This document shows positions 1 through 64,000 of a stretch of 64,000 bases of DNA, piece after piece. Source of the stretch: Balanoglossus misakiensis (Eukaryota > Animalia > Hemichordata); the NCBI GenBank assembly GCA_040954595.2, contig CM082582.2, forward strand, positions 3,146,303-3,210,302, given 5' to 3'. How positions within the stretch are numbered: position 1 is the stretch's first letter; the number at the start of each line of letters is the position of its first letter. The notes under the pieces are model-generated. The model made no database searches and was not told the origin of the DNA. It saw only the letters and a program-made list of their open reading frames with translations. The translations under genes were made by a program, and so were the position numbers.

Positions 1-2316
1 ACCACGGCCTTTTTGCGGGGAGCAGAGCGCTGCCGTAAAAAAGCGCTGCCGGTTTGCGACGATGGTATCATCTTACCGAAGCGACTCAAATTCCTGACGA
101 TCGAGTCGAGTTGTTTTGAACGGTGTGTGTCGGTAGACGCACTGGCATGACTGCTGATTTCTTCGCTGAAAACCAAGGTGACGTTCTCGTACAGGGCAAC
201 GCTTACTTCAGAAAACTCCATCCTTAGAGAATGTTGAAGGCGAAGTCATCAAATTAGACTCGAATCCCAACAGAGGAGTGACGTCACAACCGAAATTCAC
301 ACCAATCCTCCCCCACTCAAGTTCAGCGTGTGTGGGACGTACAACTTCAAGTGCGTTTGGGTAATTGCATGTGAGGGCGCATTCCTTGCTCCAAGTCTCA
401 GTACCAAAGATCGCTCAAAGCAAATAAATACACGAAAAGTATTGAGATCTTTATAAAGACAAGACATATTACCAAGCAAGTAGTGGGCTAGTCTAGTGCA
501 TTCCCAAAAATTTCAGAAAATAATAAACTATAGACTCAAGCATGGTTTATCCATAGAGAGTCCCTCTACCCATGGTAGTTTATACATAGAAAATGATTTT
601 CGAATTATTATTATTATGAGACACTGAGTGACCGCAGTTCATTTCATAACGCAAGTATAGTATTGCTTATTACGCTGGACTGTAACTTTCAAACCTCGAC
701 TGGCGAGATCTATGGCCGTGCCGATTTAATAGCCAATCGCGGTTTGAAAGGTGCTGTTCTATAACTGGAAAATGCTTATAATCGACCCCGGTAATCGACA
801 CGATCATCGAGTCGATAGTTTGAAAATGCTTACTGCATATACACACGCTTAAAAGTTTGCGCTCATGCGCAGTGCGTACCTCACCGGACAGATATAATAC
901 TAGACCAAGGGTTCTGCCTGAGTTTCAGCAGAAAGTTGCAACGCACTTGCGTTTCGCTATTTTGTGTATTTTGCTGATATTGGAGGCTTTTTAAAAATAC
1001 ATCTACATAAAGTGGTGCACATATGACTTCCACGAAAATGCGCGAACTTTGCGGAGTATAGTCCGAAGACGCCCATGAATAAATTAAACAATAGATCAAA
1101 GAAAAGCATCGGTTCTTCTAAGGCGTCAAGCTATGATTTGAATCTGTCGAAACTGATGAGGAACTCTCACGGATTTTATTATGAAGTGAAGGTGATGGAT
1201 AAAGCATTGAAGTGCTTAGGTAATCGTATTTATAAATAACAATCTACGTTTTCATGTTTTCATAGAAGTTGTCTGTGTCTGTCATTATGGTAAAGACATG
1301 TGGTCAACATATTTCCTCTCAAATCTATCTTTGTGAAGTTTGCCGTGGTATTTAAAACTAGCAAGTAATAACCGACCATGTGGCTTTGTTCATGTATGGA
1401 CACTGAGTTATATTGCTTTATTTAAGCACTGAAATTTTGTTGTATGATAATTCACCGTCGCCCCTAACAACAGGCCCAAGTCAGTTCTGGTGTATGTTTT
1501 GCTCATAATAGAACACACAATCATCAATGTCTCGCTTTAATATTTCGTTGTTTTTTCTCCTCCCAGGGTAAATTAATAGTATATATATACACAGAGACAT
1601 CGTATTGAGAAAACGAATTGTAAAACTGATGTCAAGATAACTTCAAACGCGTTTGGAAACAAGTACAGTGAAATTCATGGTGGATCTGGATGGAATGTGA
1701 AAGGTACAGAACATTGCACTATTGGAACAGAAAAACATTGACTATAAGTATAACAGCAAATGGATATAACAATGCAATTTCCACGCATACTTGAGAACTA
1801 TTGTCTTCGTGCCAAGGATGATGTTCATAAATTTACTACCATCTTCCTAAACTGATATCCAGGATGTCAAAACCAGACTACAATAGAAATCGGGCGTCCA
1901 ACAACTCCTGTGGGATTCCAGGTAAGTCTCTTACACTAACAGTCTTCTTCTTGAGCATGTGTCTTGTGTACTCGACGTACATTGACCAATTTGATGTTCT
2001 TGAACTGAAGAAGAGTTGGGCTCCTGCAAATAGTGTACAGATTACTTAAGGCAATCATGTCAGAATTATTGCAATCATATCCATATTCTAAAGTTCATTG
2101 GTCAGATATTAACATTGTCAGTTCCAACGGTCACAGAACAGAGCAATCAACAAAACACACAGAACTAACTTGAGTTCTTGAAAGAAAGATATATGGACTT
2201 CCGGCAAAAAAATACCAGGATGTGGTGTTACTGTTGGGTGTTTCGAAAATAGTAAGCTGACCCTGCCCCATATGTTGTAGCTGCCATCTGTCAATCTCTG
2301 GGGGTGAAAGGGCTAA

Positions 2317-2401
2317 CCCTTTCACCCCTAGTTTTCTCTTTAAAGGTCCAACCTTACCATAGAAAACAATGGGTTTGGACTGAACCATGGTGGTGAAAGG
2401 G
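2317..2401. mobile_element. ~85-bp piggyBac-type MITE (CCC...GGG termini, TTAA-like flanks)
   Basis: ctaa-CCCTTTCACC ... GGTGAAAGGG-ttaa. Related copies at 5232-5316 and, inverted and partial, ~15654-15737. Confidence 0.6.
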
Positions 2402-3057
2402 TTAAACAGGTTTAACTGTACTCGTACTTACTTTCTGCCATTTCTTGTTCAATCAAAGATAACACATAGTTGTCATGTTCATACTTCTTGAGCGACGGAG
2501 CCATCTTAATTAAGTCCTGAGCATAGTACACACGTAGGTCAGCGGCACTGAGATAGGATCCTATGGTCTTGTGACATCAACAGAATAAATTCAGGTTGAA
2601 TGATAACATTTTTGCAAACTTGGCAAGAGCCCCCCCCCCCCCCCCCCCCCCCAAATCTCGAAAATTAATAGTTGTAAAAGGACAATGTGTACAATTGAAT
2701 GTTTTTCGGATATAGGAGAATGCACAAATTAATTGTCACGAAAAATTCGCCTCATGATATTGCGAAAATTTGCTGTTGCGAAAATTTTTCGGTTTTAAAA
2801 TATCTACACTATATCTGACCAATCACCATCGAGTAACCTACCTGAGCATATACAGGAGTGGCTACATACAAACATGATAATTTGTCACGCTTCATTGTGG
2901 ACTCGATTTCACGTACAATAATCGGTGCTGCTTCCTGAAGCAATTGGAGATTCTGCGGAACCCTCTTTTCTTTACAGTCCTTGTTCTTTTCTGTACATCT
3001 ACATAGTACAATACAAATAAGAAATTAAAATGCTGTTCTTAACACTATGGTGCGTTA

Positions 3058-3225
3058 TACTGTAAAACACTTTATTTTCGAAGGCAATACATTTTCGCGA
3101 AATACGAAGATAACGATGCAGTGAATGAAATAAGAGAACGCGAAAATTAATACTTGCGAAACAACTTGGACTCTCTCGATATTGCGAAAAAATTTAACTT
3201 GCGAAAATATAGTGTTTTACATGTA
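3058..3225. mobile_element. Short TIR element (Tc1/mariner-like MITE)
   Basis: tactgtaaaacactttattttcg ... cgaaaatatagtgttttacatgta inverted ends; internal cgcgaaa repeats. Related decayed sequence at ~2720-2800. Confidence 0.5.
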
Positions 3226-5231
3226 GTATATCCTTGACTACAAGGCCTAATGATTACTGAAAGAATCTTGTTGACTGTTCCGCTATCCGGTGGGGAGGGT
3301 GGAGCCAAGGGGTGTGAGGACGGTGATAATTGTACAGTCCAAGTACCAGTCAAATGTCACTACACTTAAAAAGATATGAATCTCGATAGAATTAAAGGTA
3401 TAAGACTCATATTACATTAGATTTTTTCCAGTTAGGGAGCTTTCAGTTGTTTTATGGTTGGGGGGATGGGAAATGGGGAGATTACATTTTACATGTAATT
3501 TCTCATGGCCCACCCCCTCATAATAATTGAAATCTCCCTTATTGGGAAAATACTAATACTCACTGTACTGAATACTCAGCGCTCTTATTTCTCCAGTGCA
3601 TTACTGCATAGTTGCCATGGCAAAGCTTCTCTCCTCCCTCCAAGGCTAAGCGACGAATGAAGGGCGCTCGCACCAGATATTTTTCAACGAGCGCTTCTAT
3701 CTGCGTCATACACGTGTAATTTGCGTCGGATGTCCTGAACGCTAGACACTGTTGGGGTGGATCTCCACGAATCGCGTCCTCGCGGAAGTGGCGTAATTTT
3801 TGTGAACGTCGGGGAACGTTATATTTTTGAAATAATTGGCCATGAATTTGATTGCGCCTTTGTTTGAGATCACGTCATCCTCGCACATACGCATCTGGTA
3901 TTTTGTGCACCACTCGGTTTTATACTGACGTCTCGGTACTGCAGCGACGAGGTTTCCCTTCTCGATACCACCATTGCACATGTCGTAGAAGCCTTCAACC
4001 GGAAGGGTGGGTAGCAGTTCATTTAGTGCGTCGATGTCAAATGTCTGATCAAAGCGTCTGGGCGAGACACGGTCTGTTTCCTGGAAAGGGTGGGGTTGGA
4101 AATCATGAGTGACTATGCCGAGTCGGTTTGCCACAGCAAATTGTAAAGTCCATCGGTACATGTTGTAGAAACTGCCTGGCCCGCCCGCTTGTTTGTACGT
4201 GGGTATTACAAACTGTTGCCGGAGTTTTCCTGGTTTTCCGTCTGTCTGGAATCGCGGGAATTCTTTCACATCCTTGCAATCCGGGCTGCCCAACGGGGTA
4301 GAAGTTTCCATCACAGAATCCAACCAAACCTTGAAGTTGCGAATCAAAGTCATGTGACCGACTGGTGTTTCCGATGGTGAAGTTCTCAGTTGTCAATAAC
4401 ACCCCTTCTGTGTCAGAGCTATGAACATCAATATTGGACTTGACACTTTTCTGCGAAAATGGTACATATTATGGTTCTTAGATGTAGTGTACAAAGAAAA
4501 TGTATATATGCTATAAATTTTTCTTAATTTATTACAAACTGTACTATACACCTTCAGTAGATCATGAGTTGTGTACCAAATATTTAGCTATTACGGTAGC
4601 CTACATATACCAATAACCTCTTCTTAAATACAGCAACCGTGAACTTAAACTAGGTGACTAAACAGCTGAATAACAAAACAAAAACACAAAAAACTAATAA
4701 AACGGTGTTTTTACCATCACCCTTTTAAAATTTACGTATTTTGTTCTAACATAGGAATCACCATGATGGACATACAGTATTATTTGATTTTCGCGTGAAC
4801 TGCTTATATCATAACATAATACCGTATTGTGTCTCACCTGTGTAGTGATTGTCCAGTCTTGAAAAACAACTGGATAATTCTTGTATAGTTTTCGAATGAA
4901 CACAAGGTTACAAATAAGTACAACAGTGAAGATGGCAAGGACCTTACTGTTTCTGTAAATGAGACATCAACTGTATGACAGGCAAATAGACTTAAACCTG
5001 TGTTAATGGCCACCTCTACACAGTGGCCACTTTGTTACAGTACCTGTGCAATTTACATGTTCAGTGATTGACCCATCTATGAAGGCCAGTTTGGGAAAGT
5101 CCCTTGACTGGCCACTATAGACAGGTTCGAGTACATTTTGTACTTTCATATTTGACATCCAATTCAGTCCACGGTTTCAAGATTTTAACGTTTATTTTAG
5201 ACAGGCAGTACTGTGACCTCAAAGGATATAA

Positions 5232-5316
5232 CCCTTTCACCCCCAGTTCCATCTACACAGGTCCAACTTTACTATAGAAAACAATGGGTTTGGACTGAAC
5301 CATGGTGGTGAAAGGA
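5232..5316. mobile_element. Second copy of the piggyBac-type MITE
   Basis: Near-identical to 2317-2401 (accctttcacccc...gaaaacaatgggtttggactgaaccatggtggtgaaagg). Confidence 0.6.
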
Positions 5317-5320
5317 TTAA

Positions 5321-5505
5321 AGGTATACAGTCACCTCCAATTTATATACGCCCATATTTGGCTGAAATGGCGTATTTTAGCATTCTAAAGAACATTTGGT
5401 GGCACTCTTTTTTGCGCTTGTGCCACCTACTGAAAATCTGTGATTGGCTAGATCTCAATTCGCCATGGTAACTATAGATAATTTTCCATAGGTGACCGTA
5501 TACCT
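5321..5505. mobile_element. TTAA-flanked TIR element (Kolobok-like MITE)
   Basis: ttaa-AGGTATACAGTCACC ... GGTGACCGTATACCT-tttaa. Shares its left TTAA with the preceding MITE. Confidence 0.5.
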
Positions 5506-6091
5506 TTTAAGTAAGTGTTGTACCATAGACAAAGCAGATAGAAGGGCATGTAACTGACGGTGCTTTGTTTGATGCAAAGCTGCAGTTTATAATCGGCCTA
5601 GTCTGGTACCAGTTATCCTGTTCAACAGATTACTGAAAGAGCTCAGAACCATCTGTGGCACTGACTATGTTGTTCTATATGTGGATCTATAGTGAATCAA
5701 TGTTCAACACACACAACTTCCATCCCACTTGTAGACACGACATTTATTCATTTTGACGAGATGTTTACTCCCATATCCAACAAACGGGATGGAAGTTATG
5801 TGTCGTTGAATGTGGATTCACTATATATCCACATGTAGAATAACATAAACGGTGTCTTGCATCAAACATGATTAATGGTAAAGGGGCAGCGAGAGAGAGA
5901 CTTTGTCCCTTTAATGGTGAGACACTTGATAACAATGTGAAAGAACTAACCTTGCGGCCATGGTGGTTTTAAACCGTTCAAAAATAGATTCTTAACGGAG
6001 CAGTACTTGAATCGACGGTTATATCTGGGATCCTATCCACAAACTCAAAAGGACAGGGAGTGAATTGATGCTTATAATCCCAGATAAATGA

Positions 6092-6550
6092 TACATAATA
6101 TATTCATTTATTTCATAGTATGTTCATAATATATTCATTTATTTCATGGTATTTTCACAATATATTCATTTATTTCGTAGTATTTTCACAATATATTCAT
6201 TTATTTCGTAGTATTTTCACAATATATTCATTTATTTCGTAGTATTTGCACAATATATTCATTTATTTCGTAGTATTTTCACAATATATTCATTTATTTC
6301 GTAGTATTTTCACAATATATTCATTTATTTCAGAGTATTTTCACAATATATTCATTTATTTCATTGTATTTTCACAATATATTAATTTATTTCATAGTAT
6401 TTTCACAATATATTCATTTATTTCATAGTATTTTCACAACATATTCATTTATTTCATTGTATTTTCACAATATATTCATTTATTTCATAGTATTTTCAAT
6501 ATATATTTTATTTATTTCATAGTATTTTCATAATATATTCATTTATTTCT
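6092..6550. repeat. 31-bp AT-rich minisatellite, ~15 copies
   Basis: Unit tatattcatttatttc(g/a)tagtattttcacaa; period checked at 6161/6192. Confidence 0.95.
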
Positions 6551-7202
6551 CAAGAGTATTACCTTGCAGCTGTTATGCAGTTTAGCGGAAAAAGTGGTTA
6601 AGGCAAATCTGTCAGTTTCTGTGCCATCATTCACTCGAATTGAGAGTGAACAGTTCTGGTGTCGGGACAAACAGGCAGTTGGTCATGCGTTTGAAGAGAT
6701 ACCCTGAATCATTCGTGAAACAGCTACACACAAAATTCTCCATTTTAAGAAACTGCTCAAGCGAAACTTGTTTTTCTTTTGTGGGAATATCATCTTTGAA
6801 TATAGAGTCCGTATTCCAGACGGTGCCTGTATTGTGATAACATTAACAGTCTTTCCGACTTCCAAATTGTCTTTTTTCCAGAAGGGATTTTATTTTTGCC
6901 GTTCAGTGTTAGGATGGCGTCTTTGTTTACGGTCGCGCGAAACGCATCGGTATATTTGTCCATATGGTGTAAAGAATAAAGTTGCGCGCGAGCATGCGTT
7001 GGGTTGTTTCTGTGTAATGACACGCGACGTCTACAGACCGTCCGGATAAACACATAGCCGGATGAACAGATGGAAGTTTTTTTTTTTTCATTTTCGCAAT
7101 ACCAGCCTGTTTCATCATTCTGATAGCCTGGTCTCCATACCCAGTGTGTTTTAGATAGACTCACACACAAGGGTCTGGCCACACAGTCAACTATCTCCCA
7201 TT

Positions 7203-7557
7203 TTTAAAGGTCCATTAGCTGTATCTTTTGACTATTTTTCATAACTTGTGTTCTGTGTACTAACTCCAGTTTCCTGTGCTTACCCGCACATAATGCTCAA
7301 GTGTCCAGTATTCTGATTGTCAACGTAGCCTTCACATGTTAAATGATCATTGTTATTGTTGACAATTTAATTCTAGTCCGGACTAGAATACAAACTTTCA
7401 ACAATAACAATGCAGATTATACTCATATAGGGCATGGTAATGAACAAAATACTGGGCATTTCATCATGGTTCAGGGATTCCAACCAAAAACTGTATTTGA
7501 TACATAGAACAAACAAAATAAGAAAATGACCAAAAGATACAGCTAATGGACCTTTAA
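7203..7557. mobile_element. TTAA-flanked TIR element (Kolobok-like MITE)
   Basis: ttaaaggtccattagctgtatcttttg ... caaaagatacagctaatggacctttaa, ~27-bp perfect inverted ends. Confidence 0.7.
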
Positions 7558-8337
7558 GATCTGCATGTCAATAGAACTCAAGATGCGATGTCACGGCAAC
7601 GAGGTCACCACATGGTCTTGACTATGACGTCGTTCAAGTCAATCACCGTATGCAACACACTACTGATTGGCCGGAGCATTGGGGGTCTCAGTCTATGCTG
7701 TGACCAGGTGTAACCTCTTTTGTTGTCCACTTTATTGTAGCTGTATGCAGATTCTGCACAATATGGCTGTTGCTGTCGTGGTATCGATGCATCAATCGCC
7801 AAGAGATGACAAACTGATGCAAATACAAGTAATATGGCTCAATGGTGAGGATTTTAGAGGATAAGAAATATATTTTAGGTATTTTATTGTGGAAAAATAA
7901 GTGAAATTTGGCAGCTATAGGGGCTTTTATGCTTGAAAATGTTCGCATGGCTACAGTCCACACTAACATTATACACATGATGACTGACAATGAGGGCAAC
8001 AGTGTATTTTGATGACCGAGGGCACTGCTAGTCACAACTAAAACAGACTGTTTTGGTGTGACTGGCAGTCCCGAGGTCATCAAAAATACACTGTTGTCCG
8101 AATATGTCAGTCATCATGTGTTTTATAACACACCAAACACGACACACACCACATCCAGGCAACAGTACCGGGCAGAAACCGATCGAACTGATGCCCTAGG
8201 GAACAGTTCGAAATGACTAAGGTCACTTGACGGCATATTGACAAATCACGATCGAGGGTTCGCTGCATGGTGTGTTATAAACAGTGATGATCATGGAAAT
8301 CTGCCCAGAGTAGAAGGCTAGGTAAGCTGGTGCACTG

Positions 8338-9355
8338 ATTAACTGTGAACAACAGAAGTGTACAAATGAACCAAAGAGGGCGTCTCTTGGTGGACGCGGG
8401 GATATGGTAGGAAGCAAGCTGGAGGCAGAATTCTGAACAGTTCTTTCTCGGCTAAAAGTAAGTGCTTTCTTGATGAATTCTCTAAAAATTCTTGACAGAT
8501 CTGGTAAATAAGTGCATGAGGAATCCTTTGAATTGGATTTTTGAACAGATTTGCTGCAAAATATTAGTTTAAATTATAAATCGCTTGTGTTCAGAGGTCA
8601 CCTAAGGTCACTTAAAGTGGCATTTTCAGTAGCTATTTCCTTGTAGCAAATTAGGAATCACGAAAACAAAAGTAGCGATAGAAGGGAAATATTATCGTTC
8701 TTAGTATTTTGGATTGTTCGGCTAAATTCACAGACTAGGCTGGAATTATTATGACATCAGAAAGTACCTGAAATTTGTGATTGAACTCATTACAGTTCCG
8801 TACATAGCCATTAACCACTGGAAATTTGAATGGCTACGTAACTGCCGTCTAAGCGTGTCTGACGTCATTTTATATCAAAGAATTAACTGTGAACAACAGA
8901 AGTGTATGAACGAACCAAAGAGGGCGTCTCTGGGTTAATGTTTAACAGACTGGATGCAGGGAAGCAAACTGGAGGCAGGATTTGGAAAAGTTTTTTCTCG
9001 GCTAAAAGTAAGTGTTTTCTTGATGAATTCTCCAATTATTCTTGACAGATCTGGTAAATAAGTGCTTGAGGAATCCTTTGAATTGGATTTTTGAACAGAT
9101 TTGCTGCAAAATAATGGTTTAAACGGTAAATCTACCTGCGTTCAGGGGTCACCCAGGTCACTTTAAGTGGCATTTTCAGTAGCTATTTCCTTGTAGCAAA
9201 TTAGGGATCAGGAAAACAAAAGTAGCGATAGAAGGGAAATATTATCGTTCTTGGTATTTTAGATTGTTCGGCTAAATTCACAGACTAGGCTGGAATCATT
9301 ATGACATCGGAAAGTACCTGAAATTTGTGATTGAACTCATTACAGTTCCGTACAT
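8338..9355 (+). repeat. Tandem duplication (~545-bp period) of an NLR 5' non-coding exon/intron-1 region
   Basis: aactgtgaacaacagaagtg at 8341 and 8885, each followed by a donor aaaa|gtaagt. The reverse complement of the same block lies at ~56819-57262, upstream of the NLR start codon. Confidence 0.85.
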
Positions 9356-9605
9356 GAAACAGAACAGAAAAAGATGGAGCAGGAACAGAACAGAGAATAG
9401 AGCTTGAAAGTTGAAGGTGGAAAGGGAGAAAGAAAACAAAGCAATGGAACTTGAAAGGGAGAAAATGAAGCGCAAACAGATCGTGATAAATCAACTAACA
9501 GCATTGTATGAACGGCAGATAAAGAAAATCATGGACAGAGATGACCCAGGAATGAAAGAACAGTTACATCGAGCCTATGAGAAACATCAAGCAAGATTAC
9601 GCGGT
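9353..9605 (+). pseudogene. Fragment of the coiled-coil/TRADD-N-like exon of an NLR paralog
   Basis: KVEREKENKAMELEREKMKRKQIVINQLTALYERQIKKIMDRDDPGMKEQLHRAYEKHQAR aligns by eye with KVERENENETVELEREK...INQITAIYEFQIKKIMAGDDPDVMEQLAKAYEQHKAR in ORF 51456-52265. Frameshifted and truncated at both ends. Confidence 0.85.
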
Positions 9606-10233
9606 GCACGTGCGTATATGGTACAATTGAATATAGAATTTTGCTTTACAAAGAGATGGGGTTCCTTTATTCATTGTATGCATGCTATATAATTCAAGCA
9701 AATATATCATTATAGATTTTCTATGGGTCTGTATTCTCTCAGAATTTTTATAGATAACACTTTTATTAAATTATTTCGTTACTCATGTTTAGTTGTCATC
9801 TTTACAAATTAATATGTTGTTACAGGTTGATGATGGAGAAAAGAGTTTAGATTATTTTAGACAGCATATTCCTTTACCTTTTAAACTTTTCCAGAAAACG
9901 TCTCATTAGAAAATCAGTACGGGCTTGATTAATAGATTAAGGAAACAATTCTTCCATGTTTCTTTAATCTATTAATAAAGCAAGGACTATGTCATCGACA
10001 ATGACTTGTTCCAGTCTACTACACAGCTCAACTGAAATTAAAATAAAATATTGGTTGTGTGAGCACAGCTAGGCTAGACAATCAAACACTTAATACTATG
10101 TGATTCCTTAGGGTGCATTGATCAACTCTTGATAATGTTTTGAGTTTGACTATCCAGTCTCCACCATAAACACCTTTGATTTGGCTAGTGATTATCTCAC
10201 AAATATTATCTCTTACCATAGTCGCTTTTGCAG

Positions 10234-13200
10234 AAGGGGCAACATCAACATTCCTGCCTCATGACAGAATAAAATCAAGCAAAGAGAGCAGCACTGAAAA
10301 ACAGTTAACAGAAGAGAAACCAATTCAAACTGAACTGTCTGGGAAGGATCTGAACAAAATGAAATTTGACATGAAAGTGCTGCAAGGAAGGCTGAAAGAA
10401 AAAGAGGAAAAACAAAGTGAAATCCATTCAAACTGAACTGTCTGGGAGGGATCTAGAAGAAATGAAAGTGCTGCAAGGAAGGCTGAGTGAAAAAGAGGGG
10501 GAAAAGGAACATCAAACTGAACTGTCTGGGAGGGATCTGGAAGAAATGAAAGTGCTGCAAGGAAGGCTGAAAGAAAAAGAGGTAGAATTAAAGAAATGGA
10601 CAGAGGAAAAACTCAAAGAGAAACCCATTCAAACTGAACTGTCTGGGAGGGATCTCAACAGAATGAAATTGGAGATGAAAGTGCTGCAAGGAAGGCTGAG
10701 AGAAAAAGAGGAGGAAAAGAAATGTACAGAGAAAACACTCACAGAAGTCAGAAAAGAAAAAGAAGCACTATCAAAAAAATTAAATGGCAAACTTTCTCAA
10801 GTTAAAAAAAGTGAAACTGAGATAGAAAGTTTGAAGAAAGAGATTGACCAACTTGAAGAACGGAATAGGCTAAAACAGAAGGCAATCAACAAGCTCCTTG
10901 AATTAGACGAGAGTACAAGAACCCAAGGACCTCATCATCAAGGTGTGTTTTGAGCACTTACCGGTAATGTCATAGTTTTGCCTGACAACCACACTTTGTT
11001 TATCAGCAATATAAAAGGTCCAGTGCATATCAAATGAAAAACAGACTTGGAAGGCTCATATTGTAGTTGAAACCAAAGAAATGTACACTTTCAAGCTTGA
11101 CTTATACACAACTCGTCACAGATAGTACAATAGATTTAGCGGTTGAAATTTTAGAGAGCAACCTCATTTTGAGGTGATATTTTTGGGGTGGGGTGATATC
11201 AACCTATTGAACTCTCGGCATGATAGCAGAAATTTCACTCGACTTCGTCTCGTGATATTTCAGCCATCATGCCTCGAAAATGAATATTTGGCGGTACGGT
11301 CGTGATATTGACTCTCGGCTACGCCTCGAGACAATATCACGACCTACCTCCAAATAAAAATGCAGACAAAACTACAAAATGTAACATTTAAAAAGGTGAA
11401 AATGGCGGAATGAATAAAAGAATTCGTGACTCACCGAAGGAATGCTGCTGACTGCTATATCGATATTTTCGAAGCCACGCTCGTTCAAATATTCTGCTGC
11501 TTGTGAGGCTTCAATTAACTCTTCATCAGAGATATCAGAAAAATCGGGATACACCTCATGCGCCATGCTGCCACTATGACACGTTCAGGTAGAAAGAAAT
11601 TGTGCCTAGCGGCCGTGCATTTATATTATAAGATATTCCATTGTGCATGTGTAAAACATGCACAGCCAATACAATTGGAAGAAACATTGCGTGTGAGCTT
11701 ATTACTAAACAATAATTGGTTGAACTACGTAATATATGCATCCCAGGTGCAAAACGCTGAATAATTAAATACTTTCCGTAAGTAGGACCATACCATTTTG
11801 AAAGTTAGGCTGATATCAACCGCTTAGGGTCCATACAAAAGATGTTTAAACACTGTATTGTCGGTTGAGGGGTGTTTACTTGTAGAGGGGCCTGCACCTT
11901 TCACTCGTTGTGTATGTTAAATATCGTATGACTACCTCGGCGTCATCCATAATATCAACCTCGGACTTCGTCCTCGGTTGATATTATGGATGACGCCTCG
12001 TTAGTCATACGATATATATACATAATTGTTACAATATAGTCTGGTATATTAACTTATTGTAAACATTACTCTCAGGCAAATAACTCCCCTAAAATAGTTG
12101 CATTTCAGAGGATATCAAAGACCAAAGATCACTTCTGCTCATCGCTGCTAATCAGGTAGGCATGATGTATTTTTTGAATTATTTTTTTCTCAGTATAGGT
12201 TTTGTTCTGTGTTCAATACCTATACTGTCCAAAATTGTGCATTTGTCATTATTTCATCTCAAACGTGATAAATTATAATTAAACAGTACATTCTAGATGG
12301 GTTGAAACAAATATCAAGGGACATCTGTAAATTTTATGAAACAATAAGATTTCATACTTGGCTTGCATTTTATTTTCAACATGCACCACGACAGGTTATA
12401 GGCACTCTTCTTTCAATGCAAACTGTTCCTTTTTAAAATTATACAATTGTATACAATAGTGCTGGTCTCTGGAACTTTGTTTTCGGTCGCAAGGATGCTT
12501 TCTAGTTCTATGACAGAATTTGTTTAACATTGAACTTTCAAAAGTGGAGATTTCCAGCCCCAATTTCTGATTTGTAATTGTTGTTTTTCCCTAAAGGACA
12601 GATGTTCCTACAAATTACCATGTGGATTTTCGCTCGAGGTCCCAGAAGAATGTGTGGAAGAAGACACAACATTGTTGGTCACATGTAACAAGAACGTCAC
12701 AAAGGTCCCTCTTGCAGACTTTGAATGGTATCAGTCAGATGTCCTTGATTTTGAGGCAGATCACATTACACTGAAGAAACCAGTCTACCTTGTGAGGAAG
12801 TGTTTAAATGTTCAACCGTTTACGAGAGAACAGATCATCCTGACAAGCAAAAATGGTGAAACGTGGGAAGAGTTGAAAACTGTTGAAGTAAGTACCCACT
12901 ATAGCTCACCCTTTTTTTCGAGGAACACCCCCCCCCCCCAAACATCATAACGAATATGTCTCAGAGCCCCTGTTATGGGCCTGGTACATCATGGTTCTGC
13001 ACAGTGAAATTGTACTACAGTTATGTCATTGCAATTACTAACCTTCCATTTGGCAAAACAAAACAGTCTCTGAGACAATGTTTGTTTTACTACCAGAGCA
13101 ATAAATACAACCATCAATCAAAAGTGCATATGTGTTCATAAAGATTCTGACCATACACTAAAGTGAAAATGATATTGTTAAATGTTGATTTTTATTCAGG

Positions 13201-13385
13201 AAGACAATCATATCAAGGTAGAAGTTCGCCATTTATCACTTTTCATGGCAATTTCAAGACCTTACAAAGACACATTTGATATCAGGAGAGAAGGTGGAAA
13301 ATTTTCCTCAAAAAAAGATGAACGGATTAGCATCGTAGTTCCAGAAGATGCCATAGAAAATGAGAAGTCTCTGATATTAGAGGTA

Positions 13386-13424
<39 letters not shown>

Positions 13425-15565
13425 GTCATCATCATCATCATCACCACAACCACCATCACAACCACCAACATTTACCCATACCTGTTATTACCCCACATAG
13501 AGATTAACATGACAAGAGATTAAGGTGGAACTGCATCAGCTGATAGATTGCTTGTTTGATTGATTGATTGATTAATTTTGCCAAAAAATTTGACAGGCTG
13601 CAGCCACAAACAGTTTAACTCTTAGACAGGACATAATTCAGCCAGGTATACATGTACTGGTATAGAGACAACATTTAATGAGGTTTACTGTTTGTATTGA
13701 AGGTCCATGACTGTAGCTACAACACAGTTGATAGTGTCTTCCAACTGGTGGAGAATCTCTCGATGTGTCCTTCGCATCCATAGTGTACATCAATCGAGGC
13801 CAGAGGGAAAAAGTAAAGTTCAAGAAGCCTGTAAAACTAACCATCCCACTGCCACCAGACATTCCATATGTCTCATCTAATGATACAGAACTCTGCATAC
13901 TAAAAGATGAAGCTGGTAATTATGAATGGAAAGATGTTACCAAGGATTGTTCTTTTACTGTACAACACGATGTGGTGGAATTTCACACTCAGATACTGAG
14001 TGGGTAGGTTGAATTTTTCTTCCATACACGTACACCATAATCTAAATGCAATGTACAAATGGTTGCAGTTTCTGTGTTGACTTAATTCTTATGTAATTCT
14101 ATTAATTCCTTTGCTGAGATTCTTCGTACCTAATAATAGAAAAATATATTTTTTCGTATCTGCAGGTAGAATATTTACCCCATTTTTCTGTATTAGCTTT
14201 GTAGATTTCAACAATTTCCATTACTTGAAAGTTTCTGAAATTTTTTTCAGATATTCGTTGGCAATATCCATCAAAGACATCATGCCACGAATTTGTTATA
14301 TGCTATCAACCATCACAAACTTCAAGAAGGCTGGAAGTCAGATTGTAAAGATATTCCTTCTTCAGCACAAGGATAATGCAAGATGCTTAAGATGTGACCT
14401 GGTAGAGACCATGGGACCATCCATATCAGATCCATTGCCAGAGAAGTATAATGAATATGATTATGAAAAAGAACAGGCAGTTCTGATATCAAGATGAAAA
14501 GTGGAGACATTGTCAGAAATACTGTACCTGCACAAGGGGAGTTTTATCTGGTGTCTGAGCTGAACAAGAGAACATACTACCCATATCCCGATAACCACTG
14601 GGACGTCACTGTTGCTGTGAAACCTCAGCATAAGAGTACAAGCGGTCTGGTTGGACATATACTGTTTCAGAAAAATGATGAGCAACCAGAAGTTGAGCTC
14701 CGATTCTTAATGCCAAATGTAAGTTAAGAAGTTCAACATATTTTAACTTATTACCATGTGAATAATTGAAATGAAAATCGGTTGTCATTTTGTACCACAA
14801 AGAGATGACTGTGCCATGTATGAAATGTGTTAATTGCAGAAAGCAATTTATTTTGTTTGTACGGTACAAGTCAAATTTCAAGGGTTTGGGTTAAATGAAT
14901 CATTTTCAATTACTTTGGAGAGAGTGCCTGATCCAATGTCTTGGCCGGGTTTCAAATAGTACCTGGAACTGAATGTGTCTATAGGCAATTATCTGATCAA
15001 AGTGTGAATATATACTCAACAAATTGGCAGGGTAATTGACCAGGTTGGCCAACAAGGGGGATCACTGTAATAAGTACATTTTATGGTGGTGGTGTGTTTC
15101 TGTTTAATTTATATGAGATGTCTCTTTTTCTCATTTAGGGAAGTCAAGTGCAGCAAATTTCTAACAGTTCTTCAAATGGAGGTGAGTGTCAAAAATAATG
15201 CATACCAAATTTGTAAACACTTCTAAAAAAACATCTCTTATTACTTACGAAATAATATTATCATTTCAGGTTCACTTGGTTTTGAGACAACTAAAGTTGA
15301 GCCACTGAAGATCCTTTTCAAGAAACTTGAAAATGATATAGACAGAGATAAAGAACGCACACTGAGAGGCCTGTTGCGAGGTGTGCAAATACCCGCACGA
15401 GAGTTACAGGCTTTGAAAACTCCCTTAGAAATATTTGATGATTTGAAGGATAGGGACTATCTCGACAATCATGATTTAACACTTCTGAAGGAATTGTTGC
15501 CGTTACTGGGACTCCAAACATTAGTTTCGTCGGTGGAGGAGTATGAAAAAACCCTGCAATCATGA
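10234..15565 (+). pseudogene. Coiled-coil - ZU5 - ZU5 - UPA-like - death effector domain protein, multi-exon, frameshifted
   Basis: GT-AG exons ~10234-10942 (QTELSGRDL repeats), ~12109-12154, ~12597-12887 (GFSLEVPEECVEE, ZU5), 13200-13382 (VEVRHLSLFMAISR; GGKFSS...ISIVVPEDAI, second ZU5), ~13703-14004 (KFKKPVKLTIPLP), 14251-14718, ~15139-15181, 15270-15565 (DED-like: LFKKLENDI...TPLEIFDDLKDRDYLDNHDLTLLKELL...VEEYEK*). Frame breaks near 10417, ~13730 and ~14470. Confidence 0.7.
13390..13470. repeat. (CAT)n/(CAC)n intronic microsatellite
   Basis: Direct reading; lies just after the donor at 13383. Confidence 0.95.
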
Positions 15566-16996
15566 AAGCGGAATTCAAAACAGATGTACAGCCACATTCA
15601 TCACATATCTCAAGATTGTTGAGGTGATAAAGGCAATACCAGAATTCTCATTAAACATGCCACAATGGTTTGGTCCATATCCATTGTTTTCCATGGTAAA
15701 GATGGATCTCTGTAGAGGGAAATGGGGCTGAAAGGGTTGAGGTTTACAAGTATCTGCAAATCAGAATCATTACAAACGTAGTTCTGATCTTGTACTTTTT
15801 GGAGATAAAAATGACAGATTGAACTTTCTGACAATAGGGCATCACCCCAAAAATGATTAATTAATTTTAATTGGGATATGTTCAGCTGAAAAACATTCAA
15901 ATTTCTTTTTGAAGCCTTCCTACATTCACTTATAGTCTGTCTTTGAGTCCAGTTTGACCTAAAAATGTTAGGGGCAACGTTTGTCAGTATCTCGGAAAGT
16001 GTGTGAACTTTGACCCAAATCACTATAGTAACCGTGCTGTAAGTACAGTACCCCCTAGCCCTGTACAAAATGTCTATTGACGAGCGCCACCAATCTTTAC
16101 ATTACCCATCATGCATTGTAAGTTGCCTGGACGTCCTCAAGGTTCAGGTCACTGACCAGGCGTTTGGTTTTCAACGATTCTTGAACGACAAGGTGAGTTT
16201 TTCGTGGTGTTACGAGCATGTCGTCACCAGCGGATATCACTCTTTCGTTGCGGAAAACTATAAATGTAATGTTTATGACAGAAAGCAGCACGGAGCAGTT
16301 TGATAGTGGTGACGCCTACTTTGTGTCGTCTGCGGAACACCGAGTACTTCCGGGTTTCACCCAACAAGGTAAGGGTTTGTTTACGTGCAAGTCGTGGTCT
16401 TTTGGGGTTCCAGACGGGACAACAGTACGGGAATTTCAAGATAAATTCGTTGTTGCTGTAATGTTCGAAACAGAGACCGTTGTGTCAAGCCCTGGCATGA
16501 ATTGACAAGGTCATATTGTCACACAAAGTCACAAATACGAGCGATTCCATTAAAATCTCTGCAACTATAATCTTGCAGTAGTAGCTCGATCGTTCCCCAA
16601 CACCAAATTTCCAACGATAACATGCATGTAGAGGTGAAACAGATATTTATTCCTTGTGACTGGGTGTTAGAGTTTCTTGCCTATACCTGTGTGCATTTGT
16701 TCAGGTATGTAGTACCAGTTTTAACAGACTGTAGCACAAATAACTTCATTGTGTCTTGTTTGATGTGATTGGTCAATAGAGTGCAGTTATGTCTGGGAGG
16801 AAGCCAGGAGAACCAATCAAACCACTCAGCTTGACGACTGCTTGGTGAGAAAAACTCAACAACTGATCCATCATCTCAGGAATGATACTCTTTCAGAGAA
16901 AGGTAAACTTGACAAATGCTTCTTATTATCTTTCCACCCAAAAATTAAAAAATATCTTTCCCCGAAAAAATAACTTACATTGACAACAATCAAGTC

Positions 16997-18382
16997 ATGC
17001 CAAGGAGGGGTAGAAAAGGATTCTTAATCGCTATTCGTGTGTATTTGACAGAAAAATCAACCTTGGTCAACTTCCTGTTTGACAGTGGTGCCATCTCTCT
17101 GGAAGTGACAACCAGCCAATTGCCACGCCCTGAAAGCCAGTACCATGGAAACACCAACGAAAGAGTGTGTCACCATGACGATGGCACATATTCTGTGGTG
17201 CCGGAAACTAACATGGGAATCACTGACGTTAAAAGCATTGCTGTCGACTCGGAAATGACACAACACGAAAATGAGGGCTATCAAGCGAGACACTGTGACA
17301 GTTTGGATGTCGATACCAGAAAATGCCAACCTTGCTCGACAGCAATAACCGGCCAGAATTTTGAGAGTGTGAGAGACAATGTGGATAATTTTGACAGCAT
17401 CGACGGACAGAGTCAAACTGAAAGACTGTTTCCAGGAAATCCAAACGGAGAGAACTCGAAACTGTATCCAAATGTCGGAATTGACAATACAGCGTTGGAT
17501 CGACACGCCGGCGATGGAAGTTCGCTCACTCGTGGAGACGTCAGTTTTGTGGAGAGTGTCTCTTTCCCAGCTCAATGTCTGGAGAATGTCACCCAATCGG
17601 AAATCTCTCAATGTGTGGATGAGAAGGAGAGCAAGGATGAGATTGTCATTAAAGAGGAAAGCCCTGGGGACGAGATTGTGTATATGTGTAACCCCGAGGG
17701 GCCATCAGTGTCTCGTGTTGGTGAAACGACCGAGGCAGACCGCGTGAATGTGGAAATAGAAGCAGAGTCTGAGAGCTCGCAAATCTTCATCCCCCCTTCT
17801 GAGACCTCCCAGGCACTGACACGGCCTAAACAAAACATCCAACCATTCAGACCCACAGCCAACACTGCAAAAGTTCCAAAAGCCTGGAAGTCAAAACTTG
17901 GACTGTTATCCGTTGCTGGCTACAACAAGATAAGATCCTTGAAAGGAAGATACTTTGTGTGTAATCTATGCTCAGCAGGGTTTGACAACAGAAGTCGGCT
18001 TCTAGCCCACATGAAAAGTCACACCAAGGGTGCGCAGAAAAACACTGTTGAATGCAAGGACTGTCGGGAGAAATTCAACAACAAGGAAAGCCTGGTTGCC
18101 CACCAGAGATTCCATATCCACACCGGAGAGACCCCTTTCCAGTGCGACGTATGCGGAAAAGCGTTCAAATTCCGCAACCGGTTGATCTCGCACACCAGGA
18201 CGCACACCGGAGAGAAACCTTTTCAATGTCTTATGTGCAATAAACGTTTCAGCGACCGGTCCAACCTCAACGCCCACCGCAGAGTTCACACCGGAGAAAG
18301 ACCTTTCGACTGCTCCGTGTGCGGGGCCAGTTTAGGACACCGATCCAACCTCCGGAAGCACTACCTGATATACCACAGTTGA
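16997..18382 (+). CDS. C2H2 zinc finger protein, five fingers; probably a terminal exon (acceptor at ~17085)
   Basis: Acidic low-complexity region followed by five CxxC...HxxxH fingers with TGETPF/TGEKPF/TGERPF linkers; AATAAA at ~18947. Confidence 0.85.
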   Translation: MPRRGRKGFLIAIRVYLTEKSTLVNFLFDSGAISLEVTTSQLPRPESQYHGNTNERVCHHDDGTYSVVPETNMGITDVKSIAVDSEMTQHENEGYQARHCDSLDVDTRKCQPCSTAITGQNFESVRDNVDNFDSIDGQSQTERLFPGNPNGENSKLYPNVGIDNTALDRHAGDGSSLTRGDVSFVESVSFPAQCLENVTQSEISQCVDEKESKDEIVIKEESPGDEIVYMCNPEGPSVSRVGETTEADRVNVEIEAESESSQIFIPPSETSQALTRPKQNIQPFRPTANTAKVPKAWKSKLGLLSVAGYNKIRSLKGRYFVCNLCSAGFDNRSRLLAHMKSHTKGAQKNTVECKDCREKFNNKESLVAHQRFHIHTGETPFQCDVCGKAFKFRNRLISHTRTHTGEKPFQCLMCNKRFSDRSNLNAHRRVHTGERPFDCSVCGASLGHRSNLRKHYLIYHS

Positions 18383-18557
18383 GATGCACCTCCGGTCTGA
18401 TAGATAAAAAGGAATCCATGTTTAAATCTAACATTTCAGATGCACAGTAAGATGGGCAATTATACCAGATGGATTCTGCCACCCGACAATTACATTACTT
18501 GGTGGGTTTTTTTGTCAGACATTGACACTGCAAAGATCAATTATTACAAAATCTTTG

Positions 18558-18735
18558 TACAGTCAAACCTGTGTTAGCGACCACCTCTATATAGTGGCCA
18601 CTATGTTACGGTCCCTGTGCAATTTACAAATTACACATGCATTAATTGACCTCTCTATAAGGACCACCTGTCTATAAAGGCCAGTTTATGAAAGTCCCTT
18701 GACTCGCCACTAAATACACAGTCAGGTTTGACAGT
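18558..18735. mobile_element. Tc1/mariner-like MITE (ta-CAGTCAAACCTG termini)
   Basis: tacagtcaaacctg ... caggtttgacagta. Related copies at ~4990-5133 and, inverted, ~43098-43240. Confidence 0.65.
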
Positions 18736-19257
18736 ATCATACATTTCCTTCGTTTTCTGCCAGCATTGCAATATAGACTGACCATATGCCACATTACTTA
18801 ATGCAGATATTTTTTTTCAGTGCATTATTTCTATTGTTTTCTATTGTTTTTCTTGTTACAGTAGAAAAATGTAGCATCTCTGCCTCCGTTGTAACTTCAT
18901 TGCAGAGGTTTTATGTTCAGATAAGTTAAGATAAACAGTATTGAGAAATAAAGTTTATCAACTGTAACTTTTAGTGTAAGGCCATTGTTACATTTTTTTC
19001 ACTCATTTCAGCAAAGCTACAACTTTCTACTGTTTGCTTAATTTCTTCCTCTGACTTGGGATGGCCCAAAGATTCTACAATATAGATCGCATCTCATAAA
19101 GTTGAAGTGAAATCTGTGAAATTTCCCATGTGCTGAAATTCTGCTACAAAGTTCCTGCAGTAGAACCTGCTCTGGCAACTTCACATATTGGAATGAATAT
19201 AACATCATCTGTGTGCAATTTCCATCATGACAGAAATTTAATTCTATGTTTCTACAA

Positions 19258-19967
19258 CTAAAGAATGTCTCTCATATCATAAACAAATTTCAATCCATGT
19301 TCCTCGGCTTTCTCAGTAACTTCTCGATCAAAAAATTCATTTTGCGCGACAGTGAAGTGTTTTCCAATCACCGACTTGACCTCTGCGCTGGTGACGAGCA
19401 TCATCTGGAAAGGAATGTGTGTCCGCGCCAACCATTGAATATTGACAGAAGATTTCCTTCCCTTGACTCATTGCAACAAAACTGCAACTTTCAGCCACTT
19501 TTTCAATTTTCTCATCTGACTTCGGACGATCCAGAAAATCTGTGATCTGGCACAACACAGATTTCAAATCTCTCTTCATATCTTCAAATGTGACGTGTAC
19601 TACGTAGCACATTGTCCTGCTGGGCGTATCGTTTCCATGCCAACACATGATCCAACCAAGAGCCGTACAACACTCTTCCCTGAACGAAAGCCTTAACCCA
19701 GTCGTTCCAATTCAAATCCATCTCGATCCAGGGATTGATTTCATATAGCTATAATACGACACGCATACATCTTTTGGATTTCTGGCCACTGTGGTATAAC
19801 TTTACACATCTTTTCACCTTTGACCCATGACTTTGAGAATAACTGTAGAAGAAGATGGCAGAATAATAACCTTGGTGACGTCATCTTCTGCAAGGATGTC
19901 TTCACAGCCTTTGCATGTTCACCATACATACCAGGTATATGATCAGCGTCCTCGTAAAGTAGGTCAA
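19258..19967 (-). pseudogene. Cytosolic sulfotransferase, 3' part (intronless, frameshifted)
   Basis: SPRLLFCHL, NWNDWVKAFVQGRVLYGSWLDHVLAW, VTFEDMKRDL...QITDFL, CSFVAM, RRGQVGDWK motifs spread over several frames. Confidence 0.85.
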
Positions 19968-20183
19968 CGCCAACGTGGACACAACCACTGTGTTGTCAGA
20001 CACCAGCAAAGACTACAACCAGGCACGTAAGGTCAATAACACGAACGGTTTTATTACGAACGCACTACGCCGCTAGTTACAAGATGGCGGACGAGCAGAG
20101 AGAGAGAGACACACGCCACAGGCAAAGCATTGTGGGTAGTGAGGCCAAGGGTCAAACCACTAACAACTAACATAGTGGCGCAA
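19968..20183 (-). repeat. 3' LTR of element A
   Basis: Direct repeat of 34511-34726, preceded on the minus strand by purine tract aaaaaaaaaggacagaagaaaagtgg. Exact termini ambiguous by a few bp. Confidence 0.88.
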
Positions 20184-20529
20184 CCACTTTTCTTCTGTCC
20201 TTTTTTTTTGAAGAAAAACAATGAACATGAGCAGAATCTGCGGAGGCACATTGCGATGCCAGGGTAAACTCAATAAAGCAGAAACTAAACAGTTTCACAT
20301 GATGAAGTAGACAAAGTGGCAATAACACAAAAGCATGGAAAAACTGTCCCCAAATACAAATATGAAGAAATAGGTGCAAACTGTCCCAAAATAAAGTCCT
20401 GTAAGTCCTTTGGGGTACGACATCCGGCCTTTCAGCTGCCGCTCCGTCTGGCTGGTCAAGTGGGGGGATGGTGATTTTAGGTGAAAGGCCACACCCGTCA
20501 GTCTAGTACAAAGGTGGAGGTGACAACGT

Positions 20530-21165
20530 CTATGTAATGCCAACAACCAAGTAACAGTCACGGGGCTGTATTTTCCTGTGATCTGAACGGGGGTAGACCA
20601 GGTCGTCTACATCAAGTGCAGGCGCCGCTGTAAAAATGTCAAGTGGAGCCTTCGTGTATTCACTGAACTGGTGGTCACCGAGATGCATAGTGCGCAGATC
20701 GCCTATCTGCTTGTGGTTGAAGATGGGTAGCTGAGTGTGGTCCAACTGATCCGCTTGCATCCGTATCGTATGTGTAGGCCGACCTGCGTTGACATAAACA
20801 TTGGCAACAGCAAGCAACGGTAGTGTGACGGTGGCACGAAGTGGGACTAGACGTACAAGCTCGTCCTGGAATTCTTGGATGGCTCTGTCGGATGCTGGAT
20901 TCCTGTTTCGGTTTTCAACACACCCCATTTGGACGATGAGGTTGTGCAAGCCGCCTTTTGTTGAAGTCGCAACTCCCGGAGCAGGGTTAGGTCTGATGAC
21001 TGTGGGCAGGCCGTCAACTGGGTCTACCTCCTGCTTGGTGACGTCAGTGGCAAAGACAATGCCAACGATCTCTGGATCTTCCGGATGAGCAACCACACCT
21101 GTTCCCTCATGGATCTGGTGTTGAGGTACTTTCAACTGCTCGTGCGAGTACGGGGGACGCTGGCC
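20530..21165 (-). pseudogene. Degenerate pol remnant of element A (pre-RT segment fused to the distal integrase region)
   Basis: VIRPNPAPG...NRNPASDRAIQEFQDEL...DQLDHTQLP...DDLVYPRSDHRKIQPRDCYLVVGI resembles a Gypsy integrase C-half. No RT YxDD or RNase H motifs anywhere in A. Confidence 0.65.
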
Positions 21166-21169
21166 ATTG

Positions 21170-21464
21170 TGTGGTATTTCTGGAGAAAACCTCACCTGGA
21201 GTATACCAGTGCCTGGAGATTCCTGTGGAAATGCTGATTAGGTGGTGACCCTTATGTGACCTGTCACGTGACCCCGTGAAGGTTATATATAACACCGTGG
21301 GACCGGAAGTCGGGGTTCTCTCTCGTCTCGTCCATGGTCTGGTGCTACACGCTCTACTTGTTCTGGACCCGGACCGCCTGCACGCACTCAACTAGGTGAG
21401 TATGCGTTACGGGCATTGACTAGGGAAACCTTTCCGTGGCGTTGAAGTTGGGGAAAACGCTACA
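21170..21464 (+). repeat. 5' LTR of element B (295 bp)
   Basis: tgtggtatttc...cgctaca; TATA-like ttatatataa at ~21283. Confidence 0.97.
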
Positions 21465-21465
21465 T

Positions 21466-21479
21466 TGGCGCTGCGAGCA
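21466..21479 (+). promoter_or_regulatory. Primer binding site of element B (tRNA-Ser-like)
   Basis: TGGCGCTGCGAGCA one base after the LTR. It is complementary to a tRNA 3' end ...TGCTCGCAGCG-CCA; the tRNA identity is from memory. Confidence 0.8.
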
Positions 21480-21512
21480 ACTTCTTCCCTGCGGAATTTT
21501 TGAGGGGATTGG

Positions 21513-21518
21513 GTAAGT
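21513..21518 (+). promoter_or_regulatory. Candidate splice donor in the leader of element B
   Basis: tgg|GTAAGT consensus ~35 nt downstream of the PBS. A second candidate tag|GTGAGT lies at ~21396 within the LTR. Confidence 0.55.
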
Positions 21519-23118
21519 ACAAGACTCATTGTTTTCGGGCGGAAAAAGTAAAAAGAAAAAAATTACCCGGAGACTGTGGTGTTTCTGTACTGGTGCTCAT
21601 CGGTGAATTTGATTAGCTTGTGTGGTTTACCTGAGTGAGCAGATTTTCCGTATCACCAAAGGATCTCAAGTAATTGTGTTGGAAGTGAAAGTGTGTGCGG
21701 GAATTTGTTTATTTAGTTTCGGGTTTTTTTGTACTTGAGTTTGGGAATTCTTGTCATTCGTGAAACCTAGAACTTTCCGGTGCAGCGTTTGTGTGTAGTT
21801 TTTCATGCGTTTTGTTGAATTAAATCTTCCTGTGTCGGCATTTGTGTGGATTATTTACTGCATTTTTGTCGGACGATACGGTCGCTGGGACGGCGATTGT
21901 GGCGGTTTCGTTTCATTGCTTCGCACTGGTTTTTCTTTGGCGATACTGGCGAAACTACGTCTTTATTGGCCGGGAATTTCCTTTGTGCTGTAGGTGTTTG
22001 CGGAGCCGTTTTCAATTATCTATCGGTACCGTTCTCGGCGTTTCTTGTGCGACCTTTTGTATTTTTGTTCTCGGGGTTTTTCTTCAAGAAAACACCTGTA
22101 GCGGGAGCGCGGCATTTGTATATTGGAGGAATTCTTTGGGGACATCTGTGCAGTTTGTCGTACGGTTACGTGTCGGGATTATTTTTGAAAGCATTTCGCT
22201 GAGAGATTGCATAACATTTGTGGAGCGGGAATTTTTCTTTGAATAGCGTTTGACGCGGGAATTCGATCATTCTTGTGCAAATTTACCTACCACCTGGTTA
22301 TTTGAATTTTAGTTTGAAGCGTTGACTCTGTTGTTACTGGATATCTTCGTTATTGTTGCATATTTCTGGGATAGCTTAGATATTTCCAGTACTAAAAAAA
22401 AAAAAAAAACGACCAACAAATATAACAGGTCGAAAATATTGTTACGTTCTAGTAATAAAAAAACGACAAATATAACAGGTCAATAATTTCTTCTATCACT
22501 GAGAGCATTTTCCTTGTGGGTCATTTGGGTAATATTGCAGTAGTGATAATTTGTGGTCATCCTGAAAGTGGGTGATCGCATATCACAATTACTGCAAGGA
22601 TTCAGGAGATTTCTACCACTGTTAGGGTCCTGCAATTCGTGCTTGTATCCAAGAGTGTAGGAATTTTTTCTGTGCAATTGTTTCGGCCTTTTTGAAAAAA
22701 AAAAGTCTTCCCACGAGAAAAACAGCACTTGTCCCTTTTCCCTGTACTGAATTTATCGAGTTTCTTCAAGTTTTTGAGAAGCTTTGAAATTGATTAGAAT
22801 TGGGGATTTGGATCTGTGTCGTCACTTTATTCAAGTTCGTGGAGAAATCTGTGGCTTGTGTGATTGCATAGTGACACTTCGCTTGATTTTTCCGAATTTC
22901 TTGGCTTTTTGGCGACTTGTCTAAATTTAGATTGAATTCAGTTAGTAACATATAGATTTTCCAAGTTTACTAGTTAGACTTGTGTAAATCTATTAACTGA
23001 TAGTTTTCTCAAGTTTAAAGAAGATTTCTAGATTTGTTTAAACATATCAGAGGGTAATTTAATTTGCTCAAGTTTTTGCATCCAAGGCTTGTGTAAATTA
23101 AGATTGTGAATTGTGACA

Positions 23119-25152
23119 ATGGCTAAGGTGTACATTAACCACTGTACTTTGGATGAGTTGATTACCATCTATGGGATTGGAAGAGCATCGGCCAAAACCT
23201 TGCTAACTGAACGAGAACGGATGGGAAACCTTACATGGGAACATGTTATGGCCCTGCCCCACATCAGCATCTCGGAAGATTTCAAGGCTCGTGTCGATTT
23301 TTCACCGTTCGGGCCGCCATCCGATGTGGAATTGGAGGATGCAAGCTTCATGGTTTCACCGGCTAAGCTGCCCGAACCTCCAGCAACCCCAAGGTCATCG
23401 CGGAGGGATCCTACCATCGATAACGTGGTAAAGAAGATTGATGAGTTATCCATGCCACCGTCATCAAGGAGGAGTGTTGTGCGTGGTCTGGATGGTCCTG
23501 GGTCGGATGTTGGACAGATGTCATTTGATGATGATTTTGCGTGCGCGGGCCCAGCGGTCATGGTCCCACCAGGGTCTGCAATTGCTGCACCATCCGTCGC
23601 GTTCACTCCAGCATCCGGAACGGTTCCTAGAAGATCACTGCGTACACCACAAGTCACCGGCAGCACTCCACCGATGGAAACGATGACGACCTCTGCGCTG
23701 CCCACTTATGCACGACAATCAGCTCCGGTGGTTAATACCCCATGGTCACATTCTCGTTCGCAATCACCTGTTCCAGCTGCACCAGGAACTGTTGTGACCC
23801 CTTCCGCTTTTCAGCAATCGGTGCCTGTGACTGGACACCCCCGGGGTGTTCCACCATCGGTTCCGTATTGTGGAGAGCGGTCTGGCCCACAAACCTCCTC
23901 TGTCCAGTGGCATTTTGTTCCATCGTTGGGTGGGTATTTTCCTGTCACCCTACCACCGATGGTGGCGCAATCCTATACTGGTCATCCTATAGCTCACCCT
24001 GGAATGCCATCATCATCTGTGCATGGCAGTGCACCGCATACATTCACCCAGGGTTTACATTCATTGGATAGAACAGCTAATCCGCCTATGAATGTTCCGT
24101 CTGCAACTTCGCAGCACTTTGGATCGGGTGACCGGGCATATGGGTTGACACCAGGCATGCTTGCTGGAACATCTTCAAGACAGAATGTTCATTCCGAAAA
24201 TACCCTTCCAAGAATCCATGCACCAAGACATCAGGGGGCAGACGCTATCCAACCCCGGCATTTCCCCAAAAATCTGTATTTTAATGGGGAGGGAAGTTGG
24301 AAATCCTTTGTCATGAGATTTTCCAAATATGCAACTTCCCAGGGTTGGTCAGCCGATGTACGACGTGAGCAACTGTGCTGGTGTCTGGATGGAGAAGCTG
24401 GGGACTGTTACACCATCATTCTGGAGAACGAACCGAATATTCGTTACATGGATCTGTTGCTCAAACTGGAGCAACGCTTTGGTTATAAAGAACTGCCAGA
24501 GACAGCCCATTTGGATTTCCTGCAACAGAAACAGGAACCCAACGAGCCTCTGAACAAATGGGCTGATAGGATCCTAACTGTAGCTACCAACGCATACAGC
24601 AGAGTATCCGATTCGTTTATGATGGAACAGGCTGTTTTACGTTTTTGTCAGGGGTGTATTGACAAGCACGCTGGGCAGTATGCCGCCAATAACTACCCTC
24701 GGTCGATGGAACAGGCTATCAACCTAATAAAATGGCATCAATACAATCGCCGAGCCATTTTTGACCGACCACCACCACCTCGGGTTCGGTATGTAAGCCA
24801 GGATTCTCCTCAGACCGGGGAGGAAGCTATTGAGGTAAAAGCCGTGTCTACCACCCCTCCAGGGACGTCAAAGCAGGCCTCTCCCATTGGTGAACTGGAG
24901 CGACGGATGTCACGAATGGAGCGCCACCTAACGGACCTTACATCTACCTTAAATAAGATGGCTCTTCAACTTGAGGGTTTGGTTAGTGCACGATCAAGAT
25001 CTCCTTCTCCCAGTAGGTCCAACTGCTACCGCTGCGGAAAACCTGGACATTTTCAACGGGACTGCACTGCCTCACCTTCACGTCGCTTCACCTCCCCAGA
25101 GCGTAGGGTATCCTTTTCGGAACCCCCAAACGGGAAGGGGTCCATAGATTAG
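23119..25152 (+). CDS. gag: Gag with N-terminal ComEA-like helix-hairpin-helix, Pro/Ser-rich linker, capsid region and CCHC knuckle
   Basis: INHCTLDELITIYGIGRASAKTLLTERERMG (HhH-like); FNGEGSWKSFVMRF...CLDGEAG...LEQRFG...QEPNEPL (capsid); CYRCGKPGHFQRDC. Confidence 0.93.
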   Translation: MAKVYINHCTLDELITIYGIGRASAKTLLTERERMGNLTWEHVMALPHISISEDFKARVDFSPFGPPSDVELEDASFMVSPAKLPEPPATPRSSRRDPTIDNVVKKIDELSMPPSSRRSVVRGLDGPGSDVGQMSFDDDFACAGPAVMVPPGSAIAAPSVAFTPASGTVPRRSLRTPQVTGSTPPMETMTTSALPTYARQSAPVVNTPWSHSRSQSPVPAAPGTVVTPSAFQQSVPVTGHPRGVPPSVPYCGERSGPQTSSVQWHFVPSLGGYFPVTLPPMVAQSYTGHPIAHPGMPSSSVHGSAPHTFTQGLHSLDRTANPPMNVPSATSQHFGSGDRAYGLTPGMLAGTSSRQNVHSENTLPRIHAPRHQGADAIQPRHFPKNLYFNGEGSWKSFVMRFSKYATSQGWSADVRREQLCWCLDGEAGDCYTIILENEPNIRYMDLLLKLEQRFGYKELPETAHLDFLQQKQEPNEPLNKWADRILTVATNAYSRVSDSFMMEQAVLRFCQGCIDKHAGQYAANNYPRSMEQAINLIKWHQYNRRAIFDRPPPPRVRYVSQDSPQTGEEAIEVKAVSTTPPGTSKQASPIGELERRMSRMERHLTDLTSTLNKMALQLEGLVSARSRSPSPSRSNCYRCGKPGHFQRDCTASPSRRFTSPERRVSFSEPPNGKGSID

Positions 25153-25183
25153 GCCTGGAGGTGACCCCCAGATCGACAGGCCA
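25125..25183 (+). promoter_or_regulatory. -1 ribosomal frameshift signal (slippery heptamer plus putative pseudoknot)
   Basis: C CCA AAC in gag phase at 25125-25131; pol is in the -1 frame; stems GGGGTC/GACCCC and GGCCTG/CAGGCC cross each other. Confidence 0.7.
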
Positions 25184-28100
25184 CCACCATCATAGTGATG
25201 TTATCCCTTCATCCATCCAAAAGAGCGGGGTGTTTCCTCCAGAGGTAACTCGGAAGGAGCGCCACGTTTTGAGGGTGGTAGGAGACGGTAACATTGCGTT
25301 GTCTTCCGTAGATGGGGTTAACGATTCACATGAATTGTTAACTATTTGTCAATTGCGTTCCGGTAAAATGTACCGCGTTCCACTTCGGATACAAGGACAT
25401 GATACCCAAGCGATAATTGATACCGCTTCGGAAGTAACTATCATTTCTGATAAGTTCTTTGACCAGTTAGATGTTAAACCGCCCATTATTAACCAAGTGA
25501 CCTTCCAAACTGCCGGAAGGGAGCTGAAGATGAAGGGGTTTTTGGTGGGTCCGGTTGACATCCGATTGGGAAAAGGTCTATACTCGGAGCGAGTCTATGT
25601 GGCTCCCATTGAGGACGAAATGCTCCTAGGCATCGACTTTGTTAGGTCTCATGGGGTCCATCTAGATTTACTCAACAACATTCTTCGGATTGAGGATGAA
25701 ATAATACCCTTGCAGTTTGGTACAGTAATAGGGGAACCCAAGATTGCAAAAGTCTCTCTCTTGCATAGGGTAAGGATCCCACCAAATACTGTAATTAGAC
25801 TGCCATGTGCTATGCGTGACTCCATGTCTGAGTATGTGGTTGAATCAACAGAAGATCTACTGGTAATGATACCACGTACACTCCATTCAGGAGGACAGAC
25901 ACCTAAAGTTTGCATAGTCAACCCTACTGATGAGTTTGTGACCCTTCGAAGAGGCAAGGTCATCGCTCATGCGGTAGAGGTAGGGGCTGTTTCACTTCAA
26001 CCTGTCGAATCCAAGGAAAGGAACGGAGAAACAGAGAAGGACGAAATCCCTGTACATCTTCATGATCTCTTGGAGAGGTCTGGCATCCATCTACAAGATG
26101 AAGAAAAAGCTCGAGTGCAAGATCTACTTATCGAGTATGAAGATGTGTTTGCCAAAACCGAATTTGATCTGGGGAACTTCACCACCATTCAACATCAGAT
26201 CGACACCGGTGATTCCAAGCCAGTCAAACAGCGGATGCGCCGGACACCCATGTGTTTTGCGCAGGAAGAAGAGGCACATCTTCAAAAGATGCTAGATGCA
26301 GGGGTTATCCAACCTTCTATTTCCGAGTGGGCTTCTGCTCCAGTACTAGTGAGAAAACGTGATGGGGGAGTTCGTTGGTGTGTCGATTATCGTGCATTAA
26401 ATGATCACACGACCAAAGATGTCTACCCTCTACCTCTGATTGAAGAATGTCTGGATACATTGGCAGGACAAACGTGGTTTTCAAAATTGGATGCAAACTC
26501 AGCATATTGGCAGATTAGAATCAAGGAAGAAGACCAGAAGAAAACTGCCTTCACCACCAAATATGGTTTGTTTGAATTCAATAGAATGCCCTTTGGTCTC
26601 TGCAATGCTCCAGCCACATTCTCCAGAGTCATCAATCTAGTACTCAGAGGTCTTACTTGGGATATCGTGTTAGCCTTCATTGATGACATTCTCGTGCTTG
26701 GGACTTCATTCGACAACCATCTGACCTACTTGCGGAAAGTTTTTGATCGACTGCGTCACTACCAACTAAAACTGAAACCCAAGAAGTGCGATCTCTTTCA
26801 AAGAGAAGTCGTCTTCTTGGGGCGCATCATCAGGAACGGCAATGTGGAGTTGGATAAAAGTTCCATTCGAGCAGTCAAGGATTGGCCCGTACCTAAGAAC
26901 ACCAAAGATGTTGAGAAGTTTTTGGGATTGGCCAATTACCATCGAGCTTTCATCAAAGATTTCGCTAATACGGCTGTTCCTCTCTATGGTGTTACCGGGA
27001 AAAGAGCTTTCATTTGGGGTCAGGAACAACAGCAGGCTTTTGACACATTGAAAGAGGCTTTGTTGTCTGCCCCTGTGCTCGCTTTGCCCAGCAACACCGA
27101 TCCTTTTATTTTAGATACCGATGCATCGGACTTCGCCATTGGAGCTGAATTATTGCAATTGCAGAATGGGGAGGAAAAAGTAATTTCTTATGGAAGTTAT
27201 GCCCTTACCCCTGAGCAACGACGCTATTGTACTACCAGGAAGGAGCTGCTAGCAGAGGTACGGTTTACTCGCCAGTACCGTCATTTTCTGTTGGGGAACC
27301 AATTTACTATCAGAACCGACCATAGCAGTCTTGTCTGGCTCCTACGGTTCAAGGACCCCCAAGGACAACTGGCGAGGTGGCTGGAAGAACTTAGCCAATA
27401 CAACATGACCGTACAACACCGACCTGGGAAGAAGCACAGTAACGCCGATGCTTTATCACGCCAGCCCCATGGTGAAGTTTGCTGCGATTTTTCCATCGAA
27501 GTTAGACCAGGAAATCTACCCTGTGGGGGATGTTACTACTGTACTCGTGCACATGACAATTGGGCTCGTTTTACCAGTGATGTGGATGATGTAGTACCAC
27601 TAGTCTCATTTCCTTATCAGGGCAAGGACACCGAATCGACCCTCAAGGTTGCTCAACTGCAAGTCACCAACCAGTTTCCAAAATGGCCATGGGAATCGGA
27701 TTTCATCTGCTGGGATCCTTTATCTCCTGAGGATGGTACTATTAGTGACCTGGATACTATGTACCCCTCAGTTGAGATAATTAAAACCGTATCCTCCCCA
27801 AAATGTTGTGTTGTTACACGGTTTCACCAAGACACCCAAGGCAGCACCTTTTTGGGGTATACGACCAAAGAAATCGGTCAGGCCCAGCAACAGGATGCAG
27901 ATCTGATTTTTCTGTGGCCATGGCTTACATCGAAAGTGGAACCAAGCAGTAATGAGATATTCTTGTCTTCTCCAGCAGCCAAGTATTATTGGATTAACAG
28001 GGATATCTTCTTTATTGAAAATGGGACCATATGGAGGAAACTGGATGACAGTGTGACCCTGGTTGTGCCCAGATCGCTGCAGTTGGAGGTCATGGAGTTA

Positions 28101-29360
28101 AATCACAACATTCCTGCTGCAGGACATCAGGGGATTACCAGGACTCAAGCCAAACTCAGGGAGAAATATTTCTGGTATGGTATGTCTCGAGATATCAACC
28201 GGTTTATTACTTCTTGTAGTGTCTGTGCAACTAGCAAGAAACCTGTGCGTCGATCCCGATTCCCGTTAACCAAGTTCCATGCTGGCGCCCCTATGGAGCG
28301 TGTCCATCTGGATTTCCTGGGCCCACTACCTCAAACAGCACGAGGGAATGAGTGTGTTCTTGTAATGGTTGACCAGTTCACGAAATGGGTGGAGTGCATA
28401 CCACTTCCATCCCAAACCGCGGAAATAACAGCACATGCAGCCGTGGAAAACTTCTTTTCGCGATTTGGTTATCCATTTGAGATCTGCACTGACCAGGGCG
28501 CTAACTTCGAGAGTAAACTGTTCTCCGCAATTTGTGACGTGCTACACATTCACAAGACCCGGACTACACCCTACCGGCCCTCCGCAAATGGACAAGTGGA
28601 GCGGGCCAACAGAAGTATAATGGATGCAGTTCGATGTTTTGTGGACAAAACTCAGCGAAACTGGGATGTGTATCTATCACAAATTGCTGGAGCTCTCCGG
28701 TCCTGTATCAATAGACATACAGGATTCACCCCCAATAAGCTAATGCTTGGTCGTGAAGTCAATCAACCTTCCGACCTCGTATTTGGCTTATCATCAGTCA
28801 AAGGTAAGGATCCGCAGGACCATGTCTGTGAGCTTGAGTCCGCTATCAAGCTTGCGCATGAGATAGCAAGGACCAAACTTCAATCTACCCAAGAAGTAAT
28901 GAAGAGGAATTATGATTTAAGGGTAAACCTTTATTCTTACGAGGTAGGGAATTGCGTTTACATGCTTGAATCTGCAGTAGGAAAAGGGAAAAGCCGGAAA
29001 TTAAGTCGTCCGTGGAAAGGACCTGGGATTATAATCAACAAGTTAACACCATACTTGTATAAGGTAAAATTCCAGCGGGCCATAGTAACTGCCCACCATG
29101 ATCGGCTTAAGCTATGTCGGAGCCGAGACCTGCCCCAATGGGTCATGAGGTATCAAGAAAATCTCAAACGGCATAGTACAGGTAAGGCAGAGATCGCCGA
29201 TGTATCATCGACACTATATTGTGTTTGTCGGAAGCCCTATCGTGGTGAGTTCATGATCCAGTGTGATGCTTGCTCGGAGTGGTACCATGGACACTGCGTT
29301 GGGGTGACGACCAGGGATGCGCGGAGGATTTCTGTTTATACTTGTCCGGCATGTTCTTAA
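25161..29360 (+). CDS. pol: Pol polyprotein: protease, RT, RNase H, integrase, C-terminal PHD finger
   Basis: AIIDTASE (PR); VDYRALN, MPFGL, FIDD (RT); LDTDAS, RKELLA, RTDH (RH); H-x6-H...CSVC, HLDF, TDQG, NGQVER (IN); YCVCRKPY...MIQCDACSEWYHGHCVG...YTCPAC (PHD). No stops in 1399 codons. Confidence 0.97.
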   Translation: MTPRSTGHHHHSDVIPSSIQKSGVFPPEVTRKERHVLRVVGDGNIALSSVDGVNDSHELLTICQLRSGKMYRVPLRIQGHDTQAIIDTASEVTIISDKFFDQLDVKPPIINQVTFQTAGRELKMKGFLVGPVDIRLGKGLYSERVYVAPIEDEMLLGIDFVRSHGVHLDLLNNILRIEDEIIPLQFGTVIGEPKIAKVSLLHRVRIPPNTVIRLPCAMRDSMSEYVVESTEDLLVMIPRTLHSGGQTPKVCIVNPTDEFVTLRRGKVIAHAVEVGAVSLQPVESKERNGETEKDEIPVHLHDLLERSGIHLQDEEKARVQDLLIEYEDVFAKTEFDLGNFTTIQHQIDTGDSKPVKQRMRRTPMCFAQEEEAHLQKMLDAGVIQPSISEWASAPVLVRKRDGGVRWCVDYRALNDHTTKDVYPLPLIEECLDTLAGQTWFSKLDANSAYWQIRIKEEDQKKTAFTTKYGLFEFNRMPFGLCNAPATFSRVINLVLRGLTWDIVLAFIDDILVLGTSFDNHLTYLRKVFDRLRHYQLKLKPKKCDLFQREVVFLGRIIRNGNVELDKSSIRAVKDWPVPKNTKDVEKFLGLANYHRAFIKDFANTAVPLYGVTGKRAFIWGQEQQQAFDTLKEALLSAPVLALPSNTDPFILDTDASDFAIGAELLQLQNGEEKVISYGSYALTPEQRRYCTTRKELLAEVRFTRQYRHFLLGNQFTIRTDHSSLVWLLRFKDPQGQLARWLEELSQYNMTVQHRPGKKHSNADALSRQPHGEVCCDFSIEVRPGNLPCGGCYYCTRAHDNWARFTSDVDDVVPLVSFPYQGKDTESTLKVAQLQVTNQFPKWPWESDFICWDPLSPEDGTISDLDTMYPSVEIIKTVSSPKCCVVTRFHQDTQGSTFLGYTTKEIGQAQQQDADLIFLWPWLTSKVEPSSNEIFLSSPAAKYYWINRDIFFIENGTIWRKLDDSVTLVVPRSLQLEVMELNHNIPAAGHQGITRTQAKLREKYFWYGMSRDINRFITSCSVCATSKKPVRRSRFPLTKFHAGAPMERVHLDFLGPLPQTARGNECVLVMVDQFTKWVECIPLPSQTAEITAHAAVENFFSRFGYPFEICTDQGANFESKLFSAICDVLHIHKTRTTPYRPSANGQVERANRSIMDAVRCFVDKTQRNWDVYLSQIAGALRSCINRHTGFTPNKLMLGREVNQPSDLVFGLSSVKGKDPQDHVCELESAIKLAHEIARTKLQSTQEVMKRNYDLRVNLYSYEVGNCVYMLESAVGKGKSRKLSRPWKGPGIIINKLTPYLYKVKFQRAIVTAHHDRLKLCRSRDLPQWVMRYQENLKRHSTGKAEIADVSSTLYCVCRKPYRGEFMIQCDACSEWYHGHCVGVTTRDARRISVYTCPACS

Positions 29361-29389
29361 TCTATTGTCTTTCTCTTCATTGTCCACAG
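29355..29389 (+). promoter_or_regulatory. Splice acceptor in front of ORF3
   Basis: cttaat (branch-like) + ctattgtctttctcttcattgtcca (polypyrimidine) + CAG at 29387-29389, followed by ac-ATG-g at 29392. Confidence 0.65.
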
Positions 29390-29391
29390 AC

Positions 29392-31761
29392 ATGGCTTCT
29401 TCGTCTCCTCCCCCTGACTCACCCAAGCGCCAATGGAAGGAGGTCGCTCCGACTGGTCCAAGTGCCGCTCGCCAGCGTCTTAGCCAGGAGATATCCGATG
29501 CTACCACCAATGACTTCCTTTGGCAAGTTCGGGAGCTCGTCAATGGCATCGGGGTTATCTCCATGGGACCTGACCGGTCTGTGGCACAGGGCCAGGAGCT
29601 CCTGATCGGTCAATACACCATAGCAGCCCGGAGGAAGCGATGGGGATGGATCAGAGCCCTGCGCAAAGACGTCGATCTTTGCCTTGGTTTTGATCGCGCT
29701 TGGATTGATGAACATCTTCCTCATCCAAATCCAAGAGAAAACACTTGGTCTGCTCCCCAAAGGTCCAAGAAGTCGGCTTCGTATGAAGTTCCACCTGATG
29801 GTATGTACCGGGACTTCCGTCTTCAGGACCCTGAGCAAGTGGAAAGATGGCAGCGGGAGTCTGTGCACTCAGATATCCCGCAAGAGGTGCTGCCCGCAGC
29901 ACCTCTGCCAGACGTCCAACGCGCTCGGGGGCCGGGGGCGGGGGAACTGGTATGTCCACCGGTTGGATCCATACCGGAGGTGCAACCGGTGTTGGTCTCT
30001 GCCCCGGTGGAGGCAGCGCCGGAAGTACTTCCTGCGCCTATGGAAACGGCTAGCCCGCAACGAGGACCAGCGGTGAGGAAGGCTGTGGTGGCAACCGGCC
30101 GGGGTAAGAAGAAGTCCAGTAAAGGCAAGAAGGGGAAGGGGGTTCTGAATCAGCCTCCTGTTGGCTCCGCAGGGAGTCAGCGGGTGCAACGATCTGGCCC
30201 TCTTTCTCTGGTCGGACCCTTTAGTGAGGCTTTTCTCCCGGTTGGTTTAGGGCAACCCCCTCTCGTTCCTCTTCCCCCAGGCTACCTTGGAATACCGCCG
30301 GCAGGTCATGTTCATTTTCCCTTGCCGGAGTGCACGGAGGTAACTGTGGACCTCAGGGCTCATGTCTTGGGTAAGCATGTTCCTCCGGTACTCCGGGGTG
30401 ATCATCCTTTCGAGGCTTGGAGAGTGTTCCATGCTTTGGGCATTCTTCATTCCTGGATTGTTGGGGGATCACCAGGTTCACCGGCCATGAGCTTGTTGGT
30501 TTATTTCAAGCGGTTTGGCCATGTCTTTCTTCCGCCGGTTTCATCGGTAGAGGAAGAGTATTTTCCTTTGATGCATCAGCTATGTAGGGATTTGGGGTGG
30601 GAGCCCATGCTACGGTTTGGACTCCACCCGCCAAATTCTCCCGCTGTACTCGTTCACTGGAGAGTGCTCTTGGTTTTGCTGGGTTTTCTTTCTCCTTTGC
30701 AGAGAGCGGAGTTTGCATGCCTCTTCAGCGGGGATCGGCAGATTCTGCAGGCCAAGAAAACCAAGCAGAGCCATCCTCTGCCCAGGAAGTCGTGCACTGT
30801 GTCCCGATCACAGGAAGTGCAAGATTTGATTGCCTCGGCAACTGCTTCTGCTTCAGGGAGCCAGAGTTTGGATGTAGGTCCTCACCCGACTAAGTCTAAG
30901 GGTAAGGTGAAATGCGTTGGCAGTGCGGCTTCGCCACTAGGAGCCTTTGATTCTCATTTTCATTTGGATCGATTGACTTCTTCGTGGCGGGGTACTGTCA
31001 CCCGCGTGACATCGGACGTAGTGGTCTCCTCCCCTTCCATGCTGAAATCCCTGACGGGGATTCCCGTATTGGGTGGGGTGGAGGTTTACTGTGACCCTAC
31101 GACTTTTCCCACCAATCTTTCCCGGAGTAAGCGTTGGAAAATTGCTGTGGGAATACATCCCAAACAGGCGGCAACACTGACTGGAAATCGACTGGAGAAG
31201 TTCAAGGAATTAATCCAATCCCCTCAGGTGGCAGCAGTTGGGGAGGTTGGGTTAGATTTCTCTGTTGCGGCAGACAAATGGCCCCTCCAGGAGACCGTGT
31301 TCAGGTTGGCCCTTTCCCTGTGTGATCCACGGAAGGTCCTGGTTCTGCACATCAGAGGAGCTACGGGAGATGTGTGTATTGCTGCTGTCGGGCGTAGGGC
31401 TCTTGAACTCGTTCGTGAGTACTGCGCCAGTGAGCAGTTGATCCACTTCCATGGCTTCACTGGAGATCGTTTTGTGGTCGAGTGCTGGATCAGGGATTAT
31501 CCGTACTGTTACTTCAGCTTTAATGCTGGTGTTAACACTTTTTCTACCCCTCAGCTTGAAGCACTCAGGGCGGTGCCAGAGGATCGTCTTCTCTTGGAGA
31601 CGGACTCCCCGTACTTCCCTGTGGCCAATGGTGCCAAGCCCAACACTCCAGCCTTTATCGGAGATGTTGCTGTCCTGGTTGCGGCGCGGCGGGGGATACC
31701 TCTGAACCAACTACTGGAAGCTGCTGCCAACAACACCAGGCGCTTGTACGGCTTCGACTGA
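29392..31761 (+). CDS. ORF3: unknown N-terminal domains plus C-terminal TatD-family nuclease (~30940-31761)
   Basis: TatD motifs in order: FDSHFHLD, AVGIHP, AVGEVGLDFS, LVLHIRG, IHFHGFTG, YFSF, VPEDRLLLETDSPY, NTP, NTRRLYG. Lies between pol and the PPT/3' LTR. Confidence 0.93.
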   Translation: MASSSPPPDSPKRQWKEVAPTGPSAARQRLSQEISDATTNDFLWQVRELVNGIGVISMGPDRSVAQGQELLIGQYTIAARRKRWGWIRALRKDVDLCLGFDRAWIDEHLPHPNPRENTWSAPQRSKKSASYEVPPDGMYRDFRLQDPEQVERWQRESVHSDIPQEVLPAAPLPDVQRARGPGAGELVCPPVGSIPEVQPVLVSAPVEAAPEVLPAPMETASPQRGPAVRKAVVATGRGKKKSSKGKKGKGVLNQPPVGSAGSQRVQRSGPLSLVGPFSEAFLPVGLGQPPLVPLPPGYLGIPPAGHVHFPLPECTEVTVDLRAHVLGKHVPPVLRGDHPFEAWRVFHALGILHSWIVGGSPGSPAMSLLVYFKRFGHVFLPPVSSVEEEYFPLMHQLCRDLGWEPMLRFGLHPPNSPAVLVHWRVLLVLLGFLSPLQRAEFACLFSGDRQILQAKKTKQSHPLPRKSCTVSRSQEVQDLIASATASASGSQSLDVGPHPTKSKGKVKCVGSAASPLGAFDSHFHLDRLTSSWRGTVTRVTSDVVVSSPSMLKSLTGIPVLGGVEVYCDPTTFPTNLSRSKRWKIAVGIHPKQAATLTGNRLEKFKELIQSPQVAAVGEVGLDFSVAADKWPLQETVFRLALSLCDPRKVLVLHIRGATGDVCIAAVGRRALELVREYCASEQLIHFHGFTGDRFVVECWIRDYPYCYFSFNAGVNTFSTPQLEALRAVPEDRLLLETDSPYFPVANGAKPNTPAFIGDVAVLVAARRGIPLNQLLEAAANNTRRLYGFD

Positions 31762-32142
31762 ACGGGTAATCTTTGGGGGGGTCCTAGGCTGCAGTATTGG
31801 TGTTAGACTGTGAAATCCATATTACATCCGGAGCTGCCTTCCATGGGTCTTTCCCTTTTATCTGGGCCCACGCCACTGGGGATATTTTTGCTTGTTGATT
31901 TTTGTTACTTCCGGTCCCTCCCCAGTGGCAGTAAAATTGTGTTTGCCACCATCGTGTAAGAATCGATCTCGACGGTATGGCTCTAAAAAGTCCCCAAAAG
32001 AGAAAAAAGAAAAACGTGCCATATCCCGGATTGATTCGAATCGGCTGTTCTGTCCATAATCATCTAACCATCTATGAAAGGAATCTCCCAGTTTCCAGAG
32101 ATCCACACGGAACCCATCGCTTCAGAAGAAAACAGGGGAGAG

Positions 32143-32437
32143 TGTGGTATTTCTGGAGAAAACCTCACCTGGAGTATACCAGTGCCTGGAGATTCCTGTG
32201 GAAATGCTGATTAGGTGGTGACCCTTATGTGACCTGTCACGTGACCCCGTGAAGGTTATATATAACACCGTGGGACCGGAAGTCGGGGTTCTCTCTCGTC
32301 TCGTCCATGGTCTGGTGCTACACGCTCTACTTGTTCTGGACCCGGACCGCCTGCACGCACTCAACTAGGTGAGTATGCGTTACGGGCATTGACTAGGGAA
32401 ACCTTTCTGTGGCGTTGAAGTTGGGGAAAACGCTACA
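32143..32437 (+). repeat. 3' LTR of element B (295 bp)
   Basis: Matches the 5' LTR except tttccgtggc/tttctgtggc; preceded by PPT agaagaaaacaggggagag. Confidence 0.97.
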
Positions 32438-32441
32438 ATTG

Positions 32442-33215
32442 TGCTGCTGGGGTTGAACCGGACATGTGATCCCTGTAGCCTTGAAAGGATCGGGCTGGAC
32501 GTTGTAGCAACTGACGGTAGGATTGGGCACTTCGTCATTGTGATCTGGTGGCATTCCGTCTTCATCCAGCGTAATGGTGGATGAGCAACATCCTGTTGAC
32601 TGGCTGGTGTTAATGACTGGCTGTGTGTCTGCATGAACATCACCATCTGTTGGCGGTACGAAAACCGGGGATATTTGACTCAAGTGTTCAGTGTGTGGCA
32701 TGGTATGAGATCCGCCTGTCACGTTGGGGGTATGCAAAGCTCTCCCTGACAGTCGCCTGTTGCTAGGGAGCGTGTCAGAACGTGGCTCAAAGGTATACAC
32801 ATTGGTGATGTCCTCTAGTTCCTGTGGCATTTCCACAGCCGTGAAGCCACGCACCATTCTGGACTCCTGAGGTGCTTGGGTGACGATTGTGCGGCGTATG
32901 GCATGTTGTGCCGGACCTGGTGAGCCATATGTATATGTGGACCCACTACCCAGGGTTATTTGTCGCGTGGCTGGGCGCAAGCCGACGTCATTAGCGTCCA
33001 TGAAAGGTATGCCTGCGAGGACTTCCGCATCGAGGCTTTCAGTTACCAGTCCCTCAAACGTAAATTGCGCGTCATCACGGGTGAAAGTGAATCTGGTCTC
33101 GCCGATGACGGTGAGAGCTGAAGACCCATCGGCCTGGCGAGCGGACTGTGAGGTTGCCTGGATAGGAACGCCGAGGCGCTTCGCAGTGGAGAGCCGTATC
33201 ATGTTCGCACTGTGT
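32442..33215 (-). pseudogene. Protease/pol 5' remnant of element A
   Basis: [16 protein letters not shown]...QADGSSALTVIGET...EVLAGIPFM is retropepsin-like, but the catalytic D(S/T)G is missing at the frame change near 33210. Confidence 0.7.
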
Positions 33216-34338
33216 GACGATTGTAGCACGCATCGAGGTAAGGAGACTGGCGCACTTGGACTCTGGATATAGGGGGACGGCACACTTGCACTCTGGATAT
33301 GGAGGGACCAGCCTTCATGTCATCATCTGAAGACTCAGAGTCAAGTCGATGCATTTCGTCAGGGTCATTGTCAATGATACTCGCGATGCGACGCGCCTTG
33401 GTCATGAATCTGCGGTCTTCATCTGGCAAAAACTTGCAAACGCTGAGGAAATGGTCATCAGGGCGCCCCGTTTGTTTACATAATGGGCAGGAACGGTACT
33501 GTCGCCGGTCTCGTTTGGGTTTGGGGGAGTCAACTACACCACCATTGGAGCGATCATCCCAAGTGTCACTATCTTTCTGAGACGTGAAGCGGTTGCGTGA
33601 TGCAGCAGCTCGCAAAACAGTCACCTCCTCCATAGATCTGATTTCATCTAAAAGGGACGATAGGGCCTGTGATATTTCTGGCTTGATTGAAGCAAGTGTA
33701 CGTGTGCGAAGCTCAGTTCCATATCTCTGCTTCACCAATCTTGGTAGGTCTTTATGGATGAGCTGTAGCCATCGAAGGATAATGTAATTTTCCAACGAGG
33801 GGGAGAGTTCTTCATCCTCCATTATTTTGTCTCCGTGGTGGGTGATGCTGCTGTCCTTTCGGAGGAGATTGTCCTCAGCAAAAGCAGTCAATCGCTGAAA
33901 CAGGTCCTCAGGGCGTTCACCTGGCTCGAGGCGAATATCGCAAAAATCGAGTAGATGGGCACCGGTCGACTGAAAACCATAATGGAGGCGGACAGTTTGC
34001 CATATGTTGTCAAGGGATGTGGACTTCTGAACAATGGTGTTACGGGCAATGATGGGACAGAAATTAGCTATCTGTCCAAGCATGAGTTCCAATGCAGATG
34101 CTTTCTGTTGTGCAGTACGGCGTTTGGGAGTTGGAACAGGTTCCCCATCATCTGTAAATCCTCTATGAACGACGGACTTGGATTTCTTTCCCCATGTGGC
34201 GCCCTCTTCCAGGAAAGGGGAGAAATTAGTGTCCAGGGACAAAGTATAAATCAAGTTCTGGCGCCAACTCTCAAATGATGTAATAGTTTCAGACTTACTT
34301 AAGCACCATTGCTTAGGCGCTCGCTGCACGCCCGCCAT
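33199..34338 (-). CDS. gag: Gag-like protein of element A
   Basis: 379-aa open frame from ATG, 160 bp downstream of the PBS; [14 protein letters not shown]-like capsid motif ([16 protein letters not shown]) and [18 protein letters not shown] knuckle variant. Confidence 0.8.
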
Positions 34339-34510
34339 GTTTAAACACTGAGGCAGGTTTTCTCGACGAAATGTGACTTCAAGTTACGCATGTGTAACTC
34401 ACTGGCTGTACACCTATGTGTGTTGAAGTCCTACTGTGACTGAATGTTCAGCAACTGGAAATTACCGTATTGTTGCCGATGACGAGGGTAGATGATCGAC
34501 GCTGCCACCA

Positions 34511-34726
34511 CGTCAACGTGGACACAACCACTGTGTTGTCAGACACCAGCAAAGACTACAACCAGGCACGTAAGGTCGATAACACGAACGGTTTTATTAC
34601 GAACGCACTACGCCGCTAGTTACAAGATGGCGGACGAGCAGAGAGAGAGACACACACGCCACAGGCAAAGCATTGTGGGTAGTGAGGCCAAGGGTCAAAC
34701 CACTAACAACTAACATAGTGGCGCAA
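34511..34726 (-). repeat. 5' LTR of element A
   Basis: Direct repeat of 19968-20183, followed on the minus strand by PBS TGGTGGCAGCG. Confidence 0.88.
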
Positions 34727-34955
34727 GGCGCACTGTTTTCTTTGTGGCTGGCAGTAAGAAATTGAGGTCACTATACATGCTAGTTAAGGCCTTCAACATC
34801 CAGTATGTTCCTGATTTGATATACGTCACAATGATGATATCGTCGTGTCTTACGTCCCATGTGTCTATCGGATTGGTCTGTACGGTCTCTATGTTATGGA
34901 CACAGTTTATGAAGTAACAACCGTTGTAGAAGAAACCTGGCCATTCCTTCGCCAT
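34727..34955 (-). pseudogene. Cytosolic sulfotransferase, 5' part
   Basis: MAKEW...WDVRHDDIIIVTYIKSGTYW (5'-PSB motif). Joins in frame to DLLYEDAD...SPRLLFCHL at 19967 when element A is removed. Confidence 0.85.
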
Positions 34956-35179
34956 TGTGTTTATTGTACTGTCCAAAGCATGAAGTGAAAAGAACAATTT
35001 ACAGTGCAGACCCATTGACCCTTGCTTGTCAGATAGGCCTAGGAAATATTGAGGGCGCTATTCACTTGTAACATGTCATAGACGATCGTCGCCCTTTAAT
35101 CCACATTCGTCCCAGAGATTTCCTTTTGTATAAACCACGTGGTACGTATTTGATTTAACCAGTGATTGTTATCCTGACA

Positions 35180-35575
35180 GAGGAGCAATAACTGACTACC
35201 GAAAGAATGGTTCCGTCAAGCGAATAACTTTCAAAGAGTTGATGGGCTGGCATCTGGTTTGATGGAGCTCGGTCTGCGAAGAGGTGAAAGGTTGGGACTG
35301 CTAGTTGGAAGGCAATACGAATATGTAGTGGGTTACTTGGGAGCTGTCAAAGCTGGACTGGTCCGTGTTCGACTCGATACATCTCTAAAATCAGAGGACC
35401 TCGCAAAACAGATCACTAAAACCAGATGTGATGTATTGGTAGTGGACAACACTTGTCTTCCCAACATCGCTACGTTAGTTCCTGGAGTGGAGGAAGCGTC
35501 TGGCCTTTATACTCCCAAGCTTCTTCCAAGTGTCCGTTGTTTAATCTGTGTTAGTCCAGTCAATCTACGAGATTT
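35180..35575 (+). pseudogene. AMP-binding (acyl-CoA synthetase) N-terminal fragment
   Basis: ELGLRRGERLGLLV...EYVVGYLGAVKAGLVRVRLD...LAKQITKTRCDVLVVD. No downstream TSGTTG motif or further exons recognised. Confidence 0.6.
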
Positions 35576-37935
35576 GGGCACCCAACCCACCACAAATTGC
35601 AACAGATTTGTTTTTCTTCACAATGCATTTTGGAGAGGTGTCTAGAACAACATATTAAAATGCACCCGAATCCACCTTGTGGAAGTATGTCTAATTGCAT
35701 AAATCTGAAAAAAAAACTTTGCACATTTATTACAAAACTGCATTTGCTACATCCGAAAACAAAGCAACACAAAAATCAACACACACAAAATCAGCGTTAA
35801 CTACGTCATCGACGATGACTTGATACAGTACACCATCCAGCTGGTGCATAGTACTGATACAATTAATGTTACATGTAGTCATATTACAATGATGTAGTAT
35901 GACCACCCTAGCCGGCACATTACCTATAAATATATAATACTTATTTCCTAAAGATGATAATCTGATAAAATTGTGTCAAGAATGTTGCAACACAATTTTG
36001 CAACACAATAAGGCAATAAAGTTTGTTATCTGAACTGAATAGGGAAGATGTTTTCTTTTTTTTCTGAATTTTCTGAATGTTAGTGTTGTGGTAATTATGG
36101 TCAGTCACAGATATAAATCCTACTTCAAATACATACTCTTTCTGTAGCAATTATGACATCAAAGAGACTGTAAAAATACAAATTTGGACCATAGAGAGTG
36201 TTGCACAGATCAAAATATTGGTCTGGGTCACAAAGCAAAATGATTCATTTCCGTATGAGAACCAAAATGCAGAATTGGCCATACCAAAAGAAAATTTTAC
36301 AAGCGGCATTTTTTTTTCTTTTGGTCATCTTCCATTTTATACGGATGGGAAATTTGGGATCAGTCGCCTTCCATCTTTATGTATCTGTGCATTGCATGTA
36401 TGGTATGTATGTGTGTGTGTGTATATATATATGAGTGAATGTTTTTCCATCTTTTATGTAAAATTCAAAGGGAAAGGCCTGGGGACTGTGAGTGCACACC
36501 GGGTAAAAAAGAATTCCACTACATTTGCATTTGAGTCAGTAAGTGTGATACAGTCGAGTTTGAATCCCTGATGGTAATTTGGTGGCTTTATTGGCATTTT
36601 TAATTGAAGAAGTACAATTTGGGGCAAACTTTGTATGTTAATTTCTGGCAAAAATTGCTGCTTGTAAAGTTTTCTTTTAGTATGGCAAACTTATTTTCTC
36701 AGGAATTCCCAATTCTGGATTTTAATTACAAATCCTTCATCTGAGATTAGATTGATATATGGGACATTGTTATATACTGCTGCTGTGAAGGTGGCCATTC
36801 AAATTTCCCTCCGACGAACGTCATTTCCAACATTGCACTCTTTCAGTTATCCCAATTTTCAAGTTACCAAGAGTAAGCCTAAAATTTAATAATCAAGATG
36901 AAGAAACCATATTAAATTGACATTTAGCTTTTTTCAATCGATTTTTTGGTTGGCTGAAATGTACCATGGATCAAACTTGCATATGCACTCATACTTAGGG
37001 TTTATAATACCTATATACATACATCAGTGCATACATCATTATATTATGATTTCCCAACAGTTGCAGCTGATGGAGCTTCAAGATGCTTCAGACCAACTGC
37101 TAAGTTCTATTGATGTACCCGAAACATGTAATTATCTCAAACAGCGCCCTCACCATCAGTATAAATTACGACTCTTTCTTCTTTCTCAATTCAGGATGAT
37201 GAGTCATCATCATAGTATTCTCACATGGATTATAATCGTCGCCTATTTTTCCTTCAGTCGATTACTTTTTATCATTCAAGCGACACATATTAAAACCTGA
37301 TAACTTCTAGCCTTTTCAAAAACACTAATTCTACTAAGCCAAATGAAGTAATGAAGAAATAAATTAATATAAGAAATTGCCACCTGGTCAGTGTTTCCAG
37401 CTGGGGGGGGGATACCCTGTTTTTGAAACACTCGAGGTTAGTGTGTTTTACATGCTCGATATATTATAAGACGCATACAATCACCACCTGAGGAGGTTCT
37501 TGTATAAAATCATAAACATACGCTTCGTGATGACACATTGGCCAAAATTGTAGAAATAAGAAAAGGTCCACTCCCACATATTCTTGGGTGTCTGTGCTTT
37601 TTTCGCAGCGCCCAGGAAACCCTAACAGAGTTTGCACTATGTAACATGACCCAAATGAGGGTTTAATCTACAAATGTTCACTATCAAAAATTATATGTAA
37701 GAAATTGTAAAGTAATTCAAAATACATATGCAGCTATTTGTCGGAATATATCTGTGGAGCATCTCACTTTATGTTGAGCTGTTTAGCGGTACTTAACTGC
37801 ATAAAGACATTGTTCGGTCTAAATCTGTTATGTAACCCATTTTGACGAGTGTTTTAAAACTCAATTAATTAAATTTTGCTTTGCCTCAAAACTATGCCAT
37901 AATGCTTCATTGCTTTCAAACACTTTGGCTCATAC

Positions 37936-38678
37936 TAAGGGACCGTTAAGTTTTTACAGCCTGAGGGCCGGCAAAATCCAGGGGTGAGTCACTTAAAGTT
38001 TGAAATCCAAATCATCTTTATTTTCGAAACGTTTGAGGGGTCACATACTTTTGCCCCCCCCCCCCCCCCCCCAGTTTTGCGCTTGCGTCCACAAAAATGA
38101 AGTTTTGAGCCCTTTATTTTACAAAATTTTCTAATGTGGGAGGGGGGCACCCCATTCCCACACCAACACACCTACCCCATTCTTCACCACATTTCATTTA
38201 TTGGCTGTTTTGTCTAGTGTACCAGGGCAGAGTACTTGCCACCCCACTCTACCGATGCTAACTTTGAGTGGCAAAAGTAAAATTTGTCATCCTCAACATT
38301 GATTTAATTTGTTCTGTTCTTGTTTTACCAATTCTACCAACTATTGTATTGACTTGTCATTTTAACTTTACCGCAACACTATACTATTTTACACCTTTTA
38401 TTTATAATTAAAGTGTGGGGAGCCTCTTTCCCTTTATCTACAGTGTACATAAGATGAGGACCGCGAGCACGCTCTTGGAAACAAGCCTTTTTCTTCAACA
38501 GGTAGTTGTTTAATGTTTTCGGGGGGGGGGGGTCATCATATGTTTTGCCTGTCAAAAGGGGTTTGCCATTTTTTGGTCCTTGGTGAAGGCGCGTCTGCCT
38601 GATTTTGAAAACCAATGACACAAACATGCCGACCACCCCCCCCCCCCCACCCCAGCCTTAAAAACTGAACGGTCCATA
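37936..38678. mobile_element. ~740-bp non-autonomous TIR element (Harbinger-like)
   Basis: taagggaccgttaagttttta ... taaaaactgaacggtccata imperfect inverted ends; internal poly-C/poly-G tracts. Confidence 0.5.
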
Positions 38679-38779
38679 AAATCAAAATCAAATGGATTAA
38701 CCCTAATCTGACTTATTTCAAAATCTGTTTATTAGGATAGCTTTCAGATGTGCAACTGAGATACGGTTCACAACTCAAG

Positions 38780-38876
38780 TGCGCGCGCGCGCGTACACAC
38801 ACACACACATACATACATACACACACACACAAACACACACACACACACGCACGCACGCACGCACACACACACACAA
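38780..38876. repeat. Compound (GC)n/(CA)n/(CATA)n microsatellite
   Basis: Direct reading. Confidence 0.9.
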
Positions 38877-39150
38877 ACTAAGTCTAACACTCTTTAATTT
38901 GTATCAGGGAACAGTTTAATATCATAACAACACGCACATTTGATATTTGGATGACTTTTGCTAAGAATGTGTGAAACATTTCCCCGATGTAGTTTCTTCC
39001 TTTTTCCTAGTTTGCATCCAAGGCTAGACTTATGAAAACGGGCTTATCGACTCGAACTCAGACAAATAACAGTTATTGTGATTCGTATACATGTGAGCAG
39101 TCGTTTAGTGGAGCCATCACCAATCTCCTGTGATGGTGCCAGATGTTCGG

Positions 39151-39479
39151 CCACTTTAAACCCCGGTGCGGAAAGTACTGGGGGTTCGGATTAACGTGTG
39201 TTTGTATAGTTGTTTATTTGGGAGTGGTCGTCGTGCATAATGACTGTGTAATTGCTCTCATGTACACAGAAAATAATTGAACACTTTACACTTCCACGCG
39301 ATTGACAACTGTTTGAATGGCGTGGTTATTGTTTCCCAGGGACGCTTCTGAAAAGCACCTGTTTGGGCCGATTTTCATAGAGCCAAGATCGTTGGTTTTG
39401 TCTGTTGTCAGTCAAACGGCATTAAGATTCGCCACTGATTTGGGGGGTCTTTTATACCCCGCACCGGGGTTTAACGTGG
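39151..39479. mobile_element. ~330-bp inverted-repeat element (probable MITE)
   Basis: ccactttaaaccccggtgcgg ... ccgcaccggggtttaacgtgg. Confidence 0.45.
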
Positions 39480-40468
39480 TGATTAATTCAACGCCAACAA
39501 CCGAAGAACCGGATAGCGATAAAACGCACAACAATTGTTCGTCGACAGTTTGTTCGCTGTCGTGAATATTAAATATCAATGTTTTTTTTATTTCTCATGC
39601 GACATTAAGCCATGTATGCGAATGTAACCTTATGTTAGACATAAATGAATACCTAAAATGTGTGTTCGTGCAAACTGAGTGTGATTTCTTTCACTCATAG
39701 TAACATGTCTAATAATTGAACCGACGTAATTGAAAACTCAAATGAGCAGGTGAACGCAATTGATATTTATTGCTACACCACTGCAAGAAGTAACACCAAT
39801 TATTTTTTAGCCTTATGCCCGACTACCTATGATACCATACTCGACTACCCATCACGAGCGACCGTTACCCATAACCAATTATCCCTATACCCGGCCCTGC
39901 CACTTCCAACTGCACGTAATATGAGACTGTTCAACTATGCCCACATACCCCTGGCGGTGCCAATCCCAGGCCGGGGAAAGCGGAGTAGACACTCGTGCTT
40001 GTTCGAAAAGGATGTTCAACAAAAGAAGACAATCTATTTTAAATATGGGACAACTTGACCAAAATCACCCACCAATATAAGAGAAGGAGAGAATTTTTCG
40101 AGCTTTGAATACCCGACAGACTCTCGCAGCCACCGGCAAGTGTTTCCGAAAAAGTATACGTATACCCTTTCCCCTTGTTTTCACGGACGATGACGATATA
40201 CAAGAATGCCTCTTTTCCGAGATTCCCATCCTCCCTGGGATGGCAATCAACCAGGATCATTCCTGACTACTGAGCCCAGACAACAAGTCACCTGAAGATT
40301 ATGGCTGAGTACATCCACCAAGGTCGATTAATTGGACAGTGTCGTCACCTCCTTCGCCGAGTTTATGGAACTTTCTACTAAACATTGGACATTGGACTTG
40401 ATTACTTTTATTTGTTCACCTGTCAGGTTCAAAAGAATCTTTCATTCTTGTAGTTTCCTTGTATACTG

Positions 40469-40805
40469 TTTAAAGGGACAAAGTCTCTCTCTCACAGCCC
40501 TTTTTCCATAAATTATGTTTGATACAAGACACTGTTTATGATATTCTACATGCGGATATATAGTGAATCAACATTTGACCACACACATCTCCCATCACGT
40601 TTGTAGGATATGAAAGTAAAAATCTCGCCAAAATGAATATTATTCATTTTGTGGAGTTTTTCAATCTCGTGTCTACAAGTGGGACGGAAGTTGTGTGTGG
40701 TCGAACATTGATTCACTATATATTCACATGTAGAATATAATAAACAGTGTCTTGTATCAAGCATTATTTATGGAAAAAGGGCTGCGAGAGACTTTGGCCC
40801 TTTAA
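40469..40805. mobile_element. TTAA-flanked TIR element (Kolobok-like MITE)
   Basis: ttaaagggacaaagtctctc ... gagactttggccctttaa with long internal inverted arms; partial copy at ~5670-5914. Confidence 0.65.
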
Positions 40806-41759
40806 TGTTTTATTACTACTTTAGTTTCTATAATTAAAATTTACAATATTTAAAGTGATATCGTGCCCTGTTGTAGACCATCTTTGTTGCGATGCTGGTT
40901 GGTTCGGTGTAAAACAAGACATCTGGTCAGATATATTTATTTTTTTGCCTTGCTTCGGCTCGAACGGCCAGCGTGTCGTAACAAATGGGGGGCTCGTCGG
41001 GAGGGGGGGGGGGGGGTTGTTCGATTCATTCAAAAGGGACAGTGAACACTGGTTCGCGACTTTTCCGAGGCTTCCACAGGGGTGTTTGTTGGAAATGAAA
41101 ATTTAACTGTTGATGATTCACAAGAACTGCGAAAGGCCGAATTACAGCTGGTAGCTGCTCATGTTGGAGTTAGTCTGCATGGGTAGTGATGTAACAAAGA
41201 AGGAAATTATCGATGCTCTTTCTACTTTCTTTGAATTGACCAAACGTAGTATAGAGAATACTGAGGGTACTACAGTGGAATTGGCAAACCTGCAAATATA
41301 ACGACGTTGTAGATAAAATTGAAACAATGTATAAGAGAAAATGTCCCCTTGTAAAAAATGTTATCTTTATATCGAGATTCTTCTTCTGTTGTGTATTTTG
41401 AGATGAAATTAGCCTTTCATACCTAGCAGTGATTATTTTGTTCCTCATTAAAATAAACCATATATGTCAAAAACTAAATAGTAATTATGCCGATATCATT
41501 TTGGTCGGAATGAATACGTTTCTCATTGCAACGCCTTTTCTAAAGGCGAAATTACAATGCCTGCCTTCGAACGCACACGAAGCATTCGGCCAATAGAGGG
41601 CGCCCTGTGCAGCATGGGAAGTTCATTGTTGGCGACGTCATAGACGCGTTTTTAGAACGAATAAGAATTAAAATATTTAGCAAAAGTGTCAGTGCCTATG
41701 GGGTGCCATGTGTTAACTTATTATTTAGCTAAATTATTTGTTCAAAAGTCGTTATTTAA

Positions 41760-42260
41760 CATACTTATATGTATGTAATTATAGATTTGCAAACCATTTA
41801 AGTCCTGACAATTTATTTATAAATAATTTCAAGTCGATTCAATTATATACATAAAATGTATTTTATGCTCTTTTATTTATATATAATAAATTATTTATAA
41901 ACAATGTCAGTGTCAGTCTATTATATATATATCATGAGTGATGTACATATTTATTTATATTTAATTAATTATTTATAAATAATAAAAATTTAAGTGTATT
42001 ATATATATATCATGAGTGATGTACATAATTATTTATATATAATTAATTATTTATAAATAATAAAATTGTAAGTGTATTATATTATATCATGAGTGATGTA
42101 CATAATTATTTATATATAATTAATTATTTATTAATAAAAAAAATTTAAGTGTATTATATATATATCATGAGTGATTTATAAATAATTTAAGTGCAAGTCT
42201 ATTATATATATATCATGAGTGATTTACATTATATAATGAATTATATATAAATAAGTGATT
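41760..42260. repeat. AT-rich minisatellite, ~78-bp period
   Basis: tatatcatgagtgat recurs at ~41930, 42008, 42085, 42163 and 42210. Confidence 0.8.
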
Positions 42261-43734
42261 TCTAAACCATGAAAAAATGCACGCGCCGTTTGTCAACTTA
42301 TTATTTAACGCAAACTCATTATTTAACGCAAACTCATTATTTAAGGCCTGTTCACACAACCCCTTGCATTTGGATCATTACGCACACATATAGTCCCCAC
42401 ACGTGAACAAGAAATGCACATTACATGCGGTCATTTCATTTTTATTATACTCCTTTCAAAGGTTAGATTAAACACCGAAAAAGGTATCAACTAGTTAGTG
42501 ATTTTAGCCCGTGATTGCAATGTTTGATTGAAACACGAAAAGCTGATCGATAGCTCTACATTGTGGTCTCCGAGGTCAAAGGTTGGCCGGTCATGACAAT
42601 GCCATTATTAAAATAGGGGCCAGTCTTCAAGACGTGACTCTACCAGCCTCCAGACCAGGAACTGGCGACCCGCCGTTTGTTTCCAACGCCAAATTTGATT
42701 CTAATGTTGAATTTACGAGAAAACAATTTATCTGACCTGTAGTTTTTTGGCTCACTTACGTTTTAATTTGGAAACTTACTTAAAAAAATCATACGCCACC
42801 AGAATAATACTGTCAATTCCAGGATGGATCCTAACCTTGGTAATATTGTAACATCTAGTTTCAGTACAATGGTATAAGTGTATTTTTATATCACATTGCA
42901 TATCACTGACTTGTAATATTTCACAATACATACCTCACTTTTGACTGGCTGCTTTTCCTGTACCAAGCACTACAATGGAGAATTTACAACTTTCTTAGAG
43001 ATTATTGAAAATGTAAAAGCTAGGTTTGAAAATATTCTTAGGTTGTGGTATCCGTAGAATGTCAAATTTGTATTTTTGGTTATCTGCTGATATACATGTA
43101 CAGTCGGACCTGTCTATAGTGGCCAGTCAAGGGACTTTCCTAAACTGGCCTGTATAGACAGGTCAATCAATGTATATGTTAAATTGCACAGGGACTGTAA
43201 TAAAGTGGCCACTATATAGAGGTGGTCACTAACACAGGTATGTCCATGGCAAAGTGATTTTTGTCCAAAGTAATGTTTTTTCCCTTCATACATACATCAT
43301 GGTTTCTTTTGTACATTTTACTTACCAAGACTGTCATATTACCAGTACACCTTTTTTTTTAAAGAAAAAAAAATGGCTTTGGGGATATTAGATTAAGGCA
43401 AAGACTGTTTAATTTTGTAAATATGAATTTCAAATGTACGTCTAATATATGAAGTTGTGAAGAGAGAAATTATGAAACAATGTGTAAGCAATATCATTCC
43501 TGGAAATAAAGTTTAATTTCTGTCAGACATACTTTTGTCTTGGAATTGTTTGTGGGTGAGAGAGGAAGCAGATGATTTCTGGGGAGAATCAAAGATTTGG
43601 GAGGAAACAATAGTGACTGACAAAAACTGTCATATCTGAAAGGTAAATAAGCTTCATATGAAAGGTAAATAGCCTTCATATGAATGATAAATAGCCTTCA
43701 TACGAAAGGTAAATACCCTTCATATGAAAAATCA

Positions 43735-45295
43735 CTTGTGATATCATATGACCCTATGAGGGCGCTATAATCAGAAGGGATTGCCAATTCATTGAGTGGG
43801 TGGGGTGTGTGATTATGATACAATGAATCTAAAAGATTCAATAAATACCATGAATCTTTTTCAAAATTAAAGACAATATAATTTGACAGATTTTTAGTCA
43901 GTATACTTGATTCTGAATGGTTATGGTGAGCATTTCAGATTCGAATGATTGGCTCGGCTTATGTGTTAAACCTGACCGAGTCAGAAGTTTTTGTTGACTT
44001 TGGCATCATCTCTTTCATGATGTGTTTATATGGAACTGTTTGTGTAGGGGTTGAATATGGAGTGAGCTTGCTTGCAGAGAGCTGAGTTGGTAATTTCTCT
44101 GCAGTGAGTGGATATTCTGCTCAAACTCCAGTATACTGTGTCGGCTTTCATTCAAACAATTATTTCACATATTTAATAGACTAAACAAATAATGTAAGAA
44201 TAATAATGACTATTTATTGCTCTATATAAACAAACAAAAAAATATTTCAATAATAAACATAAAACAAAAATAAAAAGCACAAATTAAAACTAAAGTGTCA
44301 AAGATATAAAATGCTTTGAACAAAATCTTGTATTTTATACAAAGAATTAATAATGACGTAAATTTACTACTCTATGTAAATGCTTTGAACAAAATCTTGT
44401 ATTTTATACAAAGAATTAATAATGACGTAAATTTACTACTCTATGTAAAACTAATAAAAATAAATTTGAAATAATAAATCTAAAACAAAATTAAACAACA
44501 TAAATTAAATCATAGATCTCATATCATGCAGTTTAGGTTATGAAAAGAATATACAATTAAAATTTACTGCTATATGTAAACAAAAATATATTAAAAACAA
44601 TAAGCATAAAAAAATAAAGGATATATCAAATTTGGTTCCTTCAGTTCTCGCGATACGCCAAAATGTCAAAATTCAATATTATAAGAAGCAACACTCACTA
44701 ACTTCAATAAGCTGTCAACAATCATTCATAAAACTACATTTTCCACATACAGGTTCAATGTTTAGAGCATCTGATTTCTTAAGTGAATTAAACTTATTTG
44801 GATATCCTCACTAGTTTTTAAAGTGAATATAAAAGGAGGTCAGTCAGGACAAGTATAGTTCAAACAAGCTGACCATAGAATGTGACCGCAAAAATATGTA
44901 TGTTGGGATATGTTGAGTGAAAAAGAAAATGCAAGATACTAACATGATGATGATCTATGGTATGAGTATCAAGTATGGCTCCTATATACAACACCAAACA
45001 ACACCATCGGAACTCAGAATAACAGAGCTGCTCATCGCTAAGCGCTAAAAAGAACTAGGGCGATCTCCAGAAACGGTATAAGGAAGTCCCACCTGACTCA
45101 GACTGATTAAGTCATGCATCACACACACAAAAAGAAAAGAAATAGATGACAACCCTCCATCCAACACCCCCTCCAGTATGACGATAATATTAAGGGGTGC
45201 AAGTGTGAAAATAATTCAATGTCATAACCATAATACTGATATCAAACTGTACACAGCATGACCATTTTTCACTTTTACCAAACAATTGAACATGG
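43735..45295 (-). repeat. 3' UTR/flank of NLR copy 1, duplicated at ~59165-60731
   Basis: Long collinear similarity (e.g. ttgtgatatcatatgacc, ggagtgag...gagctgagttgg, gaactcagaataacag). Copy 1 has an extra ~69-bp tandem duplication at ~44310-44447. Confidence 0.9.
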
Positions 45296-48200
45296 TCACT
45301 CTTCGCCACCTGCAGAACTACATGAGCTAGCAGCACTGCTGTGTCGGCTGCGAATACTTCCACGTCGACTGAATTCCGACCAAAGAGAACTTGTGCTGCC
45401 AAAAGTTCCATCAAAACCTCCCCATGGGTCAGAAGCATAAGCTGCTTCAACAATATTCTTTTCATCGAAATGTTCTGGCATATCATGAATATCATTGTGA
45501 CTTAAATCAATATAAGGTGATCTTTGTAAAGAATCAACAACAGATTGTAAGTTAATCACACCTCTGTCTGTAATGTTATTATAACTCAAGTCAAGATGTT
45601 TTGATCTTTGCAGTTTGGATAATACTTTGCTGAAAATATCAACACCAACATCTCCAATGTTATTATGACTAAGATCCAGGCGTTCCAGCCAACCCATATT
45701 CTCCATCCCTTTACTTAAACTCTCTGCACCAACATCTCCAATGTTATTATGACTAAGATCCAGGTGTCCCAGCCCAGTCGTAGTCTCCATCTTTCTACTT
45801 AAACTCTCTGCACCAACATCTCCAATGTTATTATGACTAAGATCCAGGCGTTTCAGCTCAGTCATATTCCCCATCCCTTTACTTAAACTCTCTGCACCAA
45901 CATCTCCAATGTTAGTATGACTAAGATCCAGTTGTTGCAGCATAGTCATATTCCCCATCCCTTTACTTAAACTCTTTGCACCAACATCTCCAATGTTATT
46001 ATGACTAAGATTCAGGTGCCACAGCCCAGTCATATTCCCCATCCCTTTACTTAAACTCTTTGCACCAACATCTCCAATCTTATTATGACTAAGATCCAGG
46101 TGCAACAGCCTAGTCATATTCTCCATCCCTCTACTTAAACTCTCTGCACCAACATCTCCAATGTTATTATGACTAAGATCCAGGTGCAACAGCCTAGTCA
46201 TATTCTCCATCCCTCTACTTAAACTCTCTGCACCAACATCTCCAATGTTATTATGACTAAGATCAAGGAGTCCCAGCCCAGTCATATTCCCCATCCCATT
46301 ACTTATACTCTCTGCACCAACATCTCCAATCTTATTATGACTAAGATCTAGGAGTCTCAGCTCAGTCATATTCTCCATCCCTCTACTTAAACTCTCTGCA
46401 CCAACATCTCCAATGTTATTATGACTAAGAACCAGGTGCAACAGCCTAGTCATATTCTCCATCCCTTTACTTAAACTCTCTGCACCAACATCTCCAATGT
46501 TATTATGACTAAGATTCAGGTACCACAGCCCAGTCATATTCTCCATCCCTCTACTTAAACTCTCTGCACCAACATCTCCAATGTTATTATGACTAAGATT
46601 CAGGTTCCACAGCCCAGTCATATTCTCCATCCATCTACTTAAACTCTCTGCACCAACATCTCCAATCTTATTATGACTAAGATCCAGGCGTTTCAGCTCA
46701 GTCATATTCCCCATCCCTTTACTTAAACTCTCTGCACCAACATCTCCAATCTTATTATGACTAAGATCCAGGCATTTCAGCTCAGTCATATTCCCCATCC
46801 CTTTACTTAAACTCTCTGCACCAACATGTCCAATGTTATTATGACTAAGATCCAGGCGACTCAGCCCGGTCATATTCCCCATCCCTTTACTTAAACTCTC
46901 TGCACCAACATCTCCAATGTTATTATGACTAAGATCCAGCTGCCACAGCCTAGTCATATTCCCCATCCCTCTACTTAAACTCTCTGTGCCAACATCTCCA
47001 ATGTTATTATGACTAAGATCCAGGTGTCTCAGCCCAGTCATATTCCCCATCCCTTTACTTAAACTCTCTGCACCAACATCTCCAATGTTATTATGACTAA
47101 GATCCAGCTGCCACAGCCTAGTCATATTCCCCATCCCTCTACTTAAACTCTCTGTGCCAACATCTCCAATGTTATTATGACTAAGATCCAGGTGTCTCAG
47201 CCCAGTCATATTCCCCATCCCTTTACTGAAACTCTCTGCACCAACATCTCCAATGTTATTATGACTAAGATCCAGGTGTTCCAGCCCGGTCATATTCCCC
47301 ATCCCTCTACTTAAACTCTCTGCACCAACATCTCCAATGTTATTATGACTAAGATCCAGGCGTTTCAGCCTAGTCATATTCCCCATCCCTCTACTTAAAC
47401 TCTCTGCACCAACATCTCCAATGTTATTATGACTAAGATCCAGGCGCATCAGCCCAGTCAAATTCCCCATCCCTCTACTTAAACTCTCTGCACCAACATC
47501 TCCAATGTTATTATGACTAAGATCAAGGTTCATCAGCCTAGTCATATTCTCCATCCCTTTACTTAAACTCTCTGCACCAACATCTCCAATGTTATTATGA
47601 CTAAGATCAAGGTGTTCCAGCCCAGTCATATTCTCCATCCCTCTACTTAAACTCTCTGCACCAACATGTCCAATGTTATTATGACTAAGATCAAGGTGTT
47701 CCAGCCAAGTCATATTCTCCATCCCTTTACTTAAACTCTCTGCACCAACATCTCCAATGTTATTATGACTAAGATCCAAGTGTCTCAGCTCAGTCAAATT
47801 CCCCATCCTTCTACTTAAACTCTCTGCACCAACATGTCCAATGTTATTATGACTAAGATCAAGGTGTTCCAGCCCAGTCATATTCTCCATCCCTCTACTT
47901 ATACTCTCTGCACCAACATCTCCAATGTTAATATGACTAAGATCCAAGCGTCTCAGCCCAGTCAAATTCCCCATCCCTCTACTTAAACTCTCTGCACCAA
48001 CATCTCCAATGTTATTATGACTAAGATCCAGGCGTTTCAGCCCAGTCATGTAATTTGAACTGATGTCTAAATGTCTCAAAGACAACAGATGCTCAAAACT
48101 GTCAGCAAGTAGTTTAGCACAATCAGTAGTGAAACCAGACTCAGTAATAACTAATTGTTTTAAGTTCTTGAAGAAAAACAAATTTAAACATAACAAGATG

Positions 48201-49744
48201 GTAATGTCAGAAGATAACTTTGAAACATTTATTTGTTCTACAGAGTTTAGTTGTTTGTGCAAATTGAAAATGTCACCCACGGTTTTGAAATGTGTCACAT
48301 GTGATTTGAAATCTCCAACCTGGTTCACAATCTCTTCACAGTCTAACAACCTTTCAAGATTTTCTTCCACCGCATTATTCTCCAACAAAACATTGAATAC
48401 ATCAACCAATGGTAACAATGCTACACACCCAAGGGAACCTAACTTGTTGTTCGAGACGTCTATATCCTTCAGAAATGGAAATGATTTGACAGCTCTCAAA
48501 AGTACATCAATAAAGGTGTATTCTAAATCATTATGTGGCAACTCCAACTGTCTTACTTTTAATGAAATCTTTTCATTTACCATCCTTTCGAAAACCGTTG
48601 TGATAAACACATTATTAAATCCAGTGAAATGGAGTGATTTCAACAGAGGCTCCAATCCCAATGCTTTGACAAGTGCCTGAATTGTTTCATGACCTACATC
48701 CTGAAAGTTGTCATCAACCGCTTCAATAGTCACATCCCTCAGACTGACCTCACTATGACCTCTGACAGATTTTTGTGCAAGAGCCATTAAGAGTTGATGG
48801 AATGTGATATATCTAGTGACCACAGTCAACTCAGTTGAGTTTTTAACTTGAAATTTGACAGTTGATGATGGATTTTCAATCATTACATTCAGGTGTTTGT
48901 TGAACTCTTCTGAAAGGTCTGCCCTTTCTTTATCACTTGTCAAATTAATATTCTGAATAACAGTTGTGTTCTTTACAATAAATGATACCTTATCTAAACT
49001 TTGGCGAGAGACTCTATTTAAATCAACGGCTGACAGATCTAATGGCTGTTGTTTTAACAATTGCTGAATAATTCCTGTAAACTTTTCTGGACATTTTGAT
49101 TCATGAAGGCAACCAGCAAGTAGTGCAAAATATTCATACCTCACTGGATATGACTTTCTTATACATTTTGTGAGTACTTTGAAGAAAAAAGTATCCTTTT
49201 TCTTACCCACAAAAGATCTAAAACGCAAAGCAAGTGGTACTCTGAAGGAAAGTGTTGTTTTATCCTTCATCATACTTGACAAAAAATACAGAGCAATTGG
49301 CATGGACATCAAAATGGTCTGAATTCTATTCTGTTCCAAGAATAATTTTTTGTCTTTCTTCAAATACACAGCAACTGCGTAAAAATATAGATATCGACTT
49401 AAAAAGTAATACTGGTAGGCATATTGTTCAGTCTTTCCAAGAAAACCAAACAAATATGCTTTATTAACATAGGCTTCATTGACAGATATACTTTGATCCA
49501 GAAAAAGTGACTCAGTATGTGCAGAGGCTTGAAATGCTTGTTGCCCAATTTTATAAAGCCTGTCCTGCACTACATCCCAGACATTCTCTATCTCAAGTTT
49601 ATGTTCCCCATAGTGCATTTGTACATTATATTTGATTGCATATTCAGTTGCCTCTGTCAAAGTTGATGGTAAAGTGTAACAATTCTCATACCAGTAAGAC
49701 ACAAGAGAGGGAAAGAAAAATTCTTCTGATCTCAATTCACCCAC
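45296..49744 (-). CDS. Open 1482-codon remnant: NACHT-associated helical/winged-helix region plus RI-like LRR array
   Basis: LPSTLTE, LYKIGQQAF, FGFL, YFLSRYLYFYAVAVYL (NLR HD1/WHD-like), then ~29 28-aa repeats LDLSHNNIGDVGAESLSxGMxNMTxLxx. Confidence 0.85.
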   Translation of the reverse strand: MGELRSEEFFFPSLVSYWYENCYTLPSTLTEATEYAIKYNVQMHYGEHKLEIENVWDVVQDRLYKIGQQAFQASAHTESLFLDQSISVNEAYVNKAYLFGFLGKTEQYAYQYYFLSRYLYFYAVAVYLKKDKKLFLEQNRIQTILMSMPIALYFLSSMMKDKTTLSFRVPLALRFRSFVGKKKDTFFFKVLTKCIRKSYPVRYEYFALLAGCLHESKCPEKFTGIIQQLLKQQPLDLSAVDLNRVSRQSLDKVSFIVKNTTVIQNINLTSDKERADLSEEFNKHLNVMIENPSSTVKFQVKNSTELTVVTRYITFHQLLMALAQKSVRGHSEVSLRDVTIEAVDDNFQDVGHETIQALVKALGLEPLLKSLHFTGFNNVFITTVFERMVNEKISLKVRQLELPHNDLEYTFIDVLLRAVKSFPFLKDIDVSNNKLGSLGCVALLPLVDVFNVLLENNAVEENLERLLDCEEIVNQVGDFKSHVTHFKTVGDIFNLHKQLNSVEQINVSKLSSDITILLCLNLFFFKNLKQLVITESGFTTDCAKLLADSFEHLLSLRHLDISSNYMTGLKRLDLSHNNIGDVGAESLSRGMGNLTGLRRLDLSHINIGDVGAESISRGMENMTGLEHLDLSHNNIGHVGAESLSRRMGNLTELRHLDLSHNNIGDVGAESLSKGMENMTWLEHLDLSHNNIGHVGAESLSRGMENMTGLEHLDLSHNNIGDVGAESLSKGMENMTRLMNLDLSHNNIGDVGAESLSRGMGNLTGLMRLDLSHNNIGDVGAESLSRGMGNMTRLKRLDLSHNNIGDVGAESLSRGMGNMTGLEHLDLSHNNIGDVGAESFSKGMGNMTGLRHLDLSHNNIGDVGTESLSRGMGNMTRLWQLDLSHNNIGDVGAESLSKGMGNMTGLRHLDLSHNNIGDVGTESLSRGMGNMTRLWQLDLSHNNIGDVGAESLSKGMGNMTGLSRLDLSHNNIGHVGAESLSKGMGNMTELKCLDLSHNKIGDVGAESLSKGMGNMTELKRLDLSHNKIGDVGAESLSRWMENMTGLWNLNLSHNNIGDVGAESLSRGMENMTGLWYLNLSHNNIGDVGAESLSKGMENMTRLLHLVLSHNNIGDVGAESLSRGMENMTELRLLDLSHNKIGDVGAESISNGMGNMTGLGLLDLSHNNIGDVGAESLSRGMENMTRLLHLDLSHNNIGDVGAESLSRGMENMTRLLHLDLSHNKIGDVGAKSLSKGMGNMTGLWHLNLSHNNIGDVGAKSLSKGMGNMTMLQQLDLSHTNIGDVGAESLSKGMGNMTELKRLDLSHNNIGDVGAESLSRKMETTTGLGHLDLSHNNIGDVGAESLSKGMENMGWLERLDLSHNNIGDVGVDIFSKVLSKLQRSKHLDLSYNNITDRGVINLQSVVDSLQRSPYIDLSHNDIHDMPEHFDEKNIVEAAYASDPWGGFDGTFGSTSSLWSEFSRRGSIRSRHSSAASSCSSAGGEE
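45640..48050 (-). repeat. 84-bp coding tandem repeat (LRR array), ~29 units
   Basis: Unit ...acttaaactctctgcaccaacatctccaatgttattatgactaagatcc... repeated with an 84-bp period. Confidence 0.97.
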
Positions 49745-49928
49745 AATTGGATGAAATCTAGACTACTGTATCAAATACTTAGCTTGGCTGTTCTCTTCTA
49801 CATGATCTAAAACATATCTCTCCCATTTGTGGCCAGATCCAAATTTTGTAGTGTTTGGGAATACCAGTCTGGCGCCCTCATGAGATGTTGGAGAGTATAT
49901 TATGGTTGCTAGGGAGTATTGATGGAAA

Positions 49929-51091
49929 TGTTCGATCTGTGCTGTTTTTTGGTAACATTCATATGTTTCATGTGTTTACAAATTCATATTTGTGTAAAAG
50001 AAAACGTATCTAGCGATACACGTGATGCATGAAGTGTTATTTGAGGTAATTTTACTGGAAAGATGTCATGTGACGTATTGAGTTATTAGCGAGCTAGGGG
50101 GTTGTTTACTACTTTTTGGGCGTGGGTTGTGACAGGACACGAGGGGAGAGATTCGTTTATGGCGGACGCACCAGTTGATGGAGTTGTTGAAGTCATCGAA
50201 AACTGTCCAAAAGTTGCGGATGTCGACTGACTGAAAGATCAACACTTCTCAATCGTGCTTGGGAGACACCCAGTGGTGCGGCGACAGGAAAATAGACGTG
50301 TCCTGTGGGTTGCAGTGGTTTTCCGGACTCTGGGAGTCGCATAGCCTCGTTCTGACTCTGGGAGTCGCATAGCCTCGTGGCGTTTCCCCGGACCCTCTTT
50401 TGGAGAGCGTCAGAGGAAGCAGGGGCGTCTGGGTAACCGAGACTAGGAGTCGCACGGAGGGCAGCTGGACAGCAAGTGTGCTGGAGGACTCTGGGAGTCG
50501 CACGGAGGTCAAGTGGACAGCAAGTGTGCTGGAGACAGTGGAGTTGCTGTGGAATTTTCTGGAGTGCTGACGTCATCGCTACATACAGACGCGGAACGTC
50601 GAGGCAACGTTTTCCACCGCGAGCGACGAGCGTTCATCACTTTGGGCAAGTACAACAGGGGTTGGGAAACAGAGACTTGAAACATTGGATGATATTTGGA
50701 CAACTCTTTACTCAAATATTCATCATGGGGTTATTTGCATAGAGTTTTATAGAGTTTACATCGATGTAGTTTGCTAAGATAGTGTTATAGAAGACGTCAC
50801 AGAAACAGATCTGTTCATCTTTTCTGGGGGATAGTACAGGGGTATTTTGGTGCACGGCGCCCTCTGGAGTCCGGTGTACGTGGACTACTCTTGTTTTTTC
50901 TACATTAAAGTTATTTCATTACATTATAATATCCTGGTGTGTCACGTGTTGCTTTGGAGATACGGCTCGGTGGTAGGCTCATGCAGAGGAATTCAACGCT
51001 GTGCCTACGGATTCACGCCCTTTGGAATAGATAGGAGTTTCTGACCCGCTCCCTGTGTTTGGACCCCCCACTCGCGTGGGAGTGGGTGACA
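49929..51091. mobile_element. ~1.16-kb LTR-like insertion (solo or truncated LTR) in the NACHT exon
   Basis: GC-richer block bounded by TGT...ACA between two NLR coding segments; internal repeats gactctgggagtcgca and ggacagcaagtgtgctgga; ATTAAA at ~50905. No TSD found, so the left end is uncertain. Confidence 0.6.
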
Positions 51092-54000
51092 CATTCATCA
51101 CATGCAACAGTCCTCACCCAGGTCTTCTTAGGGATGGTGTAGACAGCAGACATATCTGATAGAAACAAAAAATATGTACTACATGTAATTATGCTCAATA
51201 TAATTAACAGACATAATACGTACACACAAAGATGTTGTTTGGCCTGCAGTCTTCTCTAATTAAGTGTCATTCAGTAACATAACTACATGTAGTTAAGAAC
51301 ATTGTCAACAGTGGAAGGTCAGTGAAATCTTGATCAATTTTATCCATTTCAGCAGAAGTCAATGAAAATGAAATTCAGTGAGCACAAAAAATGTATGTCT
51401 ACCTTGAGGCAGCTAAGATACAAAGCTGCCCTCAAGGCAGATTGGTAGATATACACTATGCAATACTGTATAAGCATATATGAATATGTGAAAAGTATAT
51501 GAATGATGCATTATCAAAATTGTGCAGATGTAGTAAATACTCACCATGAAGTATGTGTTTGACAGTCTCAAACTCCTTTTCATCTATCTTCATTCTGATT
51601 CTGACAACACATCCAGCTTTCTCTGCTAAGGATCTCATCTCGGATGTTATTAGGATACCACTCAGCATTTCATCAACTTCTCCAGCTTTGTATTTCTGCC
51701 AGAAATAATCAATGTCCTCCTCCGAAAGGAAACTTAGTAAGAACCACAAAGAGCTTTGCACAACTCCATCAAATCTTGCTTTATGTTGCTCATAGGCCTT
51801 AGCTAACTGTTCCATTACATCTGGGTCATCTCCAGCCATGATTTTCTTAATCTGAAATTCATAAATTGCTGTTATTTGATTAATGAACATCTGTTTCTGC
51901 TTCATTTTCTCCCTTTCAAGTTCCATTTTCTCTCTTTCAAGCTCCACTGTTTCGTTTTCGTTCTCCCTTTCCACCTTCATCTTTTCAAGCTCTATTCTTT
52001 GTTGTTCTGTTTCATGCTCCATCCTTTTCTGTTCCGTTTCAAGCTCCATCCTTTTCTGTTCCGTTTCAAGCTCCATCCTTTTCTGTTCTGTTTCATGCTC
52101 CATCCTTTTCTGTTCTGTTTCATGGTCCATCTTTTTCTGTTCTGTTTCAAGCTCCATTTTCTTGCATTCTGTTTCCACTCTCATCTTTTCCATCTCCATC
52201 TTCATCTTCTTTTCTTCAAAGTCCAGTTTTATTTCACATTGAACAGCTATGGATTGAATAAACAATGAAACAGAAATAATTGTCAGCTGGATGATGACTT
52301 TTGCTGCCAGACTTTTATGCTACAAGTGAAATGATCAAGATATAAACTACTGATCAAATTATATTTTATCTCCCAAATGAGTAATAGAATTTCATCCTAC
52401 TGAAAATAGCGATGTGTTATCAACAGAGCTTAGATGTGTGTTTTGACATCAACTTCCACTGTGGTTTAATATCAAAACATGCAACTGACCACATCCCTAA
52501 GCCATCTGTCATCTTTGATATTTGGGACAGGATTAGATAAAATATCTGGTGGGTAAATGTCCAGGGGGTGACTGTCCTAGAAACTTGAGTGTTCAGGATA
52601 TGTTATTGATAGATGATGGGAAAGAAAGACTCTGTGAAATCATGAAAGAGTACAAGGCAAGAAACATAACTTACTTGGCATCAATGGCCTTTTCCGTTGT
52701 ATCAACTTTGATTTGTGAGTTTCACATGTTGGTTTCTCGTCTGAAACAACAGGAGATGCTGGACTGCCTGTAAGAGAAAAGTTTAAATTTTTAAAATGAC
52801 AGCAGTTCATGGTGAAAAAGAGTGTGTATTTTTAACACTACTGGTCCAATCAAAGAAAGCAATCAAACTGTACTTACCAAGGTTCTGTGGCTGGGGTGAG
52901 AGTTGCTGGGAAGAACAGGCATATTCAAAACTTCCTACACCTTCATCAGTTAAAGGACTCCTTACACTATGGGCTGGTGATTTGGGAATTACCGTGATCA
53001 CTAGAAAACAGAAAAATAAAATTTAATGACTGACATTGCATTTAAAAATCTCATAACGAGATTGCCAGTAATAAAAATATGAAGTGTTAAAAATTACATA
53101 TTGCAGGGGAGAAAAGCCAGTTTTCATTTCTGTATTTCATGAACATTTGTTTCTGTAATCAGTTTAATCTTTAGGAGCCTGCAACTTATAAAATATATTG
53201 TACTTACCCAGGTTTGCTGGTTTGGTTGAGAGTGACTGGGAAGGCTGGCCATCTTCAAAAGTTGCAAAACCTTCACGAGTTGAGGGAGTCTTTCCACTCT
53301 GTACTAATGATTGAGGTGTTGGAACTGGAAGAAAGTAGCAAAAAAATCTAATGACTAAAATTCATACCAGTCTTGTAATAATTAAGATGAATGACATTAT
53401 AAACTTAGATTTACACTATTGGAAAGAAACTTTAAATTTAGCTTATCTATGATATTATCCTACTGTTTTCAATCAATGGCCTGACTTTCAACCTTATACC
53501 AGTAAATGTAAAGGAAATAAACTTACTTTGTGCAGGCTGTGTACTCTGAACTTCTTTGAAACAAGCTCTGAACTTTTCATGACTGTCAGTAATCTCTGTG
53601 TGACTGAGATACATATTCTTCAAACGTGTCGCCGTGGGTACTGCATGTGTTGCTCTCAACATCTTATTGATCTGTTCTGACAAATTCCCATCAACTAAAG
53701 GGTCATACAGGAAATACTTTGCTTCATGGCCTAGGTATGTGTTCATGAAAGTTGCTAAGGCAGTTCTTTCCGGAACTAACACAGGTAGTCCTGCAGCAAT
53801 GGATCGTAATCCCTCCATCCTGAATGGCTCATCAGGTGGTATAATACAGACATTACTCTGGCGTAAAACTCTGTAAATCTCATCTTGAGAGCCGTATGAG
53901 GGATAAATGTTTGGTTCTATGTAGGGGCAATTTAAGTTGCCTGTAAGAAAAGTATTTGTGTTAGCAACATCAGCTTCCGGGGGAGTACGTACACACCACA

Positions 54001-56818
54001 ATGGAACCGTCACATGCATAGAGTTGAATGTACCAGCTGTTTTTCCAACTTCAGCTGCCAGTGTTTTATATCGTGGGGATTCCACAGCTGTATCAGATAT
54101 CACAGTCAGGATTTGTTTCAAGTCACTTGTTTTTTCTATTTGATCCACATTAACATCAAAGAATTCTTTCTCTGGTCTTGGAAGATACAACTCATGTCTT
54201 ACAGGAACTGTGTTTGTTTGGTAGAATTTCTTGTAATGTTCAAAGACATCTGGTCCAACAGAGAAAACTGCAGATGCCTCCTCAGCAAATTTGATGTGTT
54301 TGTCGTGTACTTCAACTGATGGAATGGTGTGATTGATGAGGATAATCTTGGCATCTTTGAAATATCGTTTCCTCTAAACATTTGCAACCAGGAGTTTTGC
54401 TGAAGGCTTGACATGTTCCACAATGTATTTCACATTTTGTAACTCTGTGAGGGTTGTGAAGAATGTCTCTGGAGAAAGAAACCAATCTGGCTTCGGTGTG
54501 TCATTCTTATATCTCTCAATCACATCCTCTTGTATTCTTGGAAGTATCAACTCAACTCCACAATCAGCTGCATCTTTCCTTTCTGCATCACTTGCCTCCA
54601 AAACAACACAGCATGTTTTACGTTGTCTGTCTTCGGCTACACTGCTTGCAAGTTGACAGTTGAGGGCAGATACAGTGTCCTTCACACGATTCCACTTTTC
54701 AGCCAGGAATATGATGGTCTTTTTGAGGTCCTTATCTGAAAAAAAGAACACACAAGATGTTTATTGATTTGCAATGCAAACCTAATTTTATGAAGAAATC
54801 GCACACTATTTAAACACAGCGATATGACAGAAGCAGATTTTGTTACAGAAAAGCAAGACATTTTATCATTTTCTTTTCCTTTTTTTCAAATCGTGCATAA
54901 ATTTGGTAGTGAAAATTTCATTTCCACAAATCCCCATCCCACACTGGTGATGCAAGATAATTCTCCATAATACTTGATTGATGATTATGAATATAATGGT
55001 GCTGGTACATGTAGCTGTCAATACTTGCACCTGGGAATCACTGCATGGTTATCATTAATTGGTAAGATTTTTTTACCTTTCTCATTAGTGTCCTTTCCTA
55101 CTAAAACAGTTTGTTGCCTAGGTGATGGTGACTGTCGTCTTGATGTCAAGGAATACTGTGCATGTCTGTCTATGTGGTGTTGTACACTTGTGGTTTCACC
55201 TTCTGGATCTTTCATCATTGTCGTCATCTCTATCTGTGTTGCAGCTAAAGTAACTGCACTGCTAGCAGCAACATCACCGACATCTGAAATACCTGAAGTG
55301 TATGTAAGAATGAAAGATAAACATTAAAGAGAGAATTAATTGTGCGTGTGTTGTACTCCTTTAAAATATATTTCAATTACCACAGGCACGATCCAAGTGT
55401 TTGACTTCTCAAAATTATTTTGACCACTATTTCTTTTCAAAATTAAGTTTTCATTTCAGTGTTTCAGTCACTTTGACATCACTTCTTTATTGTAAAATGC
55501 TGCAAGTCCTTACCATAAGATCCTGTGGTGGATACTTGAGTTTTGGACTCTACTTCTCTTGTCACTTCATCATATGGATAGTCTTTGTCAAATCCTTTCT
55601 CATATCGAACTTCTACATGCTTCGCTAACAGGTTAAGTCGGGCAATTTTCAACAGCTGAATAAGTGTCTCAGGATTGTCTCTTGATAAATGTCCATGGTC
55701 ACATAATGCTTCGAACAAACTGTACGGACGATTGCTTTTCAAAATTTCTTCCCTTACACTTTTAGGTATTGGAGGGTTCCTTAAAGCAGCTACTGCTTCT
55801 ACCAAACTTCTCAGGCCATCTGTAAGAAAAAGAGAAGAGAATAAACTTGCTATAATATCTCTGTTTCTGAGCCTTGTTCAAAAGGTCAAATGAGACTTTT
55901 TGAAGTTGTCACAGTTGGTAATTCTGCTTTATCAATTTCAAAATGTACAGTGTAACACACTGATGGGACCATGCATATAATGCATTGATATGTGGGATCA
56001 AATTTACAATCTTGTGCAGCACAAAATATTGAGTGAATTTAATTGAGACATTTGTGAGTTAATGGATCTAGCCATGAGAAATTGCAGTCATACACTGATG
56101 TAGGAATCACAATGTCTCCTGAATGGATCATTATCCATAGGGAAGAGAACAAACAGCCCCATCACTGAATTCCACCCTGAATTCTGAAAGCAAAATGAAC
56201 AAAGTTCTACACACCTTCGGTAATATCTTCTGCCAGTTTGATAAGATACAAATTGAAGGGATCAAATAATGGCTTTGTACCGGTAGGTGTTCTTTGCAAA
56301 GATGCCATTTTAACTTGGATTCATCAGAGTGATATACTACAGCTCAAATAACATCTGCTGCACCTGTAAAAAGAATGTACAGACGTATGATTTTACATTT
56401 TAGTATTATTGGTGATTGACCTGAAGCTTGAGCAAAACCGAAAGTTCAAATTTTGTCATTATTAACATGAAACCAAATTGTTTCAATTCAAGTTAACAAT
56501 TTCTTAATCATGGCAGCTCTACTTAACATTATCAGGTAATAAAATTTTCTCATGGTTTATATTGTTGATGCGACTGCATTTTGACAAAAAAATTTCTCAG
56601 GCCTCGACTTATACTAGCTCCCCGGCCCCGCTGTTCAATGGGAAAACACCAGTCCACTGAATCTGAGCAGGTCCATAGTCCAACCACTCCCAAGCTTGGC
56701 TATCTATGTGGACTCTAAAAGACGCGGCCGAGATACTGGCAATATCTATTATTCACAAGTGGTAGGGCTATGTACGAAACTAGTACAGCAGTGGTCTGCA
56801 GAGAGCAACTGTAAACAG

Positions 56819-57262
56819 TAATGAGTTCAATCACAAATTTCAGGTACTTTCCGATGTCATAATGATTCCAGCCTAGTCTGTGAATTTAGCTGAACAATCC
56901 GAAATACTAAGAACGATAATATTTCCCTTCTATCGCTACTTCTGTTTTCGTGATTCCTAATTTGCTACAGAGGAAATAGCTACTGAAAATGCCACTTAAA
57001 GTGACCTCAGGTGACCTCTGAACACATGTAGATTTAAGGTTTAAACAATTATTTTGCAGGAAAGCTGTTCAAAAATCCAATTCAAATGATTCCTCAAGCA
57101 CTTATTTTCCAGATCTGTCAAGAATTATAGATCACAGTAGCAAGAAAACACTTACTTTCAGTTCTGGAACAACTCTTCAAAATCGAGCCTCCAGCTTGCA
57201 CCCTATCACATCCCGCTTCCAGTCACGTGAGTCTGTTAAACATTAACCCAGAGACGCCCTCT
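56819..57262 (-). promoter_or_regulatory. 5' non-coding exon/intron-1 region of the NLR gene, shared with 8338-9355
   Basis: Reverse complement of the 8.3-9.35 kb repeats, including the gaaa|gtaagtg donor. An acceptor ttctttttacag lies at ~56364, just upstream of the ATG. Confidence 0.6.
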
Positions 57263-57627
57263 ATAGGATCTTCTAACGTTTCTGTTCTTCATGGTAATCT
57301 AATGGCTTTATTACCCTTGGGACCAGCTTTATCTAGCCTAGACAGATGCTCCAACTCTATCTGTGCATAAAACCTGTTTGTGTGGACTGTAGGTAAGTTA
57401 AAATTTGAAAAGAATAAATTCGTAGTCATGTTTTTGCTCAATCAACTGATGTGTGAGTGAGGCCTCAGGAAAGATGATGTGAATTATTAAAAGGAAAATG
57501 CTTGGCTCTTAATCAGATTCAGATATCAGATTTTTCATCAGATCACATGCAAGACTTTCATGTTTACTGCATTTTTCAGTTTTGTAACAAATCATTAATG
57601 TCCAACAAATGACTTCATGTGTGATAC

Positions 57628-57672
<45 letters not shown>

Positions 57673-57842
57673 CATTATTTTTATTTTTTTTGTTTGTGGA
57701 CTCTTAAAAATATGTAGACAATGACAAAGAGAAATTAGATGCTGAAAATGTGTTTTGTGTTTTAATCGCTTTACAATATTGCACTAAAAGCATGTCACCC
57801 AGCTGTTTCTGTTCTTGGGCATGCATCAGTGCTCAATACTAC

Positions 57843-58754
57843 TCAGGGAGTGGCTGCTAGGTCAGGACAAACATGCGACATGTAAAGCATCAACTGTTGG
57901 GTTATGACACTATCTCGCGGCATGTGTATGTTATCCTGGGCACGGTGAGACAGGGACATGTCCCAAATATCGACAAAGTGGAAACCCAGGCCGCCAAATA
58001 TTCGCCTCACCATTCGGTTGATGTCGTGCAGCACCCAGTTGCTGCTGTGGACTGCCTGTGTTACCAAGTCGTTGTTGCGCGGGTGGGTCATCTTGATCAT
58101 GACCTTGGCCCGGGGACATTGCGACAGCAGTCGCACGGCCGCCGTTCTGCCGGCTACAAGCCTTTCTATGTAGGCCCTGGAGGACCACGCCAGAAAATGG
58201 TAATTGATGTTCATGACCATGACGGCAGAGTTGCACGATGTCTGCCTGATCTCGTCTAAGACGTCGGATTCAAACTGCAGGTCGCTGACTTTGCTAAATA
58301 TACTGTTGCTTCCCGCCCGCATGGCGTGCTCGTGTGCGTATGTCGTGGTATTTTTACCTAATGTCAACCCCGATCTAGCGAACTTGAATTTGGCGCGCCC
58401 TGTCATCATGAAGACCAGCTGGTTGTACCACTGCCTCATCGTCGAGTCGCCGCAAAACCAAAGTGTCCGGTTTTCCAAACATCGAAACATTTCCTCCTCG
58501 TCGAACTGTTTGACTTTACACGAGGAAAAGTTGTACACCATATCACTCTCCCAATAACCATCAAAGATTGGTACAGGAAGATCTGGTCCACACAGAGGTG
58601 GATCTGGAATGGACTTCTTCGAGGATACGTCACCTTTCCCGTTTGAACCTTTTATCAGAATTGTGATCGGGTTGGCAGCAAATGGAACCTTCATGTAGTC
58701 ACTGAAACGATAGACATAACCTGTCCATAAGAGACTAGGCGAATCTTGTTGCAA
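57843..58754 (-). CDS. NXPE-family (PC-esterase/SGNH-like) protein, C-terminal exon
   Basis: CLENRTLWFCGDSTMRQW (GDS), NINYHF, FVDIWDMS, DNIHMP (DxxH), QLMLYMSHVCP. No upstream exons recognised before the next NLR 3' UTR. Confidence 0.8.
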   Translation of the reverse strand: MQQDSPSLLWTGYVYRFSDYMKVPFAANPITILIKGSNGKGDVSSKKSIPDPPLCGPDLPVPIFDGYWESDMVYNFSSCKVKQFDEEEMFRCLENRTLWFCGDSTMRQWYNQLVFMMTGRAKFKFARSGLTLGKNTTTYAHEHAMRAGSNSIFSKVSDLQFESDVLDEIRQTSCNSAVMVMNINYHFLAWSSRAYIERLVAGRTAAVRLLSQCPRAKVMIKMTHPRNNDLVTQAVHSSNWVLHDINRMVRRIFGGLGFHFVDIWDMSLSHRAQDNIHMPRDSVITQQLMLYMSHVCPDLAATP

Positions 58755-60731
58755 ATGGTTTTCCTTTTCGTATTATTCTGTTTCTAAAATTGTTTAAATG
58801 CAGATTAATTCCTATGGTGTTTTTTTTGAAGAATTCCAAACTAACGGGCCACTTAAAAAAACGCATATGCACTGAGGTCGCAAAAAATAAGCACATTTTC
58901 AATCCCCCCGAAAAAGAATCGCGTCAAGGACACGGTGGTCCCATTGAGGGATTACACAAGAAAAAGTCTACACCGGAGTACATGGCCATATACAGACAGA
59001 CAGACACTCACACACACATAGCGAGAGATCAATGGGCAAACACTGACTGACCCATAAGCTGCCAATGGCATATGTAATGTACATACACTAAATAGAACAG
59101 CTGCCCTCTTGAAAGCTTAGCCAGTTATGTGTGATACGTATGCTTAGTACGAAAGATTACTTTTTGTGATATCATATATGACCACATGAGGGCGCTACAC
59201 AGAATGGATTGGCAAGTCAGTGGAAGGAACTAAACCTGGATGTGATTTTGGGAATTTTAGTGATTTGATTAGAGGCAAAAATCTTTCAAGCTAAATGGCC
59301 GAAATAAAAAAAAAAATGTTTCTTTGTGATAAAATTTAAGACATCATTATTAGCTTTGACACAGGTTAATTTGTGGTCCTTCTAATTTGGTTGTAATGGC
59401 AAGTTTTTTCAGATCTGAAGAATTGGTTGTGATAAATATGTGTAGACCTGGACAAAGTCAGTGGTTTTTGTAGACTATGGCATCATCTCAATGCAAGATG
59501 CATTTATGTGGAACTGTTTGTGTAGGGGCTAATATGGAGTGAGATTGCTTACAGAGAGCTGAGTTGGTCATTTCTCTGCAGTGAGTTGGATATTCTGCTC
59601 AAACTCAAGTATACTGTATTCGCTTCCATTCAAACAATTATTTCACATATTTAATAGACTACAAATAATGTAATAATAATAATAATGACTATTTATTGCT
59701 GTATATAAACAATAAACAAAAAAATCTTTCAATAATAAATATAAAACAAAAATAAAAAGCACAAATTAAAACTTAACTGTAAAAGATATAATATGCTTTG
59801 AACAAAATCATGTATGTTATACAAAGAATTAATAATAACGTAAATTTACTACTCTATGTAAAACTAATAAAAATACATTTGAAATAATAAATCTAAAACA
59901 AAAATAAACAACATATATTAAATTATAGATCTCATATCATGCAGTTTAGGTTATGAAAAGAATATACAGTACAATTAAAATTTACTGCTATATGTAAACA
60001 AAAATGTATTAAAAACAATAAGCATAAAAAAATAAAAGGATATATCAAATTTGGTTCCTCCAGTTCTCGCGATATGCCAAAATGTCAAAATTCACTAAAT
60101 ATAAGAAGCAACACTCACTAACTTCAATCAGCTCTCAACAATTATCCATAAAACTACATTTTCCACAGACAGGCGCAATGTTTAGAGCATCTGATTTCTT
60201 AAGTGAATTCAACTTATTTGGATATCGTCACTAGTTTTTAAAGTGAATATAAAAGGAGGTCAGTCAGGAAAATTGTAGTTCAAACAAGCTGACACAAGTA
60301 CTGTAGAATGTGACCGCAAAAATATGTACCAGGGTATGTTGAATTGGGATATGTTGAGTGAAAAAGAAATTGCAAGATACTAACATGATGATGATCTATG
60401 ATATGAGTATCAAGTAGGGTTCCTATATACGGTACAACACCAAACAACACCACCATCGGAACTCAGAATAACAGGGCTATTCATCGCCAGCCGCTGAAAA
60501 GAACTACGGCGATCTCCAGAATCGGTATAAGGAAGTCCCACCCCACTCAGACTGACTAAGTCATGCATCACACACACAAAAAGAAAAGAAATAGATGACA
60601 ACCCTCCATCCCCCACCCCCTCCAGTATGACAATAATATTAAGGGGCGCAAGTGGGAGAATAATTCAATGTCACAACCATAATACTGATATCAAACTGCA
60701 CACAGCACTTTTACCAAACAATTGAACATGA

Positions 60732-63700
60732 TTACTCTTCACCCCCTGCAGAACTACACGAGCTACCAGCACTACTATGTCCATCACTGTGAATACTTCC
60801 ACGTCGACTGAATTTGCTGGCATAAGCTGCTGTATCAGAATCTGATTCATCTGAATCAGAAACTAATCCATCAATATTCTTTTTATCAAAATGTTCCGGC
60901 ATATCACGAATATCATTGTGACTCAAATCAATATAAGGTGATCTTTGTAAAGAATCAACAACAAATTGTAAGTTAATCACACCTCTGTCTGTAATGTTAT
61001 TATAACCCAAATCAAGATGCTCTGAGCTTTGCAGTTTGGATAATACTTTGCTGAAAATATCAACACCAACATCTCCTATGTTATTATGACTAAGATCCAG
61101 GCGTCTCAGCAAAGTCATATTCTCCATCCCTTTACTTAAACTCTCTGCACCGACATCTCCAATGTTATTATGACTAAGATCCAGGCATCTCAGCAACTTA
61201 GTCATTTTCCCCATCCCTTTACTTAAACTCTCGGCACCAACAACTCCGATATTATTATGACTAAGATCCAAGTGTCTCAGCTCATACATATATTGCATGC
61301 GCATCCCTTTACTTAAACTCTCTGTACCAACATCTCCGATACTATTATGACTAAGATCCAAGTGTCTCAGCTCATACATATATTGCATTCGCATCCCTTT
61401 ACTTAAACTCTCTGCACCAATATCTCCGATATTATTATGACTAAGATCCAAGTGTTTCAGCTCATATATATTCCCCATCCCTCTACTTAAACTCTCTGCA
61501 CCAACATCTCCAATGTCATTATGACTAAGATCCAGGTGTCTCAGCTCAGTCATGTTCCCTATCCCTCTACTTAAACTCTCAGCACCAACATCTCCAATGT
61601 TATTATGACTAAGATACAGGTGTCTCAGCCCAGTCATATTCCCCATCCCTTTACTTAAACTCTCTGCACCAACATCTCCAATTTTATTATGACTAAGATC
61701 CAGGTGTATCAGCTCAGTCATTTTCCCCATCCCTTTACCTAAACTCTCTGCACCAACATCTCCAATGTTATTATGACTAAGATCCAGGTGTCTCAGCTCA
61801 GTCATATTCCCCATCCCTTTACTTAAACTCTCTACACCAACATCTCCTATGTTATTATGACTAAGATCCAGGTGTCTCAGGTCAGTCATATTCTCAATCC
61901 CTTTACTTAAACTCTCTGCACCAACATCTCCAATTTTATTATGACTAAGGTCCAGGTGTCTCAGCTCAGTCATTTTCCCCATCCCTTTACCTAAACTCTC
62001 TGCACCAACATCTCCAATTTTATTATGACTAAGATCCAGGTGTATCAGCTCAGTCATTTTCCCCATCCCTTTACCTAAACTCTCTGCACCAACATCTCCA
62101 ATGTTATTATGACTAAGATCCAGGTGTCTCAGCTCAGTCATATTCCCCATCCCTTTACTTAAACTCTCTACACCAACATCTCCTATGTTATTATGACTAA
62201 GATCCAGGTGTCTCAGATCAGTCATATTCTCAATCCCTTTACTTAAACTCTCTGCACCAACATCTCCAATTTTATTATGACTAAGATCCAGGTGTATCAG
62301 CTCAGTCATTTTCCCCATCCCTTTACCTAAACTCTCTGCACCAACATCTCCAATGTTATTATGACTAAGATCCAGGTGTCTCAGCTCAGTCATATTCCCC
62401 ATCCCTAATTTACTTAAACTCTCTGCACCAACATCTCCTATGTTATTATGACTAAGATCCAGGTGTCTCAGCTCAGTCATATTCACCATCCCTTTACTTA
62501 AACTCTCTGCACCAACATCTCCAATTTTATTATGACTAAGATCCAGGTGTCTCAGCTCAGTCATTTTCCCCATCCCTTTACCTAAACTCTCTGCACCAAC
62601 ATCTCCAATGTTATTATGACTAAGATCCAGGTGTCTCAGCTCAGTCATATTCCCCATCCCTTTACTTAAACTCTCTGCACCAACATTTCCAATGTTATTA
62701 TGACTAAGATCAAGGTGTCTCAGCCCAGTCATATTCCCCATCCCTTTACTTAAACTCTCTGCACCAACATCTCCAATGTTATTATGACTAAGATCCAGGT
62801 GTATCATCCCAGTCATATTCTCCATCCCTCTACTTAAACTCTCTGCACCAACATCTCCAATGTTATTATGACTAAGATCCAGGTGTTCCAGCAAAGTCAT
62901 ATTCTCCATCCCTTTACTTAAACTCTCTGCACCAACATCTCCAATTTTATTATGACTAAGATCCAGGTGTCTCAGCTCAATCATTTTCCCCATCCCTTTA
63001 CCTAAACTCTCTGCACCAACATCTCCAATTTTATTATGACTAAGATCCAGGTGTTCCAGCCAAGTCATATTCTCCATCCCTCTACTTAAACTCTCTGCAC
63101 CAACATCTCCAATGTTATTATGACTAAGATCCAGGTGTCTCAGCTCAGTCATTTTCCCCATCCCTTTACCTAAACTCTCTGCACCAACATCTCCAATTTT
63201 ATTATGACTAAGATCCAGGTGTCTCAGCTCAGTCATTTTCCCCATCCCTTTACCTAAACTCTCTGCACCAACATCTCCGATATTATTATGACTAAGATCC
63301 AGGTGTCTCAGCCAAGTCATTTTCCCCATCCCTTTACTTAAACTCTCTGCACCAACATCTCCGATATTATTATGACTAAGATCCAAGTATCTCAGCCAAG
63401 TCATTTTCCCCATCCCTTTACTTAAACTCTCTGTACCAACATCTCCGATATTATTATGACTAAGATCCAGGTGTCTCAGCCAAGTCATTTTCCCCATCCC
63501 TTTACTTAAACTCTCTGCACCAACATCTCCGATATTATTATGACTAAGATCCAAGTGTCTCAGCCAAGTCATTTTCCCCATCCCTTTACTTAAACTCTCT
63601 GCACCAAAATCTCCGATATTATTATGACTAAGATCCAAGTGTCTCAGCTCATACATATATTGCATGCGCATCCCTTTACTTAAACTCTCTGTACCAACAT

Positions 63701-64000
63701 CTCCGATATTATTATGACTAAGATCCAAGTGTCTCAGCTCATACATATATTGCATGCGCATCCCTTTACTTAAACTCTCTGTACCAACATCTCCGATATT
63801 ATTATGACTAAGATCCAAGTGTCTCAGCTCATACATATATTGCATTCGCATCCCTTTACTTAAACTCTCTGTACCAACATCTCCGATATTATTATGACTA
63901 AGATCCAGGTGTCTCAGCTCAGTCATATTCTCAATCCCTTTACTTAAACTCTCTGCACCAACATCTACGATATTATTATGACTAAGATCCAAGTGTCTCA
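60732..64000 (-). CDS. LRR array and C-terminus of a second NLR paralog (5' part outside the window)
   Basis: ~35 repeats of the same unit (some 30-aa MRMQYMYEL variants) and the same C-terminal cap ...DIFSKVLSKLQ...SSCSSAGGEE* as copy 1. Confidence 0.9.
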   Translation of the reverse strand, partial: RHLDLSHNNIVDVGAESLSKGIENMTELRHLDLSHNNIGDVGTESLSKGMRMQYMYELRHLDLSHNNIGDVGTESLSKGMRMQYMYELRHLDLSHNNIGDVGTESLSKGMRMQYMYELRHLDLSHNNIGDFGAESLSKGMGKMTWLRHLDLSHNNIGDVGAESLSKGMGKMTWLRHLDLSHNNIGDVGTESLSKGMGKMTWLRYLDLSHNNIGDVGAESLSKGMGKMTWLRHLDLSHNNIGDVGAESLGKGMGKMTELRHLDLSHNKIGDVGAESLGKGMGKMTELRHLDLSHNNIGDVGAESLSRGMENMTWLEHLDLSHNKIGDVGAESLGKGMGKMIELRHLDLSHNKIGDVGAESLSKGMENMTLLEHLDLSHNNIGDVGAESLSRGMENMTGMIHLDLSHNNIGDVGAESLSKGMGNMTGLRHLDLSHNNIGNVGAESLSKGMGNMTELRHLDLSHNNIGDVGAESLGKGMGKMTELRHLDLSHNKIGDVGAESLSKGMVNMTELRHLDLSHNNIGDVGAESLSKLGMGNMTELRHLDLSHNNIGDVGAESLGKGMGKMTELIHLDLSHNKIGDVGAESLSKGIENMTDLRHLDLSHNNIGDVGVESLSKGMGNMTELRHLDLSHNNIGDVGAESLGKGMGKMTELIHLDLSHNKIGDVGAESLGKGMGKMTELRHLDLSHNKIGDVGAESLSKGIENMTDLRHLDLSHNNIGDVGVESLSKGMGNMTELRHLDLSHNNIGDVGAESLGKGMGKMTELIHLDLSHNKIGDVGAESLSKGMGNMTGLRHLYLSHNNIGDVGAESLSRGIGNMTELRHLDLSHNDIGDVGAESLSRGMGNIYELKHLDLSHNNIGDIGAESLSKGMRMQYMYELRHLDLSHNSIGDVGTESLSKGMRMQYMYELRHLDLSHNNIGVVGAESLSKGMGKMTKLLRCLDLSHNNIGDVGAESLSKGMENMTLLRRLDLSHNNIGDVGVDIFSKVLSKLQSSEHLDLGYNNITDRGVINLQFVVDSLQRSPYIDLSHNDIRDMPEHFDKKNIDGLVSDSDESDSDTAAYASKFSRRGSIHSDGHSSAGSSCSSAGGEE

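Follow-up and report, generated by a model that had tools for sequence, protein, structure and literature searches.

An intact Ty3/Gypsy copy nested in an older LTR element

The window (the whole 64,000-nucleotide stretch of Balanoglossus misakiensis DNA analysed here) contains at positions 21170–32437 a young and intact Ty3/Gypsy copy. It is delimited by the following features.

21166..21169, unstranded: target-site duplication, left copy, 4 nt
21170..21464, + strand: 5′ LTR, 295 nt, TG...CA, with a TATA-like box at 21284
21466..21479, + strand: primer-binding-like site, beginning TGGCG
32134..32142, + strand: polypurine tract, directly before the 3′ LTR
32143..32437, + strand: 3′ LTR, 295 nt
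32438..32441, unstranded: target-site duplication, right copy, 4 nt, identical to the left
19967..34726, − strand: outer LTR element hosting the insertion, with 217-nt repeats (3 differences) and a gag-like frame at 33199–34383; context only

The LTRs differ at one of 295 nucleotides, at LTR position 266, and the 95% interval for their divergence derived from this one difference reaches 1.9%. On re-examination the LTR coordinates, the single difference and the perfect target-site duplication were exactly as originally predicted, as was the claim that all frames are open over about 8.6 kb, since gag, pol and ORF3 are uninterrupted across 23119–31761. The element has the protease, reverse transcriptase (RT), RNase H and integrase order of Ty3/Gypsy, TG...CA LTRs, a primer-binding site, a polypurine tract, a short target-site duplication and a Gag with capsid and CCHC regions. 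A TGGCG site after the CA end recurs in four of eight relatives, and no tRNA genes were found within the window.

The copy is nested inside an older LTR element that splits a sulfotransferase gene, shown here as interrupted. The broader claim that nearly every surrounding host gene is broken is not supported, as the window has an open 477-aa zinc-finger frame, an open 1488-aa LRR frame and further open, domain-bearing frames. The insertion site of this copy, inside another retrotransposon, has no obvious promoter, which counts against the model favoured below. An empty-site joint (21165 to 32438) is present in contigs of public runs X1 and X2; these runs are one sample, possibly from the source individual, and the joint, for which further copies of the outer element are another possible source, does not establish insertion polymorphism.

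A helix-hairpin-helix module in Gag

The first open reading frame encodes Gag and ends in a predicted frameshift region.

23119..25152, + strand: gag, 677 aa, with an N-terminal helix-hairpin-helix (HhH), a long Pro/Ser linker, a capsid-like region (PNMA match) and a CCHC knuckle
23125..23304, + strand: ComEA/EEPD1-type HhH at the Gag N terminus, assigned from Pfam, relatives and alignment
25125..25182, + strand: predicted −1 frameshift signal, with the slippery heptamer at 25125–25131 and an H-type pseudoknot at 25137–25182

The original prediction that each reading frame carries a non-canonical module is clear in Pfam for the PHD finger and TatD domain described below; the HhH is weak in this copy and is upheld by relatives. 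Here HHH_3 (PF12836) matches Gag with E 0.008 and 16.7 bits against a Pfam cut-off of 27, and it exceeds that cut-off in the Gag of 5/9 relatives. The GIG hairpin aligns between this copy and its relatives, in one of which (L098) the best matches of the HhH are EEPD1 and ComEA. The Gag HhH is likely to bind DNA. Evidence for a capsid comes from the PNMA and zf-CCHC matches here and from weak Ty3_capsid and Retrotrans_gag matches in relatives.

The slippery heptamer lies in gag phase in 8/8 elements, with similar stems in all eight. The pseudoknot stems of this copy taken alone were equalled by 19 of 100 shuffled sequences, and a stem-loop after its slippery site was no better than in shuffles (z −0.45).

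Pol ends in a PHD finger resembling H3K4me3 readers

25107..29360, + strand: pol, a 1417-codon frame encoding protease, RT, RNase H, integrase and PHD, with catalytic motifs present
29220..29354, + strand: PHD finger at the integrase C terminus

The PHD finger, which exceeds the Pfam cut-off (E 1.3e-9), forms the last 46 residues of Pol; no chromodomain, the hallmark of chromoviruses, was matched by Pfam at the integrase C terminus. Its best matches in the PDB are the H3K4me3 readers PHF2, BPTF, PHF8, DIDO and CFP1. Of the 120 Pol relatives listed as closest, 114 have a PHD finger, and among these 114 the residues that we take to form the aromatic cage are strongly conserved: Met and Trp occur in all 114 and the leading Tyr/Phe in 111, while the fourth position is aromatic in only 42. 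This copy retains the zinc ligands and, under the same assumed assignment, all cage positions. From these matches and residues we predict that the finger reads H3K4me3 and hence active-gene chromatin.

ORF3 is probably expressed from a spliced message

29369..29389, + strand: predicted splice acceptor, a pyrimidine tract plus AG, 2 nt upstream of the ORF3 start codon
29392..31761, + strand: ORF3, 789 aa, with a helical N-domain, a disordered linker, a zinc-finger-plus-helical middle domain and TatD
29458..29742, + strand: ORF3 N-domain, a five-helix bundle with no specific fold match
30304..30726, + strand: ORF3 middle domain, a C2H2-like finger plus helices, confidently predicted
30946..31752, + strand: TatD domain, HxH (group II), with H522, H524, E618, H653, H687, E736 and D738
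21396..21401, + strand: predicted splice donor in the 5′ LTR, the sole strict-consensus match between 21170 and the gag start

Pfam detected only TatD in ORF3 of this copy and no envelope glycoprotein of the kind that marks env-bearing Gypsy elements. The ORF3 domains are predicted to be helical and soluble, and the linkers evolve fast. For the N-domain, Foldseek returned nothing at E 0.001 from the PDB or BFVD, and the best match, VIA (Z 8.5, rmsd 3.8, 100 aligned), stands among generic helical bundles. For the middle domain Foldseek was empty, the best PDB match has Z 3.9 (rmsd 4.3, 82 aligned), which does not in itself prove a new fold, and every match in the ESM Atlas was below 0.9. Alignments show that this copy has not kept the family's first zinc-ligand column in the middle domain.

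A predicted acceptor precedes ORF3 in 12/12 elements, compared with 45/937 control ATGs (a 5% background), by criteria set after the sites had been seen and, for element L100, at a start codon picked among several. Donor-like sites lie near the LTR in 4/8 relatives when a loose pattern is used. ORF3 is therefore likely to be a separate protein, made from its own spliced message. With such signals, ORF3 would be made apart from Gag-Pol, not cleaved out of it, and would not necessarily come into contact with the cDNA.

The TatD domain retains a group II active site

The TatD domain matches Pfam with E 1.1e-37 and has the HxH motif and the Glu, His, His, Glu and Asp residues of group II. All seven metal or catalytic residues are intact in this copy and in 124/140 full TatD domains; ligands have been lost in the other 16, and the two HxH histidines are present in 139 and 133 of the 140. 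The nearest solved structures are YcfH-type DNases. The element domain falls below every NCBIfam cut-off and forms its own long-branch clade against 79 bacterial TatD sequences (support 0.915). RNase H motifs are found in the pol of this element, so TatD does not replace a missing function.

Some 51 residues ahead of the first catalytic Glu, 115/140 family members, this copy among them, have a Cys; at that column Cys is outside the six commonest residues of the 79 bacterial sequences. We tentatively equate it with TATDN2 C538, which lies 55 residues before E593, by spacing and a motif that we presume to be equivalent. The second TATDN2 cysteine (C656), found in 118/140 relatives and absent from this copy, is also common in bacterial TatD (69/79) and so is not diagnostic of TATDN2. 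By its HxH group, this first Cys and a long N-terminal extension, the element protein may be as close to TATDN2, an R-loop RNase, as to an enzyme that trims DNA. Passages of PMC10711561 report minimal activity of TATDN2 on plain RNA:DNA duplexes, a point against the clean-up role proposed below.

The original prediction had joined the three modules into one system, in which HhH binds cDNA, PHD tethers integration to marked chromatin and TatD trims or clears DNA. Sequence has added support to the chromatin role of the PHD finger, whereas the ORF3 signals would put TatD outside Gag-Pol. In its full form this reading has TatD recruited to the particle or intasome, where it would trim 3′ ends, cut DNA at abasic sites or clean up integration gaps; this strikes us as rather unlikely. 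Passages of PMC10085689 describe group II TatD enzymes as 3′–5′ ssDNA exonucleases and AP endonucleases, and TATDN1/3 and the E. coli paralogs as DNA exonucleases and AP endonucleases, which would suit it, as would the YcfH-type structural neighbours. A sea-urchin gene model that fuses HhH-gag to ORF3, in frame and at the ORF3 start codon, would if real bring TatD into particles. By contrast, each of the 12 elements above provides ORF3 with a start codon and a predicted acceptor of its own, and neither a motif census of 178 ORF3-type proteins nor the domain lists of the 120 Pol relatives revealed a Pol fusion. Integrase, moreover, performs end processing itself. The co-inheritance of the modules described below favours this reading too, but any set of parts carried by a single element should show it.

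Intact ligands on a 3′ exonuclease fold, together with the predicted separate expression of ORF3, would also fit a counter-defence role, in which ORF3 would destroy small RNAs of the host, the precursors of these or immune-stimulating nucleic acids, shielding the element from silencing, with PHD and HhH as unrelated targeting aids. We regard this as unlikely, and piRNA 3′ ends are usually 2′-O-methylated and exonuclease-resistant. The fast-evolving linkers and the two extra domains could nonetheless bind host factors, and bdelloid DEDDy ORF3s are discussed in a small-RNA context in passages of PMC5408684. By analogy with CERV of C. elegans Cer1, which according to parts of PMC10309623 is spliced from the env position and required for genomic RNA export, spliced ORF3 might instead bind unspliced genomic RNA and promote its export or switch splicing, the nuclease being secondary. 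The strong predicted donor and acceptor here would create the same export need and the 16 relatives that have lost ligands could be accommodated, but the complete active site in the other 124 argues for catalysis, and we judge this regulatory role quite improbable.

The three modules are co-inherited across a lineage

In 13 in-clade contigs, PHD was present in 13/13, a downstream TatD in 11 and HhH in 9/9 gag starts. The two contigs that have no TatD are cut off, L099 reaching the ORF3 start and L097 ending after pol. The distant elements L101 and L102 have none of the three modules wherever testable. The same layout was found in 11 other families, and 132 of the 133 in-group tips fall within the span of the 14 elements linked to an ORF3. 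Integrase and TatD distances correlate across 13 elements (Mantel r 0.69, p 1e-4), and the two trees share five clades supported at 0.99 or above in each; their deep nodes differ and are weakly supported. These comparisons confirm that the three add-ons are inherited traits of the lineage and not quirks of one copy, and bear out the earlier proposal of an architecture that transposes as one unit and characterizes a lineage.

Independent gain and loss of the modules, a possibility raised with the original prediction, was not seen across the relatives, and a misassembled chimera is contradicted by contigs from a public run, which span 22466–29006 and 28977–31242; one connects the PHD with the beginning of ORF3 and the initial portion of TatD. 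Chance assembly by either route would account for single gene models short of a module (oyster P0191 has PHD with no HhH found by profile search, and P0277 and P0290 have no PHD). The matching LTRs and target-site duplication, the other families of the same layout and the agreement of the two trees stand against it as well, and we consider it very improbable and already largely refuted.

By its matches the branch is found across aquatic invertebrates, and the range of hosts with the full architecture is judged from indirect links because 11/13 in-clade contigs bear one isolate label. Such links include four equal contig sizes in common between oyster Pol and ORF3 clusters, one in a JGI Pol/ORF3 pair and one in another pair, along with the sea-urchin gene model described above. 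The ORF3 C-terminal region used as a query gave 40 matches, and the low-complexity first 500 residues gave none. A metagenome scan with the TatD alignment returned mostly bacterial TatD, and the one locus among 80 that resembled the element was too short to reveal its context; viral contigs yielded seven TatD loci, all distant, and nothing related to Pol, and the ESM Atlas search yielded TatD clusters only.

A tentative model and its implications

We tentatively favour an intact element of a Ty3/Gypsy lineage that co-inherits a DNA-binding HhH, an H3K4me3-reading PHD finger and a spliced TatD acting as a nuclear clean-up nuclease for RNA:DNA hybrids and further by-products of element activity. 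In this model, full-length RNA would yield Gag and, through the −1 shift, Gag-Pol. The HhH, in place of a matrix domain, would hold the capsid or cDNA on chromatin, and the PHD finger, replacing the chromodomain of chromoviruses, would bias integration towards H3K4me3 chromatin. ORF3, spliced from the LTR donor to the acceptor, would work in trans, its long N-terminal part, as in TATDN2, finding R-loops or hybrids at element loci and its TatD degrading the RNA strand or single-stranded ends. The three modules would serve one life cycle, for which a single complex is not required.

A bolder and more doubtful version is that molluscs, brachiopods, echinoderms and hemichordates carry an old Gypsy lineage that is the mirror image of chromoviruses: it would integrate into active germline chromatin by reading H3K4me3, dock its capsid on DNA by a ComEA-type HhH and manage the resulting hybrids with a captured TATDN2-like R-loop nuclease that bears a domain of undescribed fold, and hundreds of invertebrate 'uncharacterized TatD genes' would be its third gene.

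Targeting devices are known for few animal LTR retrotransposons, and a fixed H3K4me3-type reader on integrase would allow a direct test of promoter-directed integration in oyster and sea urchin, for which genomes and chromatin maps are obtainable. An active site kept in more than 100 divergent TatD sequences indicates a step, in the retrotransposon cycle or in host defence, that the textbook Gypsy element does not have, and ORF3 contributes a predicted, well-folded domain without a PDB match. For annotation, this element probably accounts for many 'TatD' gene models of invertebrates and for some contigs within bacterial MAGs.

Comparison with known systems

The element shares with standard Ty3/Gypsy elements (Metaviridae) the LTRs, primer-binding site, polypurine tract, target-site duplication, CCHC gag, protease–RT–RNase H–integrase pol and −1 frameshift signal, and adds the Gag HhH, the integrase PHD finger and a non-env TatD ORF3. 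The hallmark of the Gmr1 clade, integrase upstream of RT (PMC6238403), is absent, integrase lying downstream of RT in this pol. The RT clade may equal MolGy or another named clade (MolGy1-16, Cigr-1, CsRN1, Mag or PolGy); four supplements of PMC6238403 had no match for PHD, TatD, CGi or either of two RNase H motifs, and the main text of one mollusc and two annelid surveys makes no mention of PHD or TatD. TatD or HhH in an LTR element was not found in the papers searched.

PHD fingers and nuclease ORF3s are already known in other retroelements. Passages of three sources describe a PHD in a Gypsy polyprotein (10.1101/2022.06.16.496473), a PHD C-terminal to a Gypsy-like integrase (PMC2836005) and PHD as a common accessory domain (PMC8557442). 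The PHD-bearing transposons described there, Gypsy-7a_cRei (Chlamydomonas), Ginger1-9_HM, CR1 and Chlamys, share this accessory domain with the element but belong to other hosts and lineages, and TatD or HhH goes unmentioned in those passages; here the PHD is nearly fixed over a large animal LTR clade. The bdelloid Juno/Vesta ORF3s, as described in parts of PMC5408684, likewise encode an enzymatic, non-env protein with a 3′–5′ exonuclease fold and intact catalytic residues. Their DEDDy domain, however, has a different nuclease fold and was gained at least twice in a family-specific manner, whereas TatD dates back to the ancestor of the clade sampled here and is linked with two additional domains.

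With group II TatD proteins (TATDN2, TATDN3, YcfH and YjjV) the element shares the HxH motif and the Glu/Glu/Asp triad, and with TATDN2 a long N-terminal extension, as described in passages of PMC10085689 and PMC10711561; it differs in its separate clade, its zinc-finger middle domain and its location on a retrotransposon. Like CERV in the relevant passages of PMC10309623, ORF3 is a multi-domain third protein at the env position with flexible linkers and a predicted spliced message, but CERV has no enzyme domain. Finally, chromoviruses similarly join a histone-mark reader to the integrase C terminus, and their chromodomains direct insertion into heterochromatin, according to passages of 10.64898/2026.05.21.726589. 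In contrast, the PHD finger here is nearest to H3K4me3 binders, which predicts the opposite target, active chromatin.

Structure and integrity of the element

The Gypsy element carries two 295-nt LTRs with TG...CA termini and has a 4-nt target duplication on both flanks. The 5' LTR is followed by a primer-binding-like site, and the 3' LTR is preceded by a polypurine tract. The original observation of a single LTR mismatch, a perfect target duplication and open gag, pol and ORF3 frames was borne out, the last by an ORF search. The lone LTR difference is compatible with a divergence of up to 1.9%. The insertion lies within an older minus-strand LTR element, whose 217-nt repeats have 3 differences.

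Features of the window
21170–32437, plus strand: Gypsy element (LTRs, target duplication, open frames)
23119–25152, plus strand: gag (open frame; Pfam capsid-like region, CCHC)
25107–29360, plus strand: pol (open frame; Pfam PR-RT-RH-INT, C-terminal PHD)
29392–31761, plus strand: ORF3 (open frame; Pfam TatD)
19337–19711 and 34710–35057, minus strand: sulfotransferase gene interrupted by the outer LTR element (domain search)
45296–49762, minus strand: NLR-like 1488-aa open frame with ~28 LRR_6 repeats (domain search)
53447–54373, minus strand: family 4 glycosyltransferase of conflict systems, close to the LRR gene (PF20706, E 3e-11)
16949–18382: C2H2 zinc-finger exon, open (domain search)
57843–58772: NXPE-family exon, open (domain search)

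These open domain-bearing frames leave the claim that nearly all surrounding host genes are broken unsupported. A short repeat at 18556–18712, with very high read depth and many loose ends in the sequencing runs, is probably a small abundant mobile element.

The alternative that the locus is a mis-assembled chimera fails against contigs assembled from public run X1. Two of them cover 22466–29006 and 28977–31242, with 24 differing letters apiece, and the second runs across the PHD finger, the ORF3 start and the initial portion of TatD. X1 provides an independent assembly, though not necessarily of another animal, and may be the source sample. One X1 contig has a joint that skips 19964–34724. 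An empty-site joint for the Gypsy element itself (21165 to 32438) is present in contigs of both X1 and X2, a second run of the same sample, and may derive from further copies of the outer LTR element.

Conservation of the three modules

Among the best 120 of 1052 Pol relatives examined for domains, PF00628 (PHD) was present in 114, a ranking slightly biased by the PHD in the query, and most of the exceptions terminate in or near a PHD remnant. ORF3 relatives formed 221 clusters (50% identity, E < 1e-30). The named hosts of relatives are molluscs, one brachiopod, sea urchins and one acorn worm. One Pol relative in the clade, P0198, has a Tpt1/KptA RNA 2'-phosphotransferase domain (PF01885, E 4e-43, residues 1065–1234) between integrase and PHD.

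Scanning an integrase-region alignment against genome_contigs yielded 15 loci on animal contigs filed within bacterial MAGs. These are whole animal retrotransposons, some of whose Pol proteins NCBI labels bacterial, and their filing points to host contamination. Thirteen of the loci are close relatives (47–55% identity), and 11 of these share one isolate label, so they are many families from probably one host. PHD was found in 13/13 close loci and TatD 3' of pol in 11/13; of the others, L099 has an ORF3 start followed by the contig end, and the L097 contig stops after pol. L088, L094 and L096 carry a split or partial ORF3. BLAST detected the helix-hairpin-helix (HhH) in 9/9 gag starts and Pfam in 8 (E 0.05), of which 5 exceed the cut-off; the HhH of the window copy scores under the curated value. 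Two distant loci, L101 and L102 (36–39% identity), had no PHD-, HhH- or TatD-type modules where their contigs could show them.

Two further arrangements were seen on these contigs. In L096 (1–11388), a 7761-nt repeat unit retains integrase-PHD and part of ORF3, but neither gag nor RT was matched in it; it may be a non-autonomous deletion form. L101 (8652–9791) has a C2H2 zinc-finger ORF at the ORF3 position of a Gypsy element lacking PHD and HhH.

Equal contig sizes link ORF3 and Pol clusters indirectly in oyster (8316, 8314, 7625, 4927), in one JGI pair (11370) and in one ENA pair (659658). In a sea-urchin gene model, P0357, HhH-gag is fused in frame to ORF3 at the ORF3 start codon; this could be an error of gene prediction, an element with an internal deletion or a product of alternative splicing. 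Speaking against complete fixation of the modules, no HhH was found in oyster model P0191 and no PHD in P0277 or P0290, which may reflect gene-model limits or true losses. Some TatD relatives may be domesticated, genomic context having been seen for a minority.

Co-inheritance of integrase and TatD

We compared trees for 13 elements (the window element, 10 loci and 2 pairs inferred by equal contig size). Integrase and TatD distances were correlated (Mantel r 0.69, p 1e-4), and five clades had support of at least 0.99 in both trees; the deep nodes, with weak support, disagree. In a 135-sequence integrase tree rooted on the two distant loci, the 14 elements linked to an ORF3 together span 132 of the 133 in-group tips, so ORF3 looks ancestral to the sampled clade. 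Across the 13 close loci and both trees, the modules travel together rather than being gained and lost independently. Co-inheritance shows vertical descent and retention, from which cooperation of the modules does not follow. Chance assembly of the modules, set against this pattern, is extremely improbable.

Properties of the modules and a proposed mechanism

The closest solved structures to the PHD are those of PHF2, BPTF, PHF8, DIDO and CFP1 (E 7e-17 to 5e-14), all H3K4me3 readers. The cage has Met and Trp in 114/114 sequences, a leading Tyr or Phe in 111/114 and an aromatic fourth residue in 42/114; all four positions are intact in the window copy. The HhH of L098 matches EEPD1 (E 2e-10) and ComEA, which are non-specific DNA binders.

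ORF3 has a TatD domain of HxH group II, with H522, H524, E618, H653, H687, E736 and D738 present in the window copy and all seven ligand or catalytic residues in 124 of 140 full domains. The element family forms a single long-branch clade separate from 79 bacterial TatD proteins. Several ligands are lost in five long ORF3-type proteins (P0108, P0068, P0119, P0076 and P0173), possible domesticated or pseudo-enzyme forms. Three distant TatD proteins (P0034, P0035 and P0036) branch off outside the main group (support 0.66) and have no detectable N-domain, two of them with a middle domain.

Structure prediction was confident for a five-helix N-domain (residues 23–117) and for a middle domain of zinc finger plus helices (residues 305–445), and fold searches with both gave no specific match. 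Among 83 ORF3 relatives of at least 600 aa, 30 of them outside the training alignment, the middle domain was found in 80 (28/30 outside) and the N-domain in 46 (7/30 outside). The first zinc-ligand column, kept by at least 90% of the family, is not kept in the window copy.

A slippery heptamer in gag phase, with a two-stem pseudoknot pattern 3' of it, was found in 8/8 elements; against 100 shuffles the pattern had zero matches in four of the eight and 19 in the window copy. A pyrimidine tract and YAG lie at most 16 nt from the ORF3 start in 12/12 elements versus 45 of 937 ATGs within pol, under acceptor criteria fixed after the sites were viewed and with one start codon picked among several. 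Together with a predicted consensus splice donor inside the 5' LTR (21396), this conserved acceptor signal suggests that ORF3 is likely made from a subgenomic message and not within Gag-Pol.

The architecture by itself we hold to be very probable. The functions we infer for ORF3, PHD and HhH combine in a tentative scheme, as a whole somewhat short of probable: a particle would be built from Gag and Gag-Pol, HhH would keep the particle or cDNA on chromatin, PHD would tilt integration towards H3K4me3 chromatin, and ORF3 would act in trans as a nuclease on the element's RNA:DNA hybrids, R-loops or single-stranded by-products. The TatD domain might instead trim cDNA or repair gaps, which is unlikely; counter-defence against small RNAs is quite unlikely, and a CERV-like RNA regulator very unlikely.

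Comparison with known systems

Repbase catalogues oyster and sea-urchin Gypsy families. We found no TatD or Gag HhH in an LTR element in the literature covered; Repbase and most subscription papers lie outside that scope, so an earlier annotation may exist. The main text of mollusc and annelid surveys (PMC6238403, PMC8220671, PMC8556966) contains zero occurrences of PHD or TatD, and four supplements of PMC6238403 gave no match. The architecture is real and lineage-wide, as the 13 close loci and trees uphold, and apparently undescribed as an architecture; the lineage may be unnamed, as first proposed, or its RT clade may be one that carries a name already.

Earlier reports describe PHD fingers in Ginger1, Chlamys and CR1 elements and in a Gypsy of Chlamydomonas (10.1101/2022.06.16.496473, PMC2836005, PMC8557442). 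Bdelloid LTR elements include some whose ORF3 encodes an exonuclease (PMC5408684), algae and protists have LTR elements that combine several epigenetic modules (10.64898/2026.05.21.726589), and Cer1 makes a regulator from a spliced message (PMC10309623). Like env and CERV, ORF3 would be made from a subgenomic message, as its sequence signals predict. It resembles TATDN2 in HxH group, long N-terminal extension and a Cys at C538-like spacing, the second Cys not being diagnostic; this likeness is a lead, and TATDN2 is reported to require its long N-terminal extension for R-loop binding (PMC10711561, PMC10085689).

Follow-up and report, generated by a model that had tools for sequence, protein, structure and literature searches.

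The window analysed here, that is, the whole 64,000-nucleotide stretch of Balanoglossus misakiensis DNA (contig CM082582.2, positions 3,146,303 to 3,210,302), contains on its forward strand a young and complete Gypsy retrotransposon that carries a TatD nuclease gene between pol and the 3' LTR. The element is bounded by direct LTRs with TG...CA ends (5' LTR of 295 bp, 21170..21464; 3' LTR, 32143..32437) that differ by a single mismatch over 295 bases, and is flanked by a 4-bp target-site duplication, ATTG (left copy 21166..21169, right copy 32438-32441). A putative PBS-like sequence (TGGCGC.., 21465..21483) directly follows the 5' LTR, with a similar sequence after CA also found in the relatives L011, L028, L081 and L090, and a polypurine tract (32125..32142) lies just before the 3' LTR. 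The gag gene (23119..25152) is open and encodes a weak N-terminal helix-hairpin-helix match, a PNMA-like capsid region and a CCHC knuckle; pol (25107..29360), also open, overlaps the end of gag in another frame and encodes protease, RT, RNase H and integrase in the order typical of Ty3/Gypsy, followed by a C-terminal PHD finger. ORF3 (29392..31761) then runs from the ATG at 29392 to the TGA at 31761 and encodes 789 amino acids with no internal stop. Hence, the element is as intact and young as the original prediction held it to be, with all three genes open.

The TatD-bearing element is itself inserted within another, interrupted LTR element on the reverse strand (19967..34726), which has 217-bp repeats 98.6% alike and gag-like and protease-like frames recognizable by eye; an RT or integrase match was not found in it. 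Contigs of sequencing runs X1 and X2 join position 21165 directly to 32438, which corresponds to copies of the outer element that lack the insertion (the empty site), and X1 contigs additionally span pol and ORF3 with ~0.4-1% differences; it is important to note that these two runs are possibly related to the source sample and were therefore not counted as independent, while runs X3 and X4 yielded short, low-depth pieces only and were left out. No second copy of the TatD element was found within the 64-kb window.

The only Pfam match of ORF3 is TatD_DNase (PF01026), which covers residues 519-787 and all 253 profile positions (E 1.1e-37), consistent with the earlier claim of a stop-free TatD gene with all of its motifs in the env slot. 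An AlphaFold model built on a 34-sequence alignment resolved ORF3 into three modules predicted with confidence, with disordered linkers in between, and these linkers are highly variable among relatives; the first two modules were modelled again with 77 sequences. The N-terminal module (residues ~23-119; 29458..29748) is an all-helical domain of a generic, helical-repeat-like fold. The middle domain (residues ~304-445; 30301..30726) combines a CCHH-type zinc-finger motif, a pattern found in 152 of 192 relatives, with a helical domain that has a conserved NSPAxLxHWR sequence. The C-terminal module (barrel residues 513-789; domain 30928..31758) is a Group II (HxH), TATDN2-type TatD barrel that resembles TatD structures (Foldseek E 3e-12, TM 0.8 to target). 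Foldseek returned no specific match for the other two domains at E<=0.001, and the best VIA match (Z 8.4 over 96 residues) was a generic helical chain, in a search whose rows cover residues 1-111 only and thus barely touched the middle domain. ESM Atlas offered no useful match for the middle domain and TatD clusters only for the nuclease, and the one BFVD match was a giant-virus TatD with 20% identity. Homology of the middle domain to the zinc-finger ORF3s of sister lineages was also considered and is unsupported (E 0.016 at best).

The TatD motifs of ORF3 are DSHFH at residue 520, GEVGLD at 617, LHIR at 652, HGFTG at 687 and ETDSP at 736, and the metal-binding and active-site residues H522, H524, E618, H653, H687, E736 and D738 are all present. 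That is, the domain shows the features by which Group II is defined (PMC10085689), i.e., the HxH motif plus E, H, H and E-x-D ligands in a TIM-barrel fold. All seven residues are retained in 171 of the 186 gap-free relatives, compared to a median column conservation of 0.36. The window copy itself departs from the family pattern at two sites that are usually Cys: the first ligand of the zinc finger and the position following H687, the latter being Cys in 163/190 relatives. We consider it very probable that the family includes an active nuclease.

Errantiviruses such as Drosophila gypsy also have a third ORF after pol, their env, which is expressed from a spliced subgenomic message and encodes a fusogen with a membrane anchor. 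ORF3 shares the position and may be expressed in a similar way, but it has neither anchor nor fusogen and is predicted to be a soluble nuclease: a C-terminal transmembrane anchor and a fusion-protein domain, the hallmarks of env, are absent, and the C-terminus is the TatD barrel itself. The most hydrophobic 19-residue segment (418-436; Kyte-Doolittle 1.93) is, in the structural model, a helix of the conserved middle domain and not a C-terminal anchor. The previous statement that ORF3 lacks both a furin site and an anchor therefore held for the anchor, whereas a furin-type RRKR motif can be read in the translation at residues 80-83; the motif lies inside the folded N-terminal domain and is more likely a nuclear signal than a furin site.

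How ORF3 is expressed can be approached from its setting. The frame of ORF3 relative to that of pol takes all three possible values among elements, and readthrough or a fixed frameshift is thus unlikely. A candidate splice acceptor (29356..29389) with a branch-point-like CTTAAT, a pyrimidine tract and a CAG two bases before the ATG precedes ORF3, and a pyrimidine tract plus YAG was found before the ORF3 ATG in 14/24 elements vs. 66/839 other in-frame ATGs, a contrast that is inflated by the location of the control ATGs inside coding sequence. Two consensus donors are available upstream, one in the 5' LTR (first intron base 21396), downstream of a TATA-like site at 21284, and one shortly after the LTR (21510..21518; first intron base 21513), the latter being a candidate for the ORF3 message; donors were not found to be conserved, with the perfect motif in one of the seven relatives scanned. 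ORF3 may well be translated from a separate spliced message, with 21396 and 21513 as candidate donors.

To assess how widely this gene occurs, homologues of 450-1200 aa were collected and found in the gene sets of Pinctada, Ruditapes, Pecten, Mytilus, Saccostrea, Dreissena, Haliotis and Elysia as well as in those of Lingula, sea urchins, Acanthaster and Ptychodera, where they are labeled 'uncharacterized' or 'tatD'; 221 clusters matched the ORF3 family at E<=1e-30. The suspicion that long 'TatD-like' gene models of invertebrates may really be this ORF3 was thus borne out for molluscs, a brachiopod, echinoderms and a hemichordate, and in one Acanthaster model (P0202) the ORF3 is fused to an integrase-PHD. 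A metagenome scan based on ORF3 (non-pol) motifs only recovered 53 loci, 50 of them with a TatD match. In 25 of these loci, an integrase/PHD region is found upstream in the same orientation, including 21 of the 22 whose upstream DNA exceeds 2.5 kb (23/26 at 2 kb); the one locus that departs from this, L056, is truncated, and its sequence is 93% identical to the TatD of element L021. Several metagenome loci hardly differ in sequence from contigs of the symbiont bin G001, meaning that independent hosts are fewer than loci. Viral contigs gave at most seven distant TatD loci (27-32% identity).

A pattern search across 185,579 GTDB species detected 17 loci in only three bins, all of animal symbionts and on Gypsy-type contigs, and recent transfer from bacteria was accordingly rejected as the source of ORF3. 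Among the 20 contigs fetched from G001 and G002, 15 showed integrase/PHD followed by ORF3, one was internally deleted and four were too short. When the symbiont bins were searched in reverse with the integrase, each of the best 12 among 150 matches (11 contigs, 55-61% identity) was located on a contig that also bears TatD. The 'TatD family hydrolase' entries of the three bins, which lie on Gypsy contigs, are likely host DNA. The idea that ORF3 is simply the host TATDN2 orthologue, i.e., a stand-alone chromosomal gene, was discarded since the copies lie inside LTR elements. A long terminal match in L081 was also considered as a second two-LTR insertion; it includes the PPT and PBS, and was hence read as a circular or tandem assembly.

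In an integrase tree of 41 rows, the window element falls within a clade (support 99) of 20 TatD-bearing elements, whose sister group, L058 and L093, carries a TatD ORF3 that has diverged further. No TatD match was obtained for the 16 outer rows, although several of their contigs are too short to exclude one. A further relative, L098, is complete and does not have ORF3, which indicates that the gene is dispensable for some lineages. Overall, the Gypsy clade in question is an old one that occurs in marine invertebrates, and we consider it close to certain that ORF3 is functional cargo of the clade as a whole.

ORF3 has also diverged together with the element that carries it. In the 22 elements in which integrase and TatD are both unbroken (those with frameshifts, stops or less than 80% coverage were excluded), the integrase and TatD trees have 11 of 19 splits in common, compared to a mean of 0.25 and a maximum of 4 in 10,000 shuffles. 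Integrase and TatD distances are correlated (Mantel r 0.85, or 0.73 without the long branches L058 and L093; p 1e-4), and TatD evolves ~2.5x faster than the integrase in terms of tree length. Silent sites are saturated in most of the 32 close TatD pairs listed; in the seven unsaturated pairs that were tested, dN/dS gave a partly split answer, being 0.12-0.15 in four (p 0.009 to 3e-32) and 0.39-0.45, not significantly below neutrality, in the other three. The ORF3 TatD is, therefore, under purifying selection and co-diverges with the integrase.

Against this background, the reading of ORF3 as a neutral passenger, or as a host gene captured recently and only once, is largely refuted and has hardly any probability left. 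The complete relative without ORF3 and the three non-significant pairs are what one could cite for it, and they stand against clade-wide presence, integrase co-divergence, dN/dS values of ~0.13 and a conserved active site, a combination that also upholds the earlier view that this is not a one-off event.

With respect to the origin of the nuclease domain, the best relatives of known structure by pairwise search are bacterial YcfH (E 5e-16) and then TATDN3 and TATDN1, with no TATDN2 chain among the matches. The link to TATDN2 comes from protein sequences. Two long arthropod proteins, P0268 and P0272, resemble human TATDN2, as aligned in the PMC10085689 supplement, in the stretch around the FCDP motif; within that alignment, the motif appears a single time, in the human TATDN2 row. 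The source records do not name these proteins TATDN2, and we call them TATDN2-like by their likeness to the human row. In a TatD tree of 55 rows, chosen from 287 domains and including only two host TATDN2-like sequences and no TATDN3, 38 family rows form a 96/90 group. Together with three TATDN2-like rows and one other (P0264 and P0276 being among these), the 38 rows make up a 100/99 branch apart from ten bacterial and three TATDN1-like rows. Forcing the family and the bacteria into one clade was rejected (AU p 0.021; 31 rows, simpler model), and the family profile scored the TATDN2-like P0268 at 231 bits vs. 140 for the best bacterial protein. Further, the spacing between DxHxH and GxHP is 66-68 in the family, as in TATDN2-like proteins, vs. 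57 in 12/12 bacterial sequences, and a CDP-type motif is present in 153/182 family members. ORF3 thus shows the features of the TATDN2 clade: an insert after DxHxH with the CDP motif, and a long N-terminal extension. P0264 combines a TATDN2-like barrel with, by eye, a CCHH motif and an LHWR-like motif, although the profile of the middle domain did not detect it. Based on these sequence likenesses, capture of the nuclease domain from host TATDN2 appears highly probable; alternatively, a TATDN2 paralogue or sister lineage may have been taken up by the ancestors of the element. The family is separated from TATDN2 by long branches in the tree, and its substrate preference may have changed over this distance.

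The TATDN2 affinity matters for function because the activities of TatD proteins differ. According to PMC10711561, human TATDN2 breaks down RNA in R-loops and hairpins; its exonuclease activity on DNA is low, its activity on AP sites very weak, and plain RNA:DNA duplexes are barely cut; the last point argues against ORF3 as a second RNase H. Loss of tatdn2 in medaka leads to more R-loops and to the death of primordial germ cells (PMC12709183). Group II members YcfH and TATDN3, on the other hand, are described as ssDNA exonucleases and AP endonucleases (PMC10085689). Given a TATDN2-type domain and the RNA activity of the human protein, an RNA-directed role is favored over DNA clean-up. By this analogy, RNA or R-loops may be the main substrate of ORF3, a proposition to which we give somewhat short of even odds.

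Hence, we favor the hypothesis, with a probability of roughly 45%, that ORF3 is an accessory gene preserved by selection and encodes an RNA-directed nuclease of R-loops or structured RNA that serves the element in germ cells. Under this hypothesis, an old Gypsy clade would have taken the nuclease domain from host TATDN2, and ORF3 would be translated from its own spliced subgenomic message. Made on its own, carrying basic patches and lacking a membrane anchor, the protein would work in trans, with the nucleus as its probable site of action, and would be a metal-dependent 3' RNase that attacks R-loops or structured RNA; the likely benefit would be the clearing of R-loops at the element's own loci, or less replication stress in the germ cells where it transposes. 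Splicing, nuclear location, RNA substrate and benefit to the element are steps that we infer. A fuller version, which we regard as more doubtful, is that a single ancient capture of the germline R-loop nuclease TATDN2 was grafted on a zinc-finger ORF3 and kept across molluscs, brachiopods, echinoderms and hemichordates as an R-loop-resolving or anti-silencing enzyme.

The alternative closest to the original prediction, which had proposed TREX1-like clearing of cDNA, processing of AP sites or gaps, and attack on rival elements, is that ORF3 is a DNA-directed TatD (3'-5' ssDNA exonuclease/AP endonuclease) whose task is to trim or remove aberrant cDNA or to help in the repair of integration gaps. 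Such activities are known for Group II YcfH, YjjV and TATDN3 (PMC10085689), the best PDB matches of ORF3 by both sequence and fold are YcfH-type (from a set of matches that includes no TATDN2 chain), and all metal ligands are intact. However, the nearest host kin are TATDN2-type, and the little DNA activity reported for human TATDN2 (PMC10711561) makes all three DNA-directed roles less attractive; further, ORF3 forms no fusion with Gag or Pol and its frame varies, so that it has no apparent way of entering the particle in which cDNA is synthesized. We view DNA-directed action as somewhat unlikely. It is also important to note that TATDN2 without its N-terminal region loses R-loop binding and is 7-fold less active (PMC10711561), and an assay of the isolated TatD domain (30940-31761) on ssDNA or AP sites could thus mislead by making the enzyme appear inactive.

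Two other roles involve substrates that human TATDN2 is also reported to cut. ORF3 could be a counter-silencing RNase that acts on small-RNA precursors, hairpin/dsRNA or nascent transcripts of piRNA/siRNA pathways, with the zinc-finger and helical domains recruiting it. This would fit the endo- and exonucleolytic cleavage of hairpin RNA by TATDN2 (PMC10711561), the silencing-related role raised for DEDDy ORF3s (PMC5408684), and a TatD tree 2.5 times longer than the integrase tree with highly variable linkers, as expected of host-conflict genes; yet dN/dS is below 1 in all pairs, and domain and fold searches revealed no known silencing-suppressor domain, so that we hold this role to be unlikely. 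Nicking or decatenation of circular DNA by-products (LTR circles, autointegrants), or of the circles of other elements, seems very improbable: while human TATDN2 nicks catenated DNA, this activity rose when the N-terminus was removed (PMC10711561), and the ORF3 family keeps large N-terminal modules. The R-loop/structured-RNA reading remains the one that we prefer.

Among known systems, the closest parallels are the LTR retrotransposons Juno and Vesta of bdelloid rotifers, whose ORF3s encode a DEDDy exonuclease and a GDSL esterase (PMC5408684). The DEDDy ORF3, as described there, and the TatD ORF3 both represent a non-env enzyme between pol and the 3' LTR, with intact catalytic residues and (predicted) 3'-5' nuclease activity. 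The rotifer genes are described in that source as family-specific, recent and not departing from neutrality, whereas the TatD ORF3 has a different fold, with no DEDDy/RNase D-like domain detected by Pfam search (TatD only), is old and clade-wide, spans several phyla, and shows purifying selection and integrase co-divergence. With human TATDN2 and medaka Tatdn2, as far as the published descriptions go, ORF3 shares a Group II (HxH) TatD domain in which the insert and the CDP motif both recur, placed C-terminally behind a long, largely disordered region, and the equivalents of the catalytic E/E/D residues; it differs in being retrotransposon-encoded and strongly diverged, and in having helical N-terminal and zinc-finger/LHWR domains, neither of which was detected in the two TATDN2-like proteins of hosts. 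TatD/YcfH/YjjV, TATDN1, TATDN3 and QatD (NF041926) have the same fold and metal-binding motifs. Unlike ORF3, however, TatD/YcfH/YjjV, TATDN1 and TATDN3 are ~260-aa stand-alone enzymes without the insert (PMC10085689), and ORF3 scores far below every NCBIfam cut-off (75.7 vs. 230 bits for QatD), so it does not belong to QatD.

The Gypsy clades described previously (MolGy1-16, CsRN1, Mag etc.) were defined by RT/RH (PMC6238403), and the main text of that paper contains no match for TatD, PHD or 'third ORF'; the main texts of PMC8556966 and PMC6338049 likewise contain no match for TatD. In the literature covered, which does not extend to subscription journals, we came across no account of LTR elements that carry TatD; a precedent may exist in databases such as Repbase, Dfam or GyDB.

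In conclusion, few enzymatic ORF3s are known, and the TatD ORF3 brings to them a second nuclease fold, unrelated to the first and, in contrast to the rotifer cases, under long-term selection. It also implies a correction of annotation, many invertebrate 'TatD' genes being retrotransposon ORF3s, and makes available hundreds of natural TATDN2-type enzymes for structure-function study. Further, it offers a testable link between LTR retrotransposition and R-loop/RNA metabolism in germ cells. If the fuller version of the hypothesis, with a single ancient capture of TATDN2, is true, this would be a retrotransposon that carries its own tool for genome maintenance in germ cells.

Gypsy-type contigs are numerous in three GTDB animal-symbiont bins (G001-G003; contigs L061-L117), which are assigned to Sedimenticola sp. 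and Ca. Thiodiazotropha sp., and G001 alone yielded 130 integrase matches, part of which are possibly bacterial. The Gypsy-type contigs of these bins are likely host DNA; NCBI names their ORF3s bacterial TatD hydrolases. Two unnamed proteins (P0264 and P0300) carry CCHH and LHWR-like motifs alongside a barrel that strongly resembles that of TATDN2, and might represent an early-branching form of the TatD-bearing ORF3.

Internally deleted derivatives, which have lost gag or most of pol and retain the integrase end together with ORF3, were found in sequencing run X1 (deletion joint at window 21479 to 28977) and at L083, L023 and L089. Sister Gypsy lineages carry different ORF3s (L107:6672-7589, L109:247-1386, L111:5306-6055, L114:5761-6513, L112:3-836 and L116:3470-5110), several of which have C2H2 zinc fingers at the N-terminus and lack TatD. 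A 270-aa frame 3' of pol (L103:553-1362, minus strand) had no Pfam match and contains a motif that may resemble an SGNH/GDSL hydrolase block.

The outer element (window 19967-34726, minus strand), bounded by 217-bp LTR-like repeats, has gag-like and protease-like frames and gave no match to RT or integrase; it is likely a non-autonomous LTR element and, like the TatD element, likely young. Immediately beyond the nested elements lie exon-like frames (window 34710-35645) that, by eye, we take to be similar to sulfotransferase and acyl-CoA synthetase. Elsewhere, two long tandem arrays of an 84-bp unit, about 92% alike (window 45450-48200 and 60880-64000), suggest C2H2 zinc-finger genes, since the unit corresponds to a 28-codon period.

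A helix-hairpin-helix DNA-binding-like motif at the start of Gag is weak in the TatD element (window 23119-23230) and reaches E 1.8e-8 in a complete relative without ORF3 (L098:2483-2650). At its C-terminal end, the integrase bears a PHD finger (window 29211-29357), which is present in nearly all core-clade elements and had no match in L058 or L093, two elements of the sister group. This finger could possibly serve as a chromatin-targeting module.
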